Shown here: piece after piece, positions 1 through 64,000 of the stretch
Layout of the letters: each line of letters begins with the position of its first letter
How positions within the stretch are numbered: the first letter of the stretch is position 1
Assembly (NCBI GenBank): GCA_029564765.1
Contig: JAKQPK010000013.1
Coordinates: forward strand, 28,216-92,215
From: Candidatus Omnitrophota bacterium
Lineage (GTDB): Bacteria > Omnitrophota > Gorgyraeia > Zapsychrales > Aceulaceae
Length of the DNA stretch: 64,000 nt
Reading direction: 5' to 3'
The notes under the pieces: model-generated
The model's database searches: none
What the model saw: only the letters and a program-made list of their open reading frames with translations
What the model was told of the DNA's origin: nothing
Position numbers and translations under genes: made by a program

Positions 1-219
1 GGCGATGGTATCAAGGAAGAGGATATGGACAAGCTATTCCAGACATTCAGCCAATTGCAAAAAGGAAAAGAGCGCAAAACAGGTAGTACAGGGCTGGGTC
101 TTGCGATCTGCAAGAAGATCATTGAGCAGCACAGCGGAAAGATCTGGGTGGAGTCTGAGCCCGGCCGAGGCAGTCGATTTGCTTTCTTGTTACCGATCGA
201 GGAGCGGCGTAAACGCTAG
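1..219 (+). CDS. Sensor histidine kinase, C-terminal HATPase_c fragment; the gene starts upstream of the window
   Basis: Frame-1 translation ends [35 protein letters not shown], the G2 box and C-terminal motifs of HATPase_c. Two receiver genes follow directly downstream. Confidence 0.8.
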
Positions 220-243
220 CGCGTGCGCGGCAAGGAGGAAGTC

Positions 244-612
244 ATGGCAAAAAAAATCTTGATTGTCGACGATGAGCCTGATATCGTAAAAGTCGTAAGC
301 TTCCGCCTGAAGAAAGAAGGGTATGACGTTGAGGCGGCTGTGGATGGACAGCAAGGTTTGGACATGGCCTTTAATATTCATCCGGATCTGATCTTGCTAG
401 ATGTCACCTTGCCCAAGATGAATGGTTATGAAGTGTGCAGGCGCTTGAAAGCAGATGCGGAGCTCAAAGATATACCTGTTGTATTTATGACCGCGAGCCT
501 TGCGACGGGTGGTTTTGCGGAGAATTTTCCTTCAACCGGTGCCCAAGGATATATTTTTAAGCCTTTTGATTATGAAAAGTTGTTAGCGGAAATCCATAAA
601 TTTTTATCATAA
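244..612 (+). CDS. Single-domain response regulator (CheY-like receiver)
   Basis: MAKKILIVDDEPDIV...LLDVTLPKMNGYEV carries the receiver acidic pocket, the phosphoacceptor Asp and the conserved Lys region. RBS AAGGAGGAAG lies 3 nt upstream of the ATG at 244. Confidence 0.85.
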   Translation: MAKKILIVDDEPDIVKVVSFRLKKEGYDVEAAVDGQQGLDMAFNIHPDLILLDVTLPKMNGYEVCRRLKADAELKDIPVVFMTASLATGGFAENFPSTGAQGYIFKPFDYEKLLAEIHKFLS

Positions 613-621
613 GAGGGGTCT

Positions 622-984
622 ATGGAGACAAAAAAGATCGTTGTGATCGAAGATGATGATTCCATTCAAAAAGTGTTACGGGCACGCCTAGAGAAGTCTG
701 GCTACCAGGTTGCCGTTGCTTCAACGGGGGGCGACGGGTTAAAAGCGGTGCGCGAGACAAGGCCGCATGTTATTATCCTCGATGTTATGTTGCCGGACGC
801 TAATGGTTTTGATGTTTGCCAGCAGATCAAGGAAATGGATGAGCTTTTCAAGGTGATCATCTATACCGGAAAGCTAGAAGCTGTTGATGCGCGGCGCGCG
901 CGTCAGGTCGGGGCGGATGATTTTACCGTTAAGACCATGGATTTTAAGTATTTACTGGAATCGATCGCAAAGTTAACCGCGTAA
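622..984 (+). CDS. Single-domain response regulator (CheY-like receiver)
   Basis: METKKIVVIEDDDSIQ...ILDVMLPDANGFDV...DDFTVKT receiver motifs. Confidence 0.85.
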   Translation: METKKIVVIEDDDSIQKVLRARLEKSGYQVAVASTGGDGLKAVRETRPHVIILDVMLPDANGFDVCQQIKEMDELFKVIIYTGKLEAVDARRARQVGADDFTVKTMDFKYLLESIAKLTA

Positions 985-1037
985 ATGATCAAAAAGGCTC
1001 TTGGGCATGCAACGCGCCAGGGCCTTTTCCATTTGTT

Positions 1038-1583
1038 ATGCTGTACTCATTCATAAAAGTCTTTTGTGTTGTTTCTTTCGCTGTTCTTGCGGGATCAGGA
1101 TGCGACCTGATCTATGGTGTGTTGCAAAAGGAAGGGGCGCAGGAAAAAAAGATCTTAGGAGAAGTGATCCCCTCCGTGGCCAATGAAAAAGTTGAATTGT
1201 TACAAAAGCTTTTGTTGATACACGGTGCGAACCCAGGCAAGATCGATGGCAAACTTGGCGCTCAGGCGCGCCAGGCGATCGCGAGATTCCAAGAGCAGAG
1301 CGGCCTGCCGGTTTCGCGCTTTGTGGACCAGAAGACCTGGCAAGCGCTCAATGTTTTCAGCGCCACAGGCCTTGTAACAAACGGCAGTGTTGATTTTGCG
1401 GTGGCTCAAGAAGCTTTGCGCGCGGCAGGATTCTATGCAGGAGCGATCGACGGCCGTTCTGGCCCAAAGACGATCAAGGCTATTAAGGATTTTCAGAAGT
1501 CCCGCGGATTGATTGTTGATGGACGTGTTGGCAGGAAAACATTATCGGCCCTCAATGATGTTTTATTGCTACGTCATAAGTAA
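1038..1583 (+). CDS. Putative lipoprotein with two peptidoglycan-binding (PG_binding_1-like) repeats
   Basis: Signal peptide ending AVLAGSGC (lipobox-like). Two repeats of the GxIDGxxGxxTxxAIxxFQ pattern: IDGKLGAQARQAIARFQEQSGL and IDGRSGPKTIKAIKDFQKSRGL. Confidence 0.6.
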   Translation: MLYSFIKVFCVVSFAVLAGSGCDLIYGVLQKEGAQEKKILGEVIPSVANEKVELLQKLLLIHGANPGKIDGKLGAQARQAIARFQEQSGLPVSRFVDQKTWQALNVFSATGLVTNGSVDFAVAQEALRAAGFYAGAIDGRSGPKTIKAIKDFQKSRGLIVDGRVGRKTLSALNDVLLLRHK

Positions 1584-1660
1584 TTGTTCCTTGTGCGGAC
1601 ATTTTAAAGATTCTATAATACAGCTACTTTTTTATTACACTATTAATTAAAGGACTAACT

Positions 1661-2446
1661 GTGAATAATTACGATGGTGTCATTTTTGATCTCGATGGAG
1701 TGGTTACTAAAACAGCCATGGCGCATGCGCTCTCCTGGAAGGAAATGTTCGACGAGTATTTGTTGATGCGCCAACAGCGTGATGGAGAAAAATTCAAAGA
1801 GTTTACCTATGAGCATGATTATCGGCTTTTTGTGGATGGCAGGCCTCGATATAAAGGGGTTGAGAATTTCTTGAGATCTCGCAATATTCATCTGTCGATG
1901 GGGCACAAGGATGATCAGGTTGGGCAAGAAACGATCTATGGCCTTGGCAATGAAAAAGACGCGCGTTTTAAAAGGATATTAGAAGAGCGCGGCATTGATG
2001 TGTACACCTCGACAGTCACTCTGATCAAAAACCTTAAACAACATCGTGTCCGTGTGGCCGTTGCTTCTTCTAGCAAGAACTGCGGGCCTATTTTGAAAAA
2101 AACAGGACTGGAAGAGCTTTTTGAAGCACGGATCGACGGCGTTGTTTCAGCTGAGTTAGGACTTAAGGGTAAACCAGAAAGCGATATTTTCTTAACAGCC
2201 GCGCAACGCATTCATTGTCGACCAGAGCGTTCTGTTGTCGTTGAAGATGCTGTGGCGGGTGTCCAGGCCGGTAAGAAAGGAAGTTTTGCCCTTGTGATCG
2301 GCGTTGCCCGCGAAGGAAACGCCAGAGAGCTGACAGAGGCTGGGGCGGACGTTGTTGTGGAAGATTTTTTAGGTGTTGGGGCAGAGATCATAGACACTTG
2401 GATCCAAGAAAAAGCAGAAAGGGTAAATTCCTGTGACCGCGCATAG
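1661..2446 (+). CDS. HAD-superfamily hydrolase (subfamily IA, beta-phosphoglucomutase-like)
   Basis: VIFDLDGVV motif I, a KNCGP/S-x-K region, and the C-terminal VVEDAVAGVQAG plus K...ALVIGV motifs. Probable GTG start at 1661; alternative ATG at 1674. Confidence 0.75.
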   Translation: MNNYDGVIFDLDGVVTKTAMAHALSWKEMFDEYLLMRQQRDGEKFKEFTYEHDYRLFVDGRPRYKGVENFLRSRNIHLSMGHKDDQVGQETIYGLGNEKDARFKRILEERGIDVYTSTVTLIKNLKQHRVRVAVASSSKNCGPILKKTGLEELFEARIDGVVSAELGLKGKPESDIFLTAAQRIHCRPERSVVVEDAVAGVQAGKKGSFALVIGVAREGNARELTEAGADVVVEDFLGVGAEIIDTWIQEKAERVNSCDRA

Positions 2447-3602
2447 AACAACGAGCGATGTTTTTATCGTTGATGGCTTGCGAACGCCTATTGGCAGCAG
2501 CCATAAAAGTTTAAAAGATTTCTCAGCTGCTGACCTGGCTGCTTCTGTGCTCAAGGAATTCATTCATCGCTATCCGTCCGTTTGTCAGCATGTTGATGGG
2601 GTCTTTTTAGGGAATACGGTTTCAGCTGGAACAGGGCAGAACGTTGCTCGTCAGGCCATTATTTTTTCTGGGCTGTCGCCGCGCGTTCCAGGAACGGTTG
2701 TTAATAGTGTTTGCGGATCGGGATTAGAGTCTATTATTTTGGGATGCCGCACGATGTTGTGCAATGAAGCGCAGATCATATGCGCAGGCGGGACAGAGAG
2801 CGCGACCCATAGCCCTAAGATCCTTGTTGCCGACAATCAGGAGCCGATCGAAAGTTTGATCTGCGATGGGCTTTGGTGCGCGATGAGCGGAAAGCATATG
2901 GGTCATATCGCTGAAAATTTAGCGCTCCAATATCAGATATCCGCGGAAGCGCAAAATCAATTCGCTTATGAAAGCCATGTCAAGGCTGTCAATGCGCAGC
3001 GTGAAGGCAAATTTAAAGAGGAGATCGTTGTTGTGCCCAAGAAGGATGGAAGCCTTGTTGATAAAGATGACCGGCCACGTCACAACATTAGTCTTGATCG
3101 AATGGAAAAGCTTCCGGCCGCCTTTCAATCCGACGGTACGGTCACAGCCGGTAATGCTTCCGCTCCTGGCGATGCGGCGGCCTTGACGCTTCTTATCAGC
3201 GGTCAAGGGCTGAAAAAATATCCTGAGCTAAAACCTAAAGCAAGGATTTTGTCTTATGCGACCGTTGGAATAGAGCCTCATCAGTGCTTTGAGGCCGGTG
3301 TTCTAGCCGTTAGAGACTGCTTGTCTGTTGCAGGCGTTTCGCTGTCAGATGTTGATCTGTTTGAGATTGGTGAATCATTTGCCGCTCAAGCCGTTTGGAC
3401 CAAAGAACAGCTTGGGCTTTCGAAAGAAAAGGTCAACATCTATGGCGGAGATATCGCCTTAGGACATCCTTTGGGGTCTACGAGCGCAAGGCTTCTTGTG
3501 ACATTGATGCACGCTTTGGGTCGTGAAAAGAAAAGATATGGGCTTGCGGTTATGTGTTTTGGGTCCGGCGGCGCCACAAGCATGCTGATCGAGCGCTTAT
3601 AA
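2433..3602 (+). CDS. Thiolase family acetyl-CoA C-acyltransferase
   Basis: Thiolase N-terminal domain with active-site NSVCGSGLESI and the C-terminal GHPLGSTSARLLVTL...MCFGSGGAT motifs. GTG start overlaps the upstream stop. Confidence 0.8.
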   Translation: MTAHRTTSDVFIVDGLRTPIGSSHKSLKDFSAADLAASVLKEFIHRYPSVCQHVDGVFLGNTVSAGTGQNVARQAIIFSGLSPRVPGTVVNSVCGSGLESIILGCRTMLCNEAQIICAGGTESATHSPKILVADNQEPIESLICDGLWCAMSGKHMGHIAENLALQYQISAEAQNQFAYESHVKAVNAQREGKFKEEIVVVPKKDGSLVDKDDRPRHNISLDRMEKLPAAFQSDGTVTAGNASAPGDAAALTLLISGQGLKKYPELKPKARILSYATVGIEPHQCFEAGVLAVRDCLSVAGVSLSDVDLFEIGESFAAQAVWTKEQLGLSKEKVNIYGGDIALGHPLGSTSARLLVTLMHALGREKKRYGLAVMCFGSGGATSMLIERL

Positions 3603-4706
3603 GAAAGTCCTTACAAGACGCGCGATCGCTAATGATGAAGTCAATCCTGGCGATTCGATCCCGATCAAGTTAATAAAATCCTTAAATCCTTTTTTAGATT
3701 CTTCCTGGATCACAAAATCGCTGAAGTCTACTCCTGGCGCCTGCAATTTAGCGCGCATACCAGCCGTATCCGGCACAAGGTCTTCAAGGGTCAGTCGAGG
3801 CAGAAAACGACTGACAGAATCACAGAAGATCTTCTTGTCATTTTCATCTACGGAATAATCAATATCCTCTGTGTAATGTGCATCAGGCCCTAAGCGCAAG
3901 CCTCCAGCTAGATCGGGTGTGATGTGAATGCCAAGGTCTGTTTTGCTAGCTGGCGGGTATACAGGATGTGTGATGTTGAATTTTTGTGGATGGCTGATGC
4001 GAAAATATTGCCCCTTGCTCCAGTGTAGTTTGTATCCGCATGCTGCGATGTCAAATCCGGCCATGGCCGCAACGCGGTCTGCGCGCAATCCCGCGGCATT
4101 GATAACAATAGATGTTTCAAAAGAGAACAGGTCTCCATCCGGCTCTTTGACGGTGATCCGGTATCCTGTGTTTTTCTTTGAGATCTCAACAACTTCAACA
4201 TTAAAAGCGAATTCTGTCCCCTGACGCTTGGCGTTCTCGTATAGAGTTTTCATAAATTGATGTGAGTCTAAGATCCCTGTGTCCTCAGACCAAAGGGCTT
4301 CTTGCGCGCGAATATCCGGTTCAAGATGTTGCAATTCCTTCTGAGAAAGAAAGTGCAGGCGTGTAACGCCGCTTTCCAGGGCATTTTTCTGGATCGCATG
4401 GATTTTGGCGGCTTCTTCATGATTGCAGGCGACTAAGATCTTTCCTGTTTTTTTATGAGGGATCGCGTGTTCTGCGCAGAAAGCGTACAAAAGATCTTTT
4501 CCTTGGATGCATAGCTTTGCCTTCAGGGAGTCCTTGGGATAATAGAGCCCGGCATGGATCACTTCCGAATTCCGCGAAGAAGTCTCTCGGCCAAACGCGT
4601 CGTGTTGCTCAACGACGAGAATGTCGCGATATTCTCGTGATAGATAAGCGCCGATCGCTAACCCGCAAACACCAGCGCCAATAATAGTAATGTTGGTTTT
4701 TTCCAT
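3597..4706 (-). CDS. lhgO: FAD-dependent oxidoreductase, L-2-hydroxyglutarate oxidase (LhgO/YgaF)-like
   Basis: N-terminal ITIIGAGVCGLAIGAYLS Rossmann dinucleotide fold; the whole-length pattern (SEVIHAGLYYP..., C-terminal GIESPGLTSSLAIA) is typical of the LhgO family. Confidence 0.7.
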   Translation of the reverse strand: MEKTNITIIGAGVCGLAIGAYLSREYRDILVVEQHDAFGRETSSRNSEVIHAGLYYPKDSLKAKLCIQGKDLLYAFCAEHAIPHKKTGKILVACNHEEAAKIHAIQKNALESGVTRLHFLSQKELQHLEPDIRAQEALWSEDTGILDSHQFMKTLYENAKRQGTEFAFNVEVVEISKKNTGYRITVKEPDGDLFSFETSIVINAAGLRADRVAAMAGFDIAACGYKLHWSKGQYFRISHPQKFNITHPVYPPASKTDLGIHITPDLAGGLRLGPDAHYTEDIDYSVDENDKKIFCDSVSRFLPRLTLEDLVPDTAGMRAKLQAPGVDFSDFVIQEESKKGFKDFINLIGIESPGLTSSLAIARLVRTFL

Positions 4707-4828
4707 AGGTTTTGATATCAGGCATTATTGTACACAGCCCGCCAGAAGAAATCTATAGCGATTTTACATTAGAAAATCTTAAAACCTTATGATACGATGA
4801 AGAAAATTTGATCATAGAAGGAGGGGCC

Positions 4829-5362
4829 ATGCTCTCTGAGCACCATATTAGAAATGACGCGTTACGTCGGATCGCTATCCAAATGATGATCGCAGCGCGC
4901 ACAGCCCCCAAAGGGCGAGGCGCGGATACCTTTATTTTTTATATTGCGGAAGAAAAAGATATAAAAAAGATATCCGATCGAATGCGCAGCATCGGACAGC
5001 AGCAAGATCTTCCCGCTTTTGTCAGGGACGCGGAAAATATCTTGATGGCGCCTGTCATGCTTTTGCTCGGGACGATGATCAAACCTTTAGGCTTGAAGAA
5101 GTGCGGGATGTGCGGATTTGCGAATTGCGCTGAAAAAGATAAGCATAAAAACATTCCATGTGTCTTTAACACAGGGGATCTGGGTATTGCTATCGGTTCG
5201 GCAGTGAGTGTTGCCGCTGATCATCGCGCGGATAACCGTGTGATGTATACAGCAGGCCAGGCGGCCCTTGAACTTGGACTGTTGGGCAGCGATGTGAAGA
5301 TCGCCTACGCGATCGCCTTAACTGCGATGTCAAAAAATCCGTTCTTTGATCGACCATTATAA
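4829..5362 (+). CDS. DUF2148-like ferredoxin-domain protein
   Basis: CGMCGFANC cysteine motif and an overall PKGRGAD...GIAIGSA layout that resembles the DUF2148 family. RBS GAAGGAGGGG precedes the ATG at 4829; the track ORF starts earlier at 4808. Confidence 0.5.
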   Translation: MLSEHHIRNDALRRIAIQMMIAARTAPKGRGADTFIFYIAEEKDIKKISDRMRSIGQQQDLPAFVRDAENILMAPVMLLLGTMIKPLGLKKCGMCGFANCAEKDKHKNIPCVFNTGDLGIAIGSAVSVAADHRADNRVMYTAGQAALELGLLGSDVKIAYAIALTAMSKNPFFDRPL

Positions 5363-5381
5363 AATGTAGCGTCGGGGAAGG

Positions 5382-5765
5382 CTATTCGCCCAAGAGCGAT
5401 CTGATCTTTTCCAGTAACAGCGATAGATCAAGGGGTTTGACTAGATAGGCATCCGCCCCAACATCCTGGCCGATCTGTTTGTCTTGGTCGCTATCGCGTG
5501 ATGTCAGCATGATGATCGGGATATTCTTGTGCTTAAGATCATTTTTAAGAAGCTGGCATAAATTGTATCCATTAATGATCGGCATCATGACATCTAGGAT
5601 GATCAGGTCGGGGCATGATTTCATGGCTTTTTGTAGGCCATCGGCTGCCTGTGTCGCGGCAAGGACGTCGTAGCCGTTTTCTGGAAGTTTTTTATCAAGT
5701 ATTTTGATCTGAGCGGGGTCATCATCTATGACAAGGATGACTTTTTTCTTGCTTTTTCTTAGCAT
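5382..5765 (-). CDS. Single-domain response regulator (CheY-like receiver)
   Basis: KKVILVIDDDPAQIK...LDVMMPIINGYNL...DAYLVKP receiver motifs. Start moved to the internal Met at 5765 because a TTGAAA-17-TACAAT promoter lies inside the longer track ORF (5382..5828). Confidence 0.7.
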   Translation of the reverse strand: MLRKSKKKVILVIDDDPAQIKILDKKLPENGYDVLAATQAADGLQKAMKSCPDLIILDVMMPIINGYNLCQLLKNDLKHKNIPIIMLTSRDSDQDKQIGQDVGADAYLVKPLDLSLLLEKIRSLLGE

Positions 5766-5878
5766 GAGCGTATTGTATAGCGATTTAAGAGGTGTTTCAA
5801 ATAAAATTTGGCCTATCAATAAAAACATTTTTATTAATATTGTTTATGCTACAATAATTTTTTATTTAAGGATTTGCT

Positions 5879-7120
5879 ATGATCAATCAAAAGAAAACAC
5901 CTGCTAAAAGCGTTTTGCGCATCAGCCAAGCTCAGGAAACCGATGTTTTGCGCAAGATCGTTGAGCTGACATCCTCAGGCCTTGAGCTTTCCTTGATCTT
6001 GTCGGAAGTCGTTAAGATCGTCAACGAGATCACGGTCTGTGATTCGGTCTTTGTTTATCTGGTCGATAACAAAGAAAAAGACCTTGTTCTCATGGCATCC
6101 AAAACCCCACATCTTAAAGAGCTTGGAAAGATCGTTCTAAAGATCGGAGAAGGGATCACGGGCTGGGTCGCTAGAGAAGGCCGGATTGTGAATATTAAAG
6201 AAGGCGCTTATAAAGATAAGCGTTTTAAGAGTTTTGATGTTTTGCCGGAGGATAAGTACGAGTCATTTTTGTCCGTCCCGATCGTTTATCGGACAAAAGT
6301 TACAGGGGTTTTGAATATTCAGCATAAAAAACCTTATTTGTATGCCCCGAAAACTGTTAATTTGTTGGCGATGATCGCCAAACAAGTCAGCGGGGTCATT
6401 GAGAACGCACGGTTGTATGATGAGACCAAGAAAAAAGCTGCTCAGTTCGATAAGCTGATCCAGGTAAGCCAGTCGATCACCTCAGAAAATTATTTAGATG
6501 AGATCCTCAACCTGATCGTCGTTGTGACGGCGGAAATGCTGAATTCCAAGATCTGCTCGATCATGCTGCTGGACGATAAGGGAAAAGAACTCGCGATCAA
6601 GGCGACGCAAAGCCTGAACGAAGATTATAAGAAAAAGCCAAATATCAAGGTTGATCAAAGCTTAAGCGGAGAAGTTGTCAAAACACGCACGCCTATTGTT
6701 GTTTTTGACGTGCGTCTCGAGGAGCGCTATGCCTATCGCGATCTCGCGATCAAAGAAGGCCTAAGCTCTATGCTCTCTGTGCCTATGATCGTAAAAGATA
6801 GGATCATCGGCATCATCAATGTTTACACCAAAGAACCGCATGAATTTTCACAAGAAGAGATCAATGTTTTGCAAATGGTTTCCAATCAGGCCGCTATCGC
6901 GGTCGAGAACACCAAGCTCATGGAGGAGACCTTAAAGGCCAAGGAGGCGCTAGAAACACGTAAGCTTGTTGAACGCGCCAAGGGCATTCTGATGAGATTG
7001 CAAAACCTCAGCGAAGAATCCGCGCACAAGCTGATCCACAAGAAAAGCATGGATTCATGTAAAACCATGAAAGATGTCGCTGAATCTATTATCTTGATGG
7101 ATGATCTGAACCGAAAATAG
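5879..7120 (+). CDS. GAF-GAF-ANTAR RNA-binding transcription antitermination regulator
   Basis: Two GAF-like blocks (about aa 20-170 and 190-340). C-terminal ANTAR signature ...LETRKLVERAKGILMRLQNLSEESAHKLIHKKSMDSCKTMKDVAESII, comparable to AmiR/NasR/EutV. Confidence 0.75.
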   Translation: MINQKKTPAKSVLRISQAQETDVLRKIVELTSSGLELSLILSEVVKIVNEITVCDSVFVYLVDNKEKDLVLMASKTPHLKELGKIVLKIGEGITGWVAREGRIVNIKEGAYKDKRFKSFDVLPEDKYESFLSVPIVYRTKVTGVLNIQHKKPYLYAPKTVNLLAMIAKQVSGVIENARLYDETKKKAAQFDKLIQVSQSITSENYLDEILNLIVVVTAEMLNSKICSIMLLDDKGKELAIKATQSLNEDYKKKPNIKVDQSLSGEVVKTRTPIVVFDVRLEERYAYRDLAIKEGLSSMLSVPMIVKDRIIGIINVYTKEPHEFSQEEINVLQMVSNQAAIAVENTKLMEETLKAKEALETRKLVERAKGILMRLQNLSEESAHKLIHKKSMDSCKTMKDVAESIILMDDLNRK

Positions 7121-7149
7121 CAGACGCTTGATCGTTTGCCCTAATCTTT

Positions 7150-8535
7150 ATGATCAAAAAAAGTTTTCGTCATCATGTCATGATCTTCTTGGCTGTGGGG
7201 ATCATCTTTGTCATGGCCCTTAGTGAATTCTTTATCTATCGCTTCGCCCTTGAAAAACAATTTGATCAGCTAAAAGAAAAACTTCAAGCCGTTGTCCAGA
7301 CAGCGTCTTTGATGATCGATCCCACCTTGATCGCTCAAGTGCCGTTGACCCCTGATGGGGCTGGAACTCCTCCATATCAGGCGCTTGCCGTTCAGCTGCA
7401 AAAGATCCAGGAAGCCAATCCTTTTTTAACGGATATCTATATCTTAAGGAAAACAGAAAAGCCAGGCATTTGGGAGTTTGTTGTGAATGTGGTTGCTGCT
7501 GGCATCAAAGGAGGCCAAGCGCCTATTCAGGCGCATCCAGGCCAGAAGTATGATGCCTCACGCTTTCCTGAGATGATACGTTCTTTTAAGGTCGCGACAA
7601 CAGATCAACAGTTGATAAAAGATGAATGGGGTACGACGTTATCAGGTTATGCCCCCATTATGGATCATAAAGGGAATTCTTTTGCGGTCTTGGGCATTGA
7701 TATTTCCGCGCAAGAAGTGTACGACATCCAGCGACAAGTTCATTGGCGGGCGATCCTTGTTTTCTTGATGGGTATGGCCTTGGCGATCATTTTAGGGTGG
7801 ATGATCGCCGGGCGTGTTACCTCGCGGATCAATAAGTTAGCCGAAGGAACGCAGCATCTTTCTTGTGATGATCTGGATTTTCGTGTTCAGGTGCAGGGAC
7901 AGGATGAGATCGCAGAACTCGCGCGGTCTTTTAATGTGATGGCCGCAGGATTAAAAGATGCTCGGCAGCGCTTGCGGGAATATTTTTGTTGTGTCGTTCA
8001 GTCTTTGGTCAAGGCCCTGGAAGCCAAGGATGCTTATACTAGCGGCCACTCAGAGCGTGTCGCCATGTATGCCAAGCAGATCGCTGTTGCCATGGATTTC
8101 TCTGAGGAAAAGGCAGACCTTTTGTTTCGTGTTGCCCAGCTTCATGATATTGGCAAGCTTAGCGTTCCTCAAGAGATCCTCAACAAAAAAGAAAGATTAA
8201 CCGATGAAGAGTGGGCTATTATTCGTCAACATCCTTTATCTGGAAGCAAGGTTGTTGAGCCTATCTTTCCCGATGCGCAGACGCTCTCTGTCGTGCGCTC
8301 ACATCACGAACGCTTTGATGGCAAGGGTTATCCAGATGGCGTTAAGGGAAGCCAGATCCCTTTGTTCGCGCAGATTGTCGCTGTTGCTGATGCCTACGAT
8401 GCCATGACATCTAATCGAGCGTATCGTCAGGCGTTGTCTTCTCAAGCTGTTCAAGATGAGCTGCTGCGTGGCTGCGGGACACAATTTAATGGGGATATCG
8501 TTAAGGTCTTTTTAAAAATTATCGATCAAAGTTGA
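7150..8535 (+). CDS. Membrane sensor with periplasmic Cache-like domain, HAMP and HD-GYP c-di-GMP phosphodiesterase domain
   Basis: N-terminal TM helix, a second TM helix near aa 200 followed by a HAMP-like linker, then HD-GYP motifs HSERV...HDIGKL...HHERFDGKGYPDG. Confidence 0.8.
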   Translation: MIKKSFRHHVMIFLAVGIIFVMALSEFFIYRFALEKQFDQLKEKLQAVVQTASLMIDPTLIAQVPLTPDGAGTPPYQALAVQLQKIQEANPFLTDIYILRKTEKPGIWEFVVNVVAAGIKGGQAPIQAHPGQKYDASRFPEMIRSFKVATTDQQLIKDEWGTTLSGYAPIMDHKGNSFAVLGIDISAQEVYDIQRQVHWRAILVFLMGMALAIILGWMIAGRVTSRINKLAEGTQHLSCDDLDFRVQVQGQDEIAELARSFNVMAAGLKDARQRLREYFCCVVQSLVKALEAKDAYTSGHSERVAMYAKQIAVAMDFSEEKADLLFRVAQLHDIGKLSVPQEILNKKERLTDEEWAIIRQHPLSGSKVVEPIFPDAQTLSVVRSHHERFDGKGYPDGVKGSQIPLFAQIVAVADAYDAMTSNRAYRQALSSQAVQDELLRGCGTQFNGDIVKVFLKIIDQS

Positions 8536-8664
8536 TTTGCGTTCTTAATGGCGGATCGCTTCGCCTTAGCGTGATCACGTTCAGGTTTTTTGATCTCTTC
8601 CGTCGATTAAACTATCAGCTGTTTGAAAAGTTTTAATACACGGATCTTCCAAGAAAAATTTTTA

Positions 8665-8693
8665 TTGACAAAGTAAAGAGCGAATTGTATATT
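8665..8693 (+). promoter_or_regulatory. Sigma70-type promoter (TTGACA, 17-nt spacer, TATATT) for the amtB-led operon
   Basis: Consensus -35 TTGACA at about 8665-8670 and -10 TATATT at about 8688-8693 with a 17-nt spacer. Predicted TSS about 8700, just before the tandem leader units. Confidence 0.6.
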
Positions 8694-8719
8694 TGTACCA
8701 ACAAGTAGGGCAACGAAGT

Positions 8720-8758
8720 CCTCTTAGACCTAATGAAGGGTTTAAGAGGTTTTATTTT
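8720..8758 (+). terminator. Intrinsic-terminator-like hairpin 1 (CCUCUUA...UAAGAGG then UUUUAUUUU)
   Basis: 7-bp stem with a loop that contains a second hexaloop hairpin ACCU-AAUGAA-GGGU, followed by a U-rich tract. Confidence 0.5.
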
Positions 8759-8772
8759 ACGGGCACAGAAGT

Positions 8773-8807
8773 CCGGCATCTCGGGAACCGAGTTGTCGGA
8801 TTTTTTT
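8773..8807 (+). terminator. Intrinsic-terminator-like hairpin 2 (CCGGCAUCUCGG-GAA-CCGAGUUGUCGG then UUUUUUU)
   Basis: Imperfect 12-bp stem and a 7-U tract. Confidence 0.5.
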
Positions 8808-8831
8808 ATGCTTCAAAGGTGGGCAATGAAG

Positions 8832-8880
8832 TCCTCAAGATAAGGCCAAAGAAGGCAAGAACTTAGCTTGAGGATTTTTT
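8832..8880 (+). terminator. Intrinsic-terminator-like hairpin 3 (UCCUCAAG...CUUGAGGA then UUUUUU)
   Basis: Perfect 8-bp stem. The loop contains the hexaloop hairpin GCC-AAAGAA-GGC. A U6 tract follows, about 40 nt before the amtB RBS. Confidence 0.55.
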
Positions 8881-8918
8881 CTTTTAGAAAAAATCCTCTC
8901 CAATCAAAGGAGGAGGTT

Positions 8919-10262
8919 ATGTGGCGAAGATTTTTCTCGGCTGTTAGGATTATAGGGTTGGTTATGCTGGGGCTTATGGCTTTACCAAGCCATAGCTTTG
9001 CTGAAGAGCCCGTTGCATGGGCAAGTCAGGTCGGATTGGATACTGTCTGGGTGTTGATCGCCGCGTTCTTGGTTTTTTTCATGCAAGCGGGCTTTGGGAT
9101 GGTAGAGGCCGGCTTTATCAGAGCCAAGAATACGTGCAATATCTTGACGAAAAACTTTTTGGATTTTTGTATGGCGTCGTTAGGTTTTTTTATTTTTGGC
9201 TACGCCATCATGTTCGGTCCAGGCAACGGCTTCATGGGGTTCAAGGGATGGTTTTTGGTGGGTGCTGAATCCGCTTCAAGCGTTCCCTTGTTCGCCTTTT
9301 GGTTGTTTCAAGCTGCTTTCTGCGGAGCTGCAGCCACGATCGTGGCTGGAGGCATGGCAGAGCGCATGAAATTTCAAGCTTACCTTATTTACTCGTTTGT
9401 GATCTCTGCCTTGATATATCCTATCATTGGTCATTGGGTTTGGGGTGGTGGATGGCTTGCTAAATTAGGTTTTATGGATTTCGCTGGCTCAACGGTTGTT
9501 CATGCCGTTGGTGGTTTTGCTGCCCTGATAGGAACGATCATTCTAAAACCAAGAACAGGCAAGTACAATCCGGATGGATCTGCAAATGCTATTGCCGGCC
9601 ATAATATTCCTCTCGCTTCTTTAGGGGTCTTTATCTTGTGGTTTGGCTGGTTTGGTTTCAATCCAGGATCTACGTTAAGCGTTGGGGATGGAGAGCTGAT
9701 CGGACGCGTCGCGATCAATACCAATTTAGCCGCGGCAACCGGAGGCATTATGGCTATGCTGATGGTTTGGAAGATGTTTGGAAAGCCTGATCTTTCGATG
9801 GCCATGAACGGTGCTTTGGCAGGATTGGTGGCTGTGACCGCTCCTTGCGCTTTTATCGATCCTTGGGCCGCTATCGTGATCGGAGGAGTAGGCGGGCTTA
9901 TCGTTGTTTTAGGGGTTGTGATCCTTGACAAGCTTCAGATCGATGATCCGGTCGGTGCTGTTCCCGTCCATGGTCTTAATGGTGTTTGGGGCACGCTTTC
10001 CATCGGTATTTTTGGTAAGGCAGCCTTGGGAGTTCCTTCCAGCGGCCTTTTGTATGGCGGAGGATTTTCTCAGCTTGGGATCCAGCTGTTAGGTGTTTTG
10101 GCTGCTGTTAGCTTTGTTGTTGTCACGATGGGACTTCTTTTTAAGATCGTTGATGCTACGATCGGGCTTCGTGTTTCGAAGGAAGAAGAATTCAAGGGTT
10201 TGGATATCGGAGAACATGGAATGGAATCTTACTCTGGCTTTCAAGTCTTTACGACCCAATAA
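8919..10262 (+). CDS. amtB: Ammonium transporter AmtB (Amt/MEP family) with signal peptide
   Basis: RBS GGAGGAGG plus ATG at 8919. Amt signature [26 protein letters not shown] and 11-TM topology. The track ORF begins earlier at TTG 8868. Confidence 0.9.
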
Positions 10263-10282
10263 GCCGGAGATCGGAGGTTAAT

Positions 10283-10624
10283 ATGAAATTAATTATCGCA
10301 ATGATCCAACCGCACAAATTGCCTGATGTCAAAAAAGCGCTGTTTGATGCACAAGTTCACAAAATGACGGTCACCAATGTGTTGGGATGCGGTCAGCAAA
10401 AAGGTTATAGTGAGACATATCGTGGCGTTATTCACGAGATCAATCTTCTGAAAAAAGTACGCCTTGAGATCGCAGTAAATGAAGACTTTGTAGAACCCAC
10501 AATTAACGCTATAATGAAAGGTGCTCGTAGCGGTAATGTGGGCGATGGCAAGGTGTTTGTCCTGGACTTGCCCCGCTGTATTCGCATCAGGACTGGGGAA
10601 GAAGGAAGGGAAGCCATCGGATAA
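10283..10624 (+). CDS. glnK: Nitrogen regulatory protein P-II (GlnK type, amtB-linked)
   Basis: [13 protein letters not shown]...[13 protein letters not shown] (T-loop with the conserved Tyr)...DGKVFV. Lies immediately downstream of amtB. Confidence 0.9.
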
Positions 10625-10659
10625 CCTTTGATCATGATCATCCTAAGGAGGAAAGGGCA

Positions 10660-12765
10660 ATGAAAGAAAAATTAGAAAAAGGACAAGGGAAAGAGCTCCA
10701 GGACTTGTACGGAGAGAATGTTTTCAGCCTGAAAGTAATGCGTAATTATCTTTCAGAGCCGGCCTACAAGTCTTTAAGCACGACGATCCGTACGGGTGGA
10801 ACGTTGGATCCGAGTATCGCTGATGAAGTTGCTGATGCGATGAAAACATGGGCGCTGTCCAAAGGGGCGACACATTTTACTCATTGGTTTCAGCCGTTAA
10901 CCGGCCTTACCGCGGAAAAACATGACGCATTCATCTCTCCCGATGGTGAGGGTGGAGCTATCTTGAAGTTTTCTGGCCAAGAGTTAACGCAAGGTGAACC
11001 AGATGCCTCTAGTTTTCCTTCGGGGGGATTACGTCCTACCTTTGAAGCGCGAGGATATACTGGATGGGATCCAACAAGCCCAGCATTCATCAAGGAAAGC
11101 CCTCAGGGCGCGACACTGTGCATTCCAACTTATTTTGTCGGTTGGCACGGCGAAGCTCTTGATAAGAAAACGCCACTTTTGCGTTCCATGAAGGCGTTGT
11201 CCAAACAAGTATGCCGACTGGCAGAGCTGTTTGGGATCAGCTCCAAGGGAAAGCAAGCTTATGCCACCTTAGGTGGAGAGCAAGAGTACTTCTTGATCGA
11301 TCGTGAGTATTACAATCAAAGGATCGATCTTATTCAGACCGGAAGGACCTTGTTTGGCAAGGAGCCTGCCAAACATCAACAGATGGCGGATCATTATTTT
11401 GGCGCCATCAAGACTCGTATTATCGCGTTCATGGAAGATCTTGATCGTGAGATGTGGAAGCTGGGTGTTCCTACCAAGACGCGCCATAATGAAGTTGCTC
11501 CTGCACAGTTTGAAGTCGCTCCGGTCTTTGAAAGTTTGAACTTGGCAGTTGACCACAACATGCTTTGCATGGAGATGCTTCAGAAAGTAGCTGAACGTCA
11601 CGGACTTGCTTGTCTGTTGCATGAAAAACCTTTCGCAGGCGTCAACGGCTCTGGAAAGCATAACAATTGGTCTATCGTTGGGCCTGACGATAAGAATTGG
11701 CTTTCCCCAGGAGAAAATCCACATGAGAACGCGAAGTTCTTGGTGACGTTGTGCGCGGTCATCAAGGCCGTTGACACGTACGCGGGGCTTTTACGATCAG
11801 GGGTTGCTTCCGCAGGTAACGATCATCGCCTTGGCTCACACGAGGCTCCTCCAGCGATCATCTCGATCTTCCTTGGCGATCAGCTGACAGATATTATTGA
11901 GCAGATCGAAAAAGGAGAGGCAAAGAGCTCTAAAAAAGGAGGCATCCTGGAGATCGGCGTTGATGTTCTTCCTAAGCTCCCACGGGATGCAACAGATCGC
12001 AACAGGACATCTCCTTTTGCTTTTACAGGGGCTAAGTTCGAGTTCCGCGCTGTAGGTTCGAACATGAGCTTAGGCGGGCCCAACATTATATTGAACACGA
12101 TCGTTGCTGAAAGCTTGGATGAGATCTGTACGATCTTAGAGGCGGACAAGAAAGCCAAGAAAGATTTTAACAGTTCTGTGCAAAAGCTTTTGCAGGCGAT
12201 CATCAAAAAGCATAAGCGTGTGATTTTTAATGGTGATAATTACACTGAAGACTGGGTCAAAGAAGCGAAAAAACGCGGCTTGCCTAATCTAAAGACGACA
12301 CCTGAGGCTTTGGCAGAACTTAAAGACCCTAAGGTTGCCGACCTTTTTGAGAAATATGGCGTATTGACCAAAAGAGAGCTTTTGTTGAGGCACGATGTTT
12401 ATAAAGAAACATATAGCACCATTCTTAATTATGAAGGACGCTTGGCCGTTAATATGGCTCAGACAATGATCATGCCTGCAGTTCTAAGTTATCAGCATGA
12501 GCTGTCTGAGACGATCAAGTCGATCGAAAGCGTGAATAAAACAAAAGCAAAGGCCTTAAGAGCGCTGCTAAAAGATATTTCTGGAAAGGCAGAAGAGGCT
12601 CTAGAGCTTGTTGCAAAGCTGGAAGAAGCTATTGCAAAAGAGAACACAGCAAAGATCAAGGAGGGAACCGCTGCGTTACGCGGTCCGATCGACGCTCTTG
12701 AAGGATTAGTGCCGGCAGATATTTGGCCGTTACCATCGTATGCTGAAATGTTGTTTAAATTCTGA
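10660..12765 (+). CDS. glnN: Glutamine synthetase type III (GSIII, GlnN)
   Basis: The 701-aa length and sequence pattern are typical of GSIII rather than the roughly 470-aa GSI. Immediately follows amtB-glnK. Confidence 0.75.
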
Positions 12766-12768
12766 TCT

Positions 12769-13473
12769 ATGCATGTTTTAGCTGTTCAACATGTTTCAAT
12801 TGAAGGACTAGGTCTTTTTGAAGCACTACTGAAAGAATCTGGCGCGCAAACAACGGTCGTTGATGTTAGCATTGGTGACCAGCTTCCGCTTGATCCCAAG
12901 GATTTTCAGGCCGTTATCAGCCTTGGGGGGCCTATGAATGTTTATGAAGAGGAAAAATATCCTTTTCTAAAATGTGAAAATACGTTCATTCAAAATATTC
13001 TTGAAGCTGAGATCCCATTCTTAGGGATCTGCTTGGGTTCTCAGCTTTTAGCAAAAGCTGCGGGTGCGTGTGTTCAGAAAGCGCCCTTTGAAGAGATCGG
13101 CCTTTATGACGTCTGGCTGACAGTAGAAGGCAGGCAAGATCCTTTGTTCGCTGGGATCCAAACGCCTTTTAAGGTTTTTCAGTGGCATGAGGATATGTTC
13201 GGTATCCCCGCGCAGAAAGGCGTTTGCTTAGCCGGATCGGATATGTGCCCTCATCAGGCGTGCCGCATCGGTCAAAACGCGTATGGCCTGCAGTTTCATG
13301 TGGAAGTAACTCAGGATATGATCATCAGCTGGATGCAAGAATATTGGAAGATCAAAAATGTTTATGATCATGAAGATTCTCGGAAAGTTCTGGAAGAGTA
13401 TGCTCGGGCGCAAAAAGGCCTTTATAACGTTGCCACAAAGATCTTTACCAATTTTCTATCATTAATACGCTGA
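12769..13473 (+). CDS. Class I glutamine amidotransferase (GATase1) domain protein
   Basis: MHVLAVQHVSIEGLG...GICLGSQLLAKAAGA (catalytic Cys)...LQFHVEV (His). GMP-synthase-like GATase1 fold. Confidence 0.75.
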   Translation: MHVLAVQHVSIEGLGLFEALLKESGAQTTVVDVSIGDQLPLDPKDFQAVISLGGPMNVYEEEKYPFLKCENTFIQNILEAEIPFLGICLGSQLLAKAAGACVQKAPFEEIGLYDVWLTVEGRQDPLFAGIQTPFKVFQWHEDMFGIPAQKGVCLAGSDMCPHQACRIGQNAYGLQFHVEVTQDMIISWMQEYWKIKNVYDHEDSRKVLEEYARAQKGLYNVATKIFTNFLSLIR

Positions 13474-13514
13474 TTTTTTTTGATCAAGGATGCCTAAAAA
13501 ATAGGCAAGACACA

Positions 13515-15209
13515 ATGAAGAAAAGTATCCGTATTGGCTTAGCACAGATCAACACAACTGTTGGAGACCTAGCAGGTAACCAGAAAAAGATCTGCGCGTA
13601 TATCGGTAAGGCACGACAGTCCGGTTGTGATATTGTCGTCTTTCCAGAGCTTGCGATCACGGGATATCCTCCGGAAGATCTTTTGCTAAAAAAACATTTT
13701 ATCGCCGCCAACCGCAAGGCGATCCAGGCGGTCGCTGGCGAAGCCAAGGATATCGTTGCCGTGGTCGGCTTTGTGGATGTTGATGTTCACGGGCATCTGT
13801 ACAATGCGGCGGCGATCATCGCCGGCAAGAAGATACAAAGCGTTTATCGCAAGAATCATTTGCCCAATTATGGTGTTTTTGACGAGCAAAGGTATTTTAC
13901 ATGCGGCCGCGATATCAATATTTTTTACTATGATGGCTTAAAGATCGGTGTCAGCATTTGTGAAGACATCTGGCAGGGATCAGAGTATTGTAAGCGTTAT
14001 GCCAAACAAGGCGCGAGAATACTTTTGAATTTATCCGCCTCTCCTTACCACTGTTATAAAAACAGCGAGCGTCAGACGGTCCTAAAAGCATGTGCCCGTA
14101 CTAGTCGCAGCGTGGTGTGTTATTGCAATCTGGTGGGCGGTCAAGATGAGCTTGTCTTTGACGGACAAAGTGTTATTTTGGACTCAAAAGGCCATTGGAT
14201 AACTTCAGCTGAAGCTTTTCAAGAAGATTTGTGCGTTACGGATGTTCTTGTGGAAACTTCAGCAGGACGCAAAGGCCAAGATCTCAAGGGCTTTTCTTCT
14301 CAGCGCTCATCCAGCCATCCAAAGATTTTGATCACACGTAAAAAAGTTCAGCCATTATCGCGGATTGATGAGATCTATCAAGCGTTGGTTTTGGGAACGC
14401 GGGATTATGTGGTCAAGAACGGCTTTCAGAACGTAGTTATAGGATTGAGCGGAGGCATTGATTCAGCGCTGGTGGCGACGATCGCCAAAGATGCTTTAGG
14501 CCCAGACCATGTTTTGGGGGTTTGCATGCCATCGCGATATACCTCTGAGGAGACATTGCGTGACGCCAGGGCTCAGGCGCATAGTTTAGGGATCTGTTTT
14601 CAACAGATCCCAATTGATGAATTGTTTTCTGCGTATCTAAAGGTCCTGCAGCCGATCTTTGTGGATCATGCGGTGAACATCGCGGAAGAAAATCTACAGG
14701 CGCGCATTCGAGGAAACCTTTTGATGGCGCTTTCTAATAAATTTGGCCACTTAGTCCTTACGACCGGCAACAAAAGTGAGATCGCTGTCGGCTACTGCAC
14801 TTTGTATGGAGATATGGCCGGGGGTTTTGCTGTGATCAAGGATGTTCCGAAAACCGTTGTTTATCAGCTGGCCCGCAGGATCAATGTTCAGCAAGGCAAA
14901 GAAGTGATCCTTAAGAGCATTATTGATCGAGCTCCGACAGCAGAATTAAAAGAAAACCAGAAAGATCAAGACACGCTTCCCGCGTATGATGTGTTAGATG
15001 CGATCTTGCAGGATTATGTTGAGAATGACAAAGGATTGGCGCAGCTAAAGCGTCCAGGTCGCGATGCTGCGCTTATAAAAAATATTGTACAGCTTGTTGA
15101 TCGGATGGAATATAAGCGCCGTCAAGCTCCTTTAGGCGTGAAGATAACCCCTAAGGCGTTTGGCAGGGATCGGCGATTACCCATTACCAATCAATATCGC
15201 GAAAGATAG
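13515..15209 (+). CDS. nadE: Glutamine-dependent NAD+ synthetase NadE (nitrilase/CN-hydrolase domain plus NAD synthetase domain)
   Basis: N-terminal CN-hydrolase (IGLAQINTTVGD...FPELAITGY). C-terminal PP-loop GLSGGIDSALVA. Confidence 0.9.
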   Translation: MKKSIRIGLAQINTTVGDLAGNQKKICAYIGKARQSGCDIVVFPELAITGYPPEDLLLKKHFIAANRKAIQAVAGEAKDIVAVVGFVDVDVHGHLYNAAAIIAGKKIQSVYRKNHLPNYGVFDEQRYFTCGRDINIFYYDGLKIGVSICEDIWQGSEYCKRYAKQGARILLNLSASPYHCYKNSERQTVLKACARTSRSVVCYCNLVGGQDELVFDGQSVILDSKGHWITSAEAFQEDLCVTDVLVETSAGRKGQDLKGFSSQRSSSHPKILITRKKVQPLSRIDEIYQALVLGTRDYVVKNGFQNVVIGLSGGIDSALVATIAKDALGPDHVLGVCMPSRYTSEETLRDARAQAHSLGICFQQIPIDELFSAYLKVLQPIFVDHAVNIAEENLQARIRGNLLMALSNKFGHLVLTTGNKSEIAVGYCTLYGDMAGGFAVIKDVPKTVVYQLARRINVQQGKEVILKSIIDRAPTAELKENQKDQDTLPAYDVLDAILQDYVENDKGLAQLKRPGRDAALIKNIVQLVDRMEYKRRQAPLGVKITPKAFGRDRRLPITNQYRER

Positions 15210-15210
15210 T

Positions 15211-15444
15211 ATGGCGCTAGAACAAAAAAAGAATAAAGTTGGCTCTCGAGTGGTAGATCATGATGCGCTGCGTATCGCGTATCGCGTGATCGTTGAGCGC
15301 GTAGAGAAAGGCTTGATCGAAAAAGCACTCGGGATCACGGCAGGAAACCAGATCGTTGCTGCCAAAGTGTTGGGCATTAATCGGAACACGATCCGTCATA
15401 AAATACGCAGGTTTGGCATCAAGGTTACGAGATTCAAAAAATGA
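15211..15444 (+). CDS. Small Fis-family HTH DNA-binding protein (stand-alone NtrC-C-terminal/Fis-type HTH)
   Basis: LIEKALGITAGNQIVAAKVLGINRNTIRHKIRRFGI matches the Fis/NtrC HTH_8 motif. Its start abuts the nadE stop and its stop overlaps the gltB start. Confidence 0.6.
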   Translation: MALEQKKNKVGSRVVDHDALRIAYRVIVERVEKGLIEKALGITAGNQIVAAKVLGINRNTIRHKIRRFGIKVTRFKK

Positions 15445-18400
15445 AAAACAAAAACATTCCTTATCGGCAAGGACTCTATGATCCGGCCCACGAGCACGAT
15501 AGCTGCGGTGTCGGTTTTGTTGTGAACATCAACGCGGAAAGATCACATTTGATCGTTGAGCGCGGCATAGAAGTCCTGCGCAAATTATTGCATCGAGGAG
15601 CTACCGCCGATGATCATAAGACAGGTGACGGCGCGGGGATCCTGCTGCAAATCCCGGACGCGTTCTTGCGTACACAATGTCAGGCGCTTAAGATCAACTT
15701 GCCAGCCGCTGGACAATTTGGCGTTGGCATGATCTTTATGCCGCAGCAAGAGCCAGAGCGAAAACATTGTCAAAGGATCGTTGAAGAAACAACCATTGAA
15801 GAAGGGCTTGATTTTCTCGGCTGGCGGGTGGTCCCGGTATGTGACAGCACGCTAGGTAAGAAGGCCAAAGAAGAACAGCCTTTTGTTATGCAATGTTTTA
15901 TCGCTAAGCAGGGCCTAGAAAGAATATCTGGAGCCTTGGAGCGCAAACTCTATGTTCTTCGCCGGCAGATCGAACTCAAGGTCGAGGCAGCTTTAGCGCT
16001 GCAGGATCGATTTTATATCCCTAGCTTTTCTAGCCAAACGATCGTTTATAAGGGTTTGTTGATGGGAACGCAGCTGACGGAGTTTTATTTAGACTTGAAC
16101 GCTCCTTCGTTTGTGAGCGCTTTGGCCGTGATCCATCAGCGCTATAGCACAAACACGTTCCCTTCCTGGAAGCTCGCGCAGCCTTTTCGCTATCTTGCTC
16201 ACAACGGAGAGATCAATACGCTGCGTGGCAACCTTAACCAGATGAAGGCTAGAGAGAAATTCTTAAAAAGTGATCTGTTCAAGGAAGAGCTAAAAAAGAT
16301 CTTACCGGTGATCGATCCCCATGGAAGCGATTCAGCCTGTTTAGACAACGCGTTAGAATTGTTAACATCCTGCGGCCGCGATCTTCCGCACGCGATGATG
16401 ATGTTGATCCCTCAGGCGTGGGGCTTAAAATATCCTATCGGCCCTGATCTGCGTGGGTTTTTTGAGTATCACGCAGGCTTAATGGAACCTTGGGACGGGC
16501 CGGCAGCGGTTGCTTTTAGCAACGGACTTTCCGTTGGAGCTTTGTTAGACCGTAACGGTCTTCGACCAGCGCGCTATACCATCACACGGGATAATTTTAT
16601 GGTGCTAGCCTCAGAGACCGGTGTGCTTAATTTTGCCGAAGAGAATGTTATTGAGAAAGGCGCCTTAAGGCCCGGCGAAATGATCTTGGTGGATCTCGAT
16701 AAAAAAAGAGTTGTAAAGAACACAGAGATAAAGACATTTTATACCCGGCGACAACCATATCGACGATGGGTGCAAGAAAATAAGATCGCGCTGCATGGGC
16801 TGTTCAATGATGTGGCTCCTGTACCTGTTGATACAAAAAAACTTCTTTTTTCACAAAAACTTTTTGGCTATACGCGTGAAGATATTGAAATGGTCCTTAC
16901 GCCTATGGCGGTAACCGGACATGAGCCTGTGGGGTCTATGGGCGCAGATACGCCATTGGCTGTGTTATCTGACAAGCCTCAGCTGTTGTATTGGTATTTC
17001 AAACAATTATTCGCGCAGATCACCAACCCTGCTATTGACCCTATTCGCGAGGAACTCGTGATGTCTTTGATGACATTCATGGGTAATCCAGGAAACATCT
17101 TATCAGAGATCCCGCAGAATAGCCGCCTGATCAAGCTAGCCCATCCTATTTTTTCAAATGAAGACTTGGAGCGGATCCAATCTTTGAACTTGGAAGAATT
17201 CTGGACAACGACCTTGCAGATGGGATTTTCATCTCATGGCTGCGGTTCTAATTTGGAAGAGGCCTTGGGTCAAATTTGCCGCGCGGCTGAAGCGTCGGTC
17301 GCGAATGGCTGTTCGATCATCATTCTGAGCGATCGCAATCTTTCCAGTGATCTTATTCCGATCCCAGCTCTTTTGGCTGTTTCTGCCGTCAATCAGCATT
17401 TGATCGCTAAGGGTATGAAGGCTGGCGTTGACCTCATTGTTGAAACAGCAGAGGCGAGAGAAGTTCATCATATTGCACTTTTGCTGGGATTTGGCGCTGC
17501 CGCTGTCAACCCGTATTTTGCTTTTGAGATCATCGCGGATATGGTGGCACGCAAGTTGCTGCCTGCCGATGTGCCTGTGACAAAAGCCATTGAAAATTAT
17601 ATTGAAGCGCTTTGCAAAGGGCTTTTGAAGGTCATGTCCAAAATGGGGATCTCAACATTGCGCAGCTATCGTGGATCACAGATCTTTGAAGCGGTTGGGC
17701 TTAGCTGCGATGTTGTTGAGAGATATTTTACTGGAACGGCTTCCCGCGTTGAAGGTGTCGGCCTGGAAGAGATCGCCGCGGAGGCTAAGGCCCGTTATGG
17801 AGCGGCGCATGAAGAGATGACCCAGGATTCTGCGCTATTGCCCGCAGGAGGACAATATCGTTATCGTCAGAATGAAGAAAGACATTTGTGGACTCCGGAA
17901 TCGATCAGCAAGCTTCAAATGGCTACGCGCGACAAGGACTATCGCCTCTACAAAGAATATGCAGCGTTGATCAACGATCAAACGAAAAGACAAAGTACAT
18001 TGCGAGGGCTTTTTCGATTTAAAAAAACAGACCCGATCCCTCTGGAAGATGTTGAACCTGCAGAGACGATCGTGAAACGCTTTGTTACTTCGGCGATGTC
18101 ATTCGGTTCCATTAGTCGGGAGGCTCATGAAACGTTAGCGATCGCGATGAATCGCCTGAAGGCAATGAGCAATAGCGGTGAAGGCGGTGAAGATCCTGAC
18201 CGCTATCATCCTCTGCCCAACGGTGATAGCCGGTGCAGCGCGATCAAGCAGGTTGCCAGCGGACGCTTTGGCGTCACGGCTGAATATTTGGTCCATTCTA
18301 GAGAGGTTCAGATCAAGATCGCTCAAGGCGCAAAGCCCGGAGAAGGAGGACAGCTTCCAGGCCACAAGGTCAATAGTGAGATCGCGCGCGTGCGCCATTC

Positions 18401-19985
18401 AACACCAGGTGTTACGTTGATCTCGCCTCCGCCACATCACGATATTTATTCGATCGAAGATATCAAACAGCTTATCTTTGATCTGCGCAATGTTAATCCA
18501 GCAGCGCGAGTGTCTGTCAAGCTCGTTTCAGAAGTCGGCGTTGGCACGATCGCCGCTGGCGTGGCCAAAGCCCATGCCGATATGGTTTTGATCAGCGGAT
18601 ATGACGGAGGGACAGGCGCTGCCCCATTATCGTCGATCAAGCATGCTGGCGCCCCCTGGGAGCTAGGCCTGGCAGAAACCCAGCAAACCCTAGTTCTTAA
18701 TAATTTGCGTCGCTACATCCGCGTGCAGACAGACGGCCAACTAAAAACAGGACGGGATGTTGTGATCGCTGCTTTGCTTGGCGCTGAAGAATTTGGATTT
18801 GGGACAGCTCCGCTGGTTGTTTGCGGATGCGTTATGATGCGTAAATGCCATTTGAACACTTGTCCAGTTGGCGTTGCTACTCAAGACGCCCAGCTACGCA
18901 AACGTTTTACTGGCAAGCCAGAACACGTTGTTAACTTTTTTTATATGATCGCTCAAGAGATCAGAGAATATATGTCGCAATTAGGCTTTCGAACGTTGGA
19001 TGATATGATAGGGCGCAGTGATCTGCTAGAAATGAATGATGCGATCGATTTCTGGAAAGCCAAGGGCCTTGATTTTTCAAAAATATTTTTTCAGCCTGAA
19101 GTCGACGACAGTGTTGCGCGCCGCTATGTACAAGCTCAGCCGCACGCGATCGATAGCGTCCTTGACCTAAAGCTGATCACCTTGTCCAAGGAAGCTTTAG
19201 AAAAAGGAAAGCCAGTCAAGATCCAGATGCCGATTGGCAACACGGATCTAACTGTTGGAGGCATGCTTTCTGGAGAGATCGCGCGGCTTTACGGGGCTCA
19301 AGGATTACCTGATGATACGATCGTTTGTGAATTTCAAGGCGCTGCGGGTCAAAGCTTTGGGGCTTTTTGCATGAAAGGTCTTTCTTTGATCTTAAACGGA
19401 GAAGGTAACGACTATATCGGAAAAGGGCTTTGCGGAGGGAAGATCATTGTTAAGCCCGCGAAGAATGCCTTGTTTGATCCTTCGCAGAATATTCTTTGTG
19501 GCAATGTTTTACTCTATGGCGCTACATCCGGAGAAGTTTATATTTACGGACGCGCTGGGGAACGCTTCGCGATCCGCAATAGCGGAGCGAACGTGGTTGT
19601 CGAGGGTATCGGCGATCACGGGTGTGAATATATGACGGGAGGACGTGTCGTGATCTTGGGCGAGACCGGGGTCAATTTCGCTGCTGGAATGAGCGGCGGG
19701 ATCGCCTATGTTTATGACCCTGAAAACCGTCTTGATGGTCGCTGCAACCTTGACATGGTGGACCTAGAAGCTGTTCAGGATGCTGAAGATCAGAATGAAC
19801 TGAAGGCAATGATCGAAAAGCATTTTTATCATACAGCTAGCCGCAAGGCTAAAAAAATCCTAGACTCTTGGGAAACAGAATTACCGTTTTTCGTGAAAGT
19901 TTTCCCGATGGAGTATCGCCGCGTTCTGGGCCGCATGATGAAAGAAGATGAAGCTGCTAAGCGCCAAGAAGTTGTCCAGAAATAA
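15441..19985 (+). CDS. gltB: Glutamate synthase (GOGAT) large subunit
   Basis: Ntn amidotransferase N-terminus HDSCGVGFVV, central FMN/Fe-S domain, C-terminal GXGXG domain. 1514 aa. Confidence 0.95.
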   Translation: MKNKNIPYRQGLYDPAHEHDSCGVGFVVNINAERSHLIVERGIEVLRKLLHRGATADDHKTGDGAGILLQIPDAFLRTQCQALKINLPAAGQFGVGMIFMPQQEPERKHCQRIVEETTIEEGLDFLGWRVVPVCDSTLGKKAKEEQPFVMQCFIAKQGLERISGALERKLYVLRRQIELKVEAALALQDRFYIPSFSSQTIVYKGLLMGTQLTEFYLDLNAPSFVSALAVIHQRYSTNTFPSWKLAQPFRYLAHNGEINTLRGNLNQMKAREKFLKSDLFKEELKKILPVIDPHGSDSACLDNALELLTSCGRDLPHAMMMLIPQAWGLKYPIGPDLRGFFEYHAGLMEPWDGPAAVAFSNGLSVGALLDRNGLRPARYTITRDNFMVLASETGVLNFAEENVIEKGALRPGEMILVDLDKKRVVKNTEIKTFYTRRQPYRRWVQENKIALHGLFNDVAPVPVDTKKLLFSQKLFGYTREDIEMVLTPMAVTGHEPVGSMGADTPLAVLSDKPQLLYWYFKQLFAQITNPAIDPIREELVMSLMTFMGNPGNILSEIPQNSRLIKLAHPIFSNEDLERIQSLNLEEFWTTTLQMGFSSHGCGSNLEEALGQICRAAEASVANGCSIIILSDRNLSSDLIPIPALLAVSAVNQHLIAKGMKAGVDLIVETAEAREVHHIALLLGFGAAAVNPYFAFEIIADMVARKLLPADVPVTKAIENYIEALCKGLLKVMSKMGISTLRSYRGSQIFEAVGLSCDVVERYFTGTASRVEGVGLEEIAAEAKARYGAAHEEMTQDSALLPAGGQYRYRQNEERHLWTPESISKLQMATRDKDYRLYKEYAALINDQTKRQSTLRGLFRFKKTDPIPLEDVEPAETIVKRFVTSAMSFGSISREAHETLAIAMNRLKAMSNSGEGGEDPDRYHPLPNGDSRCSAIKQVASGRFGVTAEYLVHSREVQIKIAQGAKPGEGGQLPGHKVNSEIARVRHSTPGVTLISPPPHHDIYSIEDIKQLIFDLRNVNPAARVSVKLVSEVGVGTIAAGVAKAHADMVLISGYDGGTGAAPLSSIKHAGAPWELGLAETQQTLVLNNLRRYIRVQTDGQLKTGRDVVIAALLGAEEFGFGTAPLVVCGCVMMRKCHLNTCPVGVATQDAQLRKRFTGKPEHVVNFFYMIAQEIREYMSQLGFRTLDDMIGRSDLLEMNDAIDFWKAKGLDFSKIFFQPEVDDSVARRYVQAQPHAIDSVLDLKLITLSKEALEKGKPVKIQMPIGNTDLTVGGMLSGEIARLYGAQGLPDDTIVCEFQGAAGQSFGAFCMKGLSLILNGEGNDYIGKGLCGGKIIVKPAKNALFDPSQNILCGNVLLYGATSGEVYIYGRAGERFAIRNSGANVVVEGIGDHGCEYMTGGRVVILGETGVNFAAGMSGGIAYVYDPENRLDGRCNLDMVDLEAVQDAEDQNELKAMIEKHFYHTASRKAKKILDSWETELPFFVKVFPMEYRRVLGRMMKEDEAAKRQEVVQK

Positions 19986-20002
19986 CAGGAGAAGATGTTT
20001 GT

Positions 20003-21445
20003 ATGGGTGATCAAAAAGGATTCTTAACATATCAAAGAGAAGAATTGATCAAAGAGCCTGTTTCTGTGCGTAAGCAGCATTGGAAGGAATTTATTCGGCT
20101 TCCTAGTGAACCTTCTTTACGCCAGCAGGGTGCTCGGTGCATGGATTGCGGGGTGCCGTTCTGTCATTGGGGTTGTCCTATTGCTAACCTGATGCCGGAA
20201 TGGAACGATCTGGTCTATAAAGGCCGCTGGCAGGAAGCTTTTGAGCGATTAACATTGACGAATAATTTTCCAGAGTTTACGGGACGACTTTGTCCTGCGC
20301 CATGCGAGAATTCGTGCGTCCTAGCAATTAATCAACCCGCTGTTTCTATTCGTAACCTTGAGCTTGCGATCATTGAGAGAGCTTATGATCAGGGTTGGGT
20401 TCAGCCGCGTGCTCCTAAGGTCAGGACAGGCAAAAGAGTCGCGGTTATAGGTTCTGGGCCATCTGGATTAGCTTGCGCGGATCAGCTCAATAAGTTCGGC
20501 CATTATGTGGAGGTCTTTGAAAAGAATGAAGCAATTGGCGGGCTTTTGGTTCTGGGGATCCCGGATTTTAAGCTTGAAAAAGGGGTTATTGAGCGGCGCG
20601 TGGCATTGATGCAGAAGGAAGGAATTGTCTTTCATAAGAAAATACATGTTGGAGAGGGTCTTAAGCTCAGCGATCTTCAAAAGAAATATGACGCGATCGT
20701 GCTTTGCACGGGAGCGGAGCAGACAAGAGGGCTGAATGTGCCGGGCGCTGATCTAAAAGGTGTCTATCAGGCTATGGAGTATTTGACACAACAAAACCGA
20801 GTTAACGCTGGTCAGCGTATTGACCAGAAGGTCCGTATCACGGCTCAAGGAAAAAGGGTGGTCGTTCTGGGTGGAGGAGATACAGGCTCTGATTGTGTCG
20901 GAACAGCGAATCGTCAGGGCGCGCGGTCCGTTAAGCAGTTTGAAATCCTCCCTCGCCCGCCCGAGGCTCGAGCTGAAGATAATCCTTGGCCGCAGTGGGC
21001 CAGCATCTATCGCAAATCAAGTTCTCAAGAAGAGGGTGTTGAGCAAGATTATTGCGTGATGACGAAGGCATTGAGCGGGCAGCAAGGGCAACTTCAGAAA
21101 CTTCATGCCGTGCGCTTATCTTATGGAGAAAAAGACCTTGCAACAGGACGCCGTTCAATGCAGGAGATCCCTGGGTCCGATTTTGAGGTTCCTTGTGATC
21201 TGCTGATCCTTGCCTTAGGTTTTTTAGGGCCTGTAAAAAAAGGTTTGCTGGAGGAGTTTTCTTTTGCGACAAATGAGCGTGGGAATGTTAAGACCTATGA
21301 ATTTTATATGACAAGTGTCTCTGGTATTTTCTCGGCAGGTGACATGCGTCGAGGGCAGTCGCTGATCGTGTGGGCTATTGAAGAGGGCCGAAAAGTTGCC
21401 GCAGGCGTTCATCAATGGTTATTTCAAAAGAAGCAACAATTTTAA
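20003..21445 (+). CDS. gltD: Glutamate synthase small subunit (NADPH-dependent, GltD)
   Basis: N-terminal Fe-S cysteine clusters (CMDCGVPFCHWGCP, CPAPCENSC) and FAD/NAD(P) Rossmann motifs VAVIGSGPSGLACA and VVVLGGGDTGSDC. Confidence 0.9.
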   Translation: MGDQKGFLTYQREELIKEPVSVRKQHWKEFIRLPSEPSLRQQGARCMDCGVPFCHWGCPIANLMPEWNDLVYKGRWQEAFERLTLTNNFPEFTGRLCPAPCENSCVLAINQPAVSIRNLELAIIERAYDQGWVQPRAPKVRTGKRVAVIGSGPSGLACADQLNKFGHYVEVFEKNEAIGGLLVLGIPDFKLEKGVIERRVALMQKEGIVFHKKIHVGEGLKLSDLQKKYDAIVLCTGAEQTRGLNVPGADLKGVYQAMEYLTQQNRVNAGQRIDQKVRITAQGKRVVVLGGGDTGSDCVGTANRQGARSVKQFEILPRPPEARAEDNPWPQWASIYRKSSSQEEGVEQDYCVMTKALSGQQGQLQKLHAVRLSYGEKDLATGRRSMQEIPGSDFEVPCDLLILALGFLGPVKKGLLEEFSFATNERGNVKTYEFYMTSVSGIFSAGDMRRGQSLIVWAIEEGRKVAAGVHQWLFQKKQQF

Positions 21446-21463
21446 AGAAGGGACTTAGTAGGC

Positions 21464-24124
21464 ATGAAACAAGATCATCTCGCGGCTAACACCGGACTTC
21501 CTGGCTTAGACGAGATCCTGCAAGGCGTACGCTTGGGGGATAATGTTGTTTTTCAGGTCGATAGCATTGATGATTATGCGTGTTTCGCGCATCCGTTCTG
21601 CCAAGGTGCCGTTAAAACCAAGAAAGACCTTATTTATTTTCGTTTCGCGCAGCATGCTTCTCTTCTCCCTCCCGGGGTTAGCGCGCATGTTTATGAGCTA
21701 AATCCAGAGGCGGGATTTGAGAGCTTCCTTTCTGAGATCTTTGCCGTGATCGAGAAATTCGGCAAAGGCGCTTTTTATGTTTTTGACTGTTTATCAGACC
21801 TGACCGCTGATTGGTATAGCGATCGTATGTTGGGAAATTTTTTCATGTTGACCTGTCCTTATCTGTACGATTTTGATACGGTCGCGTATTTTGCGTTGTT
21901 GCGCAACAATCACACACCACTAGCGACCGACGCGATCCATCGCACGGCTCAAGTTGTTCTAGATATTTATCAGGATAATGAGAGTTGCTATGTTCACCCG
22001 CTGAAGGTCCAAGGGCGATATTCTTCGATGATGTATATGTTGCACCGTTGGGAAGGCGATCAATTTCCAGCCGTTGTCCGTAGCTCTGAGACCGCCGAGA
22101 TCCTTTCAAAGGTAAGTCAGCCATGGTTGGATTTTACCATGCAGCGCCACGATGCTTGGGCGCGGAATTTTTTGCAAGCTCAGGAGGTCGTTAGCGCTAC
22201 ACGTTTCGACCGACAGGCCGCATGGAAAAACAGCAAACTGTTCCGTCATTTATTGCGCATGGCTGTGACCCGAGAGGAGCGTTTTCTTGAGCTGGCTGCT
22301 AAATATTTTGATTTTTCTGACGTGGTTGAAATAGGTAAGCGCATGATCGGGACTGGGCTGATCGGAGGAAAGTCCGTAGGTTTGCTGTTATCGCGCGCGA
22401 TATTAAAAAAAGAAGATCCGCGGCTTTCTGCTAAGCTTGAGCCTCATGATTCATTTTTTATCGGATCAGATGTTTTTTATACTTATTTGATCGAAAATCA
22501 ATGTTGGTGGATGCGGCGCGATCTTAGCGCCTCTGCCCCGAACTTCGCGGGCGCCCAAGAGCTTCAAGCGCGTATGCGCGCAGGATCTTTTCCTGCAGAT
22601 ATTAAAAATCAATTTATTGAGATGTTAGAATATTTTGGGCAGTCGCCGATCATTGTGCGTTCATCAAGCCTTCTGGAGGACGCGTATGGTAACGCTTTTT
22701 CTGGTAAATATGAAAGTGTTTTTTGTGTCAACCAGGGGACCCCGGAAGAACGTTTAGAAAGCTTTATGAACGCGGTCCGTACCGTGTACAGCAGCGCGGT
22801 CAGCAAGGACGCTTTGAGTTATCGCGCGCACTGGGGATTGCTTGATCAAGATGAGCAGATGGGGTTGCTGGTCCAACGCGTTTCAGGGTCTTTTTATGAG
22901 GGCCAATATTTCCCGCAGATCGCCGGTGTTGGCTTTTCTTTTAACCCTTATGTCTGGAGCAGCGACATTGATCCGGCGGCAGGATTTTTGCGCCTTGTTT
23001 TTGGTTTAGGAACTCGGGCTGTTGAGCGCGTGGATGATGATTATACCCGCATCATCGCCTTGAATGCTCCTACGCGCAGGCCGGAAGGAAGTCAGGAAGA
23101 TGTGCGCAAGCACACACAGCATAAGATCGATATTTTGGACCTTAAACAAAATCAGCCTGTGTCTCGCTCTTTTGAAGATGTCGTACGCCAGATCCCGCAA
23201 TTTCCATTGTCTATTTTTGCTTCTCAGGATGAAAGTATTGAGCGCTACGCGCGCGAACGCAATAAAGCAGATGTTTTTTCTTGGGTCTTGACCTTCGACG
23301 AGCTATTGTCGCGAACATCTTTCGTGAGCGATATGCGCGCGATGATGAGCATCCTACAGAAAGCTTATGATTATCCAGTCGATATTGAATTTACAATGAA
23401 TTTCTCGGACAACGAAAAATATAGGATCAATTTACTGCAGTGCCGTCCTTTTCAAGTGAAAGGGAATATTTTAAGCATTGAAGCGCCGCAGGATCTGGCC
23501 AAGGAGAAGGTGTTGCTGGAAACTAAAGGGCCTGTGATCGGCAGCAGTCTTGCGACGACCATCGATCGCATTATTTATATTGTCCCTGAACATTATGCCA
23601 AACTTAGCATGGCGGATCGCTATGCGGTTGCGCGGTTGATAGGCCGATTGACCCATCTACCTGAACAAGGCAGGAAGTTAACGATCATGCTGATCGGACC
23701 TGGCCGCTGGGCAACAAGCTCTCCGGAAATGGGCGTTCCAGTCTCCTTCGCTGAGATCAACACGGTTTCAGTTCTTTGTGAAGTCGTGATGATGCATGAG
23801 CATTTGGTCCCGGAAGTTTCCCTGGGGACGCATTTTTTTAATGATCTCGTTGAGATGGACATGTTATATTTTGCCCTTCATCCTGAGCGTTATGATAATA
23901 TTTTGCGCAGTGAATTCTTTCAGGGATCGCGCAATCAGCTTGAACATTTATTGAAAGACGCGTCTTCTTTGAGTTCCGTTGTTCGCGTGATCGATGCTCA
24001 AGAGATCCCGGGAGAACGTATTTGTTTAAGCGCGGATGTGACAAAACAAAGCGCTATCTGTTATCTGGGGGATGTTCCGCTATCTGTTGACAATGACAAG
24101 CCTGCGGCAAGCATGAGGAAATGA
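21464..24124 (+). CDS. KaiC/RecA-like (no P-loop) N-terminal domain fused to a PEP/pyruvate-binding (PPDK_N ATP-grasp) domain; unknown function
   Basis: N-terminus TGLPGLDEILQGVRLGDNVVFQVDS resembles the KaiC/Rad55 fold but lacks Walker A. Central IGTGLIGGKSVGLLLSRAI resembles the GGK motif of PEP synthase/PPDK nucleotide-binding domains. No His swivel domain is visible. Confidence 0.5.
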   Translation: MKQDHLAANTGLPGLDEILQGVRLGDNVVFQVDSIDDYACFAHPFCQGAVKTKKDLIYFRFAQHASLLPPGVSAHVYELNPEAGFESFLSEIFAVIEKFGKGAFYVFDCLSDLTADWYSDRMLGNFFMLTCPYLYDFDTVAYFALLRNNHTPLATDAIHRTAQVVLDIYQDNESCYVHPLKVQGRYSSMMYMLHRWEGDQFPAVVRSSETAEILSKVSQPWLDFTMQRHDAWARNFLQAQEVVSATRFDRQAAWKNSKLFRHLLRMAVTREERFLELAAKYFDFSDVVEIGKRMIGTGLIGGKSVGLLLSRAILKKEDPRLSAKLEPHDSFFIGSDVFYTYLIENQCWWMRRDLSASAPNFAGAQELQARMRAGSFPADIKNQFIEMLEYFGQSPIIVRSSSLLEDAYGNAFSGKYESVFCVNQGTPEERLESFMNAVRTVYSSAVSKDALSYRAHWGLLDQDEQMGLLVQRVSGSFYEGQYFPQIAGVGFSFNPYVWSSDIDPAAGFLRLVFGLGTRAVERVDDDYTRIIALNAPTRRPEGSQEDVRKHTQHKIDILDLKQNQPVSRSFEDVVRQIPQFPLSIFASQDESIERYARERNKADVFSWVLTFDELLSRTSFVSDMRAMMSILQKAYDYPVDIEFTMNFSDNEKYRINLLQCRPFQVKGNILSIEAPQDLAKEKVLLETKGPVIGSSLATTIDRIIYIVPEHYAKLSMADRYAVARLIGRLTHLPEQGRKLTIMLIGPGRWATSSPEMGVPVSFAEINTVSVLCEVVMMHEHLVPEVSLGTHFFNDLVEMDMLYFALHPERYDNILRSEFFQGSRNQLEHLLKDASSLSSVVRVIDAQEIPGERICLSADVTKQSAICYLGDVPLSVDNDKPAASMRK

Positions 24125-24136
24125 CAAGGCGTTGAT

Positions 24137-25237
24137 ATGGGAAAAGCAATACTCTATTTAGAAGATGGGACGTTTTTTCAAGGACGATCCCCGTTCACGT
24201 TCCACGAAACATCCGGCGAGATCGTTTTTAATACCTCAATGACTGGATATCAGGAGGTCTTGACGGATCCTTCCTACGCGGGCCAGATCGTTGTGATGAC
24301 CTATCCTTTGATCGGTAACTATGGCGTGAATGCCGATGATGTGGAATCCTCTAAGATCCATGTCGCTGGGTTTGTTGTCAAAGAATTCGCTAAAACATAT
24401 TCTAATTTTCGCGCTACAAAAAGTCTTTTGGCCTATCTTGAAGAAAACCGGATCCTCGCCATGGAAGGTGTTGATACGCGCGCTTTGACCCGACACTTGC
24501 GTATCCGCGGAGCGATGCGAGGCATTATTTCAACCCAAGATTTCGACGTTAGGTTCCTTGCTGAAAAGATGAAAAAAGTCCCCAGCATGGAGGGAAGTGA
24601 TCTGGTCAGGGATGTTAGCGTGCAACAAAAATATGTTTGGGAAGGAAGTCAGGGCGGAAGTTTAAAAGTGGCGGTTATTGATTGCGGGGTCAAGTATAAC
24701 ATCTTACGTATTCTCGCGGGATTAGATTGCCAGGTGCATGTTTTTCCAGCTAAGGCAACCGCGCAAGAGATCGAGGCGATCAAGCCTGACGGACTTTTTA
24801 TTTCTAATGGTCCAGGTGATCCTGCCGTCTTGGATTATGTCGTGAACACTGTGAAGTATTTTATTGGTCGGCTTCCGATCTTTGGCATCTGCTTAGGCCA
24901 TCAGATCTTGGGGATCGCGCTAGGAGGCAGAACGTATAAGCTTAAATTTGGCCATCGAGGCGCGAATCAGCCGGTCAACGATTCTCAAGAAAAAAAGATC
25001 GCTATTACTTCACAAAATCATGGATTCTGTGTCGATATAAATAGCTTGCCTAAAGAAGATGTTGAGATCACGCATATGAATCTGAACGATAAGACCGTTG
25101 AAGGCTTGTGTCATAAAAAATATCCTTTGTTTTGTGTGCAATATCACCCCGAAGCGTCTCCCGGGCCACATGACGCCACATACTTGTTCAAGAAGTTCGT
25201 TGTGATGATGAAAGAGCACCATGCCCCGACGAAATGA
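24137..25237 (+). CDS. carA: Carbamoyl-phosphate synthase small (glutamine amidotransferase) subunit
   Basis: CarA N-domain followed by GATase1 with GICLGHQ and the catalytic His-Pro-Glu region. Confidence 0.95.
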
Positions 25238-28200
25238 CATTAAGAAGATTTTGATCATCGGCTCCGGTCCGATCGTGATCGGTCAGGCCTGCGAATTCGA
25301 CTATTCCGGTACTCAGGCGTGTAAGGCGCTCAAGGAAGAGGGGTATCAGGTTGTGTTGGTCAATTCCAACCCCGCGACCATTATGACGGATCCTGAGATC
25401 TGTGACGCCACATATATTGAGCCGTTAAATACGGAATTCCTGGATAAGATCCTTGCTAAAGAGCGACCAGATGCTGTTTTGCCTACCTTGGGAGGGCAGA
25501 CGGGGTTGAACTTAGCGATGAAGCTCTACGAGCAAGGCATTTTGAAAAAATACAATGTTGAGTTGATCGGCGCTGGTTATGAAGTGATCAAGAAGGCGGA
25601 AGATCGTGAATGTTTTAAGAACGCTGTTTTAAAAGTGGGACTTGACGTTCCTCGTAGCGCTTTCGCGCATAATATGGCCGAGGCAAAAGAGGTCGCCAAC
25701 AAAATTGGTTTTCCCTTGATCATTCGCTCAAGCTACACACTTGGAGGAACAGGAGGGGCTATTGTTCATCAAGCTCAAGATTTTGAGCGTGCGGCTTTTT
25801 TGGGATTAGAGAGCAGCATGGTTAAAGAGATCTTGATCGAAGAATCTATTGCTGGATGGAAAGAATATGAGCTGGAGGTCATGCGTGATTGTAAGGATAA
25901 TGTTGTGATCATCTGTTCGATCGAAAATCTTGATCCTATGGGCGTTCATACTGGTGATAGTATCACGGTCGCGCCTGCGCAAACATTGACCGATAAAGAA
26001 TATCAGCTTATGCGCGATCAAACGCTTGCGCTGATCCGAGAGATTGGCGTCGAAACAGGCGGCTGTAATGTTCAGTTCGCCGTGAACCCTTACGATGGAC
26101 GCATGGTCGTTATTGAAGTGAATCCCCGCGTTTCTCGCAGCTCTGCCTTGGCATCGAAGGCAACAGGATTTCCTATCGCAAAATTTGCCGCTAAGCTGGC
26201 GGTTGGATATTCGCTGGATGAGATCCAGAACGATATTACCAGAGAAACTCCCGCATCTTTTGAGCCGACCATTGATTATTGCGTGACAAAGATCCCACGT
26301 TTTACATTTGAAAAGTTCCCGGAAGCCGGAGATTTGTTAGGCGTATCCATGAAATCCGTCGGAGAGACAATGGCGATCGGCCGAACGTTCAAAGAATCCC
26401 TGCAAAAAGGACTGCGGGGTCTTGAGATCGGCCATTGTGGGATTGATAATAAGCTTGACTACCGCGCTATTTCTGATGAAAAGATCGAGCAGCGCCTTAA
26501 GGATCCTAACGCTTCCCGCATTTTTTATGTTAAATACGCGCTGCAAAAAGGTTTTAGTCCAGAGCGCATCCATGACATCAGCAAGATCGATCCCTGGTTT
26601 ATTGCGAACATTCAGGAGCTTGTTGTTTTTGAAAGAACATTAGCTGAGGACTTTTCGACACATAAAACATTACGCGCGGATATTCTCAAAGAAGCGAAGC
26701 AGCTAGGCTTTAGTGATCTGCAAATAGCGCAATTGATCCAGTCCGATGAAATGTCTGTGCGAAAGTTGCGCCAAGAGCTCGGCATTCTCCCTGTCTTCAA
26801 GTTGGTCGACACTTGTGCCGCGGAATTTGAAGCTTATACGCCATATTATTATTCAACTTATGAAGACGAAAATGAGGCTGGAGGAAAAGCTGAGTGCGCT
26901 GGCAAAAAGAAGATCATGATCTTGGGCGGAGGCCCTAATCGTATCGGCCAGGGGATCGAGTTTGATTATTGCTGCTGTCATGCGTCCTTTGCCTTAAAAG
27001 AAATGGGCTGCGAAACGATCATGGTCAACTCGAATCCTGAAACTGTTTCCACTGACTATGACACTTCAGATCGGTTATATTTTGAGCCTTTGACATTCGA
27101 AGACGTTATGAACATCGTTGAGATCGAGAAGCCAGATGGGATCATCGTTCAGTTTGGCGGTCAGACGCCTTTGAACTTAGCCCGCAAACTCCAGGAAGCA
27201 GGGGCTCCGATCATTGGCACCTCTGTTGCATCCATTGATCTCGCAGAAGACCGAAAGAAGTTCTCTCAGTTTATTGCTAAGCTTGGCCTGGTACAGCCGT
27301 CCAACGGGTCGGCGGTCTCAACGGTTGAGGCTATCGCGATCGCGAATAGGATCGGCTATCCTGTTTTAGCGCGTCCTTCTTATGTGTTAGGTGGTAGGGC
27401 CATGAAGATCGTTTATGATGAAAAAGCGCTGTTGGCATTTATTGAAGAAGCCAAGGAAGTTTCACAGGGTCATCCTGTTCTCATCGACGAGTTCCTGGAA
27501 GATGCTATCGAGGTGGACGTCGATGGTCTTTGCGATGGACAGAAGACCTTCGTAGCTGGAATGATGGAGCATATTGAGAATGCGGGTATCCACTCAGGTG
27601 ATTCCGCTTGTGTTCTTCCTCCTCACACGCTGAGTTCGCGGATCATCGCGAACATCAAGAAGCACACATGTGATATTGCTCAAGGGCTTGGCGTGGTTGG
27701 TCTTTTGAATATTCAATTCGCGGTTAAAGGAGAAACGATCTATGTGCTCGAGGTCAACCCTCGCGCTTCGCGTACTGTACCTTTTGTCAGCAAAGCAACC
27801 GGCGTTCCTTTGGCAAAGATCGCCTCACAGATCATGGCAGGGAAAAAGATCTGCGACTTTCATTTTATAGAACCAGAGACCTTAGAGCATATTTCCGTGA
27901 AAGAATCAGTTTTGCCTTTTTCGCGATTTTCAGGGGTCGATATCGTCCTTGGCCCAGAAATGAAATCAACAGGCGAGGTTATGGGTATCGACATGACATT
28001 TGGCGCGGCCTTTGCCAAGTCTCAGGCGTGCGCCAACCAAGCCTTGCCTCAAAAAGGAAAAGTGTTCTTAAGCGTTAATGACAAGGATAAGCGACAGATC
28101 GCCTTTTTAGCAAAAAAGCTCACAGATATGGGCTTTTCGCTTTTATGTACCAAAGGAACCGCCCGGACTTTAAAGGCCAACGGCGTGAAGGCTGACATTG

Positions 28201-28457
28201 TTGATAAGGTCGATGAGGGAAAAAACAACCTTTTAAACTTGATCAAGGATCATGGCATTCAGCTGGTCATCAATACTCCTTCCGGCCAGAAAAGCCAGCT
28301 GGATATGCGCACTATTCGCGCGGCAGCAAATTTGCGCGGGATCCCTTGCATCACAACGATCCAGGGCGCTTGGGCCGCTGTCAATGGTATTGAAGCAAGC
28401 CGTGAAAAAGAATTCGGTGTGCAGTCTTTACAAGAATATGCAAAAAATAGAAAGTAG
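25221..28457 (+). CDS. carB: Carbamoyl-phosphate synthase large subunit
   Basis: Duplicated ATP-grasp halves ([24 protein letters not shown] and [21 protein letters not shown]) and an MGS-like C-terminus. 1078 aa. Confidence 0.95.
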
Positions 28458-28463
28458 GACAAT

Positions 28464-38677: not shown

Positions 38678-40231
38678 CTATCCTTGTTTTTCTGTTTTTT
38701 CTTTCTGCGCTTCATTCGTTGGCTCTAGTTTCGCAGGCTCAAGAGGTATCGTGAAGTGAAAGGTCGTGCCTTCACCGATCTTGCTCGTGACCCAGATCGT
38801 TCCCTGATGCGCGTTGATGATATTTTTTACCAGAGCCAGCCCTAAACCAGTGCCTTTAATGTTCTGATTAAGCTCATTCTCGACACGGTAAAATTCAGTG
38901 AATAGCCTTGGCATGTCTTCTTCGCGCATGCCAGCGCCAGTGTCCTGCACTTGCACGTTTACTTCTTTATCATTGCCGGAAGCGCGAATGGTGATCGTAC
39001 CCTTGGGTGTATACTTGATCGCATTACTGAGCAGATTGATAAATACGCGTTCCAGCTGTTTGCTGTCAGCCAGGACCAACGGAAGGTCATCAGAGACTTC
39101 TGTAATGAAGGTGATATTTTTTTCGCGCATTTGGGGCATCAGAAGATCCCGCATGTTTTCAATGAGCATTCTTAAGTTTACTTTCTCAAATTTCATTTCA
39201 ACGCGGCCTGACTCAATTCTGGCGATATCCAGAAGGTCATTGATCAACTCGACCAAGCTGTCTGAATGCTTGTTGATCTTCTCTAGGCGCTCTTTGACTT
39301 TTTCCGGGATCTCACCAAGCTTGCCAGACATCAAAATAGCTGCATACCCTTTGATCGATGTGAGCGGGGTCCTTAGCTCATGAGACACGGCGGAGACAAA
39401 TTCAGATTTTGTCCGGCTTATTTTTTGTACTTTTTCAAGGGCTAACGCAAGTTGACGGGTGCGATCCTGGATCTTTAGTTCCAACTCTTGGCGGGATTTA
39501 TAAACTTCTTCAAAAAGCTTAGCGTTTTCTAAAGATTGTCCGATTTGATTCGTGAGGATAGATATCATTTCTTCGTCTGCTTCTGAGATAGGCGTTGTTT
39601 CTGTCTGATTGCCAACAAAGATAACGCCCATAGTTCCATCTTGGGTTAAGATAGGAGCTAAGATAAAATGTGGGATTCCGAACACGCTGATGGCTTTTTC
39701 TTTTTTTTGCTTTGAGGCGGTAGCCGAAGAAAATGGATATCCTTCTTGCAGGACAGAATTAAAGGACGTATCCTTTAAAAGATCATTCGTGATTTCTGAG
39801 ACTTGATCATTGCCAAACCCTGTATTCACGCGCATGCGTAGATTTCTTTCTTCATCAAATGTCAGGACAAGGATTCGCTCGAATCCTAGCTGTAGCATCA
39901 GGGACTTGTCAAGGCGGCGAAAGATCTCCTCCTCGTCTAGGGTTGTACTGATCAATCGTGAAGTTCTCTGCAGAGCGTCTAGGCTCGCAAGGCGCCGGTC
40001 AAGCTCTTCTTGCGCGCGGTTTAGCTCAAGGTCGGTCTTAAGGATCAGCTTTGCTTGTTCATCAAGACTGTTAAAAGATAGCTTCAGTTTCTTCAGCGCA
40101 TCTTGCAGTTCTTTGACCTGATCGATCTTGTTAATAAGAAAGAAAATGAGTGTACCGATCGTTCCTAAAACGATCACGGCAATAACCGCAAAGATAGTTG
40201 TATCGACCGCCGAGCTTGTGATATTTAGCAT
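38678..40231 (-). CDS. Sensor histidine kinase (TM, coiled coil, GAF, HisKA, HATPase_c)
   Basis: HELRTPLTSIKGY H-box, an N-box ...LLSNAIKYT, G-boxes DTGAGM and GTGLGLALV. An N-terminal TM helix and a GAF-like region. Confidence 0.85.
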   Translation of the reverse strand: MLNITSSAVDTTIFAVIAVIVLGTIGTLIFFLINKIDQVKELQDALKKLKLSFNSLDEQAKLILKTDLELNRAQEELDRRLASLDALQRTSRLISTTLDEEEIFRRLDKSLMLQLGFERILVLTFDEERNLRMRVNTGFGNDQVSEITNDLLKDTSFNSVLQEGYPFSSATASKQKKEKAISVFGIPHFILAPILTQDGTMGVIFVGNQTETTPISEADEEMISILTNQIGQSLENAKLFEEVYKSRQELELKIQDRTRQLALALEKVQKISRTKSEFVSAVSHELRTPLTSIKGYAAILMSGKLGEIPEKVKERLEKINKHSDSLVELINDLLDIARIESGRVEMKFEKVNLRMLIENMRDLLMPQMREKNITFITEVSDDLPLVLADSKQLERVFINLLSNAIKYTPKGTITIRASGNDKEVNVQVQDTGAGMREEDMPRLFTEFYRVENELNQNIKGTGLGLALVKNIINAHQGTIWVTSKIGEGTTFHFTIPLEPAKLEPTNEAQKEKTEKQG

Positions 40232-40290
40232 AAGATCATTTCTGTGCTATACCAAGACTATCATCCAAGAGTTTTCTTGGCAAGATGAAA

Positions 40291-41499
40291 CTAATGGGTT
40301 TTGTGTTGCGCGAGAGCCAAGATATTGATCGTTCCGTTTTGTAAAAAGCAAGGACTGCCGCGCTCTGTCGTGCTTAGTGGCGCGAACTCTCCATAGGTGT
40401 ACATTCCAAAGACCGGAATATGATCGCCAAAGACTTCTTTGACCGCTTGAACCTCTTGAAAGGCGCTTCGCCCTAATAATTTTTGACGTGCCACAGACTC
40501 AAAAATAGCCACAAGTTCTGCGGGACGGCCTAAAAGCGCGTCTTTGGCCTCGCGGGCTGCCTGAACAGCCGCTTGTTTGCAAGAATCTTTATTTCCGATC
40601 ATGATATGAACTTCTGCTCCCTGAGGCACTTCTCCTTGGCAGACCAAGCTGCCGTCTTCTAGGACATTCACAATATGGTTTAAGATGTATTTCTGTTGTT
40701 CTTCGATCAAAACCCCCAGAGGATAAAATAAGCGCGCACGATTGAGGCGATTAAGAAAAAGTAGGGAGGCTTGCTCACCAAAAAATTCTTCGTAAAGAGA
40801 GATCGCTTTTTTACCATTGATCCTATGGATCACGTTGCGGTCCGTCCGATCAGCAATGCGTGGCTTGCCCAGAGGCTTCCACCCGTGCTGACTGGAAAGG
40901 CCAACGGCTATTTGCCCGCCGATCATTAAGGCACAGGCGGCATCAGTGGTGACATCGCCGTTAAAATATTGATAGGTTTTCTGGTAATGGAAGTTATCGA
41001 AGCTTCCTCCTCCGACGATTGGTGAAAATTGTCCAAACGACTCTTTCAGCCCTCTTAGCAAAAGAGGTCCTTTCGCGGAGAGGCCATCAAAGAAGACGAG
41101 CGAAAGCTGACGTGGGTTCATGCCAAAATCTTTTAAGACTTTACGCGCAAGCTCGCGGGAGGCAACTTCCGGGTTCTGCTCCTCCAAGTTTTTGATCAAG
41201 GCAGAGCCAAATTGAATTTGTTTTGAGGCGCCGCTGATCGTCATAACGGCGATCCCCGTTGATTCAATAGAACCTGAGAGGATAATACCGCTTGTAGAGG
41301 CTCCGATCGTTCTCGCGTCCGGAAAAATATCTTTAACGACAGCAAGAGCTTCTAAACGGCTATACGCAGCCGTTGCGTATACCAAAACAAGGTCTGCTGG
41401 TTCTTGGTTGATCTGGATCTTGGCTTGCGCCGACGCATCTTGAGCGGCACGGTAGGGGTTTTCATTTTTGCTGAAGCCAATTCCGACGAGTAGGGGCAT
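40291..41499 (-). CDS. FIST-domain sensor protein (FIST_N plus FIST_C)
   Basis: Length and motifs are typical of FIST sensory proteins. It lies upstream of, and co-oriented with, the histidine kinase. Confidence 0.6.
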   Translation of the reverse strand: MPLLVGIGFSKNENPYRAAQDASAQAKIQINQEPADLVLVYATAAYSRLEALAVVKDIFPDARTIGASTSGIILSGSIESTGIAVMTISGASKQIQFGSALIKNLEEQNPEVASRELARKVLKDFGMNPRQLSLVFFDGLSAKGPLLLRGLKESFGQFSPIVGGGSFDNFHYQKTYQYFNGDVTTDAACALMIGGQIAVGLSSQHGWKPLGKPRIADRTDRNVIHRINGKKAISLYEEFFGEQASLLFLNRLNRARLFYPLGVLIEEQQKYILNHIVNVLEDGSLVCQGEVPQGAEVHIMIGNKDSCKQAAVQAAREAKDALLGRPAELVAIFESVARQKLLGRSAFQEVQAVKEVFGDHIPVFGMYTYGEFAPLSTTERGSPCFLQNGTINILALAQHKTH

Positions 41500-41574
41500 A
41501 TAATAATTATATTAATATTTTAGCAATGATGTGCTCATTCTAACGAGCCAAAGATGAGGTGTCAATAATTTTTG

Positions 41575-41602
41575 TTGACCAAAAAAGAAGGTATGATATT
41601 AT
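41575..41602 (+). promoter_or_regulatory. Candidate sigma70 promoter (TTGACC, 16-nt spacer, TATTAT) upstream of tRNA-Glu
   Basis: Hexamers seen at about 41575-41580 and 41597-41602, about 90 nt before the tRNA. Confidence 0.35.
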
Positions 41603-41693
41603 TTTACTCGTCTGTAAGCTCATTGAGAAAAGATGAAAGACAATCCCCTCAAGCGGGGACTTTCAATAGTTCATATCTTTACAAAAGATCTGC

Positions 41694-41771
41694 GGCCCCA
41701 TCGTCTAGCCTGGTCCAGGACGCTAGGTTCTCAGCCTATAAACACCGGTTCAAATCCGGTTGGGGCTACCA
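41694..41771 (+). tRNA. tRNA-Glu (anticodon CUC), CCA encoded
   Basis: Acceptor GGCCCCA/UGGGGCU. D-arm UCGUCUAGCCUGGUCCAGGAC, nearly identical to E. coli tRNA-Glu. Anticodon loop UUCUCAG, T-arm ACCGG-UUCAAAU-CCGGU, discriminator A plus CCA. Confidence 0.8.
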
Positions 41772-41795
41772 CTTCAGAGGTCTTGATAAGAACAT

Positions 41796-42173
41796 ATGGA
41801 ACATAGAACTAAAGGACAGGTCGAGGCGCTGATCAGCGAAGCGATCATCAAGTTTGAGAAAGAGTATATGGGCCGAGGACCGGTAGAGACCAAGGCTTAT
41901 ATCATCAAAGACATGGTCTTTATTCGACTCAAAGGTGTCCTGACCCCTGCGGAAGAGCAACTTGCCAAGAGCCCGGAAGGATCAGACTTGATCAAGCGTA
42001 CAAGAATGCAGCTTTTAGAGCATGGGCGTGTTTTGTTAGCGAACATGATCTCTTCGATCACTAATTGCCAAGTGCAGAGTCTGCATACGGATATCAGCAC
42101 AAAGACCGGCGAGCGCGTCATTGTCTTTACCCTTGATATGAATTTGGAGGAGATGCTCCCTGAAAAAGATTGA
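41796..42173 (+). CDS. MpsC/DUF2294-family small protein
   Basis: KGQVEALISEAIIKFEKEYMGRGPVETKAYIIKDMVFIRLKGVLTPAEEQL is the conserved DUF2294 core. Paralogue at 43276..43632. Confidence 0.6.
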   Translation: MEHRTKGQVEALISEAIIKFEKEYMGRGPVETKAYIIKDMVFIRLKGVLTPAEEQLAKSPEGSDLIKRTRMQLLEHGRVLLANMISSITNCQVQSLHTDISTKTGERVIVFTLDMNLEEMLPEKD

Positions 42174-42371
42174 CGAAATTATTTTTTAAGTTAAAATAAT
42201 TTTGTTATTAAGATATTGGAAGACTGTCAGCGAGAGCCTTGATCACGTTGGGGCTGTTGCAGAGTAAGCCAACAAAAGTTTGCGTTTCTTTTTAAAAGAG
42301 CGAAAAACATTTGTTGGCTTTTTTGTTGGCAGTTGAACATCATGGCGATCATCAAAGAACGGAGGTGTTGG

Positions 42372-43286
42372 ATGGATCAGGGGTCTTTACGTATGACGCG
42401 TTTTACTGATGTTGAATTCTTCAAAAGAGGCAAGGTCCGGGATGTTTATGACCTCAAGGATAAGCTGTTGGTGGTTTCTACGGATCGTATTTCTTGTTTT
42501 GATGTGGTTTTGCCGACATCGATTCCTCACAAAGGAGAGATCCTGACAAAGCTTTCGCTTTTTTGGTTTAATTTTACAAGGGACATTATCGATAATCATT
42601 TTATTTCCGCTAATGTAGAGGAGTATCCTGAAGTTTTACAACAGTATCATGATGTTTTAAGCGGCCGCTCCATGCTCGTTAAGAAAGCGCAAGCCATTCC
42701 TGTTGAGTGCGTTGTTCGAGGATATCTCTCTGGCTCTGGATGGAAAGAATATCGAGCAAAAAGATCTATCTGCGGCATTCCCTTGCCCTCAGGATTGCGG
42801 GAGTCGGATAAGCTTCCGGAGCCCATTTTTACTCCATCAACAAAAGAGGATGTCGGTCATGATGTCAACGTTTCTCAAGAGTTTGTTGAGAGCGAGCTCG
42901 GCAAGGAGATGGCGGAGCAGCTTAAAAAGACAAGCTTGGCAATATACCAGAAAGCAAGCCAATACGCGGAATCCAAAGGGATCATTATTGCTGATACCAA
43001 ATTCGAATTCGGTCTTTATGATGGCAAGATGATCTTGATCGATGAGGTTTTGACTCCGGACTCGTCCCGTTTTTGGCCTCGAAAGACCTACGCTCCCGGC
43101 GGGTCCCAGGCCAGTTTTGACAAACAGCTTGTGAGGGATTACCTCGAAACATTGGATTGGGATAAAACACCGCCCGGCCCTGAGTTACCAGAGCATATTG
43201 TCCGTCAGACCAGCGAAAAATATTCAGAAGCTTTAACCTTGCTCAGCGGGCAATCATTTTGCCCAGGGTCATGCCATGGCTGTTAG
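42372..43286 (+). CDS. purC: Phosphoribosylaminoimidazole-succinocarboxamide (SAICAR) synthase
   Basis: RBS GGAGGTG plus ATG at 42372. RDVYDL...[15 protein letters not shown]...[10 protein letters not shown] motifs. Short Cys-rich tail CPGSCHGC. Confidence 0.9.
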
Positions 43287-43632
43287 TTCAGTATCCGCGA
43301 TCGAGGAGCTGGTGAATCAAAAGCTGCATGATCTTCTTGAACAGTTTCTGGGAGAGGACGCGCGATCGGTTACTAGCAAGATCGTTGACGATGTGATCAT
43401 CGTAAGGTTCCAGAATGTTCTTGCCTTGGGGGAGAAACATTTAAGTGAAGATCCTCAGGGCGGAAGGCTGATCCAAGACCTTAAGATGAAGTTAATCGAA
43501 AAAGCAAGGCCAGCCCTAGAGCGCTGTATCGAGGATATCACGGGCGCGCGCGTAATGGACTTGCATTCAAGTTTTAATTTGGCTACGCGAGAACGGCTAG
43601 AGATCTTTGTGCTGGACCAAAATTTAACATAA
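43276..43632 (+). CDS. MpsC/DUF2294-family small protein (second paralogue)
   Basis: [39 protein letters not shown] parallels 41796..42173. Confidence 0.55.
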
Positions 43633-43650
43633 GAATAATCAGGAGGTGAC

Positions 43651-44187
43651 ATGCTTGAATGGAACGCGTATGGGGATTATCCCCAAATAGATAAAACAGC
43701 GTATATTCATCCTTCAGCTGTTGTTATTGGAAAGGTCGTGATCGGCAGCGGTGTTTTTATCGCGCCTGGAGCGGTGATCCGCGCTGACGAAGAAGAGAGC
43801 TCAATTATGATCGCGGACCGCTGCAATATTCAGGATCATGTCGTCATCCATGCGCTCGGCCACAGCCGCGTAGAGCTTGGCGAACGAACATCATTGTCGC
43901 ATGGCTGTATCGTGCACGGTCCTTGCAAGATCGGAAAAGATTGTTTTATTGGTTTTAACTCTGTGATCTTTAATGCTGAATTAGAGGATCATGTTTTTGT
44001 CAAATTTATGGCTGGAGCCTTGGATGTGCATATTCCTGCCGGCCGCGTGATACCTAGCGGAACGGTCATCGATACCGCGGCTAAAGCTGACGCCTTATTG
44101 GTCATGCCGAAAGAGCTGGAGATCTTTAGCCGCAACGTCTTGCAGGCTAATGCGGTCTTGCTCAAAGGCTATCGCAAAGAAACTTAG
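43651..44187 (+). CDS. Gamma-class carbonic anhydrase / hexapeptide-repeat (LbH) family protein
   Basis: Left-handed beta-helix hexapeptide repeats with the metal-ligand His pattern (HPSAVVIGKV...HDHVVIH...HGCIVHG), typical of gamma-CA/PaaY/CaiE. RBS AGGAGGTG. Confidence 0.8.
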   Translation: MLEWNAYGDYPQIDKTAYIHPSAVVIGKVVIGSGVFIAPGAVIRADEEESSIMIADRCNIQDHVVIHALGHSRVELGERTSLSHGCIVHGPCKIGKDCFIGFNSVIFNAELEDHVFVKFMAGALDVHIPAGRVIPSGTVIDTAAKADALLVMPKELEIFSRNVLQANAVLLKGYRKET

Positions 44188-44257
44188 GGTCATAACAACA
44201 TCTCGCGATCTCGATCACGCTTAAACGAAGCCTTGCGCCTTTCAAAAAGAAAGCTTC

Positions 44258-44286
44258 TTGATAGGATAAATTTTTATAGGTATAAT
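44258..44286 (+). promoter_or_regulatory. Sigma70-type promoter (TTGATA, 17-nt spacer, TATAAT)
   Basis: Hexamers at about 44258-44263 and 44281-44286; drives a roughly 135-nt structured leader or sRNA. Confidence 0.5.
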
Positions 44287-44395
44287 ACGTTGTTGATAAG
44301 ATCTTTTTTAAGCCAAATCCTGTAGTCGTATCCCTATTCTTGGAGAAAGGAATCAAGGGATTGCTTTTAAAGGTGCTCAAGTGAATTTAATGATC

Positions 44396-44428
44396 GGCAA
44401 TGCCCAATAGCAGGGCATTGCCTTTTTT
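44396..44428 (+). terminator. Rho-independent terminator (GGCAAUGCCC-AAUAGCA-GGGCAUUGCC then U6)
   Basis: Perfect 10-bp GC-rich stem and a U tract, about 30 nt upstream of the histidine-kinase start. Confidence 0.75.
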
Positions 44429-44460
44429 ATTAGCTGATCCGTTTTCTCAAGGTTTTGAAT

Positions 44461-47400
44461 ATGCAAGCTAATTTAGATTATATTTTTTTCTTATACGGAT
44501 TATCTTTTCTTATTCTAGCGGTTATTTCATTTCGCTTTTTTAGAGAGAAGATCAAGACTTCCTTGCAATGGAAATGGATGGCTCTTTTTGGCGTTCTTCA
44601 TGGTGTGCATGAGTGGGCTAATCTAATAGCTGTTTCTTTCCCTCTGTGCCGCCTTGGCAATGCGTTTTCTTTTCTTTTGCTGACAGCTTCCTTTATCTGT
44701 CTTTTAGAATTCGGTCGCAGGTCATTTAAAAGAAACACAGGACAGCATTTAGTTGGATCCTGGATATATGGACCTCTTGTTCTTTTGTGTGTTGTGTGCG
44801 GATTGCACGGAACAACAGGATGGGAGGTCGGCGTTCGTTATTCTTTGGGTTTTTTTGGTAGCCTATTGACAGCGCTAGCGTTCTTTAGGAGATCAGAGAA
44901 CACGCCTTTTCACCATAAGAAGCGTTTGCGGACTATTGGATGCTTGTTCGTCGTGTATGGGGTCGCAGTCGGCCTTGTTGTGCCTTATCAGGATTTTTTC
45001 CCTGCTTCGATTATTAATCAAGGCTCTTTCTTTCAGATGATAGGCGTTGCCCCTGAAGCCGTGCGAGCTTCCTGCGCCATTGTGATCGCGCTATTGTGCT
45101 TTTCGATCATCACGAGCCTGGAGATCTTATGGGCTGAAGAAGAAAAACAAAAGACCATTAAGCGTATCTTTATTTTTCAGCTTGCTGTTTTGTTTCTAGT
45201 TATTGTTGGAGGATGGATCTTTTTGCAGAGGGCCTCAGAGGGCGAGGTGGCACGCAAATCCCAGCATCTTTTAGACAGAACGCATTATCTTTCACAGGCG
45301 ATCAATATTGATCATTTAAGAAAGTTATCAGGAACGAGAGCGGACCTTGATCTTGCGGTTTTTGAGCGTGTTTGGGATTTTCTGAAAGAGATCCCAAAAG
45401 TTTTCCCGGAGCAACGTTTTGCTTATTTTCTGATCAAGAAAGACCAACAGCTAGTTTTTTTAGCCGATTCAGAGCCTTTGGGCTCGCAAGATAGATCCTT
45501 GCCGGGTGATGTCTTTGATGGCGCACCGCAAGCTTTTTATGATGTTTTTACGACTCGCCAAAGCTCCATCGTCGGTCCTTATAGCGATGAGTGGGGAACA
45601 TGGATCAGCTCGGCGTTGCCTATTCTTGACCCGGCAACAGGGCAGATCACGGCTCTTTTTTGCCTTGATCATAATGCCAAGGACTGGGCGCGAGATCTTG
45701 CAAGGCACCGTCTTTCGATCATCTTAGGGATCCTATGCCTGTCTTTTTTTATTGTTCTTAGCTTTTACATTTTCGGCAGAGAAAAACCCTTATCTAGCAA
45801 GATCTTTTATGTTGAGACCTTTTACGGGGCAGGCTTCTCTTTTGCGGTTGTCATCTTCATTTTTTTTGTTACCCTGCAAATAAGCCGTCAGCAGCGCGAT
45901 TTTCAATTTCAAAGGATCGCTGTTGTTTCTCAGGAGATCTTTGCAAGCACATTTCGTGAGGCGCGTCATTACTTAGAAACCCTAACAAAATATTTTGAAT
46001 GCTCATCCGACGTAACGTCCGAAGAATTTCATCGTTATGCGTCTGGGCTGGTTCAGGATCATGCGGGGATACAGGCCTTTGCCTGGATCCCTATTGTCAG
46101 GTCTGAAGAACTAAGCGGATATGAGGCAAAAGCAAGAGAGCGGGGAGAGAAAGATTTTTTTGTTTTTGAGAGAACACAAGCAGGTGGCAAGATCCCTGTT
46201 GGAAAAAGAGAAGAATATTTTCCTCTGTATTATCTTGAACCTTTATTTGATAACAAAGCTGCGTTAGGTTTTGATGCGTATTCAGAGCCTATACGTCGAC
46301 AGACCTTAGAGAGGGCGCGCAAGAAAGATTTGCGGTTTGCCACGGGCGTGATCGATTTTGTTGTTGACCAGAAAGGACGAAAGCAAGGGATCCTTGTTTA
46401 TCAGCCTGTGTACGTGCCCAAGCAAGGATTAGATGGTGAAATAAAAATAGAAAAGGAGTTTAAGGGGTTCTTGATGATGGCTCTGCGTCCCCAGTCACTT
46501 TTGGAAACAAGGTATTTTGTAAAACTTCTTTCTGATCGGCAGCTTACGCAGTCTTATGTCATCGATCTTGGTGATCCTTCGGGGATAACAGCCATGGCAA
46601 GCTATCCTGAAAAAAAAGGCCTTTCTTCGGCCGAGGCGCAAGACTTGTTGCGTAAAAAGCCCAACGAGCTTAAAGAGATTATGGTCTTTTCTTTTTTTGG
46701 CCGTTCATATGCGGTCGTCGTCACTCCAGAGAAGATATTTTTTCAGAAATATGCAAAGCCCTTGCCTTGGTTCGCTCTTTTCGCAGGGTTTTTATTTTCC
46801 GGCCTTTTAGCGCTTTTGATCTACACTTTGCAGAATCAGCGCAAGCGTGCCGAAGACATTGTGATCCACAGGACCGCGGAGCTTTTTGAAAGCGAGCAGC
46901 GATTTCGCAGCATCTTTGATAATATGGCCGATGGCGTGGCGATCTATCGGGCTGTGGATGATGGCAAAGATTTTGTGTTCGTTGATATCAATCGCGCAGG
47001 GCAGAAGTCTTCAAAGGTGGATCGCAGTGATGTTGTTGGCCGGCGCATAACCGATGTCTTTCCTTTTGTTTCGGACATGGGACTTCTTGCGGTCATGAGA
47101 CAGGTTTATCGGACCGGAACATCACAACAGCATCCACAAACCCTTTATAAGGATGAACGTCTCCAGCAGTGGGTAGAAAACTTTGTGTGCAAACTTTCTT
47201 CGGATCTTATTGCTGCTGTTTATACAGATCTCACGGAGCTTAAGCAGCAAGAATGCAAGGCCTTGGAAGCTCATCAAAGACTGCAGGCGATCATGGATTC
47301 AGCAAAGCGTGTCTCTATTATTTCTGTCAACCTAGATGGCGTTATTCAAACCTTTAATAAAGGCGCTGAAGAAATGATGGGCTATTCCGCTAAAGAAATG

Positions 47401-48504
47401 ATAGGCAGGAAAGCTATCCCGAGCCTTCATGTTGAGTCAGAAATTTTGTCCTATGCTCAAGAGCTATCCCAGGAGTTCGGCTATCCCGTGGATCCCTCTG
47501 AAGCGTTCAACGTCCGCATTAAGAGAGGCCAAAAAGAAGAGCGTGAATGGACATGTGTTCGTAAGGATGGAACGCGGTTAATAGTAAATCTTGTAATTAC
47601 GCCTCTTAAAATGGCGGATGGACAAATAGCAGGGTATCTGGGGACGGCAACGGATGTGACTGAAAGCAAGAAGGCTCGGGAAGAGCTGGCTGAGGCCAAC
47701 CACAGCTTAAGAGAGAACGAAAAACTTTTACGCCGGCTTTTGGTCGACTTGGAAGAAAGAAATGAACAGCTGAAAAAAACACAAGCTCAGCTTGTGCAAT
47801 CAGAAAAGATGGTCGCTGTCGGACAGTTGTCCGCTGGGCTGGCCCACGAGATCAAGAATCCTTTGGCGATCATGTTGTTGGCTGTGGAGTCTCTGGAAAA
47901 GAAGACAGACATGTTCAGCGAAGAGATCCAGAAGAAATTCGCAATGATCAGAGACTCTGTCCATCGCATGAACAAGATCATTAAAGGATTATTGAGTTTC
48001 TCACATATATCTGAGTCCGCTTTTAGTCGAGTTTCTGTCAATCATGTTGTCAGCGCTGCAGTCGCGTTGGTGCAGAACACGGCAAAGATCAACAATATTG
48101 CATTAAGGGTTCATCTTTGTCAGGATCAGCAGATCATGGCTGATACCTTGATGCTTGAACAGGTTTTTGTGAACATTCTCAACAACGCGATAGATGCTGT
48201 ACAGGGTTCAGGTGAAATTTTTATATCGTCATGGACACAAGATGACGACACCGGAAAACCTCAAAAGCTATTCATTGAGTTTCGAGATACAGGCCCTGGT
48301 ATCCCCCCGCAGGCGATTAAGAACATTTTTAATCCTTTTTTTACGACAAAGGAAACGGGAAAGGGGACAGGCTTAGGGTTAAGCTTGGCATTTTCCACGA
48401 TCGAAAAGCATAAGGGCAAAATAACAGCCTCCAATTACGCTCATGGTAGAGGAGCTGTGTTCTTGATCGAATTACCTGTCTTGGCAGCCAAGAAAGATGC
48501 TTAA
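44461..48504 (+). CDS. Multi-domain hybrid-type sensor histidine kinase (N-terminal 7-8 TM, CHASE-like periplasmic domain, PAS repeats, HisKA, HATPase_c)
   Basis: CHASE-like block ...LYYLEPLFDNKAALGFDAYSEPIRRQTLERARKK.... PAS regions, H-box HEIKNPLAIM and G-boxes DTGPGI...GTGLGLSLA. 1349 aa by the track. Confidence 0.85.
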   Translation: MQANLDYIFFLYGLSFLILAVISFRFFREKIKTSLQWKWMALFGVLHGVHEWANLIAVSFPLCRLGNAFSFLLLTASFICLLEFGRRSFKRNTGQHLVGSWIYGPLVLLCVVCGLHGTTGWEVGVRYSLGFFGSLLTALAFFRRSENTPFHHKKRLRTIGCLFVVYGVAVGLVVPYQDFFPASIINQGSFFQMIGVAPEAVRASCAIVIALLCFSIITSLEILWAEEEKQKTIKRIFIFQLAVLFLVIVGGWIFLQRASEGEVARKSQHLLDRTHYLSQAINIDHLRKLSGTRADLDLAVFERVWDFLKEIPKVFPEQRFAYFLIKKDQQLVFLADSEPLGSQDRSLPGDVFDGAPQAFYDVFTTRQSSIVGPYSDEWGTWISSALPILDPATGQITALFCLDHNAKDWARDLARHRLSIILGILCLSFFIVLSFYIFGREKPLSSKIFYVETFYGAGFSFAVVIFIFFVTLQISRQQRDFQFQRIAVVSQEIFASTFREARHYLETLTKYFECSSDVTSEEFHRYASGLVQDHAGIQAFAWIPIVRSEELSGYEAKARERGEKDFFVFERTQAGGKIPVGKREEYFPLYYLEPLFDNKAALGFDAYSEPIRRQTLERARKKDLRFATGVIDFVVDQKGRKQGILVYQPVYVPKQGLDGEIKIEKEFKGFLMMALRPQSLLETRYFVKLLSDRQLTQSYVIDLGDPSGITAMASYPEKKGLSSAEAQDLLRKKPNELKEIMVFSFFGRSYAVVVTPEKIFFQKYAKPLPWFALFAGFLFSGLLALLIYTLQNQRKRAEDIVIHRTAELFESEQRFRSIFDNMADGVAIYRAVDDGKDFVFVDINRAGQKSSKVDRSDVVGRRITDVFPFVSDMGLLAVMRQVYRTGTSQQHPQTLYKDERLQQWVENFVCKLSSDLIAAVYTDLTELKQQECKALEAHQRLQAIMDSAKRVSIISVNLDGVIQTFNKGAEEMMGYSAKEMIGRKAIPSLHVESEILSYAQELSQEFGYPVDPSEAFNVRIKRGQKEEREWTCVRKDGTRLIVNLVITPLKMADGQIAGYLGTATDVTESKKAREELAEANHSLRENEKLLRRLLVDLEERNEQLKKTQAQLVQSEKMVAVGQLSAGLAHEIKNPLAIMLLAVESLEKKTDMFSEEIQKKFAMIRDSVHRMNKIIKGLLSFSHISESAFSRVSVNHVVSAAVALVQNTAKINNIALRVHLCQDQQIMADTLMLEQVFVNILNNAIDAVQGSGEIFISSWTQDDDTGKPQKLFIEFRDTGPGIPPQAIKNIFNPFFTTKETGKGTGLGLSLAFSTIEKHKGKITASNYAHGRGAVFLIELPVLAAKKDA

Positions 48505-48518
48505 GCGGTCTTAAAGAT

Positions 48519-48890
48519 ATGGAACGTAAGAAAACGATCCTTTTTGTGGAAGATGAATCTGACCTGCGGATGCTGGTCGCGGAAGAACTTTCAGGCCTTG
48601 GCTATCATGTTATGGAGGCCGATGATGGAGAAGAGGCGATGGCCTGTTTTGAAAAGGTCATACCGGATCTTATCATTACGGATATCGTTATGCCCAAGAT
48701 GCACGGCGATGAGCTTGTTAGAGCTGTACGGGCTTTGGACCAAGGTAAGAAGATCCCTATCATTGTTGTAAGCGCCTACGCGCCTAAAGAAAAAGCCTTA
48801 AGTGGTTTTGAGGGTGTCTCGATCATCGAAAAGCCTTTCTCTGTGGACCAGCTTCTTTCTATGGTCCAAGATCTTCTTGCGGAAAAGTGA
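48519..48890 (+). CDS. Single-domain response regulator (CheY-like receiver)
   Basis: KTILFVEDESDLR...IITDIVMPKMHG...IIVVSAY receiver motifs. Directly downstream of the histidine kinase. Confidence 0.85.
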   Translation: MERKKTILFVEDESDLRMLVAEELSGLGYHVMEADDGEEAMACFEKVIPDLIITDIVMPKMHGDELVRAVRALDQGKKIPIIVVSAYAPKEKALSGFEGVSIIEKPFSVDQLLSMVQDLLAEK

Positions 48891-48987
48891 TCCTAGGTAT
48901 TCGGCCAAACCCAAGAACGAAGGGTGCTTGACAGGGTTTTCTTTTGTGTTAAATTATTGGCATATGCTATTAACTTAAGGAGCTCTA

Positions 48988-49287
48988 GTGTCTCGTCCTG
49001 TTAAACAACGATGCATCAGAAAAGATCCTGCATCTTATTATTTTAAGCCGCGGGGAATACCTCTAAAAGATCTCAAGGAAAACAACCTAACCTTAGATGA
49101 ATTAGAAGCGATACGCTTGGCTGATCTTGATCGTCAGTATCAACAACAGGCTGCTTGCAAGATGGGTGTTTCCAGGCAGACTTTTGGCAATATTATCAAG
49201 TCCGCTCACCACAAGATCGCAGATGCGCTTTTGCGAGGGAAAGCGCTCAAGATCAAGGGTGGATTTGTGAAAAAGGTGCGCATATGA
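48988..49287 (+). CDS. UPF0251/DUF134 family putative DNA-binding protein
   Basis: PRPVK-type N-terminus, YFKPRGIPLKDL and LTLDELEAIRLADLDRQYQQQAACKMGVSRQTFGNIIKSAHHKIADALLRGKAL match the DUF134 family (sigma70 region-4-like HTH). Confidence 0.7.
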   Translation: MSRPVKQRCIRKDPASYYFKPRGIPLKDLKENNLTLDELEAIRLADLDRQYQQQAACKMGVSRQTFGNIIKSAHHKIADALLRGKALKIKGGFVKKVRI

Positions 49288-49874
49288 AAGATTGGTTCAG
49301 CATAGAAAAGAGAAAGCAAAGATCGTTGAAAGATCATGGATATGATATTGTGCGCTCAAGAGATTTTATTCTCCAGAAAGCCAAGATCGGCAAAGGGTCG
49401 CTTTTAGAGATCGGCACAGGCAAGGGTCATTTTACGCTGGCGTTAGCAAGAAGAAATTTTTTGTTTACTGCTATCGATCTTGATGCCAGTGCGCAAAAAG
49501 TAGCTCGTCAGTATCTTCGTCGTTATGGGTTGGAAAATATGGTTGCGATCCGCAAGATGAATGCTGAAAAATTGAGTTTTTCCAATCAAAGCTTTGATAT
49601 TGTCATTTCGGTTAATTTTATGCATCACGCGCAAAAACCTTTTCTTTGTTTGCGGGAAATGGTGCGCGTGGCAAAAAAGAAGATCGTGATAGCAGATATC
49701 AACCAAAAAGGCGCACAAGCCCTAGACCGTTTTCATGCGAATGAAGGCCGTCAACACCCTCGTTCACATGTTTCGCTTAAAGAGGTGCGTTCGTTCTTTC
49801 AAAAAAGCGGATTTACCGTTAAGACCTATAAAGGGTATTGTCAGACAGTGCTTGTCGCGAGGAAAGGAGAATAA
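49284..49874 (+). CDS. Class I SAM-dependent methyltransferase
   Basis: LLEIGTGKGHFTL (motif I), TAIDLD (motif II) and SFDIVISVNFMHH (post II/III). ATG at 49284 overlaps the DUF134 stop. Confidence 0.75.
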   Translation: MKDWFSIEKRKQRSLKDHGYDIVRSRDFILQKAKIGKGSLLEIGTGKGHFTLALARRNFLFTAIDLDASAQKVARQYLRRYGLENMVAIRKMNAEKLSFSNQSFDIVISVNFMHHAQKPFLCLREMVRVAKKKIVIADINQKGAQALDRFHANEGRQHPRSHVSLKEVRSFFQKSGFTVKTYKGYCQTVLVARKGE

Positions 49875-49876
49875 AG

Positions 49877-50242
49877 ATGAAGGTGTGTATCCCAACGGAA
49901 ACAAATCAAGGCATAGCAGCGGATGTTTACGGACATTTTGGTAGCGCCCCGTACTTTATGATCTATGATACGGAATCTTGCACGACAGAGATAGTCGTCA
50001 ATACAAATCAGCATCATTCACATGGGATGTGTCAGCCAATGACAGTTTTGATGGATAAAAAGATCGATGCGGTGGTGTGCGCTGGCATGGGTGGCAGAGC
50101 TGTTCAAAGGCTCAACGAGGGTGGAGTAAAAGCCTATCGAGCTATCCAAGGAACCGTGCAATCAGTCGTTGACCAGTTTCTCAAAGGCGGGCTTGAGGAG
50201 ATCACGGTAGCAAATGCCTGTATCCAACATGATTGCCATTGA
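49877..50242 (+). CDS. NifX/NafY/NifB-C-terminal-like dinitrogenase FeMo-cofactor-binding (Nitro_FeMo-Co) domain protein
   Basis: MKVCIPTETNQG...VYGHFGSAPYFMIYD...HGMCQPM...IDAVVCAGMGGRAVQRL...GVKAY is the characteristic layout. RBS AGGAAAGGAGA. Confidence 0.7.
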   Translation: MKVCIPTETNQGIAADVYGHFGSAPYFMIYDTESCTTEIVVNTNQHHSHGMCQPMTVLMDKKIDAVVCAGMGGRAVQRLNEGGVKAYRAIQGTVQSVVDQFLKGGLEEITVANACIQHDCH

Positions 50243-50253
50243 TTAAAAAGAAC

Positions 50254-50829
50254 ATGCTCACTTGTCTTGCTCTATGCTTTCATCACAAGCGTTTTATCAG
50301 CCGGCGAAAGCGATTCTGTTTTCAAAGTGGCTTGAATGTCCTGATCGGCCCTAATGGATCAGGAAAGAGTTCGCTTTTAAAAGCGATCCATCGATGTAAA
50401 GATTGCGACAGGCAAGAGGGCGCGCCGACGACTTACCATTATTTTAACAGCGAAGAGATGAATCCTCATAAGACGCACCGATATTTTAAAGGATTCGCTG
50501 GGTCTGTGATCCGCGCCCGTTCTCTTTTTTCCTCTCATGGAGAAACCTTGCGCGATGTATTAAAGTCGTATCGGCCTCAGAGAGGTGATTGTTTCTTGTT
50601 GGATGAGCCGGAGGTAGGACATGACCTATCGTGGATCCTTAAGATCCGCAGAGGATTAGATGAGCTTGCCAGGTCCGGCTGTCAGGTGATCGTGGCATCC
50701 CATCATCCGGTCTTTTGGGCAAAGGCCAGTGTTATAGAATTGAAACGTGGTTATTTGCAGAGATCGTGCAAGCTGATGCATCGCGTGACTGCTTGCCAAC
50801 TGCCAAGAAAGCAAAAGACAGCAAAATGA
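50254..50829 (+). CDS. Minimal ABC/RecF-like ATPase (Walker A, degenerate signature, Walker B)
   Basis: LNVLIGPNGSGKSSLL (Walker A), SSHGETLRDVL (LSGGQ-like) and CFLLDEPEVGHD (Walker B). Start uncertain (TTG 50233 by the track, ATG 50254). Confidence 0.6.
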   Translation: MLTCLALCFHHKRFISRRKRFCFQSGLNVLIGPNGSGKSSLLKAIHRCKDCDRQEGAPTTYHYFNSEEMNPHKTHRYFKGFAGSVIRARSLFSSHGETLRDVLKSYRPQRGDCFLLDEPEVGHDLSWILKIRRGLDELARSGCQVIVASHHPVFWAKASVIELKRGYLQRSCKLMHRVTACQLPRKQKTAK

Positions 50830-51539
50830 AGATCACGCTTTTAGCGCAAGGGTCAACTTTACAACAGCGGGCTAAGGGCCACTGGGGGATCGCTTTTTTG
50901 ATCGGCCAGGAGATCTTGTTCGACGCGTTCGGGGATGCGCATGCCTTGGAGCAGGCTATACAGAGTAAAAAGGTTGATCTTTCATGCCTAAAGCATATCG
51001 TTATTTCTCATGATCATTGGGATCACACAAACGGTTTGTGGTCCATTTTGCCGCGGTGCCCTCAAGCATCGGTTTATGTCTGCCGTCGAGTTTCATCACG
51101 CCTTAAGGAAAGCATACGCTCTTTTAGGGTGAAGCTTGTTGAGGTGCAGAAGCCTGTGAGGATCGTCCGCGGTGTTCATACTGCTGGCCAAATAAAGGGG
51201 CTGATCAAAGATCAGATTATTTATGAGCAATCATTGGTCATTTCATCGCTTCAAGGATTGACGCTTTTGACAGGCTGTTCTCATCCAGGGATCTTAAGTG
51301 TTGTCAACCATGTCCATGAACATTTTCATAAGATGCCTTGTCGGGTCATTGGTGGATTACATTTAAAAGACACGCCCGCGCAAGAGATCAAGAATATTGC
51401 CCATCAGCTAAAAAAAGATGGTGTCAAAACGATCATTCCTCTGCATTGCACCGGTAAGCAGGCCGTAAGGATCTTCAAGAGAGTTTTTAAGAAAGAATGT
51501 TGCGCTTGGCCTGCTGGAAAGAAAGCAATACAGTCTTGA
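50826..51539 (+). CDS. MBL-fold metallo-hydrolase
   Basis: HIVISHDHWDHTNG (HxHxDH motif) plus downstream His/Asp ligands. ATG at 50826 overlaps the previous stop. Confidence 0.7.
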   Translation: MKITLLAQGSTLQQRAKGHWGIAFLIGQEILFDAFGDAHALEQAIQSKKVDLSCLKHIVISHDHWDHTNGLWSILPRCPQASVYVCRRVSSRLKESIRSFRVKLVEVQKPVRIVRGVHTAGQIKGLIKDQIIYEQSLVISSLQGLTLLTGCSHPGILSVVNHVHEHFHKMPCRVIGGLHLKDTPAQEIKNIAHQLKKDGVKTIIPLHCTGKQAVRIFKRVFKKECCAWPAGKKAIQS

Positions 51540-51606
51540 TCAGGTTTTGTGCGGAGAGAATTCTATATAGACTCACGAAAAGAAACCAAGTATAATATCG
51601 GCGATC

Positions 51607-52422
51607 ATGATGGACGTTTTTCATTATCCCACACATCCTATTATGCAGGCGTTAGGCGCTGGCGTTTTTACTTGGGGGCTTACGGCCTTAGGGGCTGCTT
51701 TTATTTTTGTTACCCAGAAATTCAGTCAGAAAGTTTTTGACGCGATGCTGGGTTTTGCCGCGGGCGTGATGATCGCGGCGAGTTTCTGGTCCTTGTTGGC
51801 CCCGGCAATCGCGATGGCGCAAGATAACGGCCAGATCGCATGGCTGCCGGCGGCGTTAGGATTTTTCTTAGGCGCTTTATTCTTGCGGTTGATTGATATG
51901 ATCCTTCCGCATTTGCACTTAGGTTTTTCTTCATCGGAATCAGAAGGCATTAAGACGTCATGGCAGCGCAGCATTCTTCTTGTGCTCGCGATCACATTGC
52001 ATAATATTCCGGAAGGATTAGCGGTTGGCGTGGCTATTGGGGCTGCCGCGTCCGGCTTCCCTGAGGCTACAGTCGCGGCCGCGATCGCGTTAACGGCAGG
52101 GATCGGTATTCAGAATATTCCTGAAGGATTTGCTGTATCCGTGTCCTTGCGTCGGGAAGGCCTGTCAAAAATGAAAAGTTTTTGGTATGGCCAGCTTTCA
52201 GCGGTCGTTGAACCATTATTTGCTGTGATCGGAGCTGCTGCTGTTCTGTGGGCAAAACCTTTGTTACCGTATGCCTTGGGTTTCGCGGCTGGCGCGATGA
52301 TCTTTGTTGTGGTAGAAGAAGTCGTTCCCGAGTCACAGCGTAACGGCCATACGGATCTGGCGACGGCGGGCACCATCATTGGCTTTATCATTATGATGAT
52401 CTTGGATGTCGCGTTTGGGTAA
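51607..52422 (+). CDS. zupT: ZIP-family divalent metal (zinc) transporter ZupT-like
   Basis: Duplicated HNIPEGLAVGVAI and QNIPEGFAVSVSL motifs; 8 TM helices. Confidence 0.85.
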   Translation: MMDVFHYPTHPIMQALGAGVFTWGLTALGAAFIFVTQKFSQKVFDAMLGFAAGVMIAASFWSLLAPAIAMAQDNGQIAWLPAALGFFLGALFLRLIDMILPHLHLGFSSSESEGIKTSWQRSILLVLAITLHNIPEGLAVGVAIGAAASGFPEATVAAAIALTAGIGIQNIPEGFAVSVSLRREGLSKMKSFWYGQLSAVVEPLFAVIGAAAVLWAKPLLPYALGFAAGAMIFVVVEEVVPESQRNGHTDLATAGTIIGFIIMMILDVAFG

Positions 52423-52455
52423 GGATAATGTCAACTTATTAAAAGGAGGTTAAAG

Positions 52456-52965
52456 ATGGGAACAAGAGGAAGACAGATCATCGAGGCGTTAGGGATCAAG
52501 ATCCCTGAATTGATCAAGATGTTAAACAAGGCGTATGCGGATGAGTGGTTAGCTTATTATCAATATTGGGCAGGGGCGAAGGTCGCGGTTGGTATGCCTA
52601 AAGAAGCTGTTGTTGCTGAGCTTACACAGCATGCCGCTGATGAGCTTAGACACGCGGGAATGGTTGCTGATCGGATCATTCAGCTGGGAGGAACGATCCT
52701 TCTGGAGCCCAAAGATTGGTATACGCATACTAACTGTGGATACGACAAGCCGGAAAATCCGGACGTCCGCGTGTTGTTAGAGCAGAATATTAAAGGTGAG
52801 CAATGCGCGATCAGCGTGTATAAAAAGATCATTGACTATACCAAAGACAAAGATCCTGTCACTTATGATATCGCGCTTCAGATCATGTCGGATGAGATCG
52901 AGCATGAAGAAGATCTAGAAGCTATTCGAGACGATATTAAGGTAATGTTTTCAAAAAGCAAATAA
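52456..52965 (+). CDS. Ferritin-like diiron-carboxylate protein (Dps/bacterioferritin superfamily-like)
   Basis: Paired E...ExxH motifs (ADELRHAG; DEIEHEEDL) in a four-helix-bundle-sized 169-aa protein. Confidence 0.55.
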   Translation: MGTRGRQIIEALGIKIPELIKMLNKAYADEWLAYYQYWAGAKVAVGMPKEAVVAELTQHAADELRHAGMVADRIIQLGGTILLEPKDWYTHTNCGYDKPENPDVRVLLEQNIKGEQCAISVYKKIIDYTKDKDPVTYDIALQIMSDEIEHEEDLEAIRDDIKVMFSKSK

Positions 52966-52971
52966 TATGCA

Positions 52972-53010
52972 AGGGCGCTGCTGCGCGGTGTTTTGACGCA
53001 GCAGCGCCCT
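52972..53010 (+). terminator. Strong hairpin after the ferritin-like gene (no clear U tract)
   Basis: AGGGCGCUGCUGCG...CGCAGCAGCGCCCU 14-bp stem; CACAAC follows rather than Us. Confidence 0.4.
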
Positions 53011-53081
53011 CACAACTATCATGAGGTCATGACCTTTAACCCTTTTCTTAAAAGGGCACCCAGGCCTCCCCAGAAAAGGTC

Positions 53082-54185
53082 ATGAATATCCTGATCCAGT
53101 TTAAAAATAATCCGCTTTTTTTTACTCATCCTCACGCACTGATCGTCTGTTGTAGGCCCGCAGACATTGAAGATGCTTTTGAGAAAATGGAATATTGGCT
53201 TTCTAAAGGATTTTATGTTGCCGGTTTTGTCTCTTATGAGGCTGGATATTGTCTGGAAAAATGTTTAGTGTCAAAAGAGGATTATGATTTTCCTTTGATA
53301 TGTGTGGGAGCGTATCACGCGCCTGAGCCTTCACGTCTTTCGACCTGCAAGAAAGATTTTATGTTGCGCAACGCCCGTTTGAGCTGTTCTTTTCGAGATT
53401 ACGCTCAGCATATTCAGCGCATCCGCGAATACATTCAAAAAGGAGATGTCTATCAGATCACTTACTGCTTGAAGCTTTTTTGCGATATCAGCGGCAGCGT
53501 AAACAGCTTTTATGGGCATTTGTTGCAAGAGCATCCAGTCCCTTACGCGGCGTACCTTGAGCATGATCCTTGGAAGATCTTGTCGTTCTCTCCTGAGCGA
53601 TTTATCAGAAAAAAGGGGAGCCGCATCCTAGCGGAACCTATGAAAGGAACGTGGCCTAGAGGAAGCAACTTTTTTTCCGATGTTCTCGCGCGTTTTCATC
53701 TGAAATACGACATAAAAAATAGGGCTGAGAACGTGATGATCGCGGATCTTCTGCGTAACGACCTCGGACGTATCGCAAGCCATATCCGGGCGCCAAAACT
53801 GTTCACGGTCGCCAGATATAACACTCTTTTTCAGATGACCTCCACTGTGACAGGCCGCGTGAACCCTCAAAAAACAATACGCGATATTTTCTCAGCCCTT
53901 TTTCCTTCTGGCTCTGTCACGGGAGCGCCTAAGATCCGGGCGATGCAGATCATTCAGGGCCTTGAACCCTTTGAGCGCAAGATCTATACAGGCGCTATCG
54001 GCTACATCACGCCGAATAGAGATTGTTATTTTAATATTCCCATTCGAACGATCTTGATCGAGAACAGCAAGGCAGAGATGGGTATTGGCGGAGGGATCGT
54101 TTGGGATTCTACGGCTGAAGGTGAATGGAATGAAGGGATGTTAAAAGCGCGTTTTTTGATGAAGCATGTTAGAAAAGATCTTTAA
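53082..54185 (+). CDS. Chorismate-binding enzyme, aminodeoxychorismate synthase component I (PabB)-like, short form
   Basis: C-terminal chorismate-binding motifs FPSGSVTGAPKIRAMQII, ERKIYTGAIGYI and GGGIVWDS. Confidence 0.75.
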   Translation: MNILIQFKNNPLFFTHPHALIVCCRPADIEDAFEKMEYWLSKGFYVAGFVSYEAGYCLEKCLVSKEDYDFPLICVGAYHAPEPSRLSTCKKDFMLRNARLSCSFRDYAQHIQRIREYIQKGDVYQITYCLKLFCDISGSVNSFYGHLLQEHPVPYAAYLEHDPWKILSFSPERFIRKKGSRILAEPMKGTWPRGSNFFSDVLARFHLKYDIKNRAENVMIADLLRNDLGRIASHIRAPKLFTVARYNTLFQMTSTVTGRVNPQKTIRDIFSALFPSGSVTGAPKIRAMQIIQGLEPFERKIYTGAIGYITPNRDCYFNIPIRTILIENSKAEMGIGGGIVWDSTAEGEWNEGMLKARFLMKHVRKDL

Positions 54186-54976
54186 AGGCTAAGTGATAAT
54201 AAGAATAGTAATGCAAATAGCAATGTGAATTTATAAAGATCTATTTTTCCTGCTACTTTTAAAAAGCCGTGGATCGTTAAGAGACTAATGATGAACGCAG
54301 AAAAGAATCCAGCGGCCGCGCCGCTTGAAAAGGTGATGCCCTTGGCAAGGCCTAACATGATATTGTTCGCCAGCATAAAAGGGATTGCCATTAAAAAGCT
54401 AAGGCGGATCGATGTTGTTTGGTCAAATTGACGCATAAGAAAACAAGCAATGGTCGCTCCTGTCCGTGATAATCCTGGAAGTATCGCCAGACCTTGGATC
54501 GCGCCTAAGACAAAGATGTCTTGAAGGTTAAGCTTTTGAACGTTCTTCAAGATCGGGTGTTGTATCTTACGTTGCAGGATGGATGTTGCAAAAAGAAGGA
54601 TAATGATCAGCAGCGCTATGATCTTTCCAAGGGTTTGGAAATAATAAGAAAGCGGCATTAAGAAAATCATTAGTATTGCTCCTGTCACTCCTGCCACAAG
54701 AATGGTTCCAGTCATTAGAGCGGTGATCTTCTTTACTTTTTCATCAGCTTTGGACCAGGTTATGATAGCATGAAAAATATTTCGTATATCTTGATGAAAG
54801 TAGACGCAAAGAGCCAAAGTCGATCCCCAGCGCAAAGGAAGAGCGTGCTGGATGATCCCAGACAGATCCGTTGCATGAAAGAGCCTTATTTTTGCCAAGA
54901 CGATCATTCTTTCAGCATTCACGGGCAACCATTCGCAGATGCCATGGATCATTCCTAAAACAATAGACTCAAGCAT
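54182..54976 (-). CDS. uppP: Undecaprenyl-diphosphate phosphatase (UppP/BacA family)
   Basis: MLESIVLGMIHGICEWLPVNAERMIVL parallels the UppP N-terminus (EGLTEFLPVSSTGH). 8 TM helices. RBS AAAGGAGAG 3 nt before the ATG at 54976. Confidence 0.65.
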   Translation of the reverse strand: MLESIVLGMIHGICEWLPVNAERMIVLAKIRLFHATDLSGIIQHALPLRWGSTLALCVYFHQDIRNIFHAIITWSKADEKVKKITALMTGTILVAGVTGAILMIFLMPLSYYFQTLGKIIALLIIILLFATSILQRKIQHPILKNVQKLNLQDIFVLGAIQGLAILPGLSRTGATIACFLMRQFDQTTSIRLSFLMAIPFMLANNIMLGLAKGITFSSGAAAGFFSAFIISLLTIHGFLKVAGKIDLYKFTLLFALLFLLSLSL

Positions 54977-55137
54977 GAACTCTCCTTTGTGATCAGCAAG
55001 ATTTATTGTTTGGTAGTAACGCATGTATCATAGCATAAAATTTTTTAGGGAAGCGGGTAATCCAAATAAAAATGGAAGATGATTTTATTAGATTGGCTCC
55101 TGTGTTATAATTTCTATCATTCCGCCATTAGACTAAT

Positions 55138-55989
55138 ATGATGAACCCTAGACAAAAAATATTTTATGTCTTTTGCATGCTCTGCGCTTTGTCCTTTGCG
55201 CTTTTAACATCGCCGATGTCTCTTTGGGCGGCCAAGAAAGCAAAAAGCCATAAAGGTATTTCCGCGCGTTCTGTCATTTTCTCCAATAGCACAAAGGTCA
55301 AGCGGCTATACGGTAAAAATGTCAACAAGCGGGTCCCTCCAGCAAGTACCGTTAAGGTCATGACAGCCTTATTGGCCATGGAAAAGCTATCCTTGGATCA
55401 AACCGTGACTGCTAGCAGTAATGTTGTTTATCCCCAGCCAAGCAAGATCTATATTCAGCCAGGAGAGCAGTATGATGTCAAAAGCCTTTTGTACGCTATT
55501 TTGCTGAAATCTGCCAATGACGCGGCAGTTGCCTTAGCGGAAGCTGTGGCCGGCTCTGAGGAGAAATTTGTTGCGTTAATGAATAAAAAAGCCAAAGAAC
55601 TTGGATGTAAGAATACAAAGTTCTCCAACGCCCATGGGTTACCGAAGCCGACGACCCAATACACAACAGCGTATGATATGTACTTGATCTTTCGCGCGGC
55701 CTTGAAGCATCCTTTTTTTCGTGAGGCTATCGCGACAAAACAAAAAACCATCGCCTCAAAAGCTGGGCGCGAGATCAGCCTTAAAAGCCACAACCACATC
55801 CTGTCTTCTAAGTGGAGCCAGAAGATCTATGGGAAAACGGGTTATACGCATGCCGCGCGCTCTTGCTTTGTTGGGTATACTAAAAAAGGCGCGGACGATC
55901 TGATCATCGCGATCTTCGGTTGCGCAAGCGGTAAGCGCTGGAATGAGATCAAGCGTATCGTTTCGAAGTACGGCGGGATCGCTCTTTGA
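55138..55989 (+). CDS. D-alanyl-D-alanine carboxypeptidase (peptidase S11, PBP5/DacF-like) with signal peptide
   Basis: SxxK (ASTVK), SxN (SANDAA) and KTG (KTGYT) motifs. Confidence 0.85.
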   Translation: MMNPRQKIFYVFCMLCALSFALLTSPMSLWAAKKAKSHKGISARSVIFSNSTKVKRLYGKNVNKRVPPASTVKVMTALLAMEKLSLDQTVTASSNVVYPQPSKIYIQPGEQYDVKSLLYAILLKSANDAAVALAEAVAGSEEKFVALMNKKAKELGCKNTKFSNAHGLPKPTTQYTTAYDMYLIFRAALKHPFFREAIATKQKTIASKAGREISLKSHNHILSSKWSQKIYGKTGYTHAARSCFVGYTKKGADDLIIAIFGCASGKRWNEIKRIVSKYGGIAL

Positions 55990-56035
55990 TTTCGTTTCCA
56001 GATTTCCTTCATATTGTTTAGATGGATCTGAAACG

Positions 56036-56120
56036 TCTCGATTGCTCTGAAATTTTTTATTTAGGAGAATCGAGTCAGCTTATAACTTAGCGCTCCCTGA
56101 CGGTCGCGTAAGTTATGTGC
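56036..56120 (+). repeat. Composite two-hairpin intergenic element, copy 1
   Basis: Hairpin CUCGAUU...AAUCGAG followed by hairpin AUAACUUAGCG-CUCCCUGACGGU-CGCGUAAGUUAU. Confidence 0.55.
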
Positions 56121-56130
56121 CGCACATCAT

Positions 56131-56207
56131 TTCTCTCCGCTTAAGATCAGCGGAGTAAATTCGCACTTATAACTTAGCGCTCCCTGACGGTCGCGTAAGT
56201 TATGTGC
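56131..56207 (+). repeat. Composite two-hairpin intergenic element, copy 2 (second hairpin identical to copy 1 over 41 nt)
   Basis: Hairpin CUCCGC-UUAAGAUCA-GCGGAG, linker UAAAUUCG, then the 41-nt hairpin identical to that in copy 1. Confidence 0.6.
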
Positions 56208-56281
56208 TCATTTAAAATCGGTTGCCAAAAGTTCTTTTATACGGTAAAATCTGTTCTTCTCGCAAAGGAGAGAAGTCTCAT

Positions 56282-56461
56282 ATGAAGCAGGGAATAACAT
56301 TGTTGATCACTACAGGAATGATGCTTATTTTTGGGGTGATCATGATGGTACATTTGAATGCTTGGGAAAAAAGGATTAAGGAAGAAGTGTTAGCCCTTGC
56401 CAGACAAGAATGTCCGGACCTTGTGCAGCCGCAGAGCGATCCGGGAAAAGGAAAACTATGA
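56282..56461 (+). CDS. Small single-TM membrane protein
   Basis: RBS AAAGGAGAGAAG plus ATG at 56282. MKQGITLLITTGMMLIFGVIMMVHL TM helix. 59 aa. Confidence 0.45.
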   Translation: MKQGITLLITTGMMLIFGVIMMVHLNAWEKRIKEEVLALARQECPDLVQPQSDPGKGKL

Positions 56462-57228
56462 TCAAGAAAATCATTGTTATTTGGGGATGCGCGGCATTAA
56501 TATTTGTTTTGATTGGATTGAAGGTCCGTGAGTATAAGCGCGCGTTTCAGTTTGAAAAAAGTTTGCTGCAGAGAATGGATGCGATCGAGAAAAAACAGGA
56601 TGAGATCCTTACGCGTTTAAATAGCGGAAAGTCCAGAGAAGGGTTTTTTGGAGAAAAATTTAAAGCTGAGCAAAAACCAAAAGCACCTGAACCTCCTGCT
56701 AAAGATGAAACAGTGTATACGATCGATATCGGCGCCACGCCGGTTCGCGGAGATATCAACGGCCGCGTGACGATCGTCGAGTTCTCTGATTTTCAGTGTC
56801 CTTTTTCACAGCGTTTTCATCCAGTGATCGCGCAAGTCCTTGAAGCTTATCCTCAGGGCGTCAAATATGTCTTTAAAAGTTTTCCTTTGCCTTATCATCC
56901 TCAGGCGCGGCCTGCCACAAAAGCCTTATGGGCAGCTCATGAGCAAGGAAAATATTGGGAGATGCTGGATGTTTTGTTCGTCAATGCCAGCATGTTAAGT
57001 GAAGAAAAATATAGCGAGCTGGCAAGCCAGATCGGACTTGATGTTAATCGTTTCACAAAAGACCTAAAGGATAAAGACGCACAATGGGAAAAGATCATCC
57101 TTGATGACATGAACCTTGCCCAGCAGGTCAATTTTATGGGGACGCCGACCTTTTATATCAACGGCAAAAAAACAGACGCGCGGACATTAGAAGCTTTTAA
57201 GAGTGAAATTGATCTTTTGTTAAAATAA
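56458..57228 (+). CDS. DsbA-family thioredoxin-fold protein with CPFS (CxxS) motif, membrane-anchored
   Basis: N-terminal TM anchor and the thioredoxin-fold layout RVTIVEFSDFQCPFSQRFHP...GTPTFYINGK. ATGA overlap with the upstream small gene. Confidence 0.7.
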   Translation: MIKKIIVIWGCAALIFVLIGLKVREYKRAFQFEKSLLQRMDAIEKKQDEILTRLNSGKSREGFFGEKFKAEQKPKAPEPPAKDETVYTIDIGATPVRGDINGRVTIVEFSDFQCPFSQRFHPVIAQVLEAYPQGVKYVFKSFPLPYHPQARPATKALWAAHEQGKYWEMLDVLFVNASMLSEEKYSELASQIGLDVNRFTKDLKDKDAQWEKIILDDMNLAQQVNFMGTPTFYINGKKTDARTLEAFKSEIDLLLK

Positions 57229-57247
57229 ATAAATAAACGAAAAGTTC

Positions 57248-57270
57248 GCCCCGCCGCAGGCGGGGCTCAT
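57248..57270 (+). promoter_or_regulatory. GC hairpin (GCCCCGCC-GCAG-GCGGGGC) after the DsbA-like gene and before the L27-like gene
   Basis: Perfect 8-bp stem. The downstream sequence UCAUUGAAGGAGG runs into the RBS rather than a U tract. Confidence 0.4.
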
Positions 57271-57285
57271 TGAAGGAGGATGTTT

Positions 57286-57573
57286 ATGGGTGGTCGAGTA
57301 GGCGGTTTATCACATATTAACTATAAAGAAACTCGCGGTGTGAAAGTAAGCGGTGGCATGAAGGTCGCTGCCGGGACCGTTTTGACGCGCCAGGGAGACA
57401 AGTGGAAGCCAGGGCTTAATGTGATCGGGCGTATGCATCTTACTGCAGGCTGCGACGGGGAGGTTTATTTTTCCCGCAAAGCTGGAAAGTACCGTAAGGC
57501 AGTCACGCTGATCAATATCCGTCCTCAGGGCGAAAAAGCTGCTAAAAAGAAAACAGCCAAAAAGGCTGCTTAA
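57286..57573 (+). CDS. Divergent ribosomal protein bL27-like protein with Lys/Ala-rich C-terminal tail
   Basis: GVKVSGGMKVAAGTVLTRQGDKWKPGLNVIGRMHLTAGCDGEVYFSRK aligns to the L27 core ([48 protein letters not shown]). The N-terminus lacks AHKKG. The track ORF starts 6 nt earlier. Confidence 0.6.
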   Translation: MGGRVGGLSHINYKETRGVKVSGGMKVAAGTVLTRQGDKWKPGLNVIGRMHLTAGCDGEVYFSRKAGKYRKAVTLINIRPQGEKAAKKKTAKKAA

Positions 57574-57587
57574 TTTTATTTTCTAAT

Positions 57588-59420
57588 ATGTGTGGAATCG
57601 TTGGGTATGTCGGCAAAAAAGAGGCTACGCCTCTTTTGTTGAGCGCCCTGAAACGCTTAGAATATCGAGGGTATGACTCCTGTGGAGTAGGGGTCATATC
57701 CCTCAAAGATGGCCGTATCGCTGTTCAAAAAACTCCCGGCAAGATCCAGAATCTTGTTGACCTCCTGAAAACAAAAGATCTTCCCTTAAGCCATGTGGGC
57801 ATTTCGCATACGCGATGGGCAACACATGGAAAACCTACCCGTTCTAATGCGCATCCTCATGCGGATACCAGTGGAAAAATACTGATCGTTCACAACGGTA
57901 TTATCGAGAACTACCAAGAGCTAAAGGCAGAACTTCAAAGTAAGGGGTATCGATTTACTTCCGAAACGGATTCAGAGGTCATCGCGCATTTGATCGCTTC
58001 TTTTGGTCGTGATGATCTTTTCAAGGCTGTCCAGAAAACACTTAAAAAGCTTGTTGGTTCTTTTGCGCTGGGCATTATTTCAAGCGATTTTCCTGATAGA
58101 TTGATCGCCGCTCGTCTGGGCTCGCCCTTGATCATCGGCGTTGGAAAAGATGAGAATTTTATCGCCTCAGATGTCTCCGCGATCTTAGAGCATACGCGTA
58201 AGATCATTTATCTTAAAGATGGCGAGATCGCTGATATCCGCTCAGATGAGGTTTGCGTTTACGATCTTTCTGGGCGCAAGGTCCCGGCAAAGATTCAGAC
58301 CGTTTCTTTTAAGCTGGATGCGGTTCAGAAAGAAGGTTTTCCGCATTTTATGCTCAAGGAGATTCATGAGCAGCCTGAGGTGCTTTCGGCGATGTTGTCA
58401 CTGCGCCTTAAAAAAGGTATGGTTGTCTTAGAGGGGATCGGCTTATCTGATACGGCGCTTGTTCAATGTCGCAATATTATGATCGTTGCTTGCGGGACCG
58501 CTTATCACGCAGGGCTGGTTGGAAAATATATTATTGAACAACTTGCGTGCGTGCCAGTTGCCGTTGATGTTTCCAGCGAGTTTCGCTATCGCTCGCCGAT
58601 CATAGATAAAAATACGCTTGTTATTGCCGTGAGCCAGTCAGGAGAGACCGCGGATACGTTGGCTGCTGTGCGTGAGGCTAAGGCGCGAGGGGCTAAGGTC
58701 GTTTCGATCTGCAACGTCGTTGGATCTTCCTTGACGCGCGAATCTGATGGGGTTTTGTATACGCACGCAGGGCCTGAGATCGGCGTGGCTTCGACAAAAG
58801 CGTACACCGCCCAGCTTGGCATGATGTATTTATTAGCGTTGAAGTTCGCGGTGATCCATAAAAAGCTTTCCGGTTTTCGCGTTCAAAGCCTTGTCAAAGG
58901 CCTAAAAGAGATCCCCGCAACGCTCAAGAAGATCTTGAAAGATAAGGCTAGGATCGCCAAGATCGCCAGGGCCAACGCGCATTTTGGTTCATTTCTATTC
59001 TTAGGGCGCAATGTGAATTTTCCTTCGGCTCTGGAAGGAGCTTTGAAGCTTAAAGAAATTTCCTATATCCCAGCTGAAGGGTATGCGGCTGGTGAGATGA
59101 AGCATGGGCCCATCGCCCTTATTGATGAATATCGCGCGGTTGTTTGTATCACGCCAGAATCCGATACTTATGAAAAGATGATCTCCAATATGCAAGAGAT
59201 CCGCGCGCGCAAAGGAAAGATCATCGCGATCGCCACCGATGGCGACACGGGGATCCGCCAGCACGCGAGCAACATCATCTATGTCCCTAAGGTCGATCGG
59301 TTATTGACACCCCTTGTGACTGTTTTGCCTCTTCAATTGATCGCTTATTATATCGCTGTCGCCCGCGGCAACGATGTTGACCAGCCAAGGAATTTGGCAA
59401 AATCGGTCACAGTTGAGTAA
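57588..59420 (+). CDS. glmS: Glutamine--fructose-6-phosphate aminotransferase
   Basis: MCGIVGYVG Ntn Cys1, two SIS domains, C-terminal ...VDQPRNLAKSVTVE. 610 aa. Confidence 0.95.
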   Translation: MCGIVGYVGKKEATPLLLSALKRLEYRGYDSCGVGVISLKDGRIAVQKTPGKIQNLVDLLKTKDLPLSHVGISHTRWATHGKPTRSNAHPHADTSGKILIVHNGIIENYQELKAELQSKGYRFTSETDSEVIAHLIASFGRDDLFKAVQKTLKKLVGSFALGIISSDFPDRLIAARLGSPLIIGVGKDENFIASDVSAILEHTRKIIYLKDGEIADIRSDEVCVYDLSGRKVPAKIQTVSFKLDAVQKEGFPHFMLKEIHEQPEVLSAMLSLRLKKGMVVLEGIGLSDTALVQCRNIMIVACGTAYHAGLVGKYIIEQLACVPVAVDVSSEFRYRSPIIDKNTLVIAVSQSGETADTLAAVREAKARGAKVVSICNVVGSSLTRESDGVLYTHAGPEIGVASTKAYTAQLGMMYLLALKFAVIHKKLSGFRVQSLVKGLKEIPATLKKILKDKARIAKIARANAHFGSFLFLGRNVNFPSALEGALKLKEISYIPAEGYAAGEMKHGPIALIDEYRAVVCITPESDTYEKMISNMQEIRARKGKIIAIATDGDTGIRQHASNIIYVPKVDRLLTPLVTVLPLQLIAYYIAVARGNDVDQPRNLAKSVTVE

Positions 59421-59433
59421 GACAAATTATTAA

Positions 59434-59515
59434 CTCCGAAACCTTCGCTGCGCTTAGGTTCGGAGTAAATTCGGCCATGTGACTTACGTTCACTGGCGTT
59501 CCGTAAGTCACGGCC
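59434..59515 (+). repeat. Composite two-hairpin intergenic element, copy 3 (glmS-rsmI spacer)
   Basis: Hairpin CUCCGAACC...GGUUCGGAG, the shared linker UAAAUUCG, then the hairpin GUGACUUACG-UUCACUGGCGUU-CCGUAAGUCAC. Stems covary with copies 1 and 2. Confidence 0.55.
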
Positions 59516-59521
59516 TCATTT

Positions 59522-60187
59522 ATGTTATACATCGTCTCCACCCCTATTGGCAATCTCAAGGATATCACGCTTCGCGCGATCGAAACGCTCAAAAGCGTGG
59601 ATCTGATCGCCGCCGAAGACACTCGTCACACACAAATTTTATTAAAAACTTACGATATCCATACTCCGTTAACAAGTTATTACGAACATAACGAGTTTTC
59701 AAAGTCAAAACATCTGCTTGAGCTCTTGCAGCAAGGAAAGAATGTGGCGGTCGTGACCGATGCCGGCACCCCGGGGATCAGCGATCCCGGCTACTTGCTG
59801 ATCAAGCTCGCGCAGGAAAACAATATCCCAACGACCGTTGTCCCTGGACCAACAGCCTTGGTCGCCGGGTTATCTTTATCGGGTGCCCCAGCGCACAGTT
59901 TTGTTTTTGAAGGGTTCTTGCCTGTCAAGTCTGGGGCACGCCAGAAGAAACTCGCGGATCTTAAAAGCGAAACAAGGACCATCATTTTTTATGAGGCCCC
60001 GCACAGGGTGCTGAAAACACTTCAAGATATACAAGATGTTTTAAATGACCCTGTTGTCATTTGCGCTCGCGAGATCACAAAGAAGTTTGAGGAAGTCAAA
60101 AAAGCCAAAGCAAGCGATCTCATCATCCACTTCTGCCAAAATCCTCCCAAGGGCGAATTCGTGATCTTGCTTCACCTTGCCCCTTAA
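59522..60187 (+). CDS. rsmI: 16S rRNA (cytidine1402-2'-O)-methyltransferase
   Basis: MLYIVSTPIGNLKDITLRAIETLKSVDLIAAEDTRHT... tetrapyrrole-methylase-like fold typical of RsmI. Confidence 0.9.
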   Translation: MLYIVSTPIGNLKDITLRAIETLKSVDLIAAEDTRHTQILLKTYDIHTPLTSYYEHNEFSKSKHLLELLQQGKNVAVVTDAGTPGISDPGYLLIKLAQENNIPTTVVPGPTALVAGLSLSGAPAHSFVFEGFLPVKSGARQKKLADLKSETRTIIFYEAPHRVLKTLQDIQDVLNDPVVICAREITKKFEEVKKAKASDLIIHFCQNPPKGEFVILLHLAP

Positions 60188-60283
60188 GGTAGCGCTTTCC
60201 CCAAAACCCCTTTAGCCCCTTTAATAAATATTAATATATTTTATACTTACTTTGTCGGGATAAAAAAAGGGGGAGGGTAAAAA

Positions 60284-63200
60284 GTGCTTTTAAAAGCCAC
60301 GGAAAAGCATTGTTGCTCATTTAAGGCAGTTATTGTATGTCTTTTAGTTTCATTTTCATTAATGAGCGTTGTGCCTGCCCAAGCATTAGCTCAGGGTGTT
60401 TTTAGCCTCCCCACTCCCGGCACGGTAGTCTCTTTAAGCCCAGGTTTTGTGCCTGTCATGCTTCGCGGCCTTCAGGTCAACTTAGCGAATCCTTTTCAGT
60501 TTGACTTTATCGTCGATTCTGGCAATACCGGCCTTGAGGGCGATGCATTAAAAGCAGAAAGCGAGAAGTTAGCTCGTTATTTTCTGGCCACACTGACCAC
60601 CCCGGAAGAAGACCTATGGGTCAATCTGTCTCCTTATGAGAACAATCGCGTTATCCCTGAGGAGCTTGGACAGACCCAGATGGGCCAGGAACTTCTTGCC
60701 CAAGATTATATTTTAAAGCAGATTACCGCCTCTTTGATCTTGCCAGACAGCAAGACCGGTAAGATTTTTTGGGATAAAGTTTACAAAAAGGCTTATGAGG
60801 AGTATGGAGCGACCAGTATTCCAACCGATACGTTTAATAAGGTATGGATCGTTCCAGAGCGTGCTGTTGTTTATGAGGATGTGGACAGGGCAGTCATTAC
60901 CGAGAGCCATCTGAAGGTCATGTTGGAAGAGGACTACCTTGCTGCGCAAGAAAGTCAAAAGTCAAAAGTCAAAAGTCAAAATGAAACCCAACCACTAAAT
61001 ACTAACGACCAAATACTAACAGCCAGCCCTCTTTCTTCGCAAATCGCCCGTGAAGTCCTGATTCCTCTTTTAGAAAAAGAAGTGAACGAAGGAAGAAATT
61101 TTGCTCAATTGCGCCAGATGTTCCACGCTATGGTTTTGGCAACTTGGTATAAGCAGGCATTAAAAGAGTCGATTATTAATAAGGTGTATGCGGATAAGAA
61201 GAAGGTAGAAGGATTAGAATTAGTCGATAGTCGTGAGCATATAGTATCTAGTAACGACCAACCACTAAATACTAACGACCATATACCAAATACTGTTCAA
61301 TCTATTTATGATCAATACCTTGCCGCGTATAAAAAAGGCGTTTGCGATCTTGTCAGGGTTGAGCAAGATCCGCATACTCACAAGCCTGTTGCGCGTAAGT
61401 ATTTTTCTGGAGGATTTGGAAGGCCTGGAGGGAAGCCTATTTCTTCAGCGATCACAAGAAAACCTTGGGCCGCTTTAACGAATAGCTTGGCAAGATTCAT
61501 TGCTGGAACAGCTTTTGCGGTGGCTATGGTGCTGGGAAGCCCTGATGCCGGCGCGGCAAGCAACTCCACAAGGCCATCGATGGAACAGGCGGAGGAGAAA
61601 GTAAAAACAGAAATTGAGAATAAAGAGCAAGATGAATTTGGTCAGGCCGTGGAAATGTTAAGAGATCGGGTCAAAGAATTTAGAGATCCTTCCTCTTGGA
61701 ATCAGGATTTTTTCAGCAAAGAAAATTTACTGGGAACAGTTATTGCAGGGCTTTTGATTGTTGCGGCAGCAGGCTTAGGCGGCAGCATATCTTTTCGCTC
61801 TGTTAGGAAAAGAGCGTTAAAAAGAATTACCCAAGACATTAAGGATGGGAATGTGAACCCGAAGATGTTCTTAAAAGACAATGCTTTGTTTTTGTCATCG
61901 GGAAGAGTGCAGATTGCTATCGACCGCGAGCAGATTCGCTTTGGGGATCTTTTCAAATTGAATATTAAGAACGACGATAGAAGATATTTTGTTTCTCTTC
62001 TCTGGCTTTTACCATTTTTTGTTAATAAAAACAATCCGGATTCGCCCCAGATGAAAGACTTTATTTGGAGTTGTTTTGGCCACTCCATGACATTGCCTCA
62101 AAAATTTTATCGACGGGATATAGAGCACCCTTTTTTTCAGCAGGAACCGTTGCTTGATAGAAACATAGTTCTTGATTTTTTTGTTGAGAAAATGATCGAG
62201 TACCCGGAACTGAGGACTGCGCTTCAGGAAAGATTCGCGGATATACGCCCCAATTTTTATTACCATACCGCTGGGAATCTTTTAGATACGTCAGATCGTG
62301 TTGTGGAGTTAGCCGCAATAGTCGCTCGGGAGATCAGAGAGGGTAAAAAGGATTACGAGCCAGACCTTTTATTTTTAGATTATCTATCTAAATTCTTTTA
62401 CCATAATGATCGCTCTCCTTTGATCCTTGGAACATTTTTTAAGGAGCTGTTCCCTCAAGACCAAGATGTAGTTGCAAAGCTTTTAAATAAATTAAGAGCT
62501 GAATATAAGTATAGTGATTTCCTTGGAGAAATCCCTGCAATTGGAATATTCGCTATAAAGAACAAAGAGATCATTGATAATAACGCATCATTGATAAAGG
62601 CGATTTTATCGCAAGAAAGCAATGTGCGAGGCATCTTGGGCTCTCATATTGCCTCCCACCATAATTTTACACAAAAAGAATTTAATAGTTTCTTGGAGGT
62701 CTTTCTTTTAAATCCTGAAGCGAATGATATTATTGCTGATGTTCTTTTTGGGTGGTATAAAAGACGCTCAGAAAGTTTTATCCTGCCGAAAAATCTTCAG
62801 GACGCAATGCAAGAGTTAAAATCCGGAGTGGCGCAGACAGAGCACCTCCTGGAATCGCCCCGATATCTTTTAGCAAACTATTTTCTTTTAGGCGATTTAA
62901 TAGCGGAAAATAAAAAAGAAGGCATGATCAGCGAGAGGGTCAATTTCTCCCAATTAAAAGAATTCATAAAAGATTTTTTTAAAGCGCAAAGTGATAATAT
63001 TTCTAGTTTTAATCGAATAGGAGAAAACGATCTTTTGAATTTAAGGGCGGTTGCTTATGAGGCTTTTTTGATGTGGGAGCAAATTATTAACGTACAGCAA
63101 AAGGCACAAGAATTAGATTTAGAAGTTGTGGTTGTCGCAAATCTTTCTTACGGGGGTGTTGCTTTAGCGCCCATCACAGATCAGAAAGGGAGCGAATATT

Positions 63201-64000
63201 TTATCAGGGGAACAAATATTCCTGTTTGGCGCACCAAGGTTGGCTCAACAGAGGCTCATAACAATGAATACGTTCTGCCTGAAGATCTTTTTTCACCTGA
63301 TCAATTAAGATTTTTAGTTGAGAAAAAACCTATGGTCATTGTCGTTGATGGTTCTACATCTGTTGCGGACAAGAATAGGACATCAGCGCACATCCCTGAT
63401 GGATTTAAAGGATACAGAAACTTTTTTATTGCATTCAACCTTGCTCTTGAGCGTCAGGTTAATCCTATAGAATTTTTTCAAAACAAAATTTTTGTTGACG
63501 GCTTACAGGCAACTCCGAATGTCATAAATATAGCAAGTAAGATTCGTGATATGGACCTTGAGCTTGATCAGGCGGCTCCGTATGTTTTGAGGTTTTGGTA
63601 TAAAAGAAGAGGGTCTCTATATCTTCGTCAGCACAAAACACGAGATTCCATTGCCCGTAAAGTTGATATAAAGAAGCTTGAATCCCCAGCTTGCATTATT
63701 TTTCAGTCTGCTGTCCATCCTAAAGATGTTCCCGCGGTAATAAAGAATGATTTTATTGGTGGTAAACATACGCCAGCCAGGTTCGATGATACTGATGCTT
63801 TTAAGAGATTCTTACTCTCGTTTCAAGAGGGTTATGGGGTTGTTCCTTCTGAAATATATGCTGATTATTCTCGAAGAGCTCTTGAAGATTTGATAGGTTT
63901 GCTGGGGGATCCGACACAAGAATCCTTATCTAAACAAGCCGGAAAAATTTTTTCTGAAGAATCAATTGAATCTAAGCCCTCAGGGGCGTCGCCTTTGACC
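60284..64000 (+). CDS. Very large secreted or membrane-associated protein of unknown function; 5' partial, at least 1239 codons and runs off the window. NOT in the supplied ORF track
   Basis: RBS AAGGGGGAGGG plus GTG at 60284. Sec signal peptide MLLKATEKHCCSFKAVIVCLLVSFSLMSVVPAQALA-QG. I checked 1239 consecutive sense codons by hand to position 64000 with no stop. Internal TM-like segment GTVIAGLLIVAAAGLGGSISF. Confidence 0.8.
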   Translation, partial: MLLKATEKHCCSFKAVIVCLLVSFSLMSVVPAQALAQGVFSLPTPGTVVSLSPGFVPVMLRGLQVNLANPFQFDFIVDSGNTGLEGDALKAESEKLARYFLATLTTPEEDLWVNLSPYENNRVIPEELGQTQMGQELLAQDYILKQITASLILPDSKTGKIFWDKVYKKAYEEYGATSIPTDTFNKVWIVPERAVVYEDVDRAVITESHLKVMLEEDYLAAQESQKSKVKSQNETQPLNTNDQILTASPLSSQIAREVLIPLLEKEVNEGRNFAQLRQMFHAMVLATWYKQALKESIINKVYADKKKVEGLELVDSREHIVSSNDQPLNTNDHIPNTVQSIYDQYLAAYKKGVCDLVRVEQDPHTHKPVARKYFSGGFGRPGGKPISSAITRKPWAALTNSLARFIAGTAFAVAMVLGSPDAGAASNSTRPSMEQAEEKVKTEIENKEQDEFGQAVEMLRDRVKEFRDPSSWNQDFFSKENLLGTVIAGLLIVAAAGLGGSISFRSVRKRALKRITQDIKDGNVNPKMFLKDNALFLSSGRVQIAIDREQIRFGDLFKLNIKNDDRRYFVSLLWLLPFFVNKNNPDSPQMKDFIWSCFGHSMTLPQKFYRRDIEHPFFQQEPLLDRNIVLDFFVEKMIEYPELRTALQERFADIRPNFYYHTAGNLLDTSDRVVELAAIVAREIREGKKDYEPDLLFLDYLSKFFYHNDRSPLILGTFFKELFPQDQDVVAKLLNKLRAEYKYSDFLGEIPAIGIFAIKNKEIIDNNASLIKAILSQESNVRGILGSHIASHHNFTQKEFNSFLEVFLLNPEANDIIADVLFGWYKRRSESFILPKNLQDAMQELKSGVAQTEHLLESPRYLLANYFLLGDLIAENKKEGMISERVNFSQLKEFIKDFFKAQSDNISSFNRIGENDLLNLRAVAYEAFLMWEQIINVQQKAQELDLEVVVVANLSYGGVALAPITDQKGSEYFIRGTNIPVWRTKVGSTEAHNNEYVLPEDLFSPDQLRFLVEKKPMVIVVDGSTSVADKNRTSAHIPDGFKGYRNFFIAFNLALERQVNPIEFFQNKIFVDGLQATPNVINIASKIRDMDLELDQAAPYVLRFWYKRRGSLYLRQHKTRDSIARKVDIKKLESPACIIFQSAVHPKDVPAVIKNDFIGGKHTPARFDDTDAFKRFLLSFQEGYGVVPSEIYADYSRRALEDLIGLLGDPTQESLSKQAGKIFSEESIESKPSGASPLT
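60954..60981 (+). repeat. Heptanucleotide tandem repeat (GTCAAAA)x4 inside the giant ORF
   Basis: Four perfect copies in frame, coding QESQKSKVKSQN. The unit length is not divisible by 3. Confidence 0.7.

Follow-up and report, generated by a model that had tools for sequence, protein, structure and literature searches.

A conserved triple ANTAR-type leader in front of an Omnitrophota amtB-glnK gene string and the GAF-GAF-ANTAR protein that probably controls it

Introduction

How are the genes for ammonium uptake and glutamine metabolism switched in the Omnitrophota? In a 64-kb stretch of the genome of one such bacterium (called the window here), amtB is preceded by a leader with three copies of a short hairpin, and a gene for a protein with two GAF domains and an ANTAR domain lies nearby. 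We asked whether this leader is an ANTAR-type attenuator and whether the neighboring protein operates it. The host is uncultured, and metagenome assemblies are its sole source. Nitrogen control in the Omnitrophota and Nitrospirota, including the environmentally important nitrite-oxidizing Nitrospira, is essentially uncharacterized. Reviews up to 2020 and 2025 describe the GAF-ANTAR architecture as common but unstudied (PMC7496416, PMC12591593).

Results

Three hexaloop hairpins follow a near-consensus promoter

The promoter, hairpins, terminators, and genes described below are on the + strand. A sigma-70-type promoter, TTGACA-17-TATATT, lies at 8665 to 8693. It matches the consensus at 11 of 12 positions and is the sole site of this quality on the + strand between 5000 and 11000. 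Transcription is predicted to start near 8700, about 7 nt ahead of the first hairpin. The arrangement TTGACA-17-TATAnT is kept 11 to 14 nt 5' of hairpin 1 in relatives (L001, L004, L012, L014, L098, L104, L133, L171, and L194).

There are exactly three copies of the 14-mer GGGCANNGAAGTCC, at 8708, 8761, and 8821. With one mismatch allowed, 0.26 occurrences are expected by chance in the whole window, and four or more matches were seen in 0 of 100 shuffles. A fourth site, with one mismatch, at 15563 lies inside gltB, and we attribute it to chance. Each 14-mer forms a 4-bp GGGC/GUCC stem that closes a hexaloop (AACGAA, ACAGAA, or AAUGAA), and all three loops have A at position 1 (A1) and G at position 4 (G4). 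The hairpins of unit 1 (8708 to 8721), unit 2 (8761 to 8774), and unit 3 (8821 to 8834) scored 25.6, 20.1, and 22.1 bits with a covariance model of the unit, which found no other site in the window at E<1. The units are spaced 53 to 60 nt apart. In the 98%-identical relative L001, the unit 1 hairpin carries a single change, at loop position 2, which is a free position. The unit 2 hairpin, GGGCACAGAAGUCC, is identical in L001, L098, and L104. The amtB Shine-Dalgarno sequence AGGAGGAGG (8908 to 8916) and ATG (8919 to 8921) together span 8908 to 8921. The reading frame was confirmed by a Pfam Ammonium_transp match of 446 bits over 8919 to 10262.

Could the leader be a metabolite-sensing riboswitch, for example one that binds glutamine, or some other protein-independent RNA switch? 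Other phyla have glutamine riboswitches ahead of nitrogen genes, and riboswitches in tandem are known. However, at the gathering score Rfam detected two tRNAs and nothing else in the whole window, and in the leader at E<=10 it gave chance-level matches only, the best being bglG-cis-reg (23.5 bits; gathering score, 80). Moreover, the conserved part of each unit is a 14-nt hairpin, which is too small for an aptamer, and the remainder of the unit varies freely. We therefore regard a riboswitch as extremely improbable. We also rejected leader-peptide attenuation. The small open reading frames in 8536 to 8918 had no convincing start context and overlapped the hairpins.

The hairpins overlap three terminator-like structures

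Each unit continues into a structure that resembles an intrinsic terminator. Terminator T1 (8720 to 8758) has its stem at 8720 to 8749 and the U run UUUUAUUUU at 8750 to 8758. T2 (8768 to 8807) forms by pairing of GAAGUCCGGCA.. with ..UGUCGGAUUUU around a GAA apical loop; its seven U residues are at 8801 to 8807. T3 (8828 to 8880) has the 5' arm GUCCUCAAG at 8831 to 8839, the 3' arm CUUGAGGA at 8867 to 8874, and six U residues at 8875 to 8880. The fold energies of units 1, 2, and 3 are -18.5, -26.8, and -21.4 kcal/mol (z-scores of -4.0, -5.6, and -3.2), and that of the entire leader is -79 kcal/mol (z-score of -5.4). A simple terminator scanner flagged T1 and missed T2 and T3. The stem of T2 is interrupted by an internal mismatch, and T3 branches at its top.

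In every unit (T1, T2, and T3) the GUCC arm of the hairpin overlaps the 5' arm of the terminator, where it forms the 5' base. The stems extend beyond this in the minimum-energy folds, with (G)AAGUCC paired with GGAUUU(U) in T2 and T3. The strict overlap in unit 1, where the hairpin competes with the base of T1, comprises two G-C pairs only.

Units 1 and 3 contain a second hexaloop hairpin, and unit 2 does not. In unit 1, ACCU-AAUGAA-GGGU (8728 to 8741) lies 6 nt 3' of the first hairpin, at the apex of T1. In unit 3, GCC-AAAGAA-GGC (8845 to 8856) lies 10 nt 3' of the first hairpin, within T3. These second hairpins are compatible with the terminators and do not compete with them. An A1/G4 hexaloop is found at the terminator apex in 5 of 34 units versus 5 of 571 other terminators (p = 9e-5). 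This is a strict count and the only one that we used; a count based on minimum-energy folds misses loops whose A1 and U6 can pair.

The initial annotation had proposed the near-consensus promoter, the three tandem A1/G4 units, the three terminator-like structures with U runs, the second hexaloops in units 1 and 3, and the overlap of the GUCC arm with every terminator, and we recovered all of these. Its description of the hairpins as GC-rich held only in part, since 5 of the 12 pairs in the T1 stem are G-C.

A further hairpin, H4 (GAGGAUUUUUUCU-UUU-AGAAAAAAUCCUC; 8870 to 8898), follows the terminators, with 13 bp and about -17 kcal/mol. It reuses the 3' arm and U run of T3, and its own 3' arm overlaps the anti-Shine-Dalgarno stretch CCUCUCC (8895 to 8901). 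Matching U-run and A-run lengths were found in L098 (5/5) and L171 (4/4); H4 is partial in L194 and absent from L104 and L133. H4 might couple the leader to translation. If so, only antiterminated transcripts would be translated.

The triple leader is conserved with compensatory changes

The triple leader recurs in five diverged metagenomic orthologues, in which the regulator is 72 to 83% identical. It stands complete and directly after the GAF-GAF-ANTAR gene in 5 of 5 orthologous contigs with enough room. Folding of orthologous leaders had been suggested as a check on the initial annotation. We folded the five leaders with RNAalifold, which gave 45 pairs, 9 of them with double (compensatory) changes, in the terminators, and recovered T1, T2, and T3. 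All 12 pairs of T1 are retained. Its apical hexaloop reads AAUGAA, AUCGAA, GUUGAA, AAUGAA, and AAUGAA in the five orthologues, over a stem that varies. The upper stem of T2 has changed from CG to UA in two sequences, from UA to CG, and from GC to AU, and the outer stem of T3 is likewise conserved with compensatory changes. The inner hexaloop of T3 is less conserved, being GAUGUU in L098 and not evident in L171 and L194. The pairing of (G)AAGUCC with GGAUUU(U) in the lower stems is retained.

The stem of the first hairpin showed 100% pairing and nine double-change cells in an alignment that was preselected for pairing. Covariation there is thin because the stem sequence is itself conserved and the unit alignment was selected for pairing. 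We therefore placed weight on strand bias, loop asymmetry, and terminator covariation rather than on this stem.

These comparisons bear on whether T1 to T3 are simply constitutive terminators that insulate amtB from upstream transcription or lower its expression, with the 14-mer as a nonregulatory repeat element. Terminators are common 3' of genes, the HD-GYP gene described below ends 170 nt upstream, and loose versions of the hairpin are found in unrelated metagenome tandem repeats. Yet unit 1 is separated from the upstream gene by the near-consensus promoter, itself conserved, which places the terminators inside the amtB transcript. In addition, the 14-mer is constant across orthologues while the terminator sequences diverge, and the units are confined to nitrogen genes and to genomes that carry the regulator. 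An unconditional triple terminator after a strong promoter would also silence essential assimilation genes. We consider this explanation very unlikely.

The unit accompanies the regulator gene in other genomes

We examined 80 genomic loci that were picked solely by the regulator protein. The motif GGRC-ANNGNN-GUCC occurred on the regulator's strand only. Copies with an overlapping terminator numbered about 70 on the + strand versus one weak copy on the - strand, and covariance-model matches numbered 52 versus 3 (p = 1.5e-12). When we searched the Omnitrophota loci with the stem only, A1 and G4 were present together in 37 of 54 sites, whereas the opposite strand gave 2 of 19 (p = 1e-5); G4, with or without A1, was present in 48 of the 54. 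Both the asymmetry of the loop and the G.U pair favor a signal read as RNA.

Regulator gene and unit are syntenic in most of the 80 loci. In both the Omnitrophota and the Nitrospirota, the individual unit recurs strand specifically beside GAF-GAF-ANTAR orthologues, where it precedes amtB, glutamine synthetase genes, and nadE. The 41 open reading frames downstream of units include 10 for AmtB, 9 for glutamine synthetase, 7 for glutamine-dependent NadE, and 1 for the regulator itself. The Nitrospirota unit has the form GGAC-AAUGGC-GUCC and lies about 100 nt past the stop codon of the regulator gene. Triple or quadruple arrays recur within the Omnitrophota. The canonical layout of two hairpins (P1-linker-P2/terminator) was found in unit 1 of L133 and in ten Nitrospirota leaders, the latter with hairpins 38 to 49 nt apart. 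A loose tandem pattern searched in metagenomes was not diagnostic and was excluded from the counts; about 10 of its 119 matches were nitrogen leaders, and the remainder were near-identical tandem repeats, some of them tRNA derived.

Could GGRC-N6-GYCC instead be a DNA operator for a dimeric factor, such as a small Fis-type helix-turn-helix (HTH) protein, with control at initiation or by roadblock? The Nitrospirota form GGAC-N6-GTCC is a perfect DNA palindrome, and it resembles GGAA-N6-TTCC-type operators such as that of NrpR. A 77-amino-acid Fis/NtrC-type HTH protein (NCBIfam) is also encoded at 15211 to 15444. In contrast, the commonest Omnitrophota form, GGGC/GTCC, is not palindromic as DNA; its arms can pair in RNA alone, by means of a G.U pair. 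Conservation of the spacer is asymmetric (A1, G4, and A5) and strand specific. The sites lie 3' of the transcription start, and every one is joined to the 5' arm of a terminator. We find control through such an operator highly improbable.

The neighboring gene encodes a GAF-GAF-ANTAR protein

The presumed antiterminator is a one-component protein of 413 amino acids encoded at 5879 to 7120. Pfam identified two GAF domains (134 bits) and an ANTAR domain (PF03861; 71.5 bits versus a cutoff of 27.3), as the initial annotation had assigned them. The protein is about 70% identical across the Omnitrophota and about 50% identical in the Nitrospirota, and some Acidobacteriota and Elusimicrobiota also have the family; its Nitrospirota members include Nitrospira nitrite oxidizers and Manganitrophaceae. 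The ANTAR domain aligned with those of Rv1626, EutV, and NasR at E values of 1e-7 to 2e-9 (1e-7 for NasR). An AF2 model (pLDDT 80) shows tandem GAF domains, long helices, and then a three-helix ANTAR domain (helices at residues 325 to 375, 379 to 393, and 397 to 412). The EutV RNA contacts R142 and K149 correspond to R361 and K368, which are invariant in 21 homologues; the numbering offset comes from the alignment. The position of EutV Tyr164, which stacks on G4, is occupied by the nearly invariant His387 here, by Phe in Rv1626, and by Trp in NasR.

What might the GAF domains sense? Their closest match is the GAF domain of PtsP/EI-Ntr, with E values of 3e-23 for GAF1 (PDB 3ci6) and 1e-14 for GAF2 (3trc). 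Foldseek comparison with 3ci6 gave TM scores of 0.89 to 0.92, root mean square deviations of 2.0 to 2.2, and 33 to 35% identity. NCBIfam PRK11061 scored 136 bits over two stretches, which is under the full-length cutoff, as expected of a domain-only match, and the NifA GAF domain was next closest at 92.6 bits. The PtsP/EI-Ntr GAF domain binds glutamine (PMC4848567). These similarities lend homology support to the earlier guess that the GAF domains sense nitrogen. We think it probable that the GAF domains respond to nitrogen status by sensing glutamine and/or 2-oxoglutarate directly. The modeled tandem GAF fold also resembles the GAF tandems of PDE5, PDE2, and CyaB2. Since it is equally like cyclic-nucleotide sensors and an HD-GYP gene lies next door, the ligand could instead be a nucleotide second messenger, such as a cyclic nucleotide.

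That gene, at 7150 to 8535 between the regulator gene and the leader, encodes a HAMP-HD-GYP-type (HD_5) membrane protein (Pfam HAMP and HD_5/HD). Its best NCBIfam match, an HD-GYP cyclic di-GMP phosphodiesterase domain of the NosR family, scored 137 bits, below the cutoff. The gene is in the same position in L098 and L112 and is absent from L104, L171, L173, and L194. It may be part of the signaling module.

Is the GAF-GAF-ANTAR protein the true partner of the leader? Another ANTAR regulator elsewhere in the genome, for example a REC-ANTAR protein like GnfR, could act on the leader, and the GAF-GAF-ANTAR gene would then be merely coregulated or have other targets. Our view covers 64 kb of the genome, and ANTAR domains are thought to have little specialized RNA specificity (PMC7496416). 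In the proven nitrogen ANTAR system of Geobacter, the gene for the REC-ANTAR protein GnfR lies apart from the GnfR targets (PMC2995071). In contrast, the synteny of regulator and leader holds in 5 of 5 orthologous contigs and spans two phyla, down to the Nitrospirota unit just past the regulator stop codon, and no second ANTAR protein was found among the scanned open reading frames of the window. We judge another partner unlikely and take the adjacent protein as the presumed regulator in what follows.

The leader precedes a string of nitrogen genes

A string of co-directional genes, identified by Pfam and NCBIfam matches and presumably gated by the leader, extends from 8919 to 33151. It contains amtB (8919 to 10262; Pfam), the P-II gene glnK (10283 to 10624; Pfam), a type III glutamine synthetase gene, a class I glutamine amidotransferase (GATase) gene, glutamine-dependent nadE, the small Fis-type HTH gene, gltB, and gltD. 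These are followed by genes for a PPDK_N-domain protein, carA, carB, purF, pyrG, and a gene for an unknown protein of 543 amino acids. The gaps are short, and the single "gap" of 232 nt contains the small Fis-type gene. The first strong terminator after the string is at 33276, past a tRNA. We found no intergenic terminators or promoters inside the string; predictions there equaled the shuffled expectation, which shows only that there is no obvious break. The order amtB-glnK-GSIII-GATase-nadE-gltBD is common to L112, L171, and L173. The 24-kb operon that had been proposed from the sequence is thus plausible, and the string may be transcribed as one unit. It is rich in glutamine-consuming enzymes.

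A model for serial antitermination

We consider it likely from the sequence and its conservation that the leader is a protein-dependent ANTAR-type attenuator and that the adjacent GAF-GAF-ANTAR protein switches the nitrogen operon. The initial annotation had read the locus in this way, and the conservation of the unit beside regulator orthologues in two phyla and the compensatory changes that keep the terminators support it. According to our model, a strong and probably constitutive sigma-70 promoter starts the RNA, whose default fold would be three serial intrinsic terminators (OFF). Almost no polymerase would then arrive at amtB when the regulator is absent. The base of each terminator is built from the 3' half of the weak 4-bp hairpin GGGC-ANNGAA-GUCC, which would present the A1/G4 hexaloop. 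The regulator, probably a dimer, would bind and stabilize this hairpin, when active, as it emerges from the polymerase, and in units 1 and 3 it would probably also bind the apical hexaloop of the terminator. Once bound, the hairpin would keep GUCC (and GAA) out of the terminator base beside the U run and so permit read-through. Since read-through would be needed three times, we infer a multiplicative effect, with a very tight OFF state and a steep response to active regulator. The operon would be ON under nitrogen limitation, signaled by glutamine and/or 2-oxoglutarate through the GAF domains. This direction is not obvious because many enzymes of the operon consume glutamine.

A more far-reaching reading joins several of these elements. 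The proteins would form an undescribed family of nitrogen master regulators that sense metabolites (glutamine and/or 2-oxoglutarate) directly. They would act on stacked single-hexaloop attenuators that multiply read-through, with a possible hand-over from hairpin to hairpin, and the 3' arm of T3 would serve as an anti-anti-Shine-Dalgarno sequence via H4. We offer this combination tentatively and regard it as doubtful, though not far-fetched.

Discussion

The window, the 80 related loci, and the orthologous contigs together suggest that a single circuit, conserved and acting at the RNA level, precedes genes for AmtB, glutamine synthetase, and NAD synthetase. For the GAF-ANTAR architecture, the circuit supplies the first candidate for a target and also a candidate class of ligand. 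Its stacked single-hairpin units bear on a question raised by the EutV-RNA structure, namely, whether one hexaloop is enough for cotranscriptional antitermination. Orthologues in cultured Nitrospira make the system testable. The value of these observations is incremental, and no new principle is involved.

The initial annotation had overstated the novelty of the locus. ANTAR control of glnK-amtB was shown in Geobacter (PMC2995071), and such control was widely predicted in 2012, including two sites in one leader (PMC3369931). We found no description in the literature of this uncharacterized GAF-GAF-ANTAR one-component regulator, of single-hairpin units three deep, of a hexaloop nested in a terminator apex, or of a possible coupling to translation. 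Full-text searches returned no paper that links ANTAR to the Omnitrophota or Nitrospirota.

The predictions of 2012 come close to our locus. Table S2 of Ramesh 2012 lists predicted ANTAR sites before genes for ammonium transporters, P-II, glutamine synthetase, and glutamate synthase (GOGAT) (PMC3369931). In Desulfotomaculum acetoxidans, two predicted sites 130 to 250 nt apart (1043787 to 1043837 and 1043969 to 1044020) precede one operon (PMC3369931, Table S2). Those searches demanded a dual-hairpin model, and GAF-ANTAR proteins were called uncharacterized there (PMC3369931). We found no Nitrospirota, Omnitrophota, Acidobacteria, or Elusimicrobia entries in that table, and the supplements gave none for Nitrospira, Acidobacteria, Elusimicrobium, or NAD synthetase (PMC3369931).

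The GnfK/GnfR system of Geobacter sulfurreducens is similar. In the nifH and glnK-amtB leaders, GnfR binds one 14-mer, CAGGCAANGGCGCC, that overlaps the terminator (PMC2995071), and deletion of the Geobacter ANTAR protein leads to premature termination (Ueki and Lovley 2010, PMC2995071). As in our leader, there is one 14-mer per terminator, with an A1/G4 hexaloop (GGC-AANGGC-GCC) whose 3' part overlaps the 5' arm of the terminator. Both act in leaders of nitrogen genes, including glnK-amtB, and the Nitrospirota GGAC-AAUGGC-GUCC has nearly the same loop. In contrast, Geobacter uses a kinase-activated REC-ANTAR protein and RpoN promoters. Our locus has a one-component tandem-GAF-ANTAR protein, a sigma-70 consensus promoter, and three serial units.

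The eut system of Enterococcus faecalis (EutV/EutW) shares the A1/G4 hexaloops, the mutual exclusion of hairpin and intrinsic terminator, and the use of several attenuators per gene set, four in eut (PMC3369931, PMC8934654). There, two hairpins are joined by a short linker, the second overlaps the terminator, and EutV needs both for antitermination (PMC3369931, PMC8934654). One hexaloop is the minimal ANTAR binding site (PMC8934654). The canonical dual-hairpin layout of P1, linker, and P2 is not found in our leader. The hairpin that the initial annotation called the first is functionally the canonical P2, the competitor of the terminator. In unit 2 it has no partner, and in units 1 and 3 another hexaloop comes after it, within the terminator apex. 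Attenuators in eut are scattered along the locus, whereas those described here are stacked in one leader.

NasR, a NIT-ANTAR protein, and its nasF leader resemble the system proposed here: NasR is a one-component protein, its direct signal is a nitrogen compound, and its target is the leader terminator of an operon for nitrogen assimilation. NasR and AmiR differ in their sensors. In place of tandem GAF domains they use a NIT domain, for nitrate/nitrite, and the AmiC partner, respectively, and the nasF and amiE leaders have a single terminator. Tandem riboswitches and T-boxes, such as those reportedly described by Welz and Breaker in 2007, place serial independent attenuators in one leader, for tighter and more switch-like control. 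They are ligand- or tRNA-binding RNAs and not protein-dependent ANTAR units. We regard the leader of the nitrogen operon as a conserved variant of the known ANTAR mechanism, not a new mechanism.

Three tandem hexaloop-terminator units precede amtB

We found that the leader upstream of amtB is accurately described in the initial annotation, and we recovered its promoter, three 14-mers, hairpins, and U runs. The promoter (TTGACA-17 nt-TATATT; 8665 to 8693, + strand) matches the consensus at 11 of 12 positions, and the predicted transcript, from about 8700, contains three units in series. Each unit opens with the 14-mer GGGCANNGAAGUCC (8708, 8761, and 8821). The whole 64-kb window contains these three exact copies versus 0.26 expected even with one mismatch allowed. 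A fourth similar site, at 15563, has one mismatch and lies within gltB, and we attribute it to chance. In all three units the 14-mer can form a 4-bp stem (G-C, G-C, G.U, C-G) capped by an A1/G4 hexaloop, and a stable hairpin with a U run comes next (8750 to 8758, 8801 to 8807, and 8875 to 8880). The entire leader has a fold energy of -79 kcal/mol (z = -5.4). We found no relevant family in an Rfam search and no convincing leader peptide among the small ORFs of the leader.

The minimum-energy folds place the start of each terminator stem (T1, T2, and T3, by unit) within the 14-mer. GGAUUU(U) pairs with (G)AAGUCC in units 2 and 3; in unit 1 the firm overlap of the 14-mer with T1 is two C residues. 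Hence, the RNA can fold either the small hairpin or the base of the terminator, and the terminators win without help. A second A1/G4 hexaloop hairpin sits at the terminator apex of unit 1 (8728 to 8741, +) and unit 3 (8845 to 8856, +); the unit 2 apex has a GAA triloop in its place. We also noted an A1/G4 hexaloop hairpin (GGCGG-AUCGCU-UCGCC; 8549 to 8564, +) just 3' of the stop codon of the preceding gene, followed by a weak hairpin and U6. It departs from the GGRC/GUCC consensus and may be a chance occurrence.

The leader separates a regulator gene from a block of nitrogen genes

The gene for a 413-aa GAF-GAF-ANTAR protein lies at 5879 to 7120 (+), and we found no further ANTAR protein among the window ORFs scanned. 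Between it and the leader is a gene for a HAMP-HD-GYP-type membrane protein, a putative c-di-GMP phosphodiesterase (7150 to 8535, +). Downstream of the leader are amtB (ATG at 8919), glnK, a type III glutamine synthetase (GSIII) gene, a class I amidotransferase (GATase) gene, and glutamine-dependent nadE, followed by a 77-aa ORF, gltB, gltD, a PPDK_N-domain protein gene, carA, carB, purF, pyrG, and a gene for a 543-aa protein. One co-directional block (8919 to 33151, +) combines ammonium uptake, GS/GOGAT, and most major glutamine amidotransferases (nadE, carAB, purF, pyrG, and the class I GATase). The intergenic gaps are short, and the first convincing terminator is at 33276, past a tRNA gene; cotranscription of this approximately 24-kb string is plausible. 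The sole apparent gap (232 nt) is occupied by the 77-aa ORF (15211 to 15444, +), which resembles the Fis/NtrC C-terminal HTH (NCBIfam E value of 1e-10, below the cutoff) and would encode a small DNA-binding protein together with the nitrogen genes. The 886-aa protein between gltD and carA (21464 to 24124, +) has PPDK_N (PEP-utilizing, ATP-binding) as its sole Pfam match. The 543-aa (31520 to 33151, +) and 552-aa (33351 to 35009, +) proteins, encoded on either side of the tRNA (33181 to 33262), gave no Pfam or NCBIfam match. Elsewhere in the window are a signaling cluster (37739 to 41499, -) encoding a FIST-domain protein, a GAF-HisKA-HATPase kinase, and a REC-GGDEF response regulator, and single-domain REC genes at 223 to 984, 5382 to 5828, and 48519 to 48890.

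The triple leader is conserved

We scanned metagenome contigs by pattern, which returned mostly unrelated tandem repeats, plus orthologous leaders. In contigs L098 and L112 (regulator 82% identical), three units precede amtB-glnK-GSIII-GATase-nadE; in L194 (72%), three units lie directly 5' of GSIII. The regulator is 83% identical in L104 and L173 and 82% in L171. L133 has four hairpins, the first two in the canonical P1-13 nt-P2/terminator arrangement. The regulator gene is just 5' of the leader in 5/5 contigs with upstream room, and the order amtB-glnK-GSIII-GATase-nadE-gltBD is common to L112, L171, and L173. The HD-GYP gene also intervenes in L098 and L112 and is absent from L104, L171, and L194. 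In all orthologous leaders, TTGACA-17-TATAnT lies 11 to 14 nt before hairpin 1, so this hairpin is at the extreme 5' end of the RNA and can have no upstream partner.

For five triple leaders, RNAalifold predicts exactly three terminators, with 45 pairs, nine of them showing compensatory double changes, and with lower stems that take in GAAGUCC of the 14-mer. The T1 apical hexaloop is AAUGAA, AUCGAA, GUUGAA, AAUGAA, and AAUGAA in the five, over a stem that varies. An A1/G4 hexaloop at the terminator apex is about 20-fold enriched in Omnitrophota units (5/34 versus 5/571 other terminators; p = 9e-5). Locus L001, whose regulator is 98% identical, represents practically the same organism; its leader differs from that of the window at five positions in 187 nt, which lie upstream of the -35 element, within the spacer of the promoter, in a loop at a position free to vary, and in T2, where a G-C pair changes to G-U. 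As a rule, Omnitrophota amtB leaders carry two to four units (four in L008), and the triple leader is therefore toward the upper end of a widespread design and is no singularity. We concluded that the feature is real and conserved.

A 13-bp hairpin, H4 (GAGGAUUUUUUCU-UUU-AGAAAAAAUCCUC; 8870 to 8898, +), directly follows T3 and shares its 3' arm and U run. H4 is kept with matched run lengths in L098 (U5/A5) and L171 (U4/A4), is partial in L194, and is missing from L104 and L133. With the T3 3' arm sequestered, (A)UCCUC(C) of the H4 3' arm is predicted to pair with the Shine-Dalgarno sequence of amtB at -8 to -10 kcal/mol in all three sequences; with the T3 3' arm free, H4 is predicted to fold and leave the Shine-Dalgarno sequence open. 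H4 could thereby link amtB translation to the antitermination state. This idea is weak, because the full-length minimum-energy fold holds H4 already without protein.

The hairpin unit accompanies the regulator gene

Homologues of the regulator carry the annotation Candidatus Omnitrophota. Counting one genome per species, relatives are about 65 to 74% identical in Omnitrophota and about 47 to 54% identical in Nitrospirota (Nitrospira and Manganitrophaceae) and in a few Acidobacteria and Elusimicrobia. Among 80 loci picked solely by regulator protein, GGRC-ANNGAA-GUYC occurs on the regulator's strand only. Approximately 70 GGRC/GUCC units in which the 3' arm of an A1/G4 hexaloop hairpin opens a terminator are on that strand, with one weak case opposite. 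Searching the Omnitrophota set with a covariance model of 57 units gave 52 matches on the + strand versus 3 on the opposite one (p = 1.5e-12); in the window, the model matched just the three known sites at an E value of <1. With the stem alone fixed, A1 and G4 are both present in 37/54 Omnitrophota sites, versus 2/19 on the opposite strand, and G4 is present in 48/54. The asymmetry of the loop and the G.U pair of the commonest stem, GGGC/GUCC, which is not a DNA palindrome, indicate a signal that is read at the RNA level.

The first long ORF 3' of 41 unit groups encodes AmtB in 10 cases, glutamine synthetase in 9, and glutamine-dependent NAD synthetase in 7; others include a few sensor proteins, two porins, and, once, the regulator itself. 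In this last locus (L025), the unit upstream of the GAF-GAF-ANTAR gene (83 to 130) suggests autoregulation. Omnitrophota loops read ANNGAA; those of Nitrospirota, AANGGC or AAUGAC, nearly reproduce the site of Geobacter GnfR. In Nitrospirota, a single GGAC-AANGGC-GUCC hairpin and terminator lies about 100 nt past the regulator stop codon, in several loci followed by nadE. Ten other Nitrospirota leaders, before amtB or GS, have two hairpins 38 to 49 nt apart and one terminator, the canonical dual layout. These Nitrospirota observations come from approximately 11320 to 11940 in L050, L059, L060, L073, L077, L079, and L080; 12268 to 12400 in L068; and 4651 to 4790 in L071.

Unrelated metagenome contigs contain arrays of three to eight near-identical GGAC-ANNGAN-GUCC hexaloop hairpins without U runs (motif strand: L096, 556 to 700, with seven back-to-back copies; L099, 2936 to 3180; L145, 5610 to 5860; L087, 725 to 1015; L198, 223 to 340), with fixed periods of 21, 58, 46, and 52 nt. 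These could be ANTAR-protein decoys, comparable to the sponge RNA EutX/Rli55 of the eut system, or plain satellite repeats. L160 is tRNA derived and probably irrelevant.

The regulator resembles RNA-binding ANTAR proteins and nitrogen-sensing GAF proteins

The ANTAR domain of the regulator (71.5 bits) aligns with those of Rv1626, EutV, and NasR. In EutV, R142 and K149 hold the hexaloop G4 and Tyr164 stacks (PMC8934654). The first two correspond in the alignment to R361 and K368, both invariant; the Tyr164 position is His387 in the regulator, Phe in Rv1626, and Trp in NasR. In the AF2 model (pLDDT of 80), long helices link the two GAF domains to the ANTAR bundle, akin to the dimeric GAF tandems of PDE2/5 and CyaB2.

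The NifA GAF domain binds 2-oxoglutarate. We found that the closest sequence relative of both GAF domains is the N-terminal GAF of PtsP/EI-Ntr (3ci6, E value of 3e-23, 33 to 35% identity, TM score of 0.9; 3trc, E value of 1e-14; NCBIfam PRK11061, 136 bits), with the NifA GAF next. The EI-Ntr GAF binds glutamine and so reports nitrogen status (PMC4848567 and work cited there). Nitrogen sensing through the GAF domains had been offered as a guess. This homology means that the ligand is no longer a pure guess, although the ligand itself is still only predicted, and from sequence kinship we tentatively propose glutamine or 2-oxoglutarate. A nucleotide messenger is a possible alternative, especially because the HD-GYP gene adjoins and the ANTAR protein NasT is reported to bind c-di-GMP (PMC10783516). 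A second-messenger input is therefore conceivable.

Model and comparison with known ANTAR systems

The leader is almost certainly regulatory and, as judged from its sequence, is a predicted ANTAR-type antitermination leader for nitrogen assimilation. According to our model, the strong promoter would fire constitutively and the nascent RNA would run into three terminators, which are very likely functional. An active GAF-GAF-ANTAR dimer would trap each emerging GGGC-ANNGAA-GUCC hairpin, withholding GUCC (and GAA) from the terminator base beside the U run, the part whose closure termination needs. Control is quite likely of the ANTAR type, and the protein encoded at 5879 to 7120 is probably the regulator. 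Serial decisions give a tight OFF state and a steep response in tandem riboswitches; three decisions in series should do the same here. Judging from the regulated genes, we lean toward an operon that is switched ON when nitrogen is scarce, with glutamine low or 2-oxoglutarate high. The direction is uncertain because the operon holds many glutamine-consuming enzymes.

The leader shares with canonical systems a hexaloop, a hairpin that competes with a terminator, and an ANTAR gene nearby; it lacks the dual-hairpin layout defined by Ramesh et al. in 2012 (PMC3369931), in which the second of two hairpins overlaps the terminator. In the work of Walshe et al. (2022), each ANTAR dimer was in contact with just one hexaloop at any time, and a lone hexaloop became the new definition of the minimal site (PMC8934654). 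The nearest proven system is Geobacter GnfK/GnfR, in which the terminators of the nifH, nifEN, and glnK-amtB leaders are each overlapped by one 14-mer hexaloop hairpin, RNA binding depends on phosphorylation, and mutants show premature termination (PMC2995071). We suggest that the window leader operates in the manner of an ANTAR attenuator, with the GnfR type as its nearest counterpart.

In many bacteria, Ramesh et al. predicted ANTAR sites ahead of genes for ammonium transporters, P-II, GS, and GOGAT, with two sites in one leader of D. acetoxidans; their tables have no Nitrospira or Omnitrophota entries, and they stated that no GAF-ANTAR protein had been characterized by then (PMC3369931). 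A 2020 paper still lists just PAL and NasR as one-component ANTAR proteins, and our literature search turned up no study of ANTAR in Nitrospira or Omnitrophota. The initial annotation overstated the novelty of the leader, given the close precedents of GnfR and Ramesh et al. What is new is the uncharacterized tandem-GAF sensor, the stacking of units with one terminator-competing hairpin each, the placement of a hexaloop inside the terminator, and the set of lineages.

Follow-up and report, generated by a model that had tools for sequence, protein, structure and literature searches.

The window, by which we mean the whole 64,000-nucleotide stretch of Candidatus Omnitrophota DNA that was analysed, carries a long run of ammonium-assimilation and amidotransferase genes on one strand, and in the middle of this run lies a gene, here called gene X, that encodes a three-domain protein of 886 amino acids (21464..24124 including the stop codon, + strand). 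A reading made from the sequence alone had described this open reading frame, and the analysis confirms it as a real gene: it has a ribosome-binding site (GAAGGGA) 5' of the ATG, starts 18 nt past gltD, ends 12 nt ahead of carA, and matches the flanking genes in G+C content. The predicted protein is identical to one from a Candidatus Omnitrophota MAG (P0001). Pfam searches on the neighbours bore out the proposed placement between gltD on the 5' side and carA on the 3' side. Directly upstream are gltB and gltD, encoding the large and small subunits of glutamate synthase (15441..21445, +), preceded by amtB, glnB (10283-10624), a type-III glnA, a class-I amidotransferase gene and nadE (8868..15209, +); downstream are carA, carB, purF and pyrG, which encode glutamine-dependent enzymes (24137..31514, +). 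From Pfam matches and open reading frames, the run thus reads amtB-glnB-glnA(III)-GATase-nadE-gltB-gltD-X-carA-carB-purF-pyrG.

A gene for a GAF-ANTAR regulator, assigned by Pfam, precedes the cluster (5879..7120, +). The amtB leader (8694..8867, +) contains three GGGCANNGAAGTCC hairpins with AxxGxx hexaloops and two terminator-like hairpins; its fold z-score is -5.0, and the exact GGGCANNGAAGTCC motif occurs three times against 0.26 expected. Promoter and terminator scans placed a promoter-like site at 8665-8693 and a hairpin at 8720-8749 here and gave nothing informative around gene X, while an Rfam search over the whole window returned two tRNAs and nothing else. ANTAR-type hairpins are not enriched overall 5' of gene X at other loci (background 0.34 per 400 nt), with two found in locus L030 only. 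The run that holds gene X would probably start at an ANTAR-controlled amtB leader, and in this Omnitrophota genome gene X would be co-expressed with the entire set of ammonium-assimilation and amidotransferase genes.

The central part of the protein had been read as a PPDK_N-type domain with a GGK motif, an assignment that Pfam supports strongly. Residues 299-675 (22358..23488, +) match PF01326 with an E-value of 2.1e-46 over profile positions 3-321 of 328, the sole Pfam match in the protein, and the GGK (residues 301-303) sits within the string IGTGLIGGKSVGLLLSRAI (residues 295-313). A PDB profile search returned PEP synthases, and an hhalign comparison with residues 47-360 of E. coli PpsA gave a probability of 96%, covering the ATP-grasp portion only. 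Among structures, the top Foldseek match was rifampin phosphotransferase (5hv1-5hv3, E 3e-11), and HpeI (9goj) ranked fourth. Across 43 diverse sequences K303, R399, E405, D406, D640, E642, Q659 and R661 are invariant, and these residues align with the PEP synthase motifs that supply ATP and Mg ligands (the GGK Lys, the RSS Arg, ED, D-x-E and Q-x-R). With all of its nucleotide and metal ligands retained, the ATP-grasp of X is most likely able to bind and cleave ATP. By its sequence, X belongs to the PEP-synthase/PPDK/rifampin-phosphotransferase ATP-grasp superfamily, in which it appears to have been rebuilt as a different machine.

X shares with rifampin phosphotransferase, PEP synthase and PPDK the homologous PPDK_N ATP-grasp and its conserved ATP and Mg ligands, but it has no swivel phospho-His, rifampin-binding or PEP/pyruvate-barrel domain and carries two additional domains, one N-terminal and KaiC-like, the other C-terminal and an orphan. 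The sequence-only reading had noted the missing swivel-His motif and PEP-utilising barrel, and neither PEP-utilizers nor PEP-utilizers_C matched, even when the C-terminal third was searched by itself at E <= 10. Consistent with this, the swivel domain (PF00391, GGxT[SC]H) gave no Pfam match at that threshold and no PDB profile match, and its motif is absent; the TIM barrel (PF02896) gave no Pfam match, and the protein stops about 210 residues past the ATP-grasp. The last 250 or so residues had been described as unassigned, which holds in that we found no relative in Pfam (E <= 10, isolated C-terminal third), in PDB profiles, or with Foldseek against PDB and BFVD. It understates the region, however, as residues 676-872 (23489..24079, +) form a family-specific alpha/beta domain that AlphaFold predicts with confidence (pLDDT 90.8, pTM 0.89) and that is present in 1820 clusters at 50% identity. 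Whatever X does, this C-domain would represent a new, predicted domain fold following a PPDK-type ATP-grasp.

Conservation within the C-domain is concentrated in residues of catalytic appearance: four positions (G747, R748, G757 and E773) do not vary, and S786 and H790 hardly do. A GPGRW loop (residues 745-749; 23696..23710, +) contains G747 and R748, which 150 of 150 representatives share. S786 (150 of 151) and H790 (149 of 150) belong to the motif SLGTHFFND (residues 786-794; 23819..23845, +), and in the model H790 is at the start of a helix (789-797) that follows a low-confidence loop (780-786, pLDDT < 50). Some traits recall a swivel domain, namely a TH at a helix start, the location after the ATP-grasp and a similar strand order. 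Nevertheless, a Foldseek search with the C-domain reached a best E-value of 0.07, and hhalign against the swivel domains of PpsA and of PpsA with PtsI gave a probability of 0.3, in an insignificant alignment that pairs GPGRWGT..GVPV, and not H790, with GGRTCH..GIPAV. The motif-level resemblance is therefore ambiguous, and with PDB profile, Foldseek (PDB and BFVD) and hhalign comparisons all negative we rejected a diverged swivel phospho-His domain as a demonstrated claim.

The N-terminal domain (residues 1-225; 21464..22138, +), which contains the string TGLPGLDEILQGVRLGDNVVFQVDSIDDY (residues 10-38), is modelled at a pLDDT of about 90 and has a mean column identity of 75% within the family. 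It had been interpreted as a KaiC/RecA-like domain without a P-loop. The fold and the missing Walker A stood up. With the AlphaFold model, Foldseek recovered KaiC, PH0284 and RecA at E-values of 8e-9 to 2e-7 (probability 1.0, about 230 aligned columns), and the TM-score to PH0284 was 0.62-0.64, normalised to that protein's 236 residues. Walker A (G-x4-GK[ST]) is absent from X and from 33 of 33 representatives carrying the domain, these being the members of a set of 149 50%-identity representatives that were matched by the N-domain profile. HMM searches, whose failure the sequence-only reading had named as grounds for dropping the KaiC likeness, did not detect KaiC: there was no Pfam match to the KaiC family at E <= 10, no KaiC-type PDB profile match, and an hhalign probability of 0.2 against a verified KaiC CI sequence. 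We accordingly rejected sequence-level KaiC homology, leaving the predicted fold in support of the likeness. X also shares an N-terminal G-x-D-x-x-L-x-G motif with the KaiC/PH0284/RecA-superfamily ATPases.

At the position of the KaiC Walker A (GxxGxGKT), as placed by eye in a manual alignment, X has the acidic stretch FQVDSIDDY (residues 30-38; 21551..21577, +), in which Y38 is invariant and D33 and D37 nearly so. YVFD108 is likewise invariant and, on a reading by eye, is a candidate for the Walker B aspartate that follows a hydrophobic strand. Judged by the 33 representatives, the loss of Walker A is a trait of the family, and ATPase or autokinase activity of the domain is implausible. Whereas KaiC is a tandem pair, X has a single KaiC-like copy fused to an ATP-grasp through a helical linker (residues 226-298; 22139..22357, +; helices 231-292 in the model) that lies outside the Pfam PPDK_N match. 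Independent of function, the predicted fold of X offers a clear case of a KaiC/RecA domain whose former nucleotide site is gone.

The family is large and modular. It spans at least 570 species-level genomes, and X is 53-68% identical across phyla, about as conserved as GltB. Its members occur as core-only proteins, as fusions of a core to X, as receiver-core (REC+core) proteins and as nucleotidyltransferase fusions. A Geobacter sp. OR-1 fused form adjoins an alpha-amylase-family gene and pgi, a single case. In the sister families the KaiC-like domain is swapped for a response-regulator receiver, or a nucleotidyltransferase of the Pol-beta type is added. Both PF00072 and PF01326 are found in all but one of the best 120 matches to the REC-core family, which is paralogous and about 29% identical to X. 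The KaiC-like domain is thus not needed for the core, as other members lack it or have a receiver domain in its place.

Sister-family genes adjoin gdh, together with NtrB/NtrC-like genes. At L091, a histidine kinase gene and a sigma54 NtrC-like gene come after the trio [REC-core][PPDK_N paralogue][GDH]; at L090, genes for PAS sensors and histidine kinases flank the same trio; and the cluster at L069 includes a metallophosphatase and a sigma54-GAF activator. Two of the five sister-family loci (L088 and L093) have neither gdh nor a GOGAT gene nearby.

The sequence-only reading had tied X to glutamine and 2-oxoglutarate metabolism from its position in one operon, and comparison of loci extends that tie well beyond the window. 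Of 73 species-level loci, 38 have gltB, a gltD-like gene, gdh or glnA-III no more than 10 kb from gene X, usually adjacent to it (immediately so in about 30 loci), in several gene orders and in at least 8 phyla. Directly next to gene X lies gltB in 13 cases, gdh in 11 (the GDH identity being confirmed by Pfam), and a gltD-like gene or glnA-III in three each. As to whether X always neighbours gltBD and carAB, proximity to carA/carB is not general: apart from the window, L005 is the one locus that has it. GAF-ANTAR, LysR or sigma54-GAF regulators adjoin it in several loci, with GAF-ANTAR homologues near it in seven (L004, L006, L008, L016, L023, L030 and L042). The 12 archaeal loci, all from Methanomassiliicoccales, have no nitrogen-gene context, nor any conserved context of their own. 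De novo clustering of neighbours across 83 loci yielded no conserved partner besides nitrogen-assimilation genes. A defence role was rejected, PADLOC giving only a marginal JetB match (E 0.004, 14 bits).

Full-text literature searches found no paper or characterised protein for the family or for its link to glutamate synthase, in line with the earlier statement that the domain combination matches no characterised protein. X adjoins glutamate-making genes in many bacterial phyla and so could be a component of their nitrogen handling that has been overlooked. Good descriptions exist of how ammonium assimilation is controlled post-translationally in proteobacteria (GlnD/GlnE/PII), actinobacteria (PknG-GarA) and cyanobacteria. 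Much less has been documented, to our knowledge, for Omnitrophota, Fibrobacterota, Spirochaetota, Elusimicrobiota, the PVC phyla, Cloacimonadota and many Deltaproteobacteria. A large, conserved and uncharacterised family that sits beside glutamate-forming enzymes, and whose relatives are tied to two-component and sigma54 regulators, is therefore a tangible candidate for the control layer that these lineages seem to lack.

The explanation we favour, with a probability of roughly 40%, is that X is a phosphotransfer enzyme, ATP-dependent and gated by a signal, whose targets are glutamate-forming enzymes. The ATP-grasp and the C-domain would together make up the catalytic core, the acceptor or substrate site would lie in the C-domain, and H790 is a candidate phospho-carrier. 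By analogy with the receiver of the sister family, the inactive KaiC-like domain may gate this core, serving for input or oligomerisation. The target would be found at the glutamate node, be it GOGAT, GDH, type-III glutamine synthetase or their PII-type regulator, and would be subject to covalent modification or some other control. PknG-GarA in actinobacteria and the nucleotidyltransferases GlnE and GlnD in proteobacteria are ATP-using modifiers that control GDH, GOGAT or GS, and the logic of X may be akin to theirs. The comparison is one of functional analogy only. Some relatives of X carry fused nucleotidyltransferase domains of the Pol-beta type, to whose superfamily GlnE and GlnD belong. 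The control reading draws on the active-looking ATP site, the catalytic-looking invariants of the C-domain, the KaiC-like fold and absent P-loop of the N-domain, the modularity of the family, the signalling genes of the sister family, the linkage to the glutamate node, the packing of the operon and the ANTAR-type amtB leader.

Several observations weigh against it. The archaeal loci and two of the five sister loci lack nitrogen or gdh context, the proposed role of H790 has no homology support given the negative swivel tests, and the receiver-domain argument is an analogy drawn from a paralogous family of about 29% identity. All characterised PPDK_N enzymes known to us rely on a canonical swivel His, absent from X, to phosphorylate small molecules. 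Conservation on a par with GltB and a mid-operon place among biosynthetic enzymes fit a core enzyme better than a regulator. Somewhat doubtful is the broader proposal that X and its sisters constitute an unrecognised nitrogen and glutamate-node control system of bacteria with type-III GS, in which a core of ATP-grasp and orphan C-domain, with an inactive KaiC-like domain, a receiver or nothing as its interchangeable input and at times an extra nucleotidyltransferase, would modify GDH, GOGAT, GS-III or PII by dikinase-type ATP chemistry and through a new phospho-acceptor domain. If true, it would be a functional counterpart of GlnD/GlnE or PknG-GarA.

The main rival, which we consider rather doubtful, is that X is a small-molecule dikinase or phosphotransferase whose substrate is a glutamate/glutamine-node metabolite, perhaps an amide or carboxylate (glutamine, 5-oxoproline or a compound derived from 2-oxoglutarate, for instance). 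The C-domain would then be the site for substrate or phospho-carrier, and the KaiC-like domain would be there for assembly only. A precedent is Cj1418 of Campylobacter jejuni, an L-glutamine kinase of the same superfamily that acts on the amide of glutamine. Cj1418 has a canonical phospho-His domain and functions in capsule modification, and X is not its ortholog, scoring 25 bits against a cut-off of 501 on PRK05849, the model that we take to cover Cj1418. No NCBIfam equivalog is close to X, which on the rifampin phosphotransferase model scores 21.1 bits against 999. The characterised relatives (PEP synthase, PPDK, rifampin phosphotransferase and HpeHI; PMC12167813) all act on small molecules, and a passage of PMC11800397 describes Cj1418 as needed for a phosphoramidate donor made from L-glutamine and ATP. 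The GltB-like conservation and biosynthetic surroundings of X fit such an enzyme, as do the archaeal copies, still 61-65% identical despite having no regulatory context. The canonical swivel His domain is missing, however, and X accompanies three alternative enzymes (GOGAT, GDH and GS-III) and regulators rather than one pathway step, while the receiver and nucleotidyltransferase fusions and the histidine-kinase neighbours resemble signalling.

It is improbable that X is a pseudoenzyme. As such it would be a sensor or scaffold, without catalysis or slow in it, that binds ATP or AMP and reports energy or nitrogen status by contacting GOGAT, GDH or GS, with the inactive KaiC-like domain for ring assembly. 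One domain is clearly a pseudo-ATPase, the canonical phospho-acceptor domain is absent, and the very high conservation would fit multiple protein contacts, but the catalytic ATP-grasp residues are all invariant over the 43 diverse sequences, and the invariant or nearly invariant R/E/S/H set of the C-domain is typical of an active site.

Far less probable is a split dikinase, as in HpeHI or phenylphosphate synthase, to which X would contribute the ATP-grasp subunit while a separate gene encodes the swivel-His and substrate-binding partner. HpeHI is a two-component dikinase of a documented subfamily, and its HpeI subunit (PDB 9goj) is a stand-alone protein of 330 residues that needs the neighbour-encoded HpeH for its swivel and substrate domains (PMC12167813). 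Like HpeI, one of its best structural matches, X is an ATP-grasp unit without a canonical swivel His of its own, and paralogous cores are often adjacent or fused. Unlike HpeI, it has two additional domains, one of them conserved and directly following the ATP-grasp, and it has no such conserved neighbour: the 83 loci held no conserved non-nitrogen partner and, by phmmer with the E. coli PpsA swivel domain, no swivel-domain ORF.

Largely refuted is the notion that X is an ordinary divergent PEP synthase, PPDK or rifampin phosphotransferase, or that its nitrogen context is coincidental, since Pfam, PDB profile and hhalign comparisons turned up no overlooked swivel His or PEP-binding barrel, NCBIfam scores were 38-51 bits against cut-offs of 598-883 (best, 51 versus 883; TIGR01418, 37.9 versus 739.75), and linkage in 38 of 73 loci in several orders compares with a few percent expected by our rough estimate. 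Some homologues are nevertheless named 'pyruvate, water dikinase' or 'phosphoenolpyruvate synthase' in databases, and many such names for genes of this family are wrong.

Gene X is an 886-codon open reading frame (window 21464-24124, + strand) with a ribosome-binding site, GAAGGGA, about 10 nt 5' of its ATG; only 18 nt separate it from the gltD stop and 12 nt from the carA start, and its G+C content (0.46-0.49) is the same as that of the neighbouring genes. A database record from a Candidatus Omnitrophota MAG (P0001), named 'PEP/pyruvate-binding domain-containing protein', is identical to X. On the same strand lie amtB (start 8868), glnB (10283), type-III glnA (10660), a stand-alone class-I amidotransferase (12769), nadE (13515), gltB (15441), gltD (20003), carA (24137), carB (25221), purF (28464) and pyrG (29907), separated by gaps of mostly 3-57 nt, the largest being 231 nt, 5' of gltB. 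Over about 22.6 kb (8868-31514) this same-strand run brings the genes for taking up and assimilating ammonium (amtB, glnB, type-III glnA, gltBD) together with those for five glutamine amidotransferases (the stand-alone class-I GATase, nadE, carAB, purF and pyrG), and amounts to a 'glutamine economy' supercluster. In one related locus, L005, the genes from type-III glnA to pyrG, and the two membrane-protein genes beyond it, are arranged as in the window, the flank stopping short of amtB and glnB. The sequence-only reading had set X between gltD and carA; adjacency to carAB proved particular to the window and L005 and is not a general feature of the family.

X is linked recurrently and strongly to glutamate-forming enzymes and nitrogen-type regulators. 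Open reading frames were called in 83 related loci and clustered de novo, and the neighbour families met most often were gltD-like genes (24 loci), gltB (20), Pfam-confirmed glutamate dehydrogenase (18), type-III glnA (8), nadE, amtB and NfnA-like genes (6 each) and GAF-ANTAR genes (5). The X ORF is intact in 73 genome loci; in 38 of them gltB, a gltD-like gene, gdh or glnA-III lies within 10 kb of X, and the immediate neighbour is gltB in 13, gdh in 11, and gltD-like or glnA-III in three each; for a random gene we would put the same linkage at a few percent, which is our own rough estimate and not a computed control. Gene order is X-gltB-gltD in Spirochaetes, Fibrobacteres, Bacteroidales, Chitinispirillum, Verrucomicrobia and Elusimicrobia, gltB-gltD-X in Omnitrophota and nfnAB-like-gdh-X in other Omnitrophota, and in Deltaproteobacteria and PVC bacteria X and glnA-III are divergently oriented. 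Such varied orders argue for repeated selection of the linkage and not for one inherited operon. In the same loci the conservation of X is close to that of GltB and exceeds that of GltD; at L017, for example, identities are 59% for X, 58% for GltB and 53% for GltD.

The tie to glutamine/2-oxoglutarate metabolism that had been proposed from the operon is supported by this wider glutamate-enzyme linkage, but in twelve archaeal loci the gene context is not conserved. Methanomassiliicoccales loci include L007, L009-L015, L031, L032 and L068. Most archaeal copies are 60-65% identical to Omnitrophota X, compared with 53-60% for most non-Omnitrophota bacterial copies, and this closeness, together with the lack of a kept gene context, suggests inter-domain transfer. 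In several Omnitrophota and Elusimicrobia loci (L006:6154-12607, L016:6117-12583, L008 and L023), X follows an NfnA-like gene, a gltD/NfnB-like gene and gdh. The NfnA-like product is an FAD/NAD-binding, 2Fe-2S protein and the gltD/NfnB-like product is about 30% identical to the window GltD; the arrangement suggests that NADPH is supplied specifically for GDH beside X.

Homologues of X form at least 8000 clusters at 90% identity, a count that may take in paralogous families, and at least 570 matches were confirmed in a species-representative genome collection. Identity to X across family matches ranges from 53% to 68%, and the taxa include Omnitrophota, Methanomassiliicoccales, Spirochaetota, Fibrobacterota, Elusimicrobiota, Verrucomicrobiota, Planctomycetota, Deltaproteobacteria and Bacteroidales, among others. 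Architectural variants show that the ATP-grasp and C-terminal domains are the constant core of the family: there are core-only proteins of about 550-670 aa, a core-only unit fused to a complete X (1470 aa, for example in Geobacter sp. OR-1), and proteins in which a Pol-beta-type nucleotidyltransferase comes after X or a doubled core. In a sister family of about 988 aa, a response-regulator receiver domain stands instead of the KaiC-like domain; all but one of its best 120 matches carry PF00072 with PF01326, and these matches come mostly from Cloacimonadota. The fused form of Geobacter sp. OR-1 (L003:6500-16052, 1472 aa) lies between a 1149-aa alpha-amylase-family gene and glucose-6-phosphate isomerase, with no nitrogen genes adjoining.

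By class, X belongs among the PPDK-type ATP-grasp enzymes. Its single Pfam family is PPDK_N (residues 299-675, E 2.1e-46, profile positions 3-321 of 328). Partial matches to the NCBIfam models for PEP synthase, PigC/RedH, rifampin phosphotransferase and PRK05849 reached 19-51 bits against cut-offs of 456-1350, and because these scores fall so far short X belongs to none of those families. A profile of 43 homologues matches PDB PEP synthases through the ATP-grasp only, and in hhalign residues 329-693 align with E. coli PpsA 47-360 (probability 96%), the alignment ending where the PpsA swivel domain starts. Residues K303, R399, E405, D406, D640, E642, Q659 and R661 are invariant and fall at the PEP synthase motifs for nucleotide and Mg, so that X has what looks like an intact dikinase-type ATP site. 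AlphaFold modelled full-length X on the 43-homologue alignment with a mean pLDDT of 83 and pTM of 0.81, and Foldseek against the PDB matched the centre of the protein to rifampin phosphotransferase (E 3e-11) and HpeI (E 9e-10).

Neither flanking domain is modelled in Pfam or NCBIfam. The proposed KaiC-like N-terminus is borne out by predicted fold but not by sequence comparison. Foldseek matched residues 1-225 to KaiC, PH0284 and RecA in the PDB (E 8e-9 to 2e-7, probability 1.0; about 230 columns, rmsd about 4 Å, TM 0.62-0.64 normalised to PH0284), which lends the KaiC/RecA fold support of a structural kind. Pfam gave nothing at E <= 10 on residues 1-289, the PDB profile search with X homologues contained no KaiC match, and hhalign of the N-domain alignment against the KaiC CI sequence, itself checked against PDB KaiC chains, gave a probability of 0.2. 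The Walker A motif is indeed absent, G-x4-GK[ST] occurring in 0 of 33 N-domain-bearing representatives at 50% identity; in a manual alignment KaiC GTSGTGKT is placed opposite VDSIDDY of X. This domain is the most conserved part of X (75% mean column identity), with invariant stretches such as DW.SDRML.NFF. It is a predicted P-loop-less KaiC fold that a receiver domain can replace.

The C-terminal region, which the sequence-only reading had left unassigned, is not filler. Modelled alone (residues 672-872, 36 sequences), it reached a pLDDT of 90.8 and pTM of 0.89, and when 1.84 billion representatives were searched exhaustively with HMMER it occurred in 1820 clusters at E <= 1e-3. The best 150 of these clusters are for the most part fragments; in the full-length proteins among them the domain comes last or has nothing but a nucleotidyltransferase after it, and it follows PPDK_N in 8 of 9 Pfam-scanned proteins. 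G747, R748, G757 and E773 are invariant in the best 150 representatives of the 1820, where S786 occurs in 150/151 and H790 in 149/150. Pfam gave nothing at E <= 10, a PDB profile search gave nothing, and Foldseek found no relative in the PDB (best E 0.068, probability 0.21) or BFVD (best E 0.38). Comparison with the swivel domains of PpsA, or of PpsA and PtsI, in hhalign gave a probability of 0.3, and the domain was rejected as a canonical swivel domain. Pfam, PDB profile, Foldseek and hhalign thus agree with the earlier claim that X has no canonical phospho-His swivel. In the AlphaFold model H790 begins a helix (789-797) past a loop with pLDDT < 50, a setting that may be reminiscent of phospho-His sites, although homology tests gave no support. 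The C-domain is an orphan, conserved and active-site-like, in a protein from which the canonical swivel and PEP-binding domains are missing.

In the sister family, gdh is nearby in three of five genomic contexts. L090 (3353-20250) and L091 (10001-19887)/L092 share a unit of the receiver-core protein, a second PPDK_N paralogue (980-994 aa) and GDH; the N-terminal half of that paralogue, about 500 residues, has no Pfam match in L090 or L091. The unit is followed in L091 by a histidine kinase and a sigma54 NtrC-like regulator and flanked in L090 by PAS sensor and histidine-kinase genes. At L089 gdh lies 6 kb off, past an inserted restriction-modification cassette; at L088 and L093 neither gdh nor a GOGAT gene is close by. 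In 'Bacterium UASB270' a single locus (L069:5093-21866) holds four paralogues of the core: one is fused to a receiver (993 aa), one is of X type (898 aa), and two share a 1700-aa protein that also has a Pol-beta nucleotidyltransferase. The locus contains two gdh genes too, along with genes for a calcineurin-like phosphoesterase and for a sigma54-GAF activator.

Full-text searches of a literature collection gave no paper on the X family. We favour a regulatory, protein-modifying role, at a probability of roughly 40%, because the input domains are swappable, nucleotidyltransferases are fused to the core and histidine-kinase and NtrC genes are neighbours, and because X associates with three alternative enzymes and not with one pathway step. 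The core would act as an ATP-dependent phosphotransfer module, gated or assembled by the N-terminal domain, with its target at the glutamate node (GOGAT, GDH or type-III glutamine synthetase). Cj1418 is a glutamine kinase of the same superfamily as X. The main rival, that X is a small-molecule dikinase, is a serious one if rather unlikely; it has superfamily precedents in HpeHI (PMC12167813) and Cj1418 (PMC11800397), and the enzyme-like conservation and mid-operon position of X also speak for it. A pseudoenzyme sensor is improbable, with a P-loop-less N-domain on one side and the predicted ATP site on the other. We consider it very unlikely that X is a split dikinase. That X is an ordinary PEP synthase, or its context a matter of chance, hardly merits consideration beside the family scores and the recurrent linkage. 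There is a fair, though less than even, chance that X is the mark of a nitrogen-control system so far unrecognised.

At the head of the run an amtB leader (8694-8867) lies behind a promoter-like site (8665-8693). It contains three exact copies of GGGCANNGAAGTCC, against 0.26 expected by chance, each able to fold into an AxxGxx hexaloop on a 4-bp stem; they are interleaved with two terminator-like hairpins that have U-runs after them. The fold z-score of the leader is -5.0, and Rfam gave no match there. In our reading it resembles a leader for ANTAR antitermination. Just upstream is the gene for a GAF-ANTAR regulator (5879-7120), and between the two a gene for a HAMP and HD-GYP-type (HD_5) protein (7150-8535) could feed another signal into the nitrogen cluster. 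At the other end, 3' of pyrG, lie genes for two polytopic membrane proteins of 543 aa (31520-33151) and 552 aa (33351-35009), with a tRNA (33181-33262) between them. Neither protein has a match in Pfam or NCBIfam; they are tandem paralogues, 35% identical (E 5e-110), and are kept in L005.

Follow-up and report, generated by a model that had tools for sequence, protein, structure and literature searches.

A DUF134-headed gene cluster with the features of a metal-handling module in a Candidatus Omnitrophota bacterium

Results

Layout of the gene cluster

The stretch of DNA analysed (the window) comprises 64,000 nt of a Candidatus Omnitrophota MAG and carries, within positions 48988-52965, seven genes on the forward strand (Table 1). 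All seven genes had been pointed out in a preliminary description, and they were found in the sequence together with the motifs quoted there, that is, LNVLIGPNGSGKSS, SSHGET and LLDEPEVGHD in the ATPase and HIVISHDHWDH in the MBL-fold protein. The first five genes (DUF134, methyltransferase, NifX-like, ATPase and MBL) are co-directional and sit downstream of a single sigma-70-type promoter, with junctions of -4, +2, +11 and -4 nt. The ATG of the methyltransferase gene overlaps the TGA of the DUF134 gene as ATGA (49284-49287), the NifX-like gene starts 2 nt past the methyltransferase TAA (49872-49874), and the start of the MBL gene overlaps the ATPase stop (50829) again as ATGA. Both ATGA junctions had been described correctly. 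Of the two ATPase starts offered there, a TTG at 50233 that overlaps the NifX-like gene and the ATG at 50254, the former had to be discarded, since the Met encoded at 50254 is invariant and 23 out of 23 homologues align from there. Therefore, the ATPase gene follows the NifX-like gene after an 11-nt gap, and its product has 191 residues, not 190. Spacers of 67 and 33 nt separate MBL from ZIP and ZIP from the ferritin-like gene, respectively. The neighbouring genes are housekeeping ones (pabB, uppP, purC and a glutamate synthase/CPSase block), with pabB beginning 117 nt past the ferritin gene.

Table 1. Features of the cluster, in window positions. Pfam scores were judged against the gathering cut-off of each family, given in parentheses.
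Feature	Position	Strand	Evidence
Sigma-70-type promoter, TTGACA, 16-nt spacer, TAAATT, TG 5' of -10	48928..48955	+	Consensus scan, 10/12 matches
20-bp palindromic operator candidate, TTATTGGCATATGCTATTAA (consensus TTATTAGCATATGCTAATAA)	48954..48973	.	Site scan and comparison with L106, L107
DUF134/UPF0251 small HTH protein, 99 aa	48988..49287	+	Pfam PF02001 78 bits (27)
Class I SAM-dependent methyltransferase, 196 aa, "MTa" subtype	49284..49874	+	Pfam Methyltransf_11 68 bits (21); also Methyltransf_25/31
NifX-like protein, 121-aa DUF134-associated subfamily ("NifX121")	49877..50242	+	Pfam Nitro_FeMo-Co 81 bits (26)
Mini-ABC ATPase, 191 aa	50254..50829	+	Pfam AAA_21 57 bits (27)
Tflp-like MBL-fold protein, 237 aa, COG1237 type	50826..51539	+	Pfam Lactamase_B_2 38 bits (27)
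Promoter-like element in MBL-ZIP spacer, TAGACT, 17-nt spacer, TATAAT	51562..51596	+	Consensus scan
ZIP-family divalent-metal importer, ZupT-like, 271 aa	51607..52422	+	Pfam Zip 92 bits (35)
DPS-like (DPSL) ferritin-superfamily protein, 169 aa, Cys pair C94/C117	52456..52965	+	Pfam Ferritin 90 bits (24.5)
Strong stem-loop ending the gene array	52972..53010	+	Minimum free energy -33.4 kcal/mol, z = -5.55 vs shuffles

The DUF134 protein and its promoter

The first gene has a GTG start preceded by an AAGGAG ribosome-binding site, and its product is a predicted transcription regulator. The sigma70-region-4-like HTH attributed to it earlier was supported by a weak profile match to positions 117-164 of the sigma70-ECF model and by an AF2 model (pLDDT 70), whose top Foldseek matches include region 4 of sigma-E, SigD and SigL (0.7-1.2 Å over about 50 residues), with GerE and the DeoR DNA-binding domain also among the matches. 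Orthologues are 65-78% identical, and the N-terminal Cys triad of their consensus (MPRPCRCRRIRCxP) is missing in the window sequence (MSRPVKQRCIRKDP).

Upstream of the DUF134 genes of loci L106 and L107, we found an identical -35 (TTGACAGG) and a TATATT -10 at equal distance to the gene, whereas the spacer between both boxes differs in sequence among the three promoters. The operator candidate shares 2 nt with the 3' end of the -10 and also covers the expected transcription start, and a repeat search also returned a 30-nt imperfect palindrome at 48949-48978. The 64-kb window holds a single consensus palindrome, where 0.02 sites would be expected by chance, and copies with 0 and 1 mismatches lie at the equivalent position in L106 and L107, respectively; no further sites with up to 3 mismatches were found in 1.37 Mb of loci. 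The palindrome at the DUF134 promoter is conserved across these three organisms, a result that strengthens the earlier idea of a cluster with its own small regulator.

As for the second promoter-like element, direct reading of the sequence showed a 10-bp palindrome (TCTATATAGA) covering its -35, and the element is 100% identical in locus L104, though the ATPase encoded there is only 87% identical. The ZIP gene, with this conserved spacer of its own, may be transcribed separately from the first five genes; co-transcription of the ZIP and ferritin genes with these five is what we infer here. The stem-loop that closes the array is terminator-like but lacks a T tract.

The NifX-like protein

The nearest PDB entries to NifX121 were TM1290 (1rdu, 4e-16), TM1816, MTH1175 and ORP (2wfb, 1e-4). 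The domain searches, which could have reassigned this protein or the DUF134 one, left both calls unchanged. A family search returned 504 matches, the best 120 of which are 121 aa long with few exceptions; NifX121 has a mean column identity of 81%, with four Cys and four His invariant (C4, H20, H47, H49, C52, C115, H118 and C120). Adjacency of DUF134 and NifX genes was seen in L085, L092, L106 and L107, and the products of the genes immediately 3' of DUF134 in L106 and L107 share 73% and 58% identity with the window protein, respectively. In a single case (P0502), both proteins are naturally fused as DUF134::NifX. Metal importers of three families adjoin NifX121, namely ZIP in the window, MFS_MOT1 in L107 and ZnuA/ABC-3 in L108, pointing to Zn/Fe, Mo and Zn/Mn. 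NifX121 is, on these grounds, a candidate carrier or sensor of a metal or metal cluster.

The methyltransferase and the mini-ABC ATPase

The methyltransferase reached no NCBIfam equivalog (47 bits for the DVU_1556 family, with a cut-off of 155), and it is 34-40% identical to NifX-adjacent methyltransferases in L052, L057, L058, L062, L064 and L101, with which it shares the motifs GYDI..ER and H...EG..H. Elsewhere, this MTa subtype adjoins NifX genes in ORP-like clusters.

The ATPase retains all the catalytic ABC motifs in alignments: Walker A, E67xMNPH72, the signature-like SSHGE, Walker B/D-loop LLDEPEVGHD and the H-loop ASHHP. It is ABC-type, and of the "ABC/RecF-like" label given to it before, the second part was dropped. 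Its AF2 model (pLDDT 82) matched ABC nucleotide-binding domains in Foldseek with TM about 0.5, the invariant MNPH loop lying in a low-confidence region, and profile matches in the PDB were to generic ABC proteins only. Four subfamily-specific residues (C8, H11, C48 and C51, as CxxH and CxxC motifs) co-vary across ATPase subfamilies, all four being present in 9 sequences and none in 10. The family comprises 192 matches or, counted at E<=1e-30 as clusters of 50% identity, 24 clusters. There is no dedicated Pfam or NCBIfam model for this mini-ABC ATPase of ~180 aa, and no NCBIfam cut-off was reached; it is an undescribed, unnamed family.

A methyltransferase, an OLD/ABC-type ATPase and an MBL-fold nuclease could make up an anti-phage defence module, like MADS or the PARIS/Gabija ATPase systems. 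PADLOC indeed matched the methyltransferase to mad2 (61 bits) and the ATPase to AriA, mad3, HEC-02A and GajA (35-56 bits), an NCBIfam MAD3 match was obtained (5e-8), and the MBL protein of L101 has a weak Apyc1 Pfam match. However, the best-matched stretches listed for the ATPase are Walker A or Walker B regions, that of the methyltransferase is a 124-residue stretch coinciding with the Pfam methyltransferase domain, and the PADLOC models are 2-3 times longer than both proteins. The MBL, NifX and DUF134 proteins had no PADLOC match, and further components of MADS, PARIS or Gabija are absent. Moreover, the accompanying genes encode metal-cluster proteins, metal importers and ferritins, in a housekeeping setting that is syntenic across species and shows no island, all of which makes a defence function highly improbable.

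The MBL-fold protein, the ZIP importer and the ferritin

The best PDB sequence matches of the MBL protein were 7dck (6e-27), TM1679 (2e-23) and Tflp (2p4z, 3e-20). Its invariant residues (H62, H64, D66, H67, C151, H153, H179, H207 and C208) comprise a full set of metal ligands plus two Cys. Tflp is described as a di-iron protein, or one with an Fe-S centre in the reduced state, with a Cys at motif 4 and another one after the motif 5 His; the window protein is of this type, with an invariant Cys at either motif. It is more likely an iron/redox protein than the plain "MBL hydrolase" proposed before.

The same PDB relatives place the protein in a COG1237-like group, to which, we presume, the M. 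jannaschii MJ0301-type enzyme belongs. With pabB so close downstream, the protein might be read as a non-canonical dihydropteroate-synthase-like enzyme that works jointly with PabB, giving a link to pterin/folate. Against this, the strong hairpin precedes pabB, the adjacency to pabB is found only in the lineage of the window, with no pab or fol neighbour of MBL in nine other loci, and the invariant extra Cys ligands fit the iron protein Tflp, so we regard such a link as very doubtful.

The next gene had been named zupT. Its assignment to the ZIP family held, but not that to the ZupT equivalog (134 bits in NCBIfam, below the cut-off of 252). With the ZIP protein of L101, it shares 75% identity. 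The DPSL protein matched, ahead of archaeal DPS and DPS-like entries, the bacterioferritin-related protein 2vzb of Bacteroides fragilis (8e-39), where both Cys have aligned counterparts; it is 93% identical to the ferritin of L052.

Recurrence of the cluster in other genomes

The exact order of the first five genes was found only in the near-identical genomes L001-L003, and the NifX121 subtype is absent from all other ATPase loci, whose NifX proteins are at most 36% identical to that of the window; therefore, the operon is a lineage-specific juxtaposition. Its parts recur more widely. Linkages of the ATPase to MBL, ZIP or a DPS-like ferritin were found in L047, L052, L055, L057, L058, L102 and L104; the ATPase-MBL-ZIP-DPSL block is fully conserved in L104, and in L052 the order is ATPase-MBL-(HypA)-ZIP remnant-DPSL, with the remnant at the position equivalent to that of the window ZIP gene.

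To count neighbours, 21 non-redundant ATPase loci, each flanked by 8 kb or more, were compared for NifX, MinD/ferredoxin, Mrp, radical SAM, DUF89, MBL, DUF134 and DUF5320. At least two of these partners were present in 14 of the 21 loci and at least three in 11; seven had fewer than two, three of them with only a methyltransferase or an unnamed family nearby. In 14 of these 21 loci, the ATPase gene lies within ORP-like (orange-protein) clusters with NifX, MinD/ferredoxin, MrpORP, radical SAM, DUF89 and methyltransferase genes. L101, L102 and L047 are Pfam-annotated examples, and the Mrp of L101 scored 370 bits on the MrpORP model. The methyltransferase, ATPase and MBL set, which the preliminary description did not recognise as a known combination, is recurrent: in Omnitrophota and in further uncultivated lineages, it makes up the accessory part of ORP-like clusters.

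Discussion

Start/stop overlaps are frequent in bacterial operons and are not remarkable alone; what goes beyond chance is that these gene families come together again in other genomes, and that the operator is conserved. Streamlining could still have packed unrelated small genes, the overlaps reflecting compaction only, and in this sense the exact arrangement is confined to very close relatives, the flanking genes are housekeeping, and recognisable partners are missing at some ATPase loci. We consider this improbable in view of 14 of the 21 well-flanked loci, where the same families lie near each other in sequences of very different G+C content, of the DUF134-NifX fusion and the operator, and of translational-coupling-type junctions elsewhere (ATPase/ZIP in L102, where the ZIP gene overlaps the ATPase stop, and MT/ATPase in L103). 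The data support a genuine metal-handling module rather than a chance arrangement, and searches for domain reassignment or for a lack of co-conservation failed to refute the metal- or metallocluster-handling module under its own regulator that had been suggested.

DUF134 and NifX121 might alternatively act as a pure sensor/regulator pair, NifX121 binding the ligand and DUF134 the DNA, with the remaining genes as variable cargo of the regulon and no physical cooperation. The fusion and the conserved operator agree with this, a DUF134 protein without Cys triad would leave sensing to its partner, and what accompanies the pair varies by organism: cupin and small kinase fragments follow it in L106, and MOT1, rubrerythrin and an ECF sigma factor in L107, while ZnuAB lies upstream of NifX121 in L108. 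Yet in L108 there is no adjacent DUF134, and the ATPase, MBL, ZIP and DPSL genes are syntenic in other lineages without NifX121, within clusters of metal-cluster proteins, an argument that they share a function and not only their regulation. We find it unlikely, if the least so of the alternatives.

In the metal-handling module that we favour, a DUF134 dimer, through its sigma-region-4/GerE-like HTH, would bind the palindrome and gate transcription. NifX121 would hold a metal or Fe-S-type cluster through its invariant Cys and His, as a carrier and possibly as a co-sensor of a DUF134 protein devoid of its own Cys triad. The mini-ABC ATPase would close as an ATP sandwich dimer and, with its candidate CxxH and CxxC site, could power the step in which the metal or cluster is loaded or handed over, a role resembling that of SufC/SmsC, Mrp/NBP35 and COG0523 proteins in other systems. 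The Tflp-like protein may be an iron-containing redox partner or client, whereas the ZIP protein would bring in a divalent metal (Fe2+ or Zn2+) and the DPS-like protein would buffer iron and peroxide. We infer the metal, the substrates and the role of the ATPase from these relationships.

In favour of this reading, ORP proteins bind metal, are matured by Mrp and are made only at low redox potential. Against it, none of the core ORP proteins (MinD/ferredoxin Orp3/4, MrpORP, the 258-aa radical SAM and DUF89) is present in the 64-kb window. The module would be a pared-down assembly, specific to its lineage, of parts that ORP-like clusters embed elsewhere. With about even confidence, we propose that the cluster is one DUF134-headed, probably autoregulated operon through which this strictly anaerobic Candidatus Omnitrophota bacterium would traffic a transition metal or metal-sulfur cluster.

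Gene organization and genomic surroundings

The seven plus-strand genes under study, listed in the table, were found exactly at the positions assigned to them in the preliminary description; all the motifs quoted there were present in the window proteins, and each of its domain calls corresponded to a Pfam assignment above the gathering score. Regarding the gene overlaps described there, the ATGA junctions between DUF134 and the methyltransferase (49284-49287) and between the ATPase and the MBL gene (from 50826) were confirmed, whereas the overlap proposed for the ATPase gene through a TTG codon at 50233 was not. As Met1 is invariant in 24 members of the ATPase family, the start of this gene was placed at the ATG at 50254, and the NifX/ATPase junction is therefore an 11-nt gap with no overlap; the gap between the methyltransferase and the NifX-like gene is 2 nt. 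Such overlaps are an ordinary feature of operons. Contig DAOPPE010000002.1 (GCA_035358335.1) encodes identical proteins in an identical gene order.

Genes of the array in the Candidatus Omnitrophota window
Gene	Position	Strand
DUF134	48988-49287	+
SAM methyltransferase (MT)	49284-49874	+
NifX-like	49877-50242	+
Mini-ABC ATPase	50254-50829	+
Metallo-beta-lactamase-fold protein (MBL)	50826-51539	+
ZIP-family metal importer (ZIP)	51607-52422	+
Ferritin-like, DPS-like (DPSL)	52456-52965	+

Upstream of DUF134, the stretch 44455-48890 encodes a 1349-aa sensor histidine kinase with CHASE, multiple PAS, HisKA and HATPase domains and, 14 nt further on, a receiver-only response regulator of 123 aa; this pair ends 97 nt before DUF134. 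To judge from their domains, the output-less receiver and the sensor-less HTH protein DUF134 could be functionally paired. Farther upstream lie nitrogen and nucleotide housekeeping genes (glutamate synthase, CPSase, purF, pyrG). In the same window, purC (SAICAR synthase) is flanked by two MpsC-domain (PF10057) genes at 41796-43632; a FIST-domain gene encoded on the other strand lies immediately upstream. Two adjacent large ORFs with no Pfam match on record (543 and 552 aa; 31520-35009) are separated by a tRNA gene (33181-33262).

Downstream of the operon are pabB and the convergent uppP (BacA), whose stop codons overlap by 4 nt (54182-54185). A link to pterin metabolism through the neighboring pabB was considered highly improbable, as this adjacency is limited to the present lineage and pabB lies behind a strong hairpin located 3' of the ferritin gene (-33.4 kcal/mol, z = -5.55). 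No Rfam element or riboswitch matched the region 48400-53200 at E<=1, and in the entire window Rfam detected two tRNAs and nothing more.

DUF134 and its candidate operator

The first protein of the array matched PF02001 (DUF134/UPF0251) with 78.3 bits (cut-off 27) over residues 2-94, and has thousands of relatives, the closest of which are 65-78% identical. An N-terminal Cys triad (MPRPCRCRRIRCxP, CxCx4C) is typical of close orthologues, with C12 retained by 90% or more of these proteins; the window protein lacks this triad, its segment MSRPVKQRCIRKDP having V5, Q7 and K12 and a lone Cys at position 9. The sigma-70 region-4-like HTH that had been proposed for it agrees with its AF2 model (pLDDT 70; helices 36-47, 52-59 and 63-82), whose predicted three-helix core superposes in Foldseek on region 4 of sigma-E (2h27), SigD4, SigL and GerE as top matches, with rmsd of 0.6-1.2 Å over around 50 residues and, owing to the small size of the domain, weak E-values (0.03-0.3). 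A sigma70-ECF profile also matched weakly (E = 0.008). In contrast to GerE/LuxR-type and sigma region 4 HTH proteins, DUF134 has no receiver or ligand-binding domain, and it carries its own conserved N-terminal PRP...FKPxGxP segment, usually accompanied by the CxCx4C triad. Some DUF134 proteins of around 157 aa (P0307, P0314 and P0326, from the family search) carry a C-terminal CxxC...CxxC zinc ribbon, mostly precomputed as PF27353, which is another hint that the family may sense or bind metals. Our search of the literature on DUF134/UPF0251/COG1342 returned incidental mentions and no functional study.

A sigma-70-type promoter (TTGACA, 16-nt spacer, TAAATT) precedes the window DUF134. This promoter and those of the DUF134 genes of two comparison loci, L106 and L107, have in common TTGACAGG and a TA[AT]ATT -10 box directly followed by the palindrome TTATTAGCATATGCTAATAA, with no mismatch in L106, one in L107 and two in the window (48954-48973), while the -35/-10 spacers of the three promoters are unrelated in sequence. 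The window contains one site for this 20-bp palindrome, compared to 0.02 expected, and no further site was found at up to three mismatches in 1.37 Mb of comparison loci. GerE/LuxR-type HTH proteins bind, as dimers, palindromic targets of roughly 20 bp, a size shared by the candidate operator. The simplest reading of these sequences would be autoregulation by a dimeric HTH protein bound to a palindrome covering the transcription start, DUF134 being a candidate binder only.

A shorter motif, GG[CT]ATATG[CT]T, was also considered near distant DUF134 genes. Its nine sites in 1.24 Mb equal the chance expectation, so it was dropped as independent evidence in favor of the full 20-bp palindrome of the closest orthologues. 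The DUF134 genes of a G+C-rich lineage (L078:4500-4560, L087:7670-7725, L091:2760-2815 and L092:12530-12585) have a different promoter arrangement, TTGAC[AG], an 18-nt spacer and TATG[CT]T, with just 6-7 nt between the -10 box and the ATG, and their transcripts are probably leaderless; their -10 region reads GTATATG, resembling the core GCATATGC of the window palindrome. At L046:940-990, an AT-rich near-palindrome (GTATTATCATATGCGAATAT...) that departs from the DUF134 operator at four positions precedes an ArsR-family (HTH_5) gene; a copy of the ATPase without partners lies 6 kb away. This near-palindrome is probably a different operator.

A NifX-like subfamily associated with DUF134

The identification of the third gene product as NifX/NafY-like was borne out by its match to Nitro_FeMo-Co (PF02579, the NifX/NafY/NifB-C domain; 80.8 bits, cut-off 26.3) and by its PDB relatives 1rdu, 1t3v, 1eo1, 2yx6 and 2wfb. 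L106 and L107, two long contigs whose DUF134 is among the closest relatives of the window protein, carry immediately behind it a gene for a NifX-like protein of 121 aa, 73% and 58% identical, respectively, to that of the window. A search with this subfamily (NifX121) gave 504 matches, the best ones listed being of 121 aa with few exceptions; members are labelled at source as Omnitrophota, Planctomycetota and Elusimicrobia MAGs. Mean column identity was 81%, and C4, H20, H47, H49, C52, C115, H118 and C120 are invariant, with H121 near-invariant; the eight invariant residues are candidate ligands of a metal or of a Mo/Cu-S or Fe-S cluster. Several orthologues (P0394, P0447 and P0456) are named "diguanylate cyclase" in public records, an evident annotation error, as they are 121-aa Nitro_FeMo-Co proteins.

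NifX121 has the same Pfam domain and a similar length as the NifX/NafY/NifB-C relatives TM1290, TM1816, MTH1175 and PH0822, and the best PDB matches of the window protein are 1rdu (4e-16) and 1t3v/1o13 (around 1e-12). However, neither TM1290 nor TM1816 shows a Cys facing C52 in the alignments as printed, and both end before the C115-x2-H118-x-C120 motif; NifX121 differs from these relatives also by its association with DUF134 and metal importers. Identity of the window protein with a NifX/NafY proper, the FeMo-cofactor carrier, was rejected, since the NifB model gave 21 bits (cut-off 344) and nif context is missing: among the annotated portions of the window (roughly 11-61 kb), no nif genes (nifHDK/ENB) were observed.

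The association with DUF134 extends to an in-frame DUF134::NifX121 fusion in the P0502 cluster of proteins, and that with metal-related genes to different importers. In the window the pair is accompanied by ZIP and DPSL, in L107 by MFS_MOT1 and a rubrerythrin-like gene, and in a MAG labelled Planctomycetes (L108:4831-7366) ZnuA and an ABC-3 permease lie immediately upstream of NifX121, with no ABC ATPase gene (ZnuC) called across the 14-kb locus. The DUF134-NifX121-MOT1-rubrerythrin unit of L107, an Omnitrophota contig, adjoins a mobile/defence-like stretch (L107:1-8800) that comprises an integrase fragment, DUF3800, a Gp49/HTH toxin-antitoxin pair, DUF2971 and NERD.

A family of mini-ABC ATPases

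The ATPase of the window is a contiguous 191-aa domain. A word-indexed search gave 192 matches, mostly from sources labelled Omnitrophota with one from Deltaproteobacteria, and the family forms 24 clusters at 50% identity (E<=1e-30), lying within a tail of roughly 1,450 mini-ABC proteins, mostly of 180-200 aa among the matches listed; the distant relatives are all unnamed metagenomic proteins. GPNGSGKS, SSHGE (replacing LSGGQ), LLDEPE, GHD and ASHH are, in this order, invariant or nearly so. The AF2 model (pLDDT 82) predicts an ABC nucleotide-binding fold whose helical part is reduced, and the protein is around 60 aa shorter than usual for such domains; Foldseek matches to numerous ABC nucleotide-binding domains reached a probability of 1.0 at TM around 0.5. 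An invariant E67-x-MNPH72 motif occupies the Q-loop position, after strand 61-65, in a loop modelled with low confidence. In addition, C8, H11, C48 and C51 are all present in nine sequences of the core subfamily and all missing in ten of the wider family, a phyletic co-variation suggesting that they may form one site.

The RecF-like label previously applied to this protein could not be maintained, the similarity being limited to the Walker A region. Only residues 11-48 match RecF, SMC and Rad50 models (SMC_N, 35 bits, under the cut-off of 40), and the domain is contiguous, unlike the split half-sites of those proteins. No NCBIfam model reached its cut-off, and similarity to PDB entries was generic. 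Like SufC, SmsC (MJ0035, PDB 9h78), ZnuC and AztA, the ATPase has an ABC fold with Walker A, the signature-like SSHGE, the Walker B catalytic Glu, the D-loop and the H-loop, and profiles of these proteins matched it weakly (AztA, 38 bits; ZnuC, 3e-9; MJ0035, 3e-9; SufC, 1e-6), although no better than those of any other ABC ATPase. It differs from them in the invariant ExMNPH loop, which appears to replace the Q-loop glutamine, and in the subfamily-specific CxxH and CxxC motifs. As in SufC, no transmembrane partner is encoded beside it: no permease gene adjoins it in the window, and in L102 a ZIP gene overlaps its stop codon. In contrast to SufC, it has no SufB/SufD-like partner.

PADLOC returned matches that could suggest a defence system, an explanation we regard as having very little probability. 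The matches are partial: the best stretches of the ATPase are its Walker A or Walker B regions, that of the MT is a 124-residue stretch coinciding with its Pfam methyltransferase domain, and the models matched are 2-3 times longer than these proteins, while MBL, NifX and DUF134 had no PADLOC match at all. The identity of the ATPase as a MADS or OLD-ABC defence ATPase was likewise rejected, as it matched far longer models only in part.

The MBL, importer, ferritin-like and methyltransferase genes

The MBL belongs to the TM1679/7dck/Tflp (COG1237) group. In 12 homologues H62, H64, D66 and H67 (HxHxDH), C151 (motif 4), H153, H179, H207 and C208 (after the motif 5 His) are invariant, and the GCSH and HCTG motifs are conserved with 2p4z (3e-20), 3h3e and 7dck. 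Tflp is reported to have a di-iron centre, or an Fe-S centre under reducing conditions, with Cys residues at motif 4 and after the motif 5 His (bioRxiv 10.1101/2020.04.16.045138). The window protein shares its fold and the HxHxDH, GC[AS]H and HC[TS]G motifs with Tflp of Caldanaerobacter (Thermoanaerobacter) tengcongensis (2p4z), TM1679 (3h3e) and 7dck (E = 3e-20 to 6e-27), and is shorter than Tflp (237 versus 284 aa); its context of ATPase, ZIP and DPSL is not described for Tflp. Its Cys ligands, read from the alignment, point to a putative iron-type protein like Tflp.

Of the previous zupT assignment, membership of the ZIP family was retained (Pfam Zip 91.6 bits, cut-off 35.1), but not the specific name, since the score for the ZupT equivalog NF003243 was 133.9 bits (cut-off 252); the protein is therefore a ZupT-like ZIP-family member and no certified ZupT. 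The ferritin-like assignment of the last gene stood and could be narrowed to the DPS-like subgroup, with a match to the bacterioferritin-related protein 2vzb of Bacteroides fragilis (8e-39) in which C94 and C117 are aligned to Cys, followed by 7stw, 8w1d and 2clb. With 2vzb and the archaeal DPS-like proteins 2clb and 7stw it shares the ferritin fold and the conserved Cys pair; its score with the NCBIfam archaeal DPS model is 96 bits (cut-off 250), and it differs from known DPSL proteins in lying directly behind a ZIP gene.

For the MT, generic Pfam methyltransferase domains were above cut-off and none of 55 NCBIfam models was, the best being UbiG (49 versus 103 bits) and DVU_1556 (47 versus 155 bits). 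A Cys triad is typical of ArsM; the window protein has just two Cys and no such triad. This MT subtype, which elsewhere adjoins NifX, lies in the window between DUF134 and NifX.

Parts of this arrangement recur. The ATPase and MBL genes are also adjacent in L047, L055, L057, L058 and L104; L102 has the order ATPase-ZIP (overlapping)-DsrE-ferritin, and L052 the order DUF89-ATPase-DsrE-MBL-HypA-[ZIP remnant]-DPSL, with a DPSL 93% and an ATPase 66% identical to those of the window. Between the HypA-like and DPS-like genes of L052 (12020-12300), the last 56 or so ZIP codons are present, 70% identical to the window ZIP and with no intact ORF, which looks like a decaying pseudogene in an otherwise syntenic block. 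In L104 the ATPase-MBL-ZIP-DPSL block is fully kept, and its MBL-ZIP spacer is 100% identical to that of the window over a promoter-like element (TAGACT, 17-nt spacer, TATAAT) and the palindrome TCTATATAGA.

ATPase neighborhoods and ORP-like clusters

A scan of metagenome contigs with the alignment trimmed to the family-specific MNPH...SSHGE segment yielded 50 ATPase loci, whose neighborhoods were mapped by running tblastn locally with the named proteins of three loci that carry Pfam annotation. Partners were counted in the 21 non-redundant loci that had 8 kb or more of flanking sequence. MT was near the ATPase in 13 of them, DUF89/ARMT1 in 11, a Tflp-like MBL in 10, Mrp in seven, and a NifX-like protein, paired MinD/ferredoxin ATPase (MinD/Fd) genes and a 258-aa radical SAM protein (rSAM) in eight each; 14 loci had at least two such partners and 11 at least three. 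The gene order is DUF134-NifX-MinD/Fd-MinD/Fd-MBL-Mrp-NifX-DsrE-DUF5320-rSAM...MT-ATPase-DUF89-x-DUF134 in L092 and FUR-DUF89-MBL-x-DUF5320-NifX-NifX-MT-MinD/Fd x2-Mrp-rSAM-OsmC-MT-ATPase in L101. The L101 Mrp scored 370 bits on the MrpORP model, so that the ATPase-bearing clusters can be described as ORP-like, with the orange-protein complex of Desulfovibrio as reference, and MinD/Fd and MrpORP genes lie beside NifX-like genes in L052, L057, L058, L085, L092 and L101.

The ORP cluster of Desulfovibrio vulgaris encodes the MinD-ferredoxin ATPases Orp3 and Orp4, the NifX-like Orp5 and Orp8, and Orp9 (MrpORP); expression of these genes is confined to low redox potential, and no physiological role has been assigned to the complex. 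Both systems are anaerobe-specific and built around small Nitro_FeMo-Co-domain proteins. The partner families of the window sit elsewhere in clusters with two MinD/Fd genes, Mrp and two or three NifX-like genes, and the NifX-like protein of the window matches MrpORP in the NifX-like domain at its C terminus and, at 1e-4, the ORP protein 2wfb. On the other hand, the window itself has no Orp3/4 or Mrp homologue: MinD/Fd, Mrp, rSAM and DUF89 were absent from its 64 kb in tblastn with L101 and L102 proteins. Its regulation also differs, with a DUF134 HTH protein, a sigma-70-type promoter and a palindromic operator instead of the sigma-54/OrpR system, and the mini-ABC ATPase, the Tflp-like MBL, DUF89 and MT are not among the five published ORP-complex subunits.

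Several members of these clusters deserve mention. HypA genes are found inside L102 (5252-6401) and L052 (11558-11974), in L102 paired with a 243-aa ParA/MinD-type ATPase, a pairing that resembles the archaeal nickel-insertion pair of HypA and a Mrp/MinD-type HypB. Recurrent members with no Pfam or NCBIfam match (L101:1957-3612, L102:4558-5193, L047:2108-2731 and L101:4816-5004) comprise a 551-aa protein, a protein of around 210 aa present in 8 of the 21 loci, and a 62-aa ORF overlapping the MT start. What follows the terminal DUF134 of L091 and L092 (a two-component system, AbiEi, a thioesterase) is unrelated. Our literature search on this gene neighborhood found nothing.

A meaningless juxtaposition of these genes appears quite improbable, in view of their recurrence, the DUF134::NifX fusion and the operator. 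The NifX121 subtype was found in none of the other ATPase loci. A second alternative is that DUF134 and NifX121 form a pure sensor pair with unrelated cargo; we consider this rather unlikely, and it partly overlaps with the model discussed below.

Discussion

In the operon of the window two conserved modules are joined in a combination particular to this lineage. One is formed by DUF134 and NifX121 and linked with metal importers, and the other by the mini-ABC ATPase, the Tflp-like MBL, ZIP and DPSL and linked with ORP-like clusters. The parts whose chemistry can be guessed, namely a carrier rich in His and Cys, an ATPase with Cys and His motifs, an MBL of the iron type, a metal importer and a DPSL that would buffer peroxide and iron, point to the handling of transition metals or Fe-S-type clusters under reducing conditions, as do neighbors at other loci such as FUR, HypA, rubrerythrin, OsmC and DsrE. 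We therefore read the array as an autoregulated operon for the trafficking of a metal or metallocluster, and give this reading about an even chance. The ATPase would act in it as an ATP-driven clamp or chaperone, by analogy with the SufC, Mrp and COG0523 proteins. We infer that ZIP and DPSL are co-transcribed with the other genes of the operon, and the identity of the metal, the physical contacts and the MT substrate are putative likewise.

A more ambitious proposal, which we consider doubtful, is that the mini-ABC ATPases are a new class of metallochaperone or cluster-transfer ATPases, linked with a metal- or cluster-sensing switch made of DUF134 and NifX121. According to this proposal, the ATPase would be the ABC-fold counterpart of SufC, Mrp/NBP35 and COG0523, and together with the Tflp-like iron protein and DUF89/MT it would provide the missing accessory machinery of the anaerobe-specific ORP system. 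The split and occasionally fused DUF134/NifX121 switch would act on the 20-bp palindrome and couple metal import to that machinery.

NifX-like and DUF134 genes and ORP-type clusters are of a known kind in anaerobes, and their neighborhood is widespread in strict anaerobes and uncultivated phyla, with no physiological function assigned. What is new here is the recognition of a mini-ABC ATPase family with a fixed set of partners, a candidate site for a metal and no family model of its own, of the NifX121 subfamily, with eight invariant Cys/His residues, importers of three families and fusion to DUF134, and of a concrete candidate operator sequence for the never-characterised DUF134 regulators. 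To specialists in anaerobic metal biology the locus offers a sound lead and no categorical surprise. Should the operon not serve the movement of metals or Fe-S-type clusters, well-delimited conserved hypothetical families with clear partners would still have been described; if it does, it would lengthen the short list of ATP-driven metal-delivery systems and offer a first functional foothold in the metal physiology of Omnitrophota.

Follow-up and report, generated by a model that had tools for sequence, protein, structure and literature searches.

A two-hairpin intergenic repeat family of Omnitrophota that is gained, lost and inverted between related species

Intergenic hairpin pairs in a 64,000-nt stretch of a Candidatus Omnitrophota genome (here called the window) belong to a repeat family that had not been described before and is known so far from Omnitrophota only. 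Copies of the repeat are placed in the spacers between genes, occur several times over in many Omnitrophota genomes, and differ between related species at orthologous junctions, where they have been gained, lost or inverted. Compensatory changes keep both hairpins foldable. Since the copies in the window belong to a repeat family with such turnover, they are ordinary members of it and not dedicated regulators of dsbA or rsmI. On balance, we favor the explanation that this is a mobile or duplicative structured intergenic repeat, not self-mobile, which is co-transcribed with its neighbors.

Architecture of the unit and its copies in the window

The repeat unit is ~110 to 135 nt long across the family and consists, in this order, of hairpin A, the 8-nt linker TAAATTCG, the long bulged hairpin B and the 8-nt tail CTCATTTA. 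Hairpin A has a foot, CTCC...GGAG, that is common to the family. Hairpin B has a stem of ~19 to 22 bp with a fixed 2 × 2 pyrimidine internal loop, a bulge on the 5′ side and an apex that is free to vary (from 4 nt to >100 nt among units), and in some units extra hairpin modules are nested in this apex or in the linker. The structure given by bulge and internal loop is strand-specific: matched to R1, a covariance model built from relatives, units scored 60 to 84 bits on the forward strand versus 18 to 33 bits on the reverse strand. Two elements of the unit were absent from the sequence-only reading that had first proposed a family of structured elements here: the tail, which is conserved in the family alignment, and the capacity of the linker (UAAAU) to pair with the tail (AUUUA), for which compensatory changes were seen at three positions. 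The left end, (TAG)CTCC..., is ragged, with 4 to 9 variable nucleotides, and the right end, ...CTCATTTA, is precise, being formed by hairpin B and the 8-nt tail. The two ends are not mutual reverse complements.

Three two-hairpin copies had been proposed in the window, all on the forward strand, with a linker shared by copies 2 and 3. Copies 2 and 3 are complete, and the shared linker is borne out, with TAAATTCG present in both of them and in the family; copy 1 is partial, lacks the linker and starts with a different hairpin. This leading hairpin (CTCGATT...AATCGAG, positions 56037 to 56074), evident from sequence and fold, is not a canonical hairpin A, and a relative with a single unit, L075, has the same one. 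The hairpin B that follows (56079 to 56120) has an incomplete base and matched R1 partially (15.4 bits), and it is an exact copy of hairpin B of unit 2 (100% identity over 42 nt, period 87). Between them lies the spacer CGCACATCATTTCT (56121 to 56134), which includes a degenerate tail, TCATTT, and has the form seen at the tandem junctions of other arrays of the family. Unit 2 is made up of hairpin A, CTCCGC TTAAGATCA GCGGAG (56135 to 56155), the linker (56156 to 56163), whose UAAAU is able to pair with the AUUUA in the tail, hairpin B (56163 to 56207; R1 score 65.6 bits, E = 3e-14) and the tail (56207 to 56214). Its hairpin B has a GCAC/GTGC clamp, a 2-nt bulge, a ATAACTTA/TAAGTTAT core and the variable apex. 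In copy 3, hairpin A, CTCCGAAACC...GGTTCGGAG (59434 to 59465), is followed by the linker (59466 to 59473), by a hairpin B with a GGCC clamp and the arms GTGACTTACG/CGTAAGTCAC (59474 to 59514; R1 score 81.5 bits, E = 2e-18) and by the tail (59515 to 59522), the last A of which is the A of the rsmI ATG (59522 to 59524). The rsmI gene call begins at this ATG, which has no Shine-Dalgarno (SD) sequence, and homologues of ~220 amino acids cover 98 to 100% of the query. Each of the window copies folded better than 200 of 200 shuffled sequences (z = −3.4 to −6.6), and nothing else in the 64 kb scored above 18 bits with R1.

A short variant upstream of rpmA (57241 to 57273, forward strand) matched R1 weakly (9.6 bits). 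It has no hairpin A and consists of AAAGTTCG, a 7-bp GC hairpin and CTCATTGA, with AGGAGG directly after. Its hairpin and TCATTG/TCAGTG motif are retained in L075 and L076. L077 retains the hairpin and TCATTG as well, and there a full element has been inserted between TCATTG and AAGGAGG.

Covariation had been proposed from the arms AUAA:UUAU and GUGA:UCAC of hairpin B. This is real, also holds in large alignments, and extends to both stems. Among 42 units, 97.6% of the pair cells in hairpin B were paired, with double changes at 12 of 19 pairs; among 106 independent units the figures were 97.5% and 16 of 19 pairs, with 328 double-change cells versus 14 cells changed on a single side. In hairpin A, 17 of 18 pairs showed compensatory changes. 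G-U pairs occupied 14 of 2011 cells in hairpin B, and a separate count gave ~1.5% on either strand. Because hairpin B is built almost only of Watson-Crick pairs, the form in which it is recognized would most likely be single-stranded DNA.

Distribution and turnover among Omnitrophota

Scanning for the linker together with ACTTA gave 69 loci, of which ~45 were in Omnitrophota-type genomes and ~25 were chance matches. The 68 matches to R1 all fell at Omnitrophota-type loci and none at the chance loci. A scan using the flanks only retrieved 112 metagenome loci, and 100 of these contained R1 matches, 119 in total. The loci that were examined spanned 2 to 14 kb each, 1.29 Mb altogether. Copies are present in the genomes of at least 16 Omnitrophota species and on ~85 metagenome contigs, confirming that a structured family exists; the window copies are clearly not the only ones, relatives carry them, and their stems covary. 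Contigs of the JGI samples 3300010346 and 3300009675 match the window with no sequence difference. No Rfam family matched the element, and within the window only two tRNAs reached the gathering score. Permissive Rfam scans of positions 55950 to 56320 and of locus L024 gave miRNA, snoRNA and SAM matches only, all at chance level and far below threshold. Literature searches on Omnitrophota repeats yielded no mention of such a repeat. A viral origin was discarded, as pattern searches of viral contigs gave 0 and 2 matches and R1 confirmed neither of the 2.

The neighbors of the repeat are housekeeping genes, e.g., glmS, rsmI, ilv genes and ribosomal protein genes, and the same junctions differ between relatives. 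In the glmS-rsmI spacer, the element is confined to the window lineage among the relatives compared. L075 is 92% identical to the window in nucleotide sequence on the glmS side and 83% on the rsmI side; the similarity ends at the glmS stop codon and returns 3 nt before the rsmI ATG, and the glmS-rsmI spacers of L075 to L078 are all without the element. Since a relative with 92% identity has an unrelated spacer at this site, the element is not a fixed regulator of glmS or rsmI. The dacC-dsbA spacer holds no unit in L077, one in L075, two in the window and three in L001 and L002; between the two-unit window and the three-unit loci, all from short-read assemblies, the flanks are 100% identical. 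Nor is the element a fixed regulator of dacC or dsbA. Tandem arrays are common in the family, arranged head to tail and variable in unit number.

Similar turnover was seen in the ilv operon, where JAFGET has units at four junctions, CAZPSS has inverted units, and JAGOIJ has one unit, with ilvB and ilvH overlapping as ATGA. The ilvB-ilvH junction of L067 is an ATGA overlap without the element, and in L074 a unit opposes the co-directional ilvD and ilvB. The isolate JBDREX has >10 copies on 6 contigs, in which hairpin A and the loops are identical. Such near-identical copies within one genome, loops included, speak for copying in the recent past and not for long-conserved sites. At two orthologous junctions, hisS-aspS and ilvD-ilvB, hairpin A has diverged and almost nothing has changed in the stem of hairpin B, the linker or the tail. 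In comparisons of L011 with L037 and of L044 with L067, these three parts were far better conserved than hairpin A.

Gene boundaries and insertion footprints

The tail adjoins an ATG without SD, an SD, or the end of a tRNA or tmRNA, or else it provides the stop codon of a convergent gene. Among 151 units, the ATG lay at 0 to 2 nt in 33, an SD came directly past the tail in 34, and 16 adjoined a tRNA or tmRNA end. The spacing from tail to ATG was bimodal, being either −1/0 (31 cases) or 9 to 16 nt with an SD, with almost none between. On the hairpin A side the arrangement is looser, with the preceding stop codon 0 to 77 nt away. The gene-parallel orientation that had been described holds in the window; across the family it is only a tendency, with a bias of ~70:30 toward the start of the downstream gene. 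Reverse-oriented units directly follow the ends of tRNA, tmRNA and protein-coding genes. CTCATTKA away from canonical units showed a 7-fold enrichment ahead of gene starts over permuted controls.

Units are located inside the S10 and ilv operons. In L030, hairpin A is preceded by a sigma-70-like promoter, which places the element in a 5′ untranslated region, and in L031 the element is in a tRNA leader, as read from the sequence. Promoter matches were also found downstream of the element in the window, L065 and L076. In the window, the match TTGCCA-17-TAAAAT (56222 to 56250, forward strand; 10 of 12 positions) lies outside the repeat and starts 8 nt past the tail of unit 2. The same arrangement was seen in L076, and also in L077, which has no element at that position. 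In 8 cases, a promoter match past the tail puts the element outside the downstream transcript. The first units of the JBDREX arrays are preceded by repeated TTGAC motifs. Inside the elements, the promoter scan of the window found no sigma-70 promoter, and a sigma-54 promoter was dismissed, as no −12 element was seen by eye. The proposal that these are not ordinary terminators stands: no copy is followed by a U tract, the tail has at most three consecutive T, and the scan for intrinsic terminators gave no match at 56037 to 56214 or 59434 to 59522.

Direct repeats of 18, 16, 14, 10, 7 and 7 bp flank a few copies. In one case the repeat is a duplication of the opening 14 nt of a tRNA gene, and in one case a tRNA-Phe fragment is split. 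Flanking repeats scoring ≥10 were found in three non-tandem cases, compared to 0.16 expected by chance. Most copies have no flanking duplication, and a general target duplication of fixed length was rejected, given that the mean flank similarity was only slightly above that of shuffled pairs. Since the length of the duplication varies, no standard mode of bacterial transposition fits. The left flank of many copies finishes with TAG/TAA or with TCATT(T)G, a sequence similar to the right end of the element, and no one target sequence is common to the copies. Empty sites and relic copies ruled out a fixed target, TTTA, in common with the tail. In a weak test (tblastn with IS200 and IS608 TnpA queries), no transposase or other mobilizing gene was found in the 1.29 Mb of loci. 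L050, considered as an autonomous copy, proved to be a truncated remnant. GC skew was uninformative as a guide to replication-strand bias because it follows the coding strand.

Possible origins and comparison with known repeats

Under the explanation that we favor, an enzyme acting in trans would copy and insert the unit, recognizing the folded hairpin B together with its conserved single-stranded flanks. The insertions that survive would be those leaving the neighboring genes intact, and in compact genomes these may come to lie flush with gene boundaries. Since units lie inside transcription units, the corresponding RNA would fold into a pair of stable hairpins with an AU-rich tail after them. 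This RNA would probably act as punctuation, with the hairpins shielding RNA ends and the tail serving as a likely endonuclease site and as a tolerated context for start codons without SD. Several observations count against this explanation: the weak tblastn test revealed no mobilizing gene in the loci, most copies lack a flanking duplication and the duplications vary in length, the orientation bias and the bimodal start-codon spacing hint at a function on site, and the hairpin B stem, linker and tail outlast hairpin A at some orthologous sites. A precise right end, a ragged left end and duplications of 7 to 18 bp are the footprint expected of target-primed copying. It is a long shot that the repeat moves in a mode new for bacterial repeats, through a target-primed RNA or single-stranded intermediate (SINE-like), with the tail as a built-in site of processing or initiation. 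If so, the repeat would be a self-spreading operon punctuation mark, with genes and tRNAs starting exactly at its end.

There is a lesser but real chance that the element is instead a functional RNA signal between genes, with each copy selected in place and multiplication secondary. Roles that could be envisaged, at the same lesser probability, are a processing or stability cassette, a platform for translation starts without SD, or an antitermination module like boxB-boxA. The first of these is plausible as an effect at the RNA level, in which an endonuclease would cut in the AU-rich tail and the hairpins would block exonucleases. The boundary data speak for a signal, as most of the 151 units have their tail flush with a functional boundary, ATG spacing is bimodal with the hairpin A side much less strict, and orientation is biased toward the downstream gene start. 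So do the transcribed positions in L030 and L031, the enrichment of CTCATTKA before gene starts, the preservation of the hairpin B stem, linker and tail at hisS-aspS and ilvD-ilvB while hairpin A diverged, and the simpler form (hairpin, CTCATTGA and AGGAGG) that three lineages retain ahead of rpmA. However, close relatives have the same genes without the element (glmS-rsmI in L075 to L078, ilvB-ilvH in L067), ~30% of units are reversed, including the one between ilvD and ilvB in L074, and a promoter match past the tail was seen in 8 cases. The near-absence of G-U pairs in hairpin B is unusual for a constraint on one RNA strand, and the near-identical copies, loops included, in one genome point to recent copying. 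The boxA consensus for NusB/NusE antitermination in rRNA leaders is GCUCUUUAACAA; the tail, GCUCAUUUA(A), only resembles this consensus, without matching it, and the loci include no Omnitrophota rRNA leader. A split SD, in which hairpin B would bring the GGAG foot of hairpin A to the AUG, was rejected, since copies with a TGTA foot also have flush ATGs without SD.

Derivation from IS200/IS605- or RAYT-type elements, with hairpins A and B as the subterminal single-stranded DNA hairpins of an HUH tyrosine transposase, appears unlikely, and equally so the detail that linker UAAAU would be a guide pairing with a right-end cleavage site AUUUA. Several features agree with it: two subterminal hairpins without terminal inverted repeats, almost wholly Watson-Crick covariation in hairpin B, a strand-specific bulge and internal loop, a sequence 5′ of the hairpin foot that is complementary to the right end and in which three positions show compensatory changes, many left flanks of TCATT(T)G like the right end, and common tandem arrays. 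The IS200/IS605 family is not known to make a target duplication on insertion, whereas several copies here have flanking repeats of 7 to 18 bp. Moreover, the left end has no constant adjoining target sequence, the weak test detected no Y1 transposase in the loci, and we take the guide geometry of the element to differ from that of IS608. Far less credible is a transcription-signal cassette, serving as terminator of the upstream gene, promoter of the downstream gene, or both. The element does fill intergenic spacers, its reverse units directly follow gene ends, hexamers similar to a −10 occur in the linker (TAAATT) and in hairpin B (TAAGTT), and TTGAC motifs recur before the first units of the JBDREX arrays. 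Yet it has neither U tract nor terminator match, its units lie within the S10 and ilv operons and a terminator there would have polar effects, and the good sigma-70-like promoter matches fall outside it. No −35 was read from the sequences at a constant distance, and with an apex of 4 to >100 nt the linker and tail lack the constant spacing that a promoter requires.

Among the candidates originally put forward, a REP/MITE-like repeat fits best, and a small cis-regulatory RNA for these genes is not supported. Like the REP/BIME sequences of Enterobacteria and Pseudomonas, whose REPINs are moved by RAYT, the element is a short palindromic extragenic repeat inside transcription units, and it shares with REP/REPIN the trait of a short imperfect palindrome outside genes with many copies per genome. 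Both are mosaics of modules, often clustered, with long persistence in a lineage, and REP hairpins too are believed to shield mRNA ends. Unlike the inverted pairs of BIMEs, its units run head to tail, and it differs further in its two unlike hairpins and the conserved single-stranded linker and tail that accompany them, in the lack of a GTAG-type head, in the absence of a detected RAYT gene in the loci (again a weak test) and in a tail flush with start codons and tRNA ends. The BOX element of Streptococcus pneumoniae (boxA-boxB-boxC) is comparable in being modular, with variable tandem internal modules, stable predicted folds and a gene-adjacent position; there is no sequence relation, and BOX is limited to a narrow streptococcal group, whereas the element spans many Omnitrophota species. 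We know of no description of BOX as flush with start codons. MIRU and the element both lie between operon genes, are mostly co-oriented and have ends touching the neighboring stop and start codons, and tandem copy number of MIRU varies between strains, in which the element, seen with 1, 2 or 3 units, may resemble it (2 versus 3 being a difference between short-read assemblies with identical flanks). MIRU was described with small translation-coupling open reading frames, whereas the element is built of stable hairpins, and such a coupling frame was discarded for copy 3, which has no stop overlapping the rsmI ATG in any frame (ATTTATGTT).

Correia/NEMIS of Neisseria and ERIC are likewise small, non-autonomous, co-transcribed repeats that fold into long hairpins, and these hairpins are RNase targets that change mRNA stability. 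Those repeats are bounded by terminal inverted repeats, with a TA duplication in the case of Correia, in contrast to the unlike ends of the element and its 7- to 18-bp repeats where there are any. Palindrome elements derived from IS200/IS605 share subterminal hairpins, the lack of inverted terminal repeats and a strand-specific structure, and their pairing of guide and cleavage site is possible in the element; the element differs from them in having no transposase found in the loci, some target duplications and no fixed target. A classical, DDE-derived MITE was rejected, since the element lacks both terminal inverted repeats and a fixed-length duplication of its target site. The core sites of an integron attC follow RYYYAAC ... 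GTTRRRY. The element was not accepted as an attC site, since its ends are TAAATTCG/CTCATTTA and not an R″/R′ core, and its neighbors are housekeeping genes and not cassettes.

Omnitrophota are uncultured, and their expression signals and mobile DNA are essentially unknown. R1 marks gene boundaries across many of their genomes, and the family offers a natural experiment in which a structured insert of 120 nt directly adjoins start codons, stop codons and tRNA ends and does them no harm. If the tail is a site of RNA cleavage or initiation, or if the duplications reflect a new mode of movement, the repeat would be of interest beyond the phylum. The family also explains contig breaks and hypervariable spacers in Omnitrophota assemblies; the contigs L003 and L004 both break within the repeat.

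The repeat unit in the window and in Omnitrophota

Reading of the sequence at 55800-56500 and 59300-59700 revealed a full unit of four parts, i.e., hairpin A (foot CTCC...GGAG), the linker TAAATTCG, a long hairpin B, and the tail CTCATTTA. The sequence-only reading had described three two-hairpin elements, two of which were delimited as full units: copy 2 in the dacC-dsbA spacer (hairpin A 56135-56155, linker 56156-56163, hairpin B 56163-56207, tail 56207-56214) and copy 3 in the glmS-rsmI spacer (hairpin A 59434-59465, linker 59466-59473, hairpin B 59474-59514, tail 59515-59522). Copy 1, in the same spacer as copy 2, proved to be partial, with a different hairpin (56037-56074) and an exact 42-nt duplicate of hairpin B (56079-56120; period 87). 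Folding of each copy beat 200 of 200 shuffles on either strand. No U tract was present 3' of any copy and a terminator scan gave no match at the three sites, in agreement with the initial view that these are not ordinary terminators. The last base of the copy 3 tail is also the first base of the rsmI ATG, with no Shine-Dalgarno (SD) sequence there, and a sigma-70-like promoter match (TTGCCA-17-TAAAAT) begins 8 nt past the tail of copy 2.

Contigs of the MAG GCA_035358335.1 and of two JGI metagenomes matched the window at 100% identity, and where homologues of the window's RsmI carried a name, this was Candidatus Omnitrophica, Omnitrophota or Aceula. The assemblies with this match were otherwise identical but had three hairpin-B units, versus two in the window, and two further contigs ended inside the repeat.

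That the elements form a family was borne out by pattern scans and by R1, a covariance model based on an alignment of 42 units of relatives, which together recovered copies across 16 Omnitrophota-type assemblies and in metagenomes. A first scan of one genome per species with the pattern GGAGTAAATTCG-N8-ACTTA gave 69 loci, about 45 in Omnitrophota-type MAGs (the 16 assemblies, several supplying 5 to 15 loci each) and about 25 chance loci. The whole four-part architecture was common to the copies extracted from the Omnitrophota-type loci, where R1 found 68 sites, compared to none in the chance loci; scores were 60 to 84 bits on the forward strand versus 18 to 33 on the reverse. Metagenomes were then scanned with a pattern made of the linker and tail flanks alone, which left the hairpin core free; this yielded 112 loci, and an R1 search of 100 of them gave 119 matches. 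The only R1 matches within the window were at copy 3, with 81.5 bits, at copy 2, with 65.6 bits, and at the partial copy 1, with 15.4 bits. The element was absent from the viral contigs scanned, no Rfam family matched it, and no such repeat was described in the literature on Omnitrophota repeats, as far as searched. These copies make up a large, Omnitrophota-specific family.

Other short repeats were seen in the window. A short variant at 57241-57273 (AAAGTTCG, a 7-bp GC hairpin, and CTCATTGA) abuts the SD of rpmA (L27) and looks like a minimal family relative without hairpin A. Its hairpin and TCATTG/TCAGTG motif also occur in L075 and L076 (L-numbers denote loci from other assemblies or metagenomes), and in L077 the same hairpin plus TCATTG is followed by an inserted full element. 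At 60280-60323, a small hairpin precedes CTCATTTA and AAGG, upstream of a very large ORF (ORF at 60316). Past this hairpin the large ORF begins near 60362 and continues beyond the window end; its version in L001 has 1733 aa, and no Pfam domain was found. The repeated units CCAACCACTAAATACTAACGACC within it (60988-61289; repeat family D7) are probably a coding tandem repeat.

Covariation of the hairpins

In the 42-unit alignment, 97.6% of hairpin B pair cells (one base pair in one unit) were paired, and 12 of the 19 pairs showed double changes that kept pairing, while shuffles and slid registers all fell far below the observed pairing. The 106 independent metagenome units gave 97.5% and 16 of 19 pairs. 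The core ACTTA/TAAGT had appeared invariant because the first search pattern demanded it; in the flanks-only sample it switched to ATTTA/TAAAT or AGTTA/TAACT. Compensatory variants were also present in the base helix UAAAU/AUUUA, formed by the linker with the tail. Hairpin A was far more variable in sequence than hairpin B, with compensatory changes in 17 of 18 pairs, including the foot (CTCC/GGAG to TACA/TGTA). The stems thus covary, as had been claimed from the three copies, and the hairpin structure is under selection.

Constant features of hairpin B were a 2x2 pyrimidine internal loop and a 5'-arm bulge, of 2 nt in most units but enlarged in one subfamily to form a small hairpin. Its apex was free, ranging from 4 nt to >100 nt, and can carry nested hairpin modules. 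Nested apex inserts of about 50 to 100 nt (L008 7132-7287, L009 215-332, and L071 3968-4060) comprise two more conserved hairpins, TTACCGC...GCGGTA and a GC-rich one, and look like a second repeat module family.

Changes in hairpin B were nearly all from one Watson-Crick pair to another (328 double-change versus 14 single-side, G-U, cells in the 106-unit set), and G-U pairs made up about 1.5% of its pairs on either strand. We infer that these pair types resemble a DNA hairpin or two-strand constraint more than a typical one-strand RNA motif.

Turnover and insertion footprints

Four relatives keep the dacC-to-rsmI gene order of the window, three of them also with bacA upstream. The dacC-dsbA spacer holds two units in the window, three in L001 and L002 (flanks 100% identical to the window), one in L075, a diverged pair in L076, and none in L077, where a promoter follows the stop codon directly, or in L078. 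The glmS-rsmI element is present in the window, L001, and L002, while L075 to L078 have an unrelated spacer. Between L075 and the window (nucleotide identity 92% on the glmS side and 83% on the rsmI side), similarity ends at the glmS stop codon and restarts 3 nt 5' of the rsmI ATG. L077 carries a unit at another junction, upstream of rpmA, where the insertion separates TCATTG from AAGGAGG. Similar differences were seen in ilv operons: JAFGET (an Omnitrophota-type assembly, like those named below) has units at ilvD/ilvB, ilvB/ilvH, ilvH/ilvC, and after ilvC; JAGOIJ, with ilv proteins 75 to 86% identical to those in JAFGET, has one at ilvD/ilvB only, and shows an ATGA overlap of ilvB with ilvH. 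In CAZPSS ilv the units lie in the opposite orientation. JBDREX has >10 copies on 6 contigs with identical hairpin A and identical loops. This turnover is repeat-like, not that of a fixed regulator. A cis-regulatory RNA for the flanking genes, as had been considered, was not supported, given the absence of the glmS-rsmI element in L075 to L078; the window copies belong to a repeat family and are not dedicated regulators of their neighbors.

A minority of copies were flanked by direct repeats far beyond chance (18, 16, 14, 10, 7, and 7 bp), with three non-tandem cases scoring at least 10 versus 0.16 expected. In L144, the duplication covers the initial 14 nt of a tRNA gene, with the gene intact at one flank and a relic at the other, and in L069 a unit splits a tRNA-Phe 3' fragment. 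The junction in the footprint cases was exact at the tail, with 4 to 9 variable bases before the hairpin A foot (none in one 7-bp case).

Several spacer sequences were themselves unusual. The glmS-rsmI spacers of L075 (4884-5000), L076 (4846-5000), L077 (4838-5000), and L078 (4930-5000) are all mutually different and each is repetitive (e.g., TTAGAATTTAGTATTTAGGG, CCAATGACCAAATTTCAATGACG, AGCTGTCAGCT); this spacer appears to be a replacement hot spot. The ilvH-ilvC spacer of L067 (1800-1860, minus strand), from a species without the two-hairpin element there, is filled by short tandem AGTATTGAG-type repeats. In the tandem arrays of one MAG, the first unit is preceded by something other than hairpin A: in L022 (7927-7990, minus strand) by GGGTTGAC repeats every ~19 nt, with TTGACG 15 nt 5' of TAAATT, and in L010 (6075-6130) and L051 (7833-7890) by an A-rich tract with GGGTTGATGGG at its end. 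After the tRNA-Phe fragment of L069 (2960-2990) comes a terminator of the classical type, a hairpin plus T tract (GGGAGGCTATAAAAACCTCCCCTTTTT), so ordinary intrinsic terminators are in use elsewhere in these organisms.

Gene context and nature of the repeat

The tail context was tallied for 151 distinct units. The tail was followed at once by an SD, with a start codon within 30 nt, in 34 units, and by an ATG at 0 to 2 nt in 33. Next came a convergent ORF 3' end (19), another unit in tandem (14), a convergent tRNA/tmRNA 3' end (11), a sigma-70-like promoter match (8; the window, L065, and L076 have a unit upstream of such a match), or a same-direction tRNA/tmRNA 5' end (5); 27 were other or unknown, and in one the contig end was too near. 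The ATG offset was bimodal, at -1/0 in 31 cases or at 9 to 16 nt with an SD, and almost none lay between. Among convergent ORFs, some of which may be spurious antisense frames, 21 of 25 end at TAA/TGA inside TAAATGAG, the tail complement. The hairpin A side was less strict than the tail side, with upstream stop codons at 0 to 77 nt; of 169 units, 39 had TAG/TAA immediately 5' of the foot and a further 4 had TGA. Orientation was biased about 70:30 toward the downstream gene start. Units also occupied a 5' UTR with a promoter match ahead of it (L030), a tRNA leader (L031), and positions within the S10 and ilv operons.

This DNA repeat is duplicative and very probably mobile, as shown by its turnover, its tandem arrays and nested modules, the near-identical copies, and the insertion footprints, although a tblastn search of 1.29 Mb of loci with IS200 and IS608 TnpA queries, a weak test, found no transposase or mobilizing enzyme. 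The phylum-wide conservation of the linker, hairpin B stem, and tail, along with the strand-specific bulge and loop, points to a conserved factor that would recognize the repeat, and the almost exclusively Watson-Crick pairing suggests single-stranded DNA as the recognized form. Mobility alone does not account for the flush tail, bimodal ATG spacing, and orientation bias, which suggest either insertion filtering or an RNA-level role of the tail. Insertions into very compact genomes could be strongly filtered, helped by target duplications that restore the end of the gene that was hit (L144 is an example); alternatively, the tail could be a putative RNA cleavage or initiation site, which would give it a real role at the RNA level.

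The nearest known elements in kind are REP/BIME, BOX, MIRU, Correia, and the IS200/IS605-derived palindromic elements, and the Omnitrophota element differs from each in defining features. Unlike REP/BIME, it has no inverted pairs, and neither a RAYT gene nor another transposase was found in the loci searched; unlike MIRU, it has no coupling ORF. It also lacks the terminal inverted repeats that define other kinds, and target duplications of fixed length. Among the early candidates, a REP/MITE-like repeat fits best, as a structured intergenic repeat with duplicative turnover. The element is best placed with the structured intergenic repeats, a known class, as a form described here for an uncultured phylum.

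Two further sequences were seen directly after tails. In L040 (4709-4850) and L054 (5300-5463, minus strand), a conserved, structured-looking GC-rich sequence (TCGGGGCGACAGG...) had no ORF, tRNA/tmRNA call, or Rfam match. In two species (L019 ~2960-2995 and L177 ~40-80, minus strand), the tail is met flush by the start of a small basic ORF (MGKRKRRGKL...), perhaps a small protein gene that annotation has missed.
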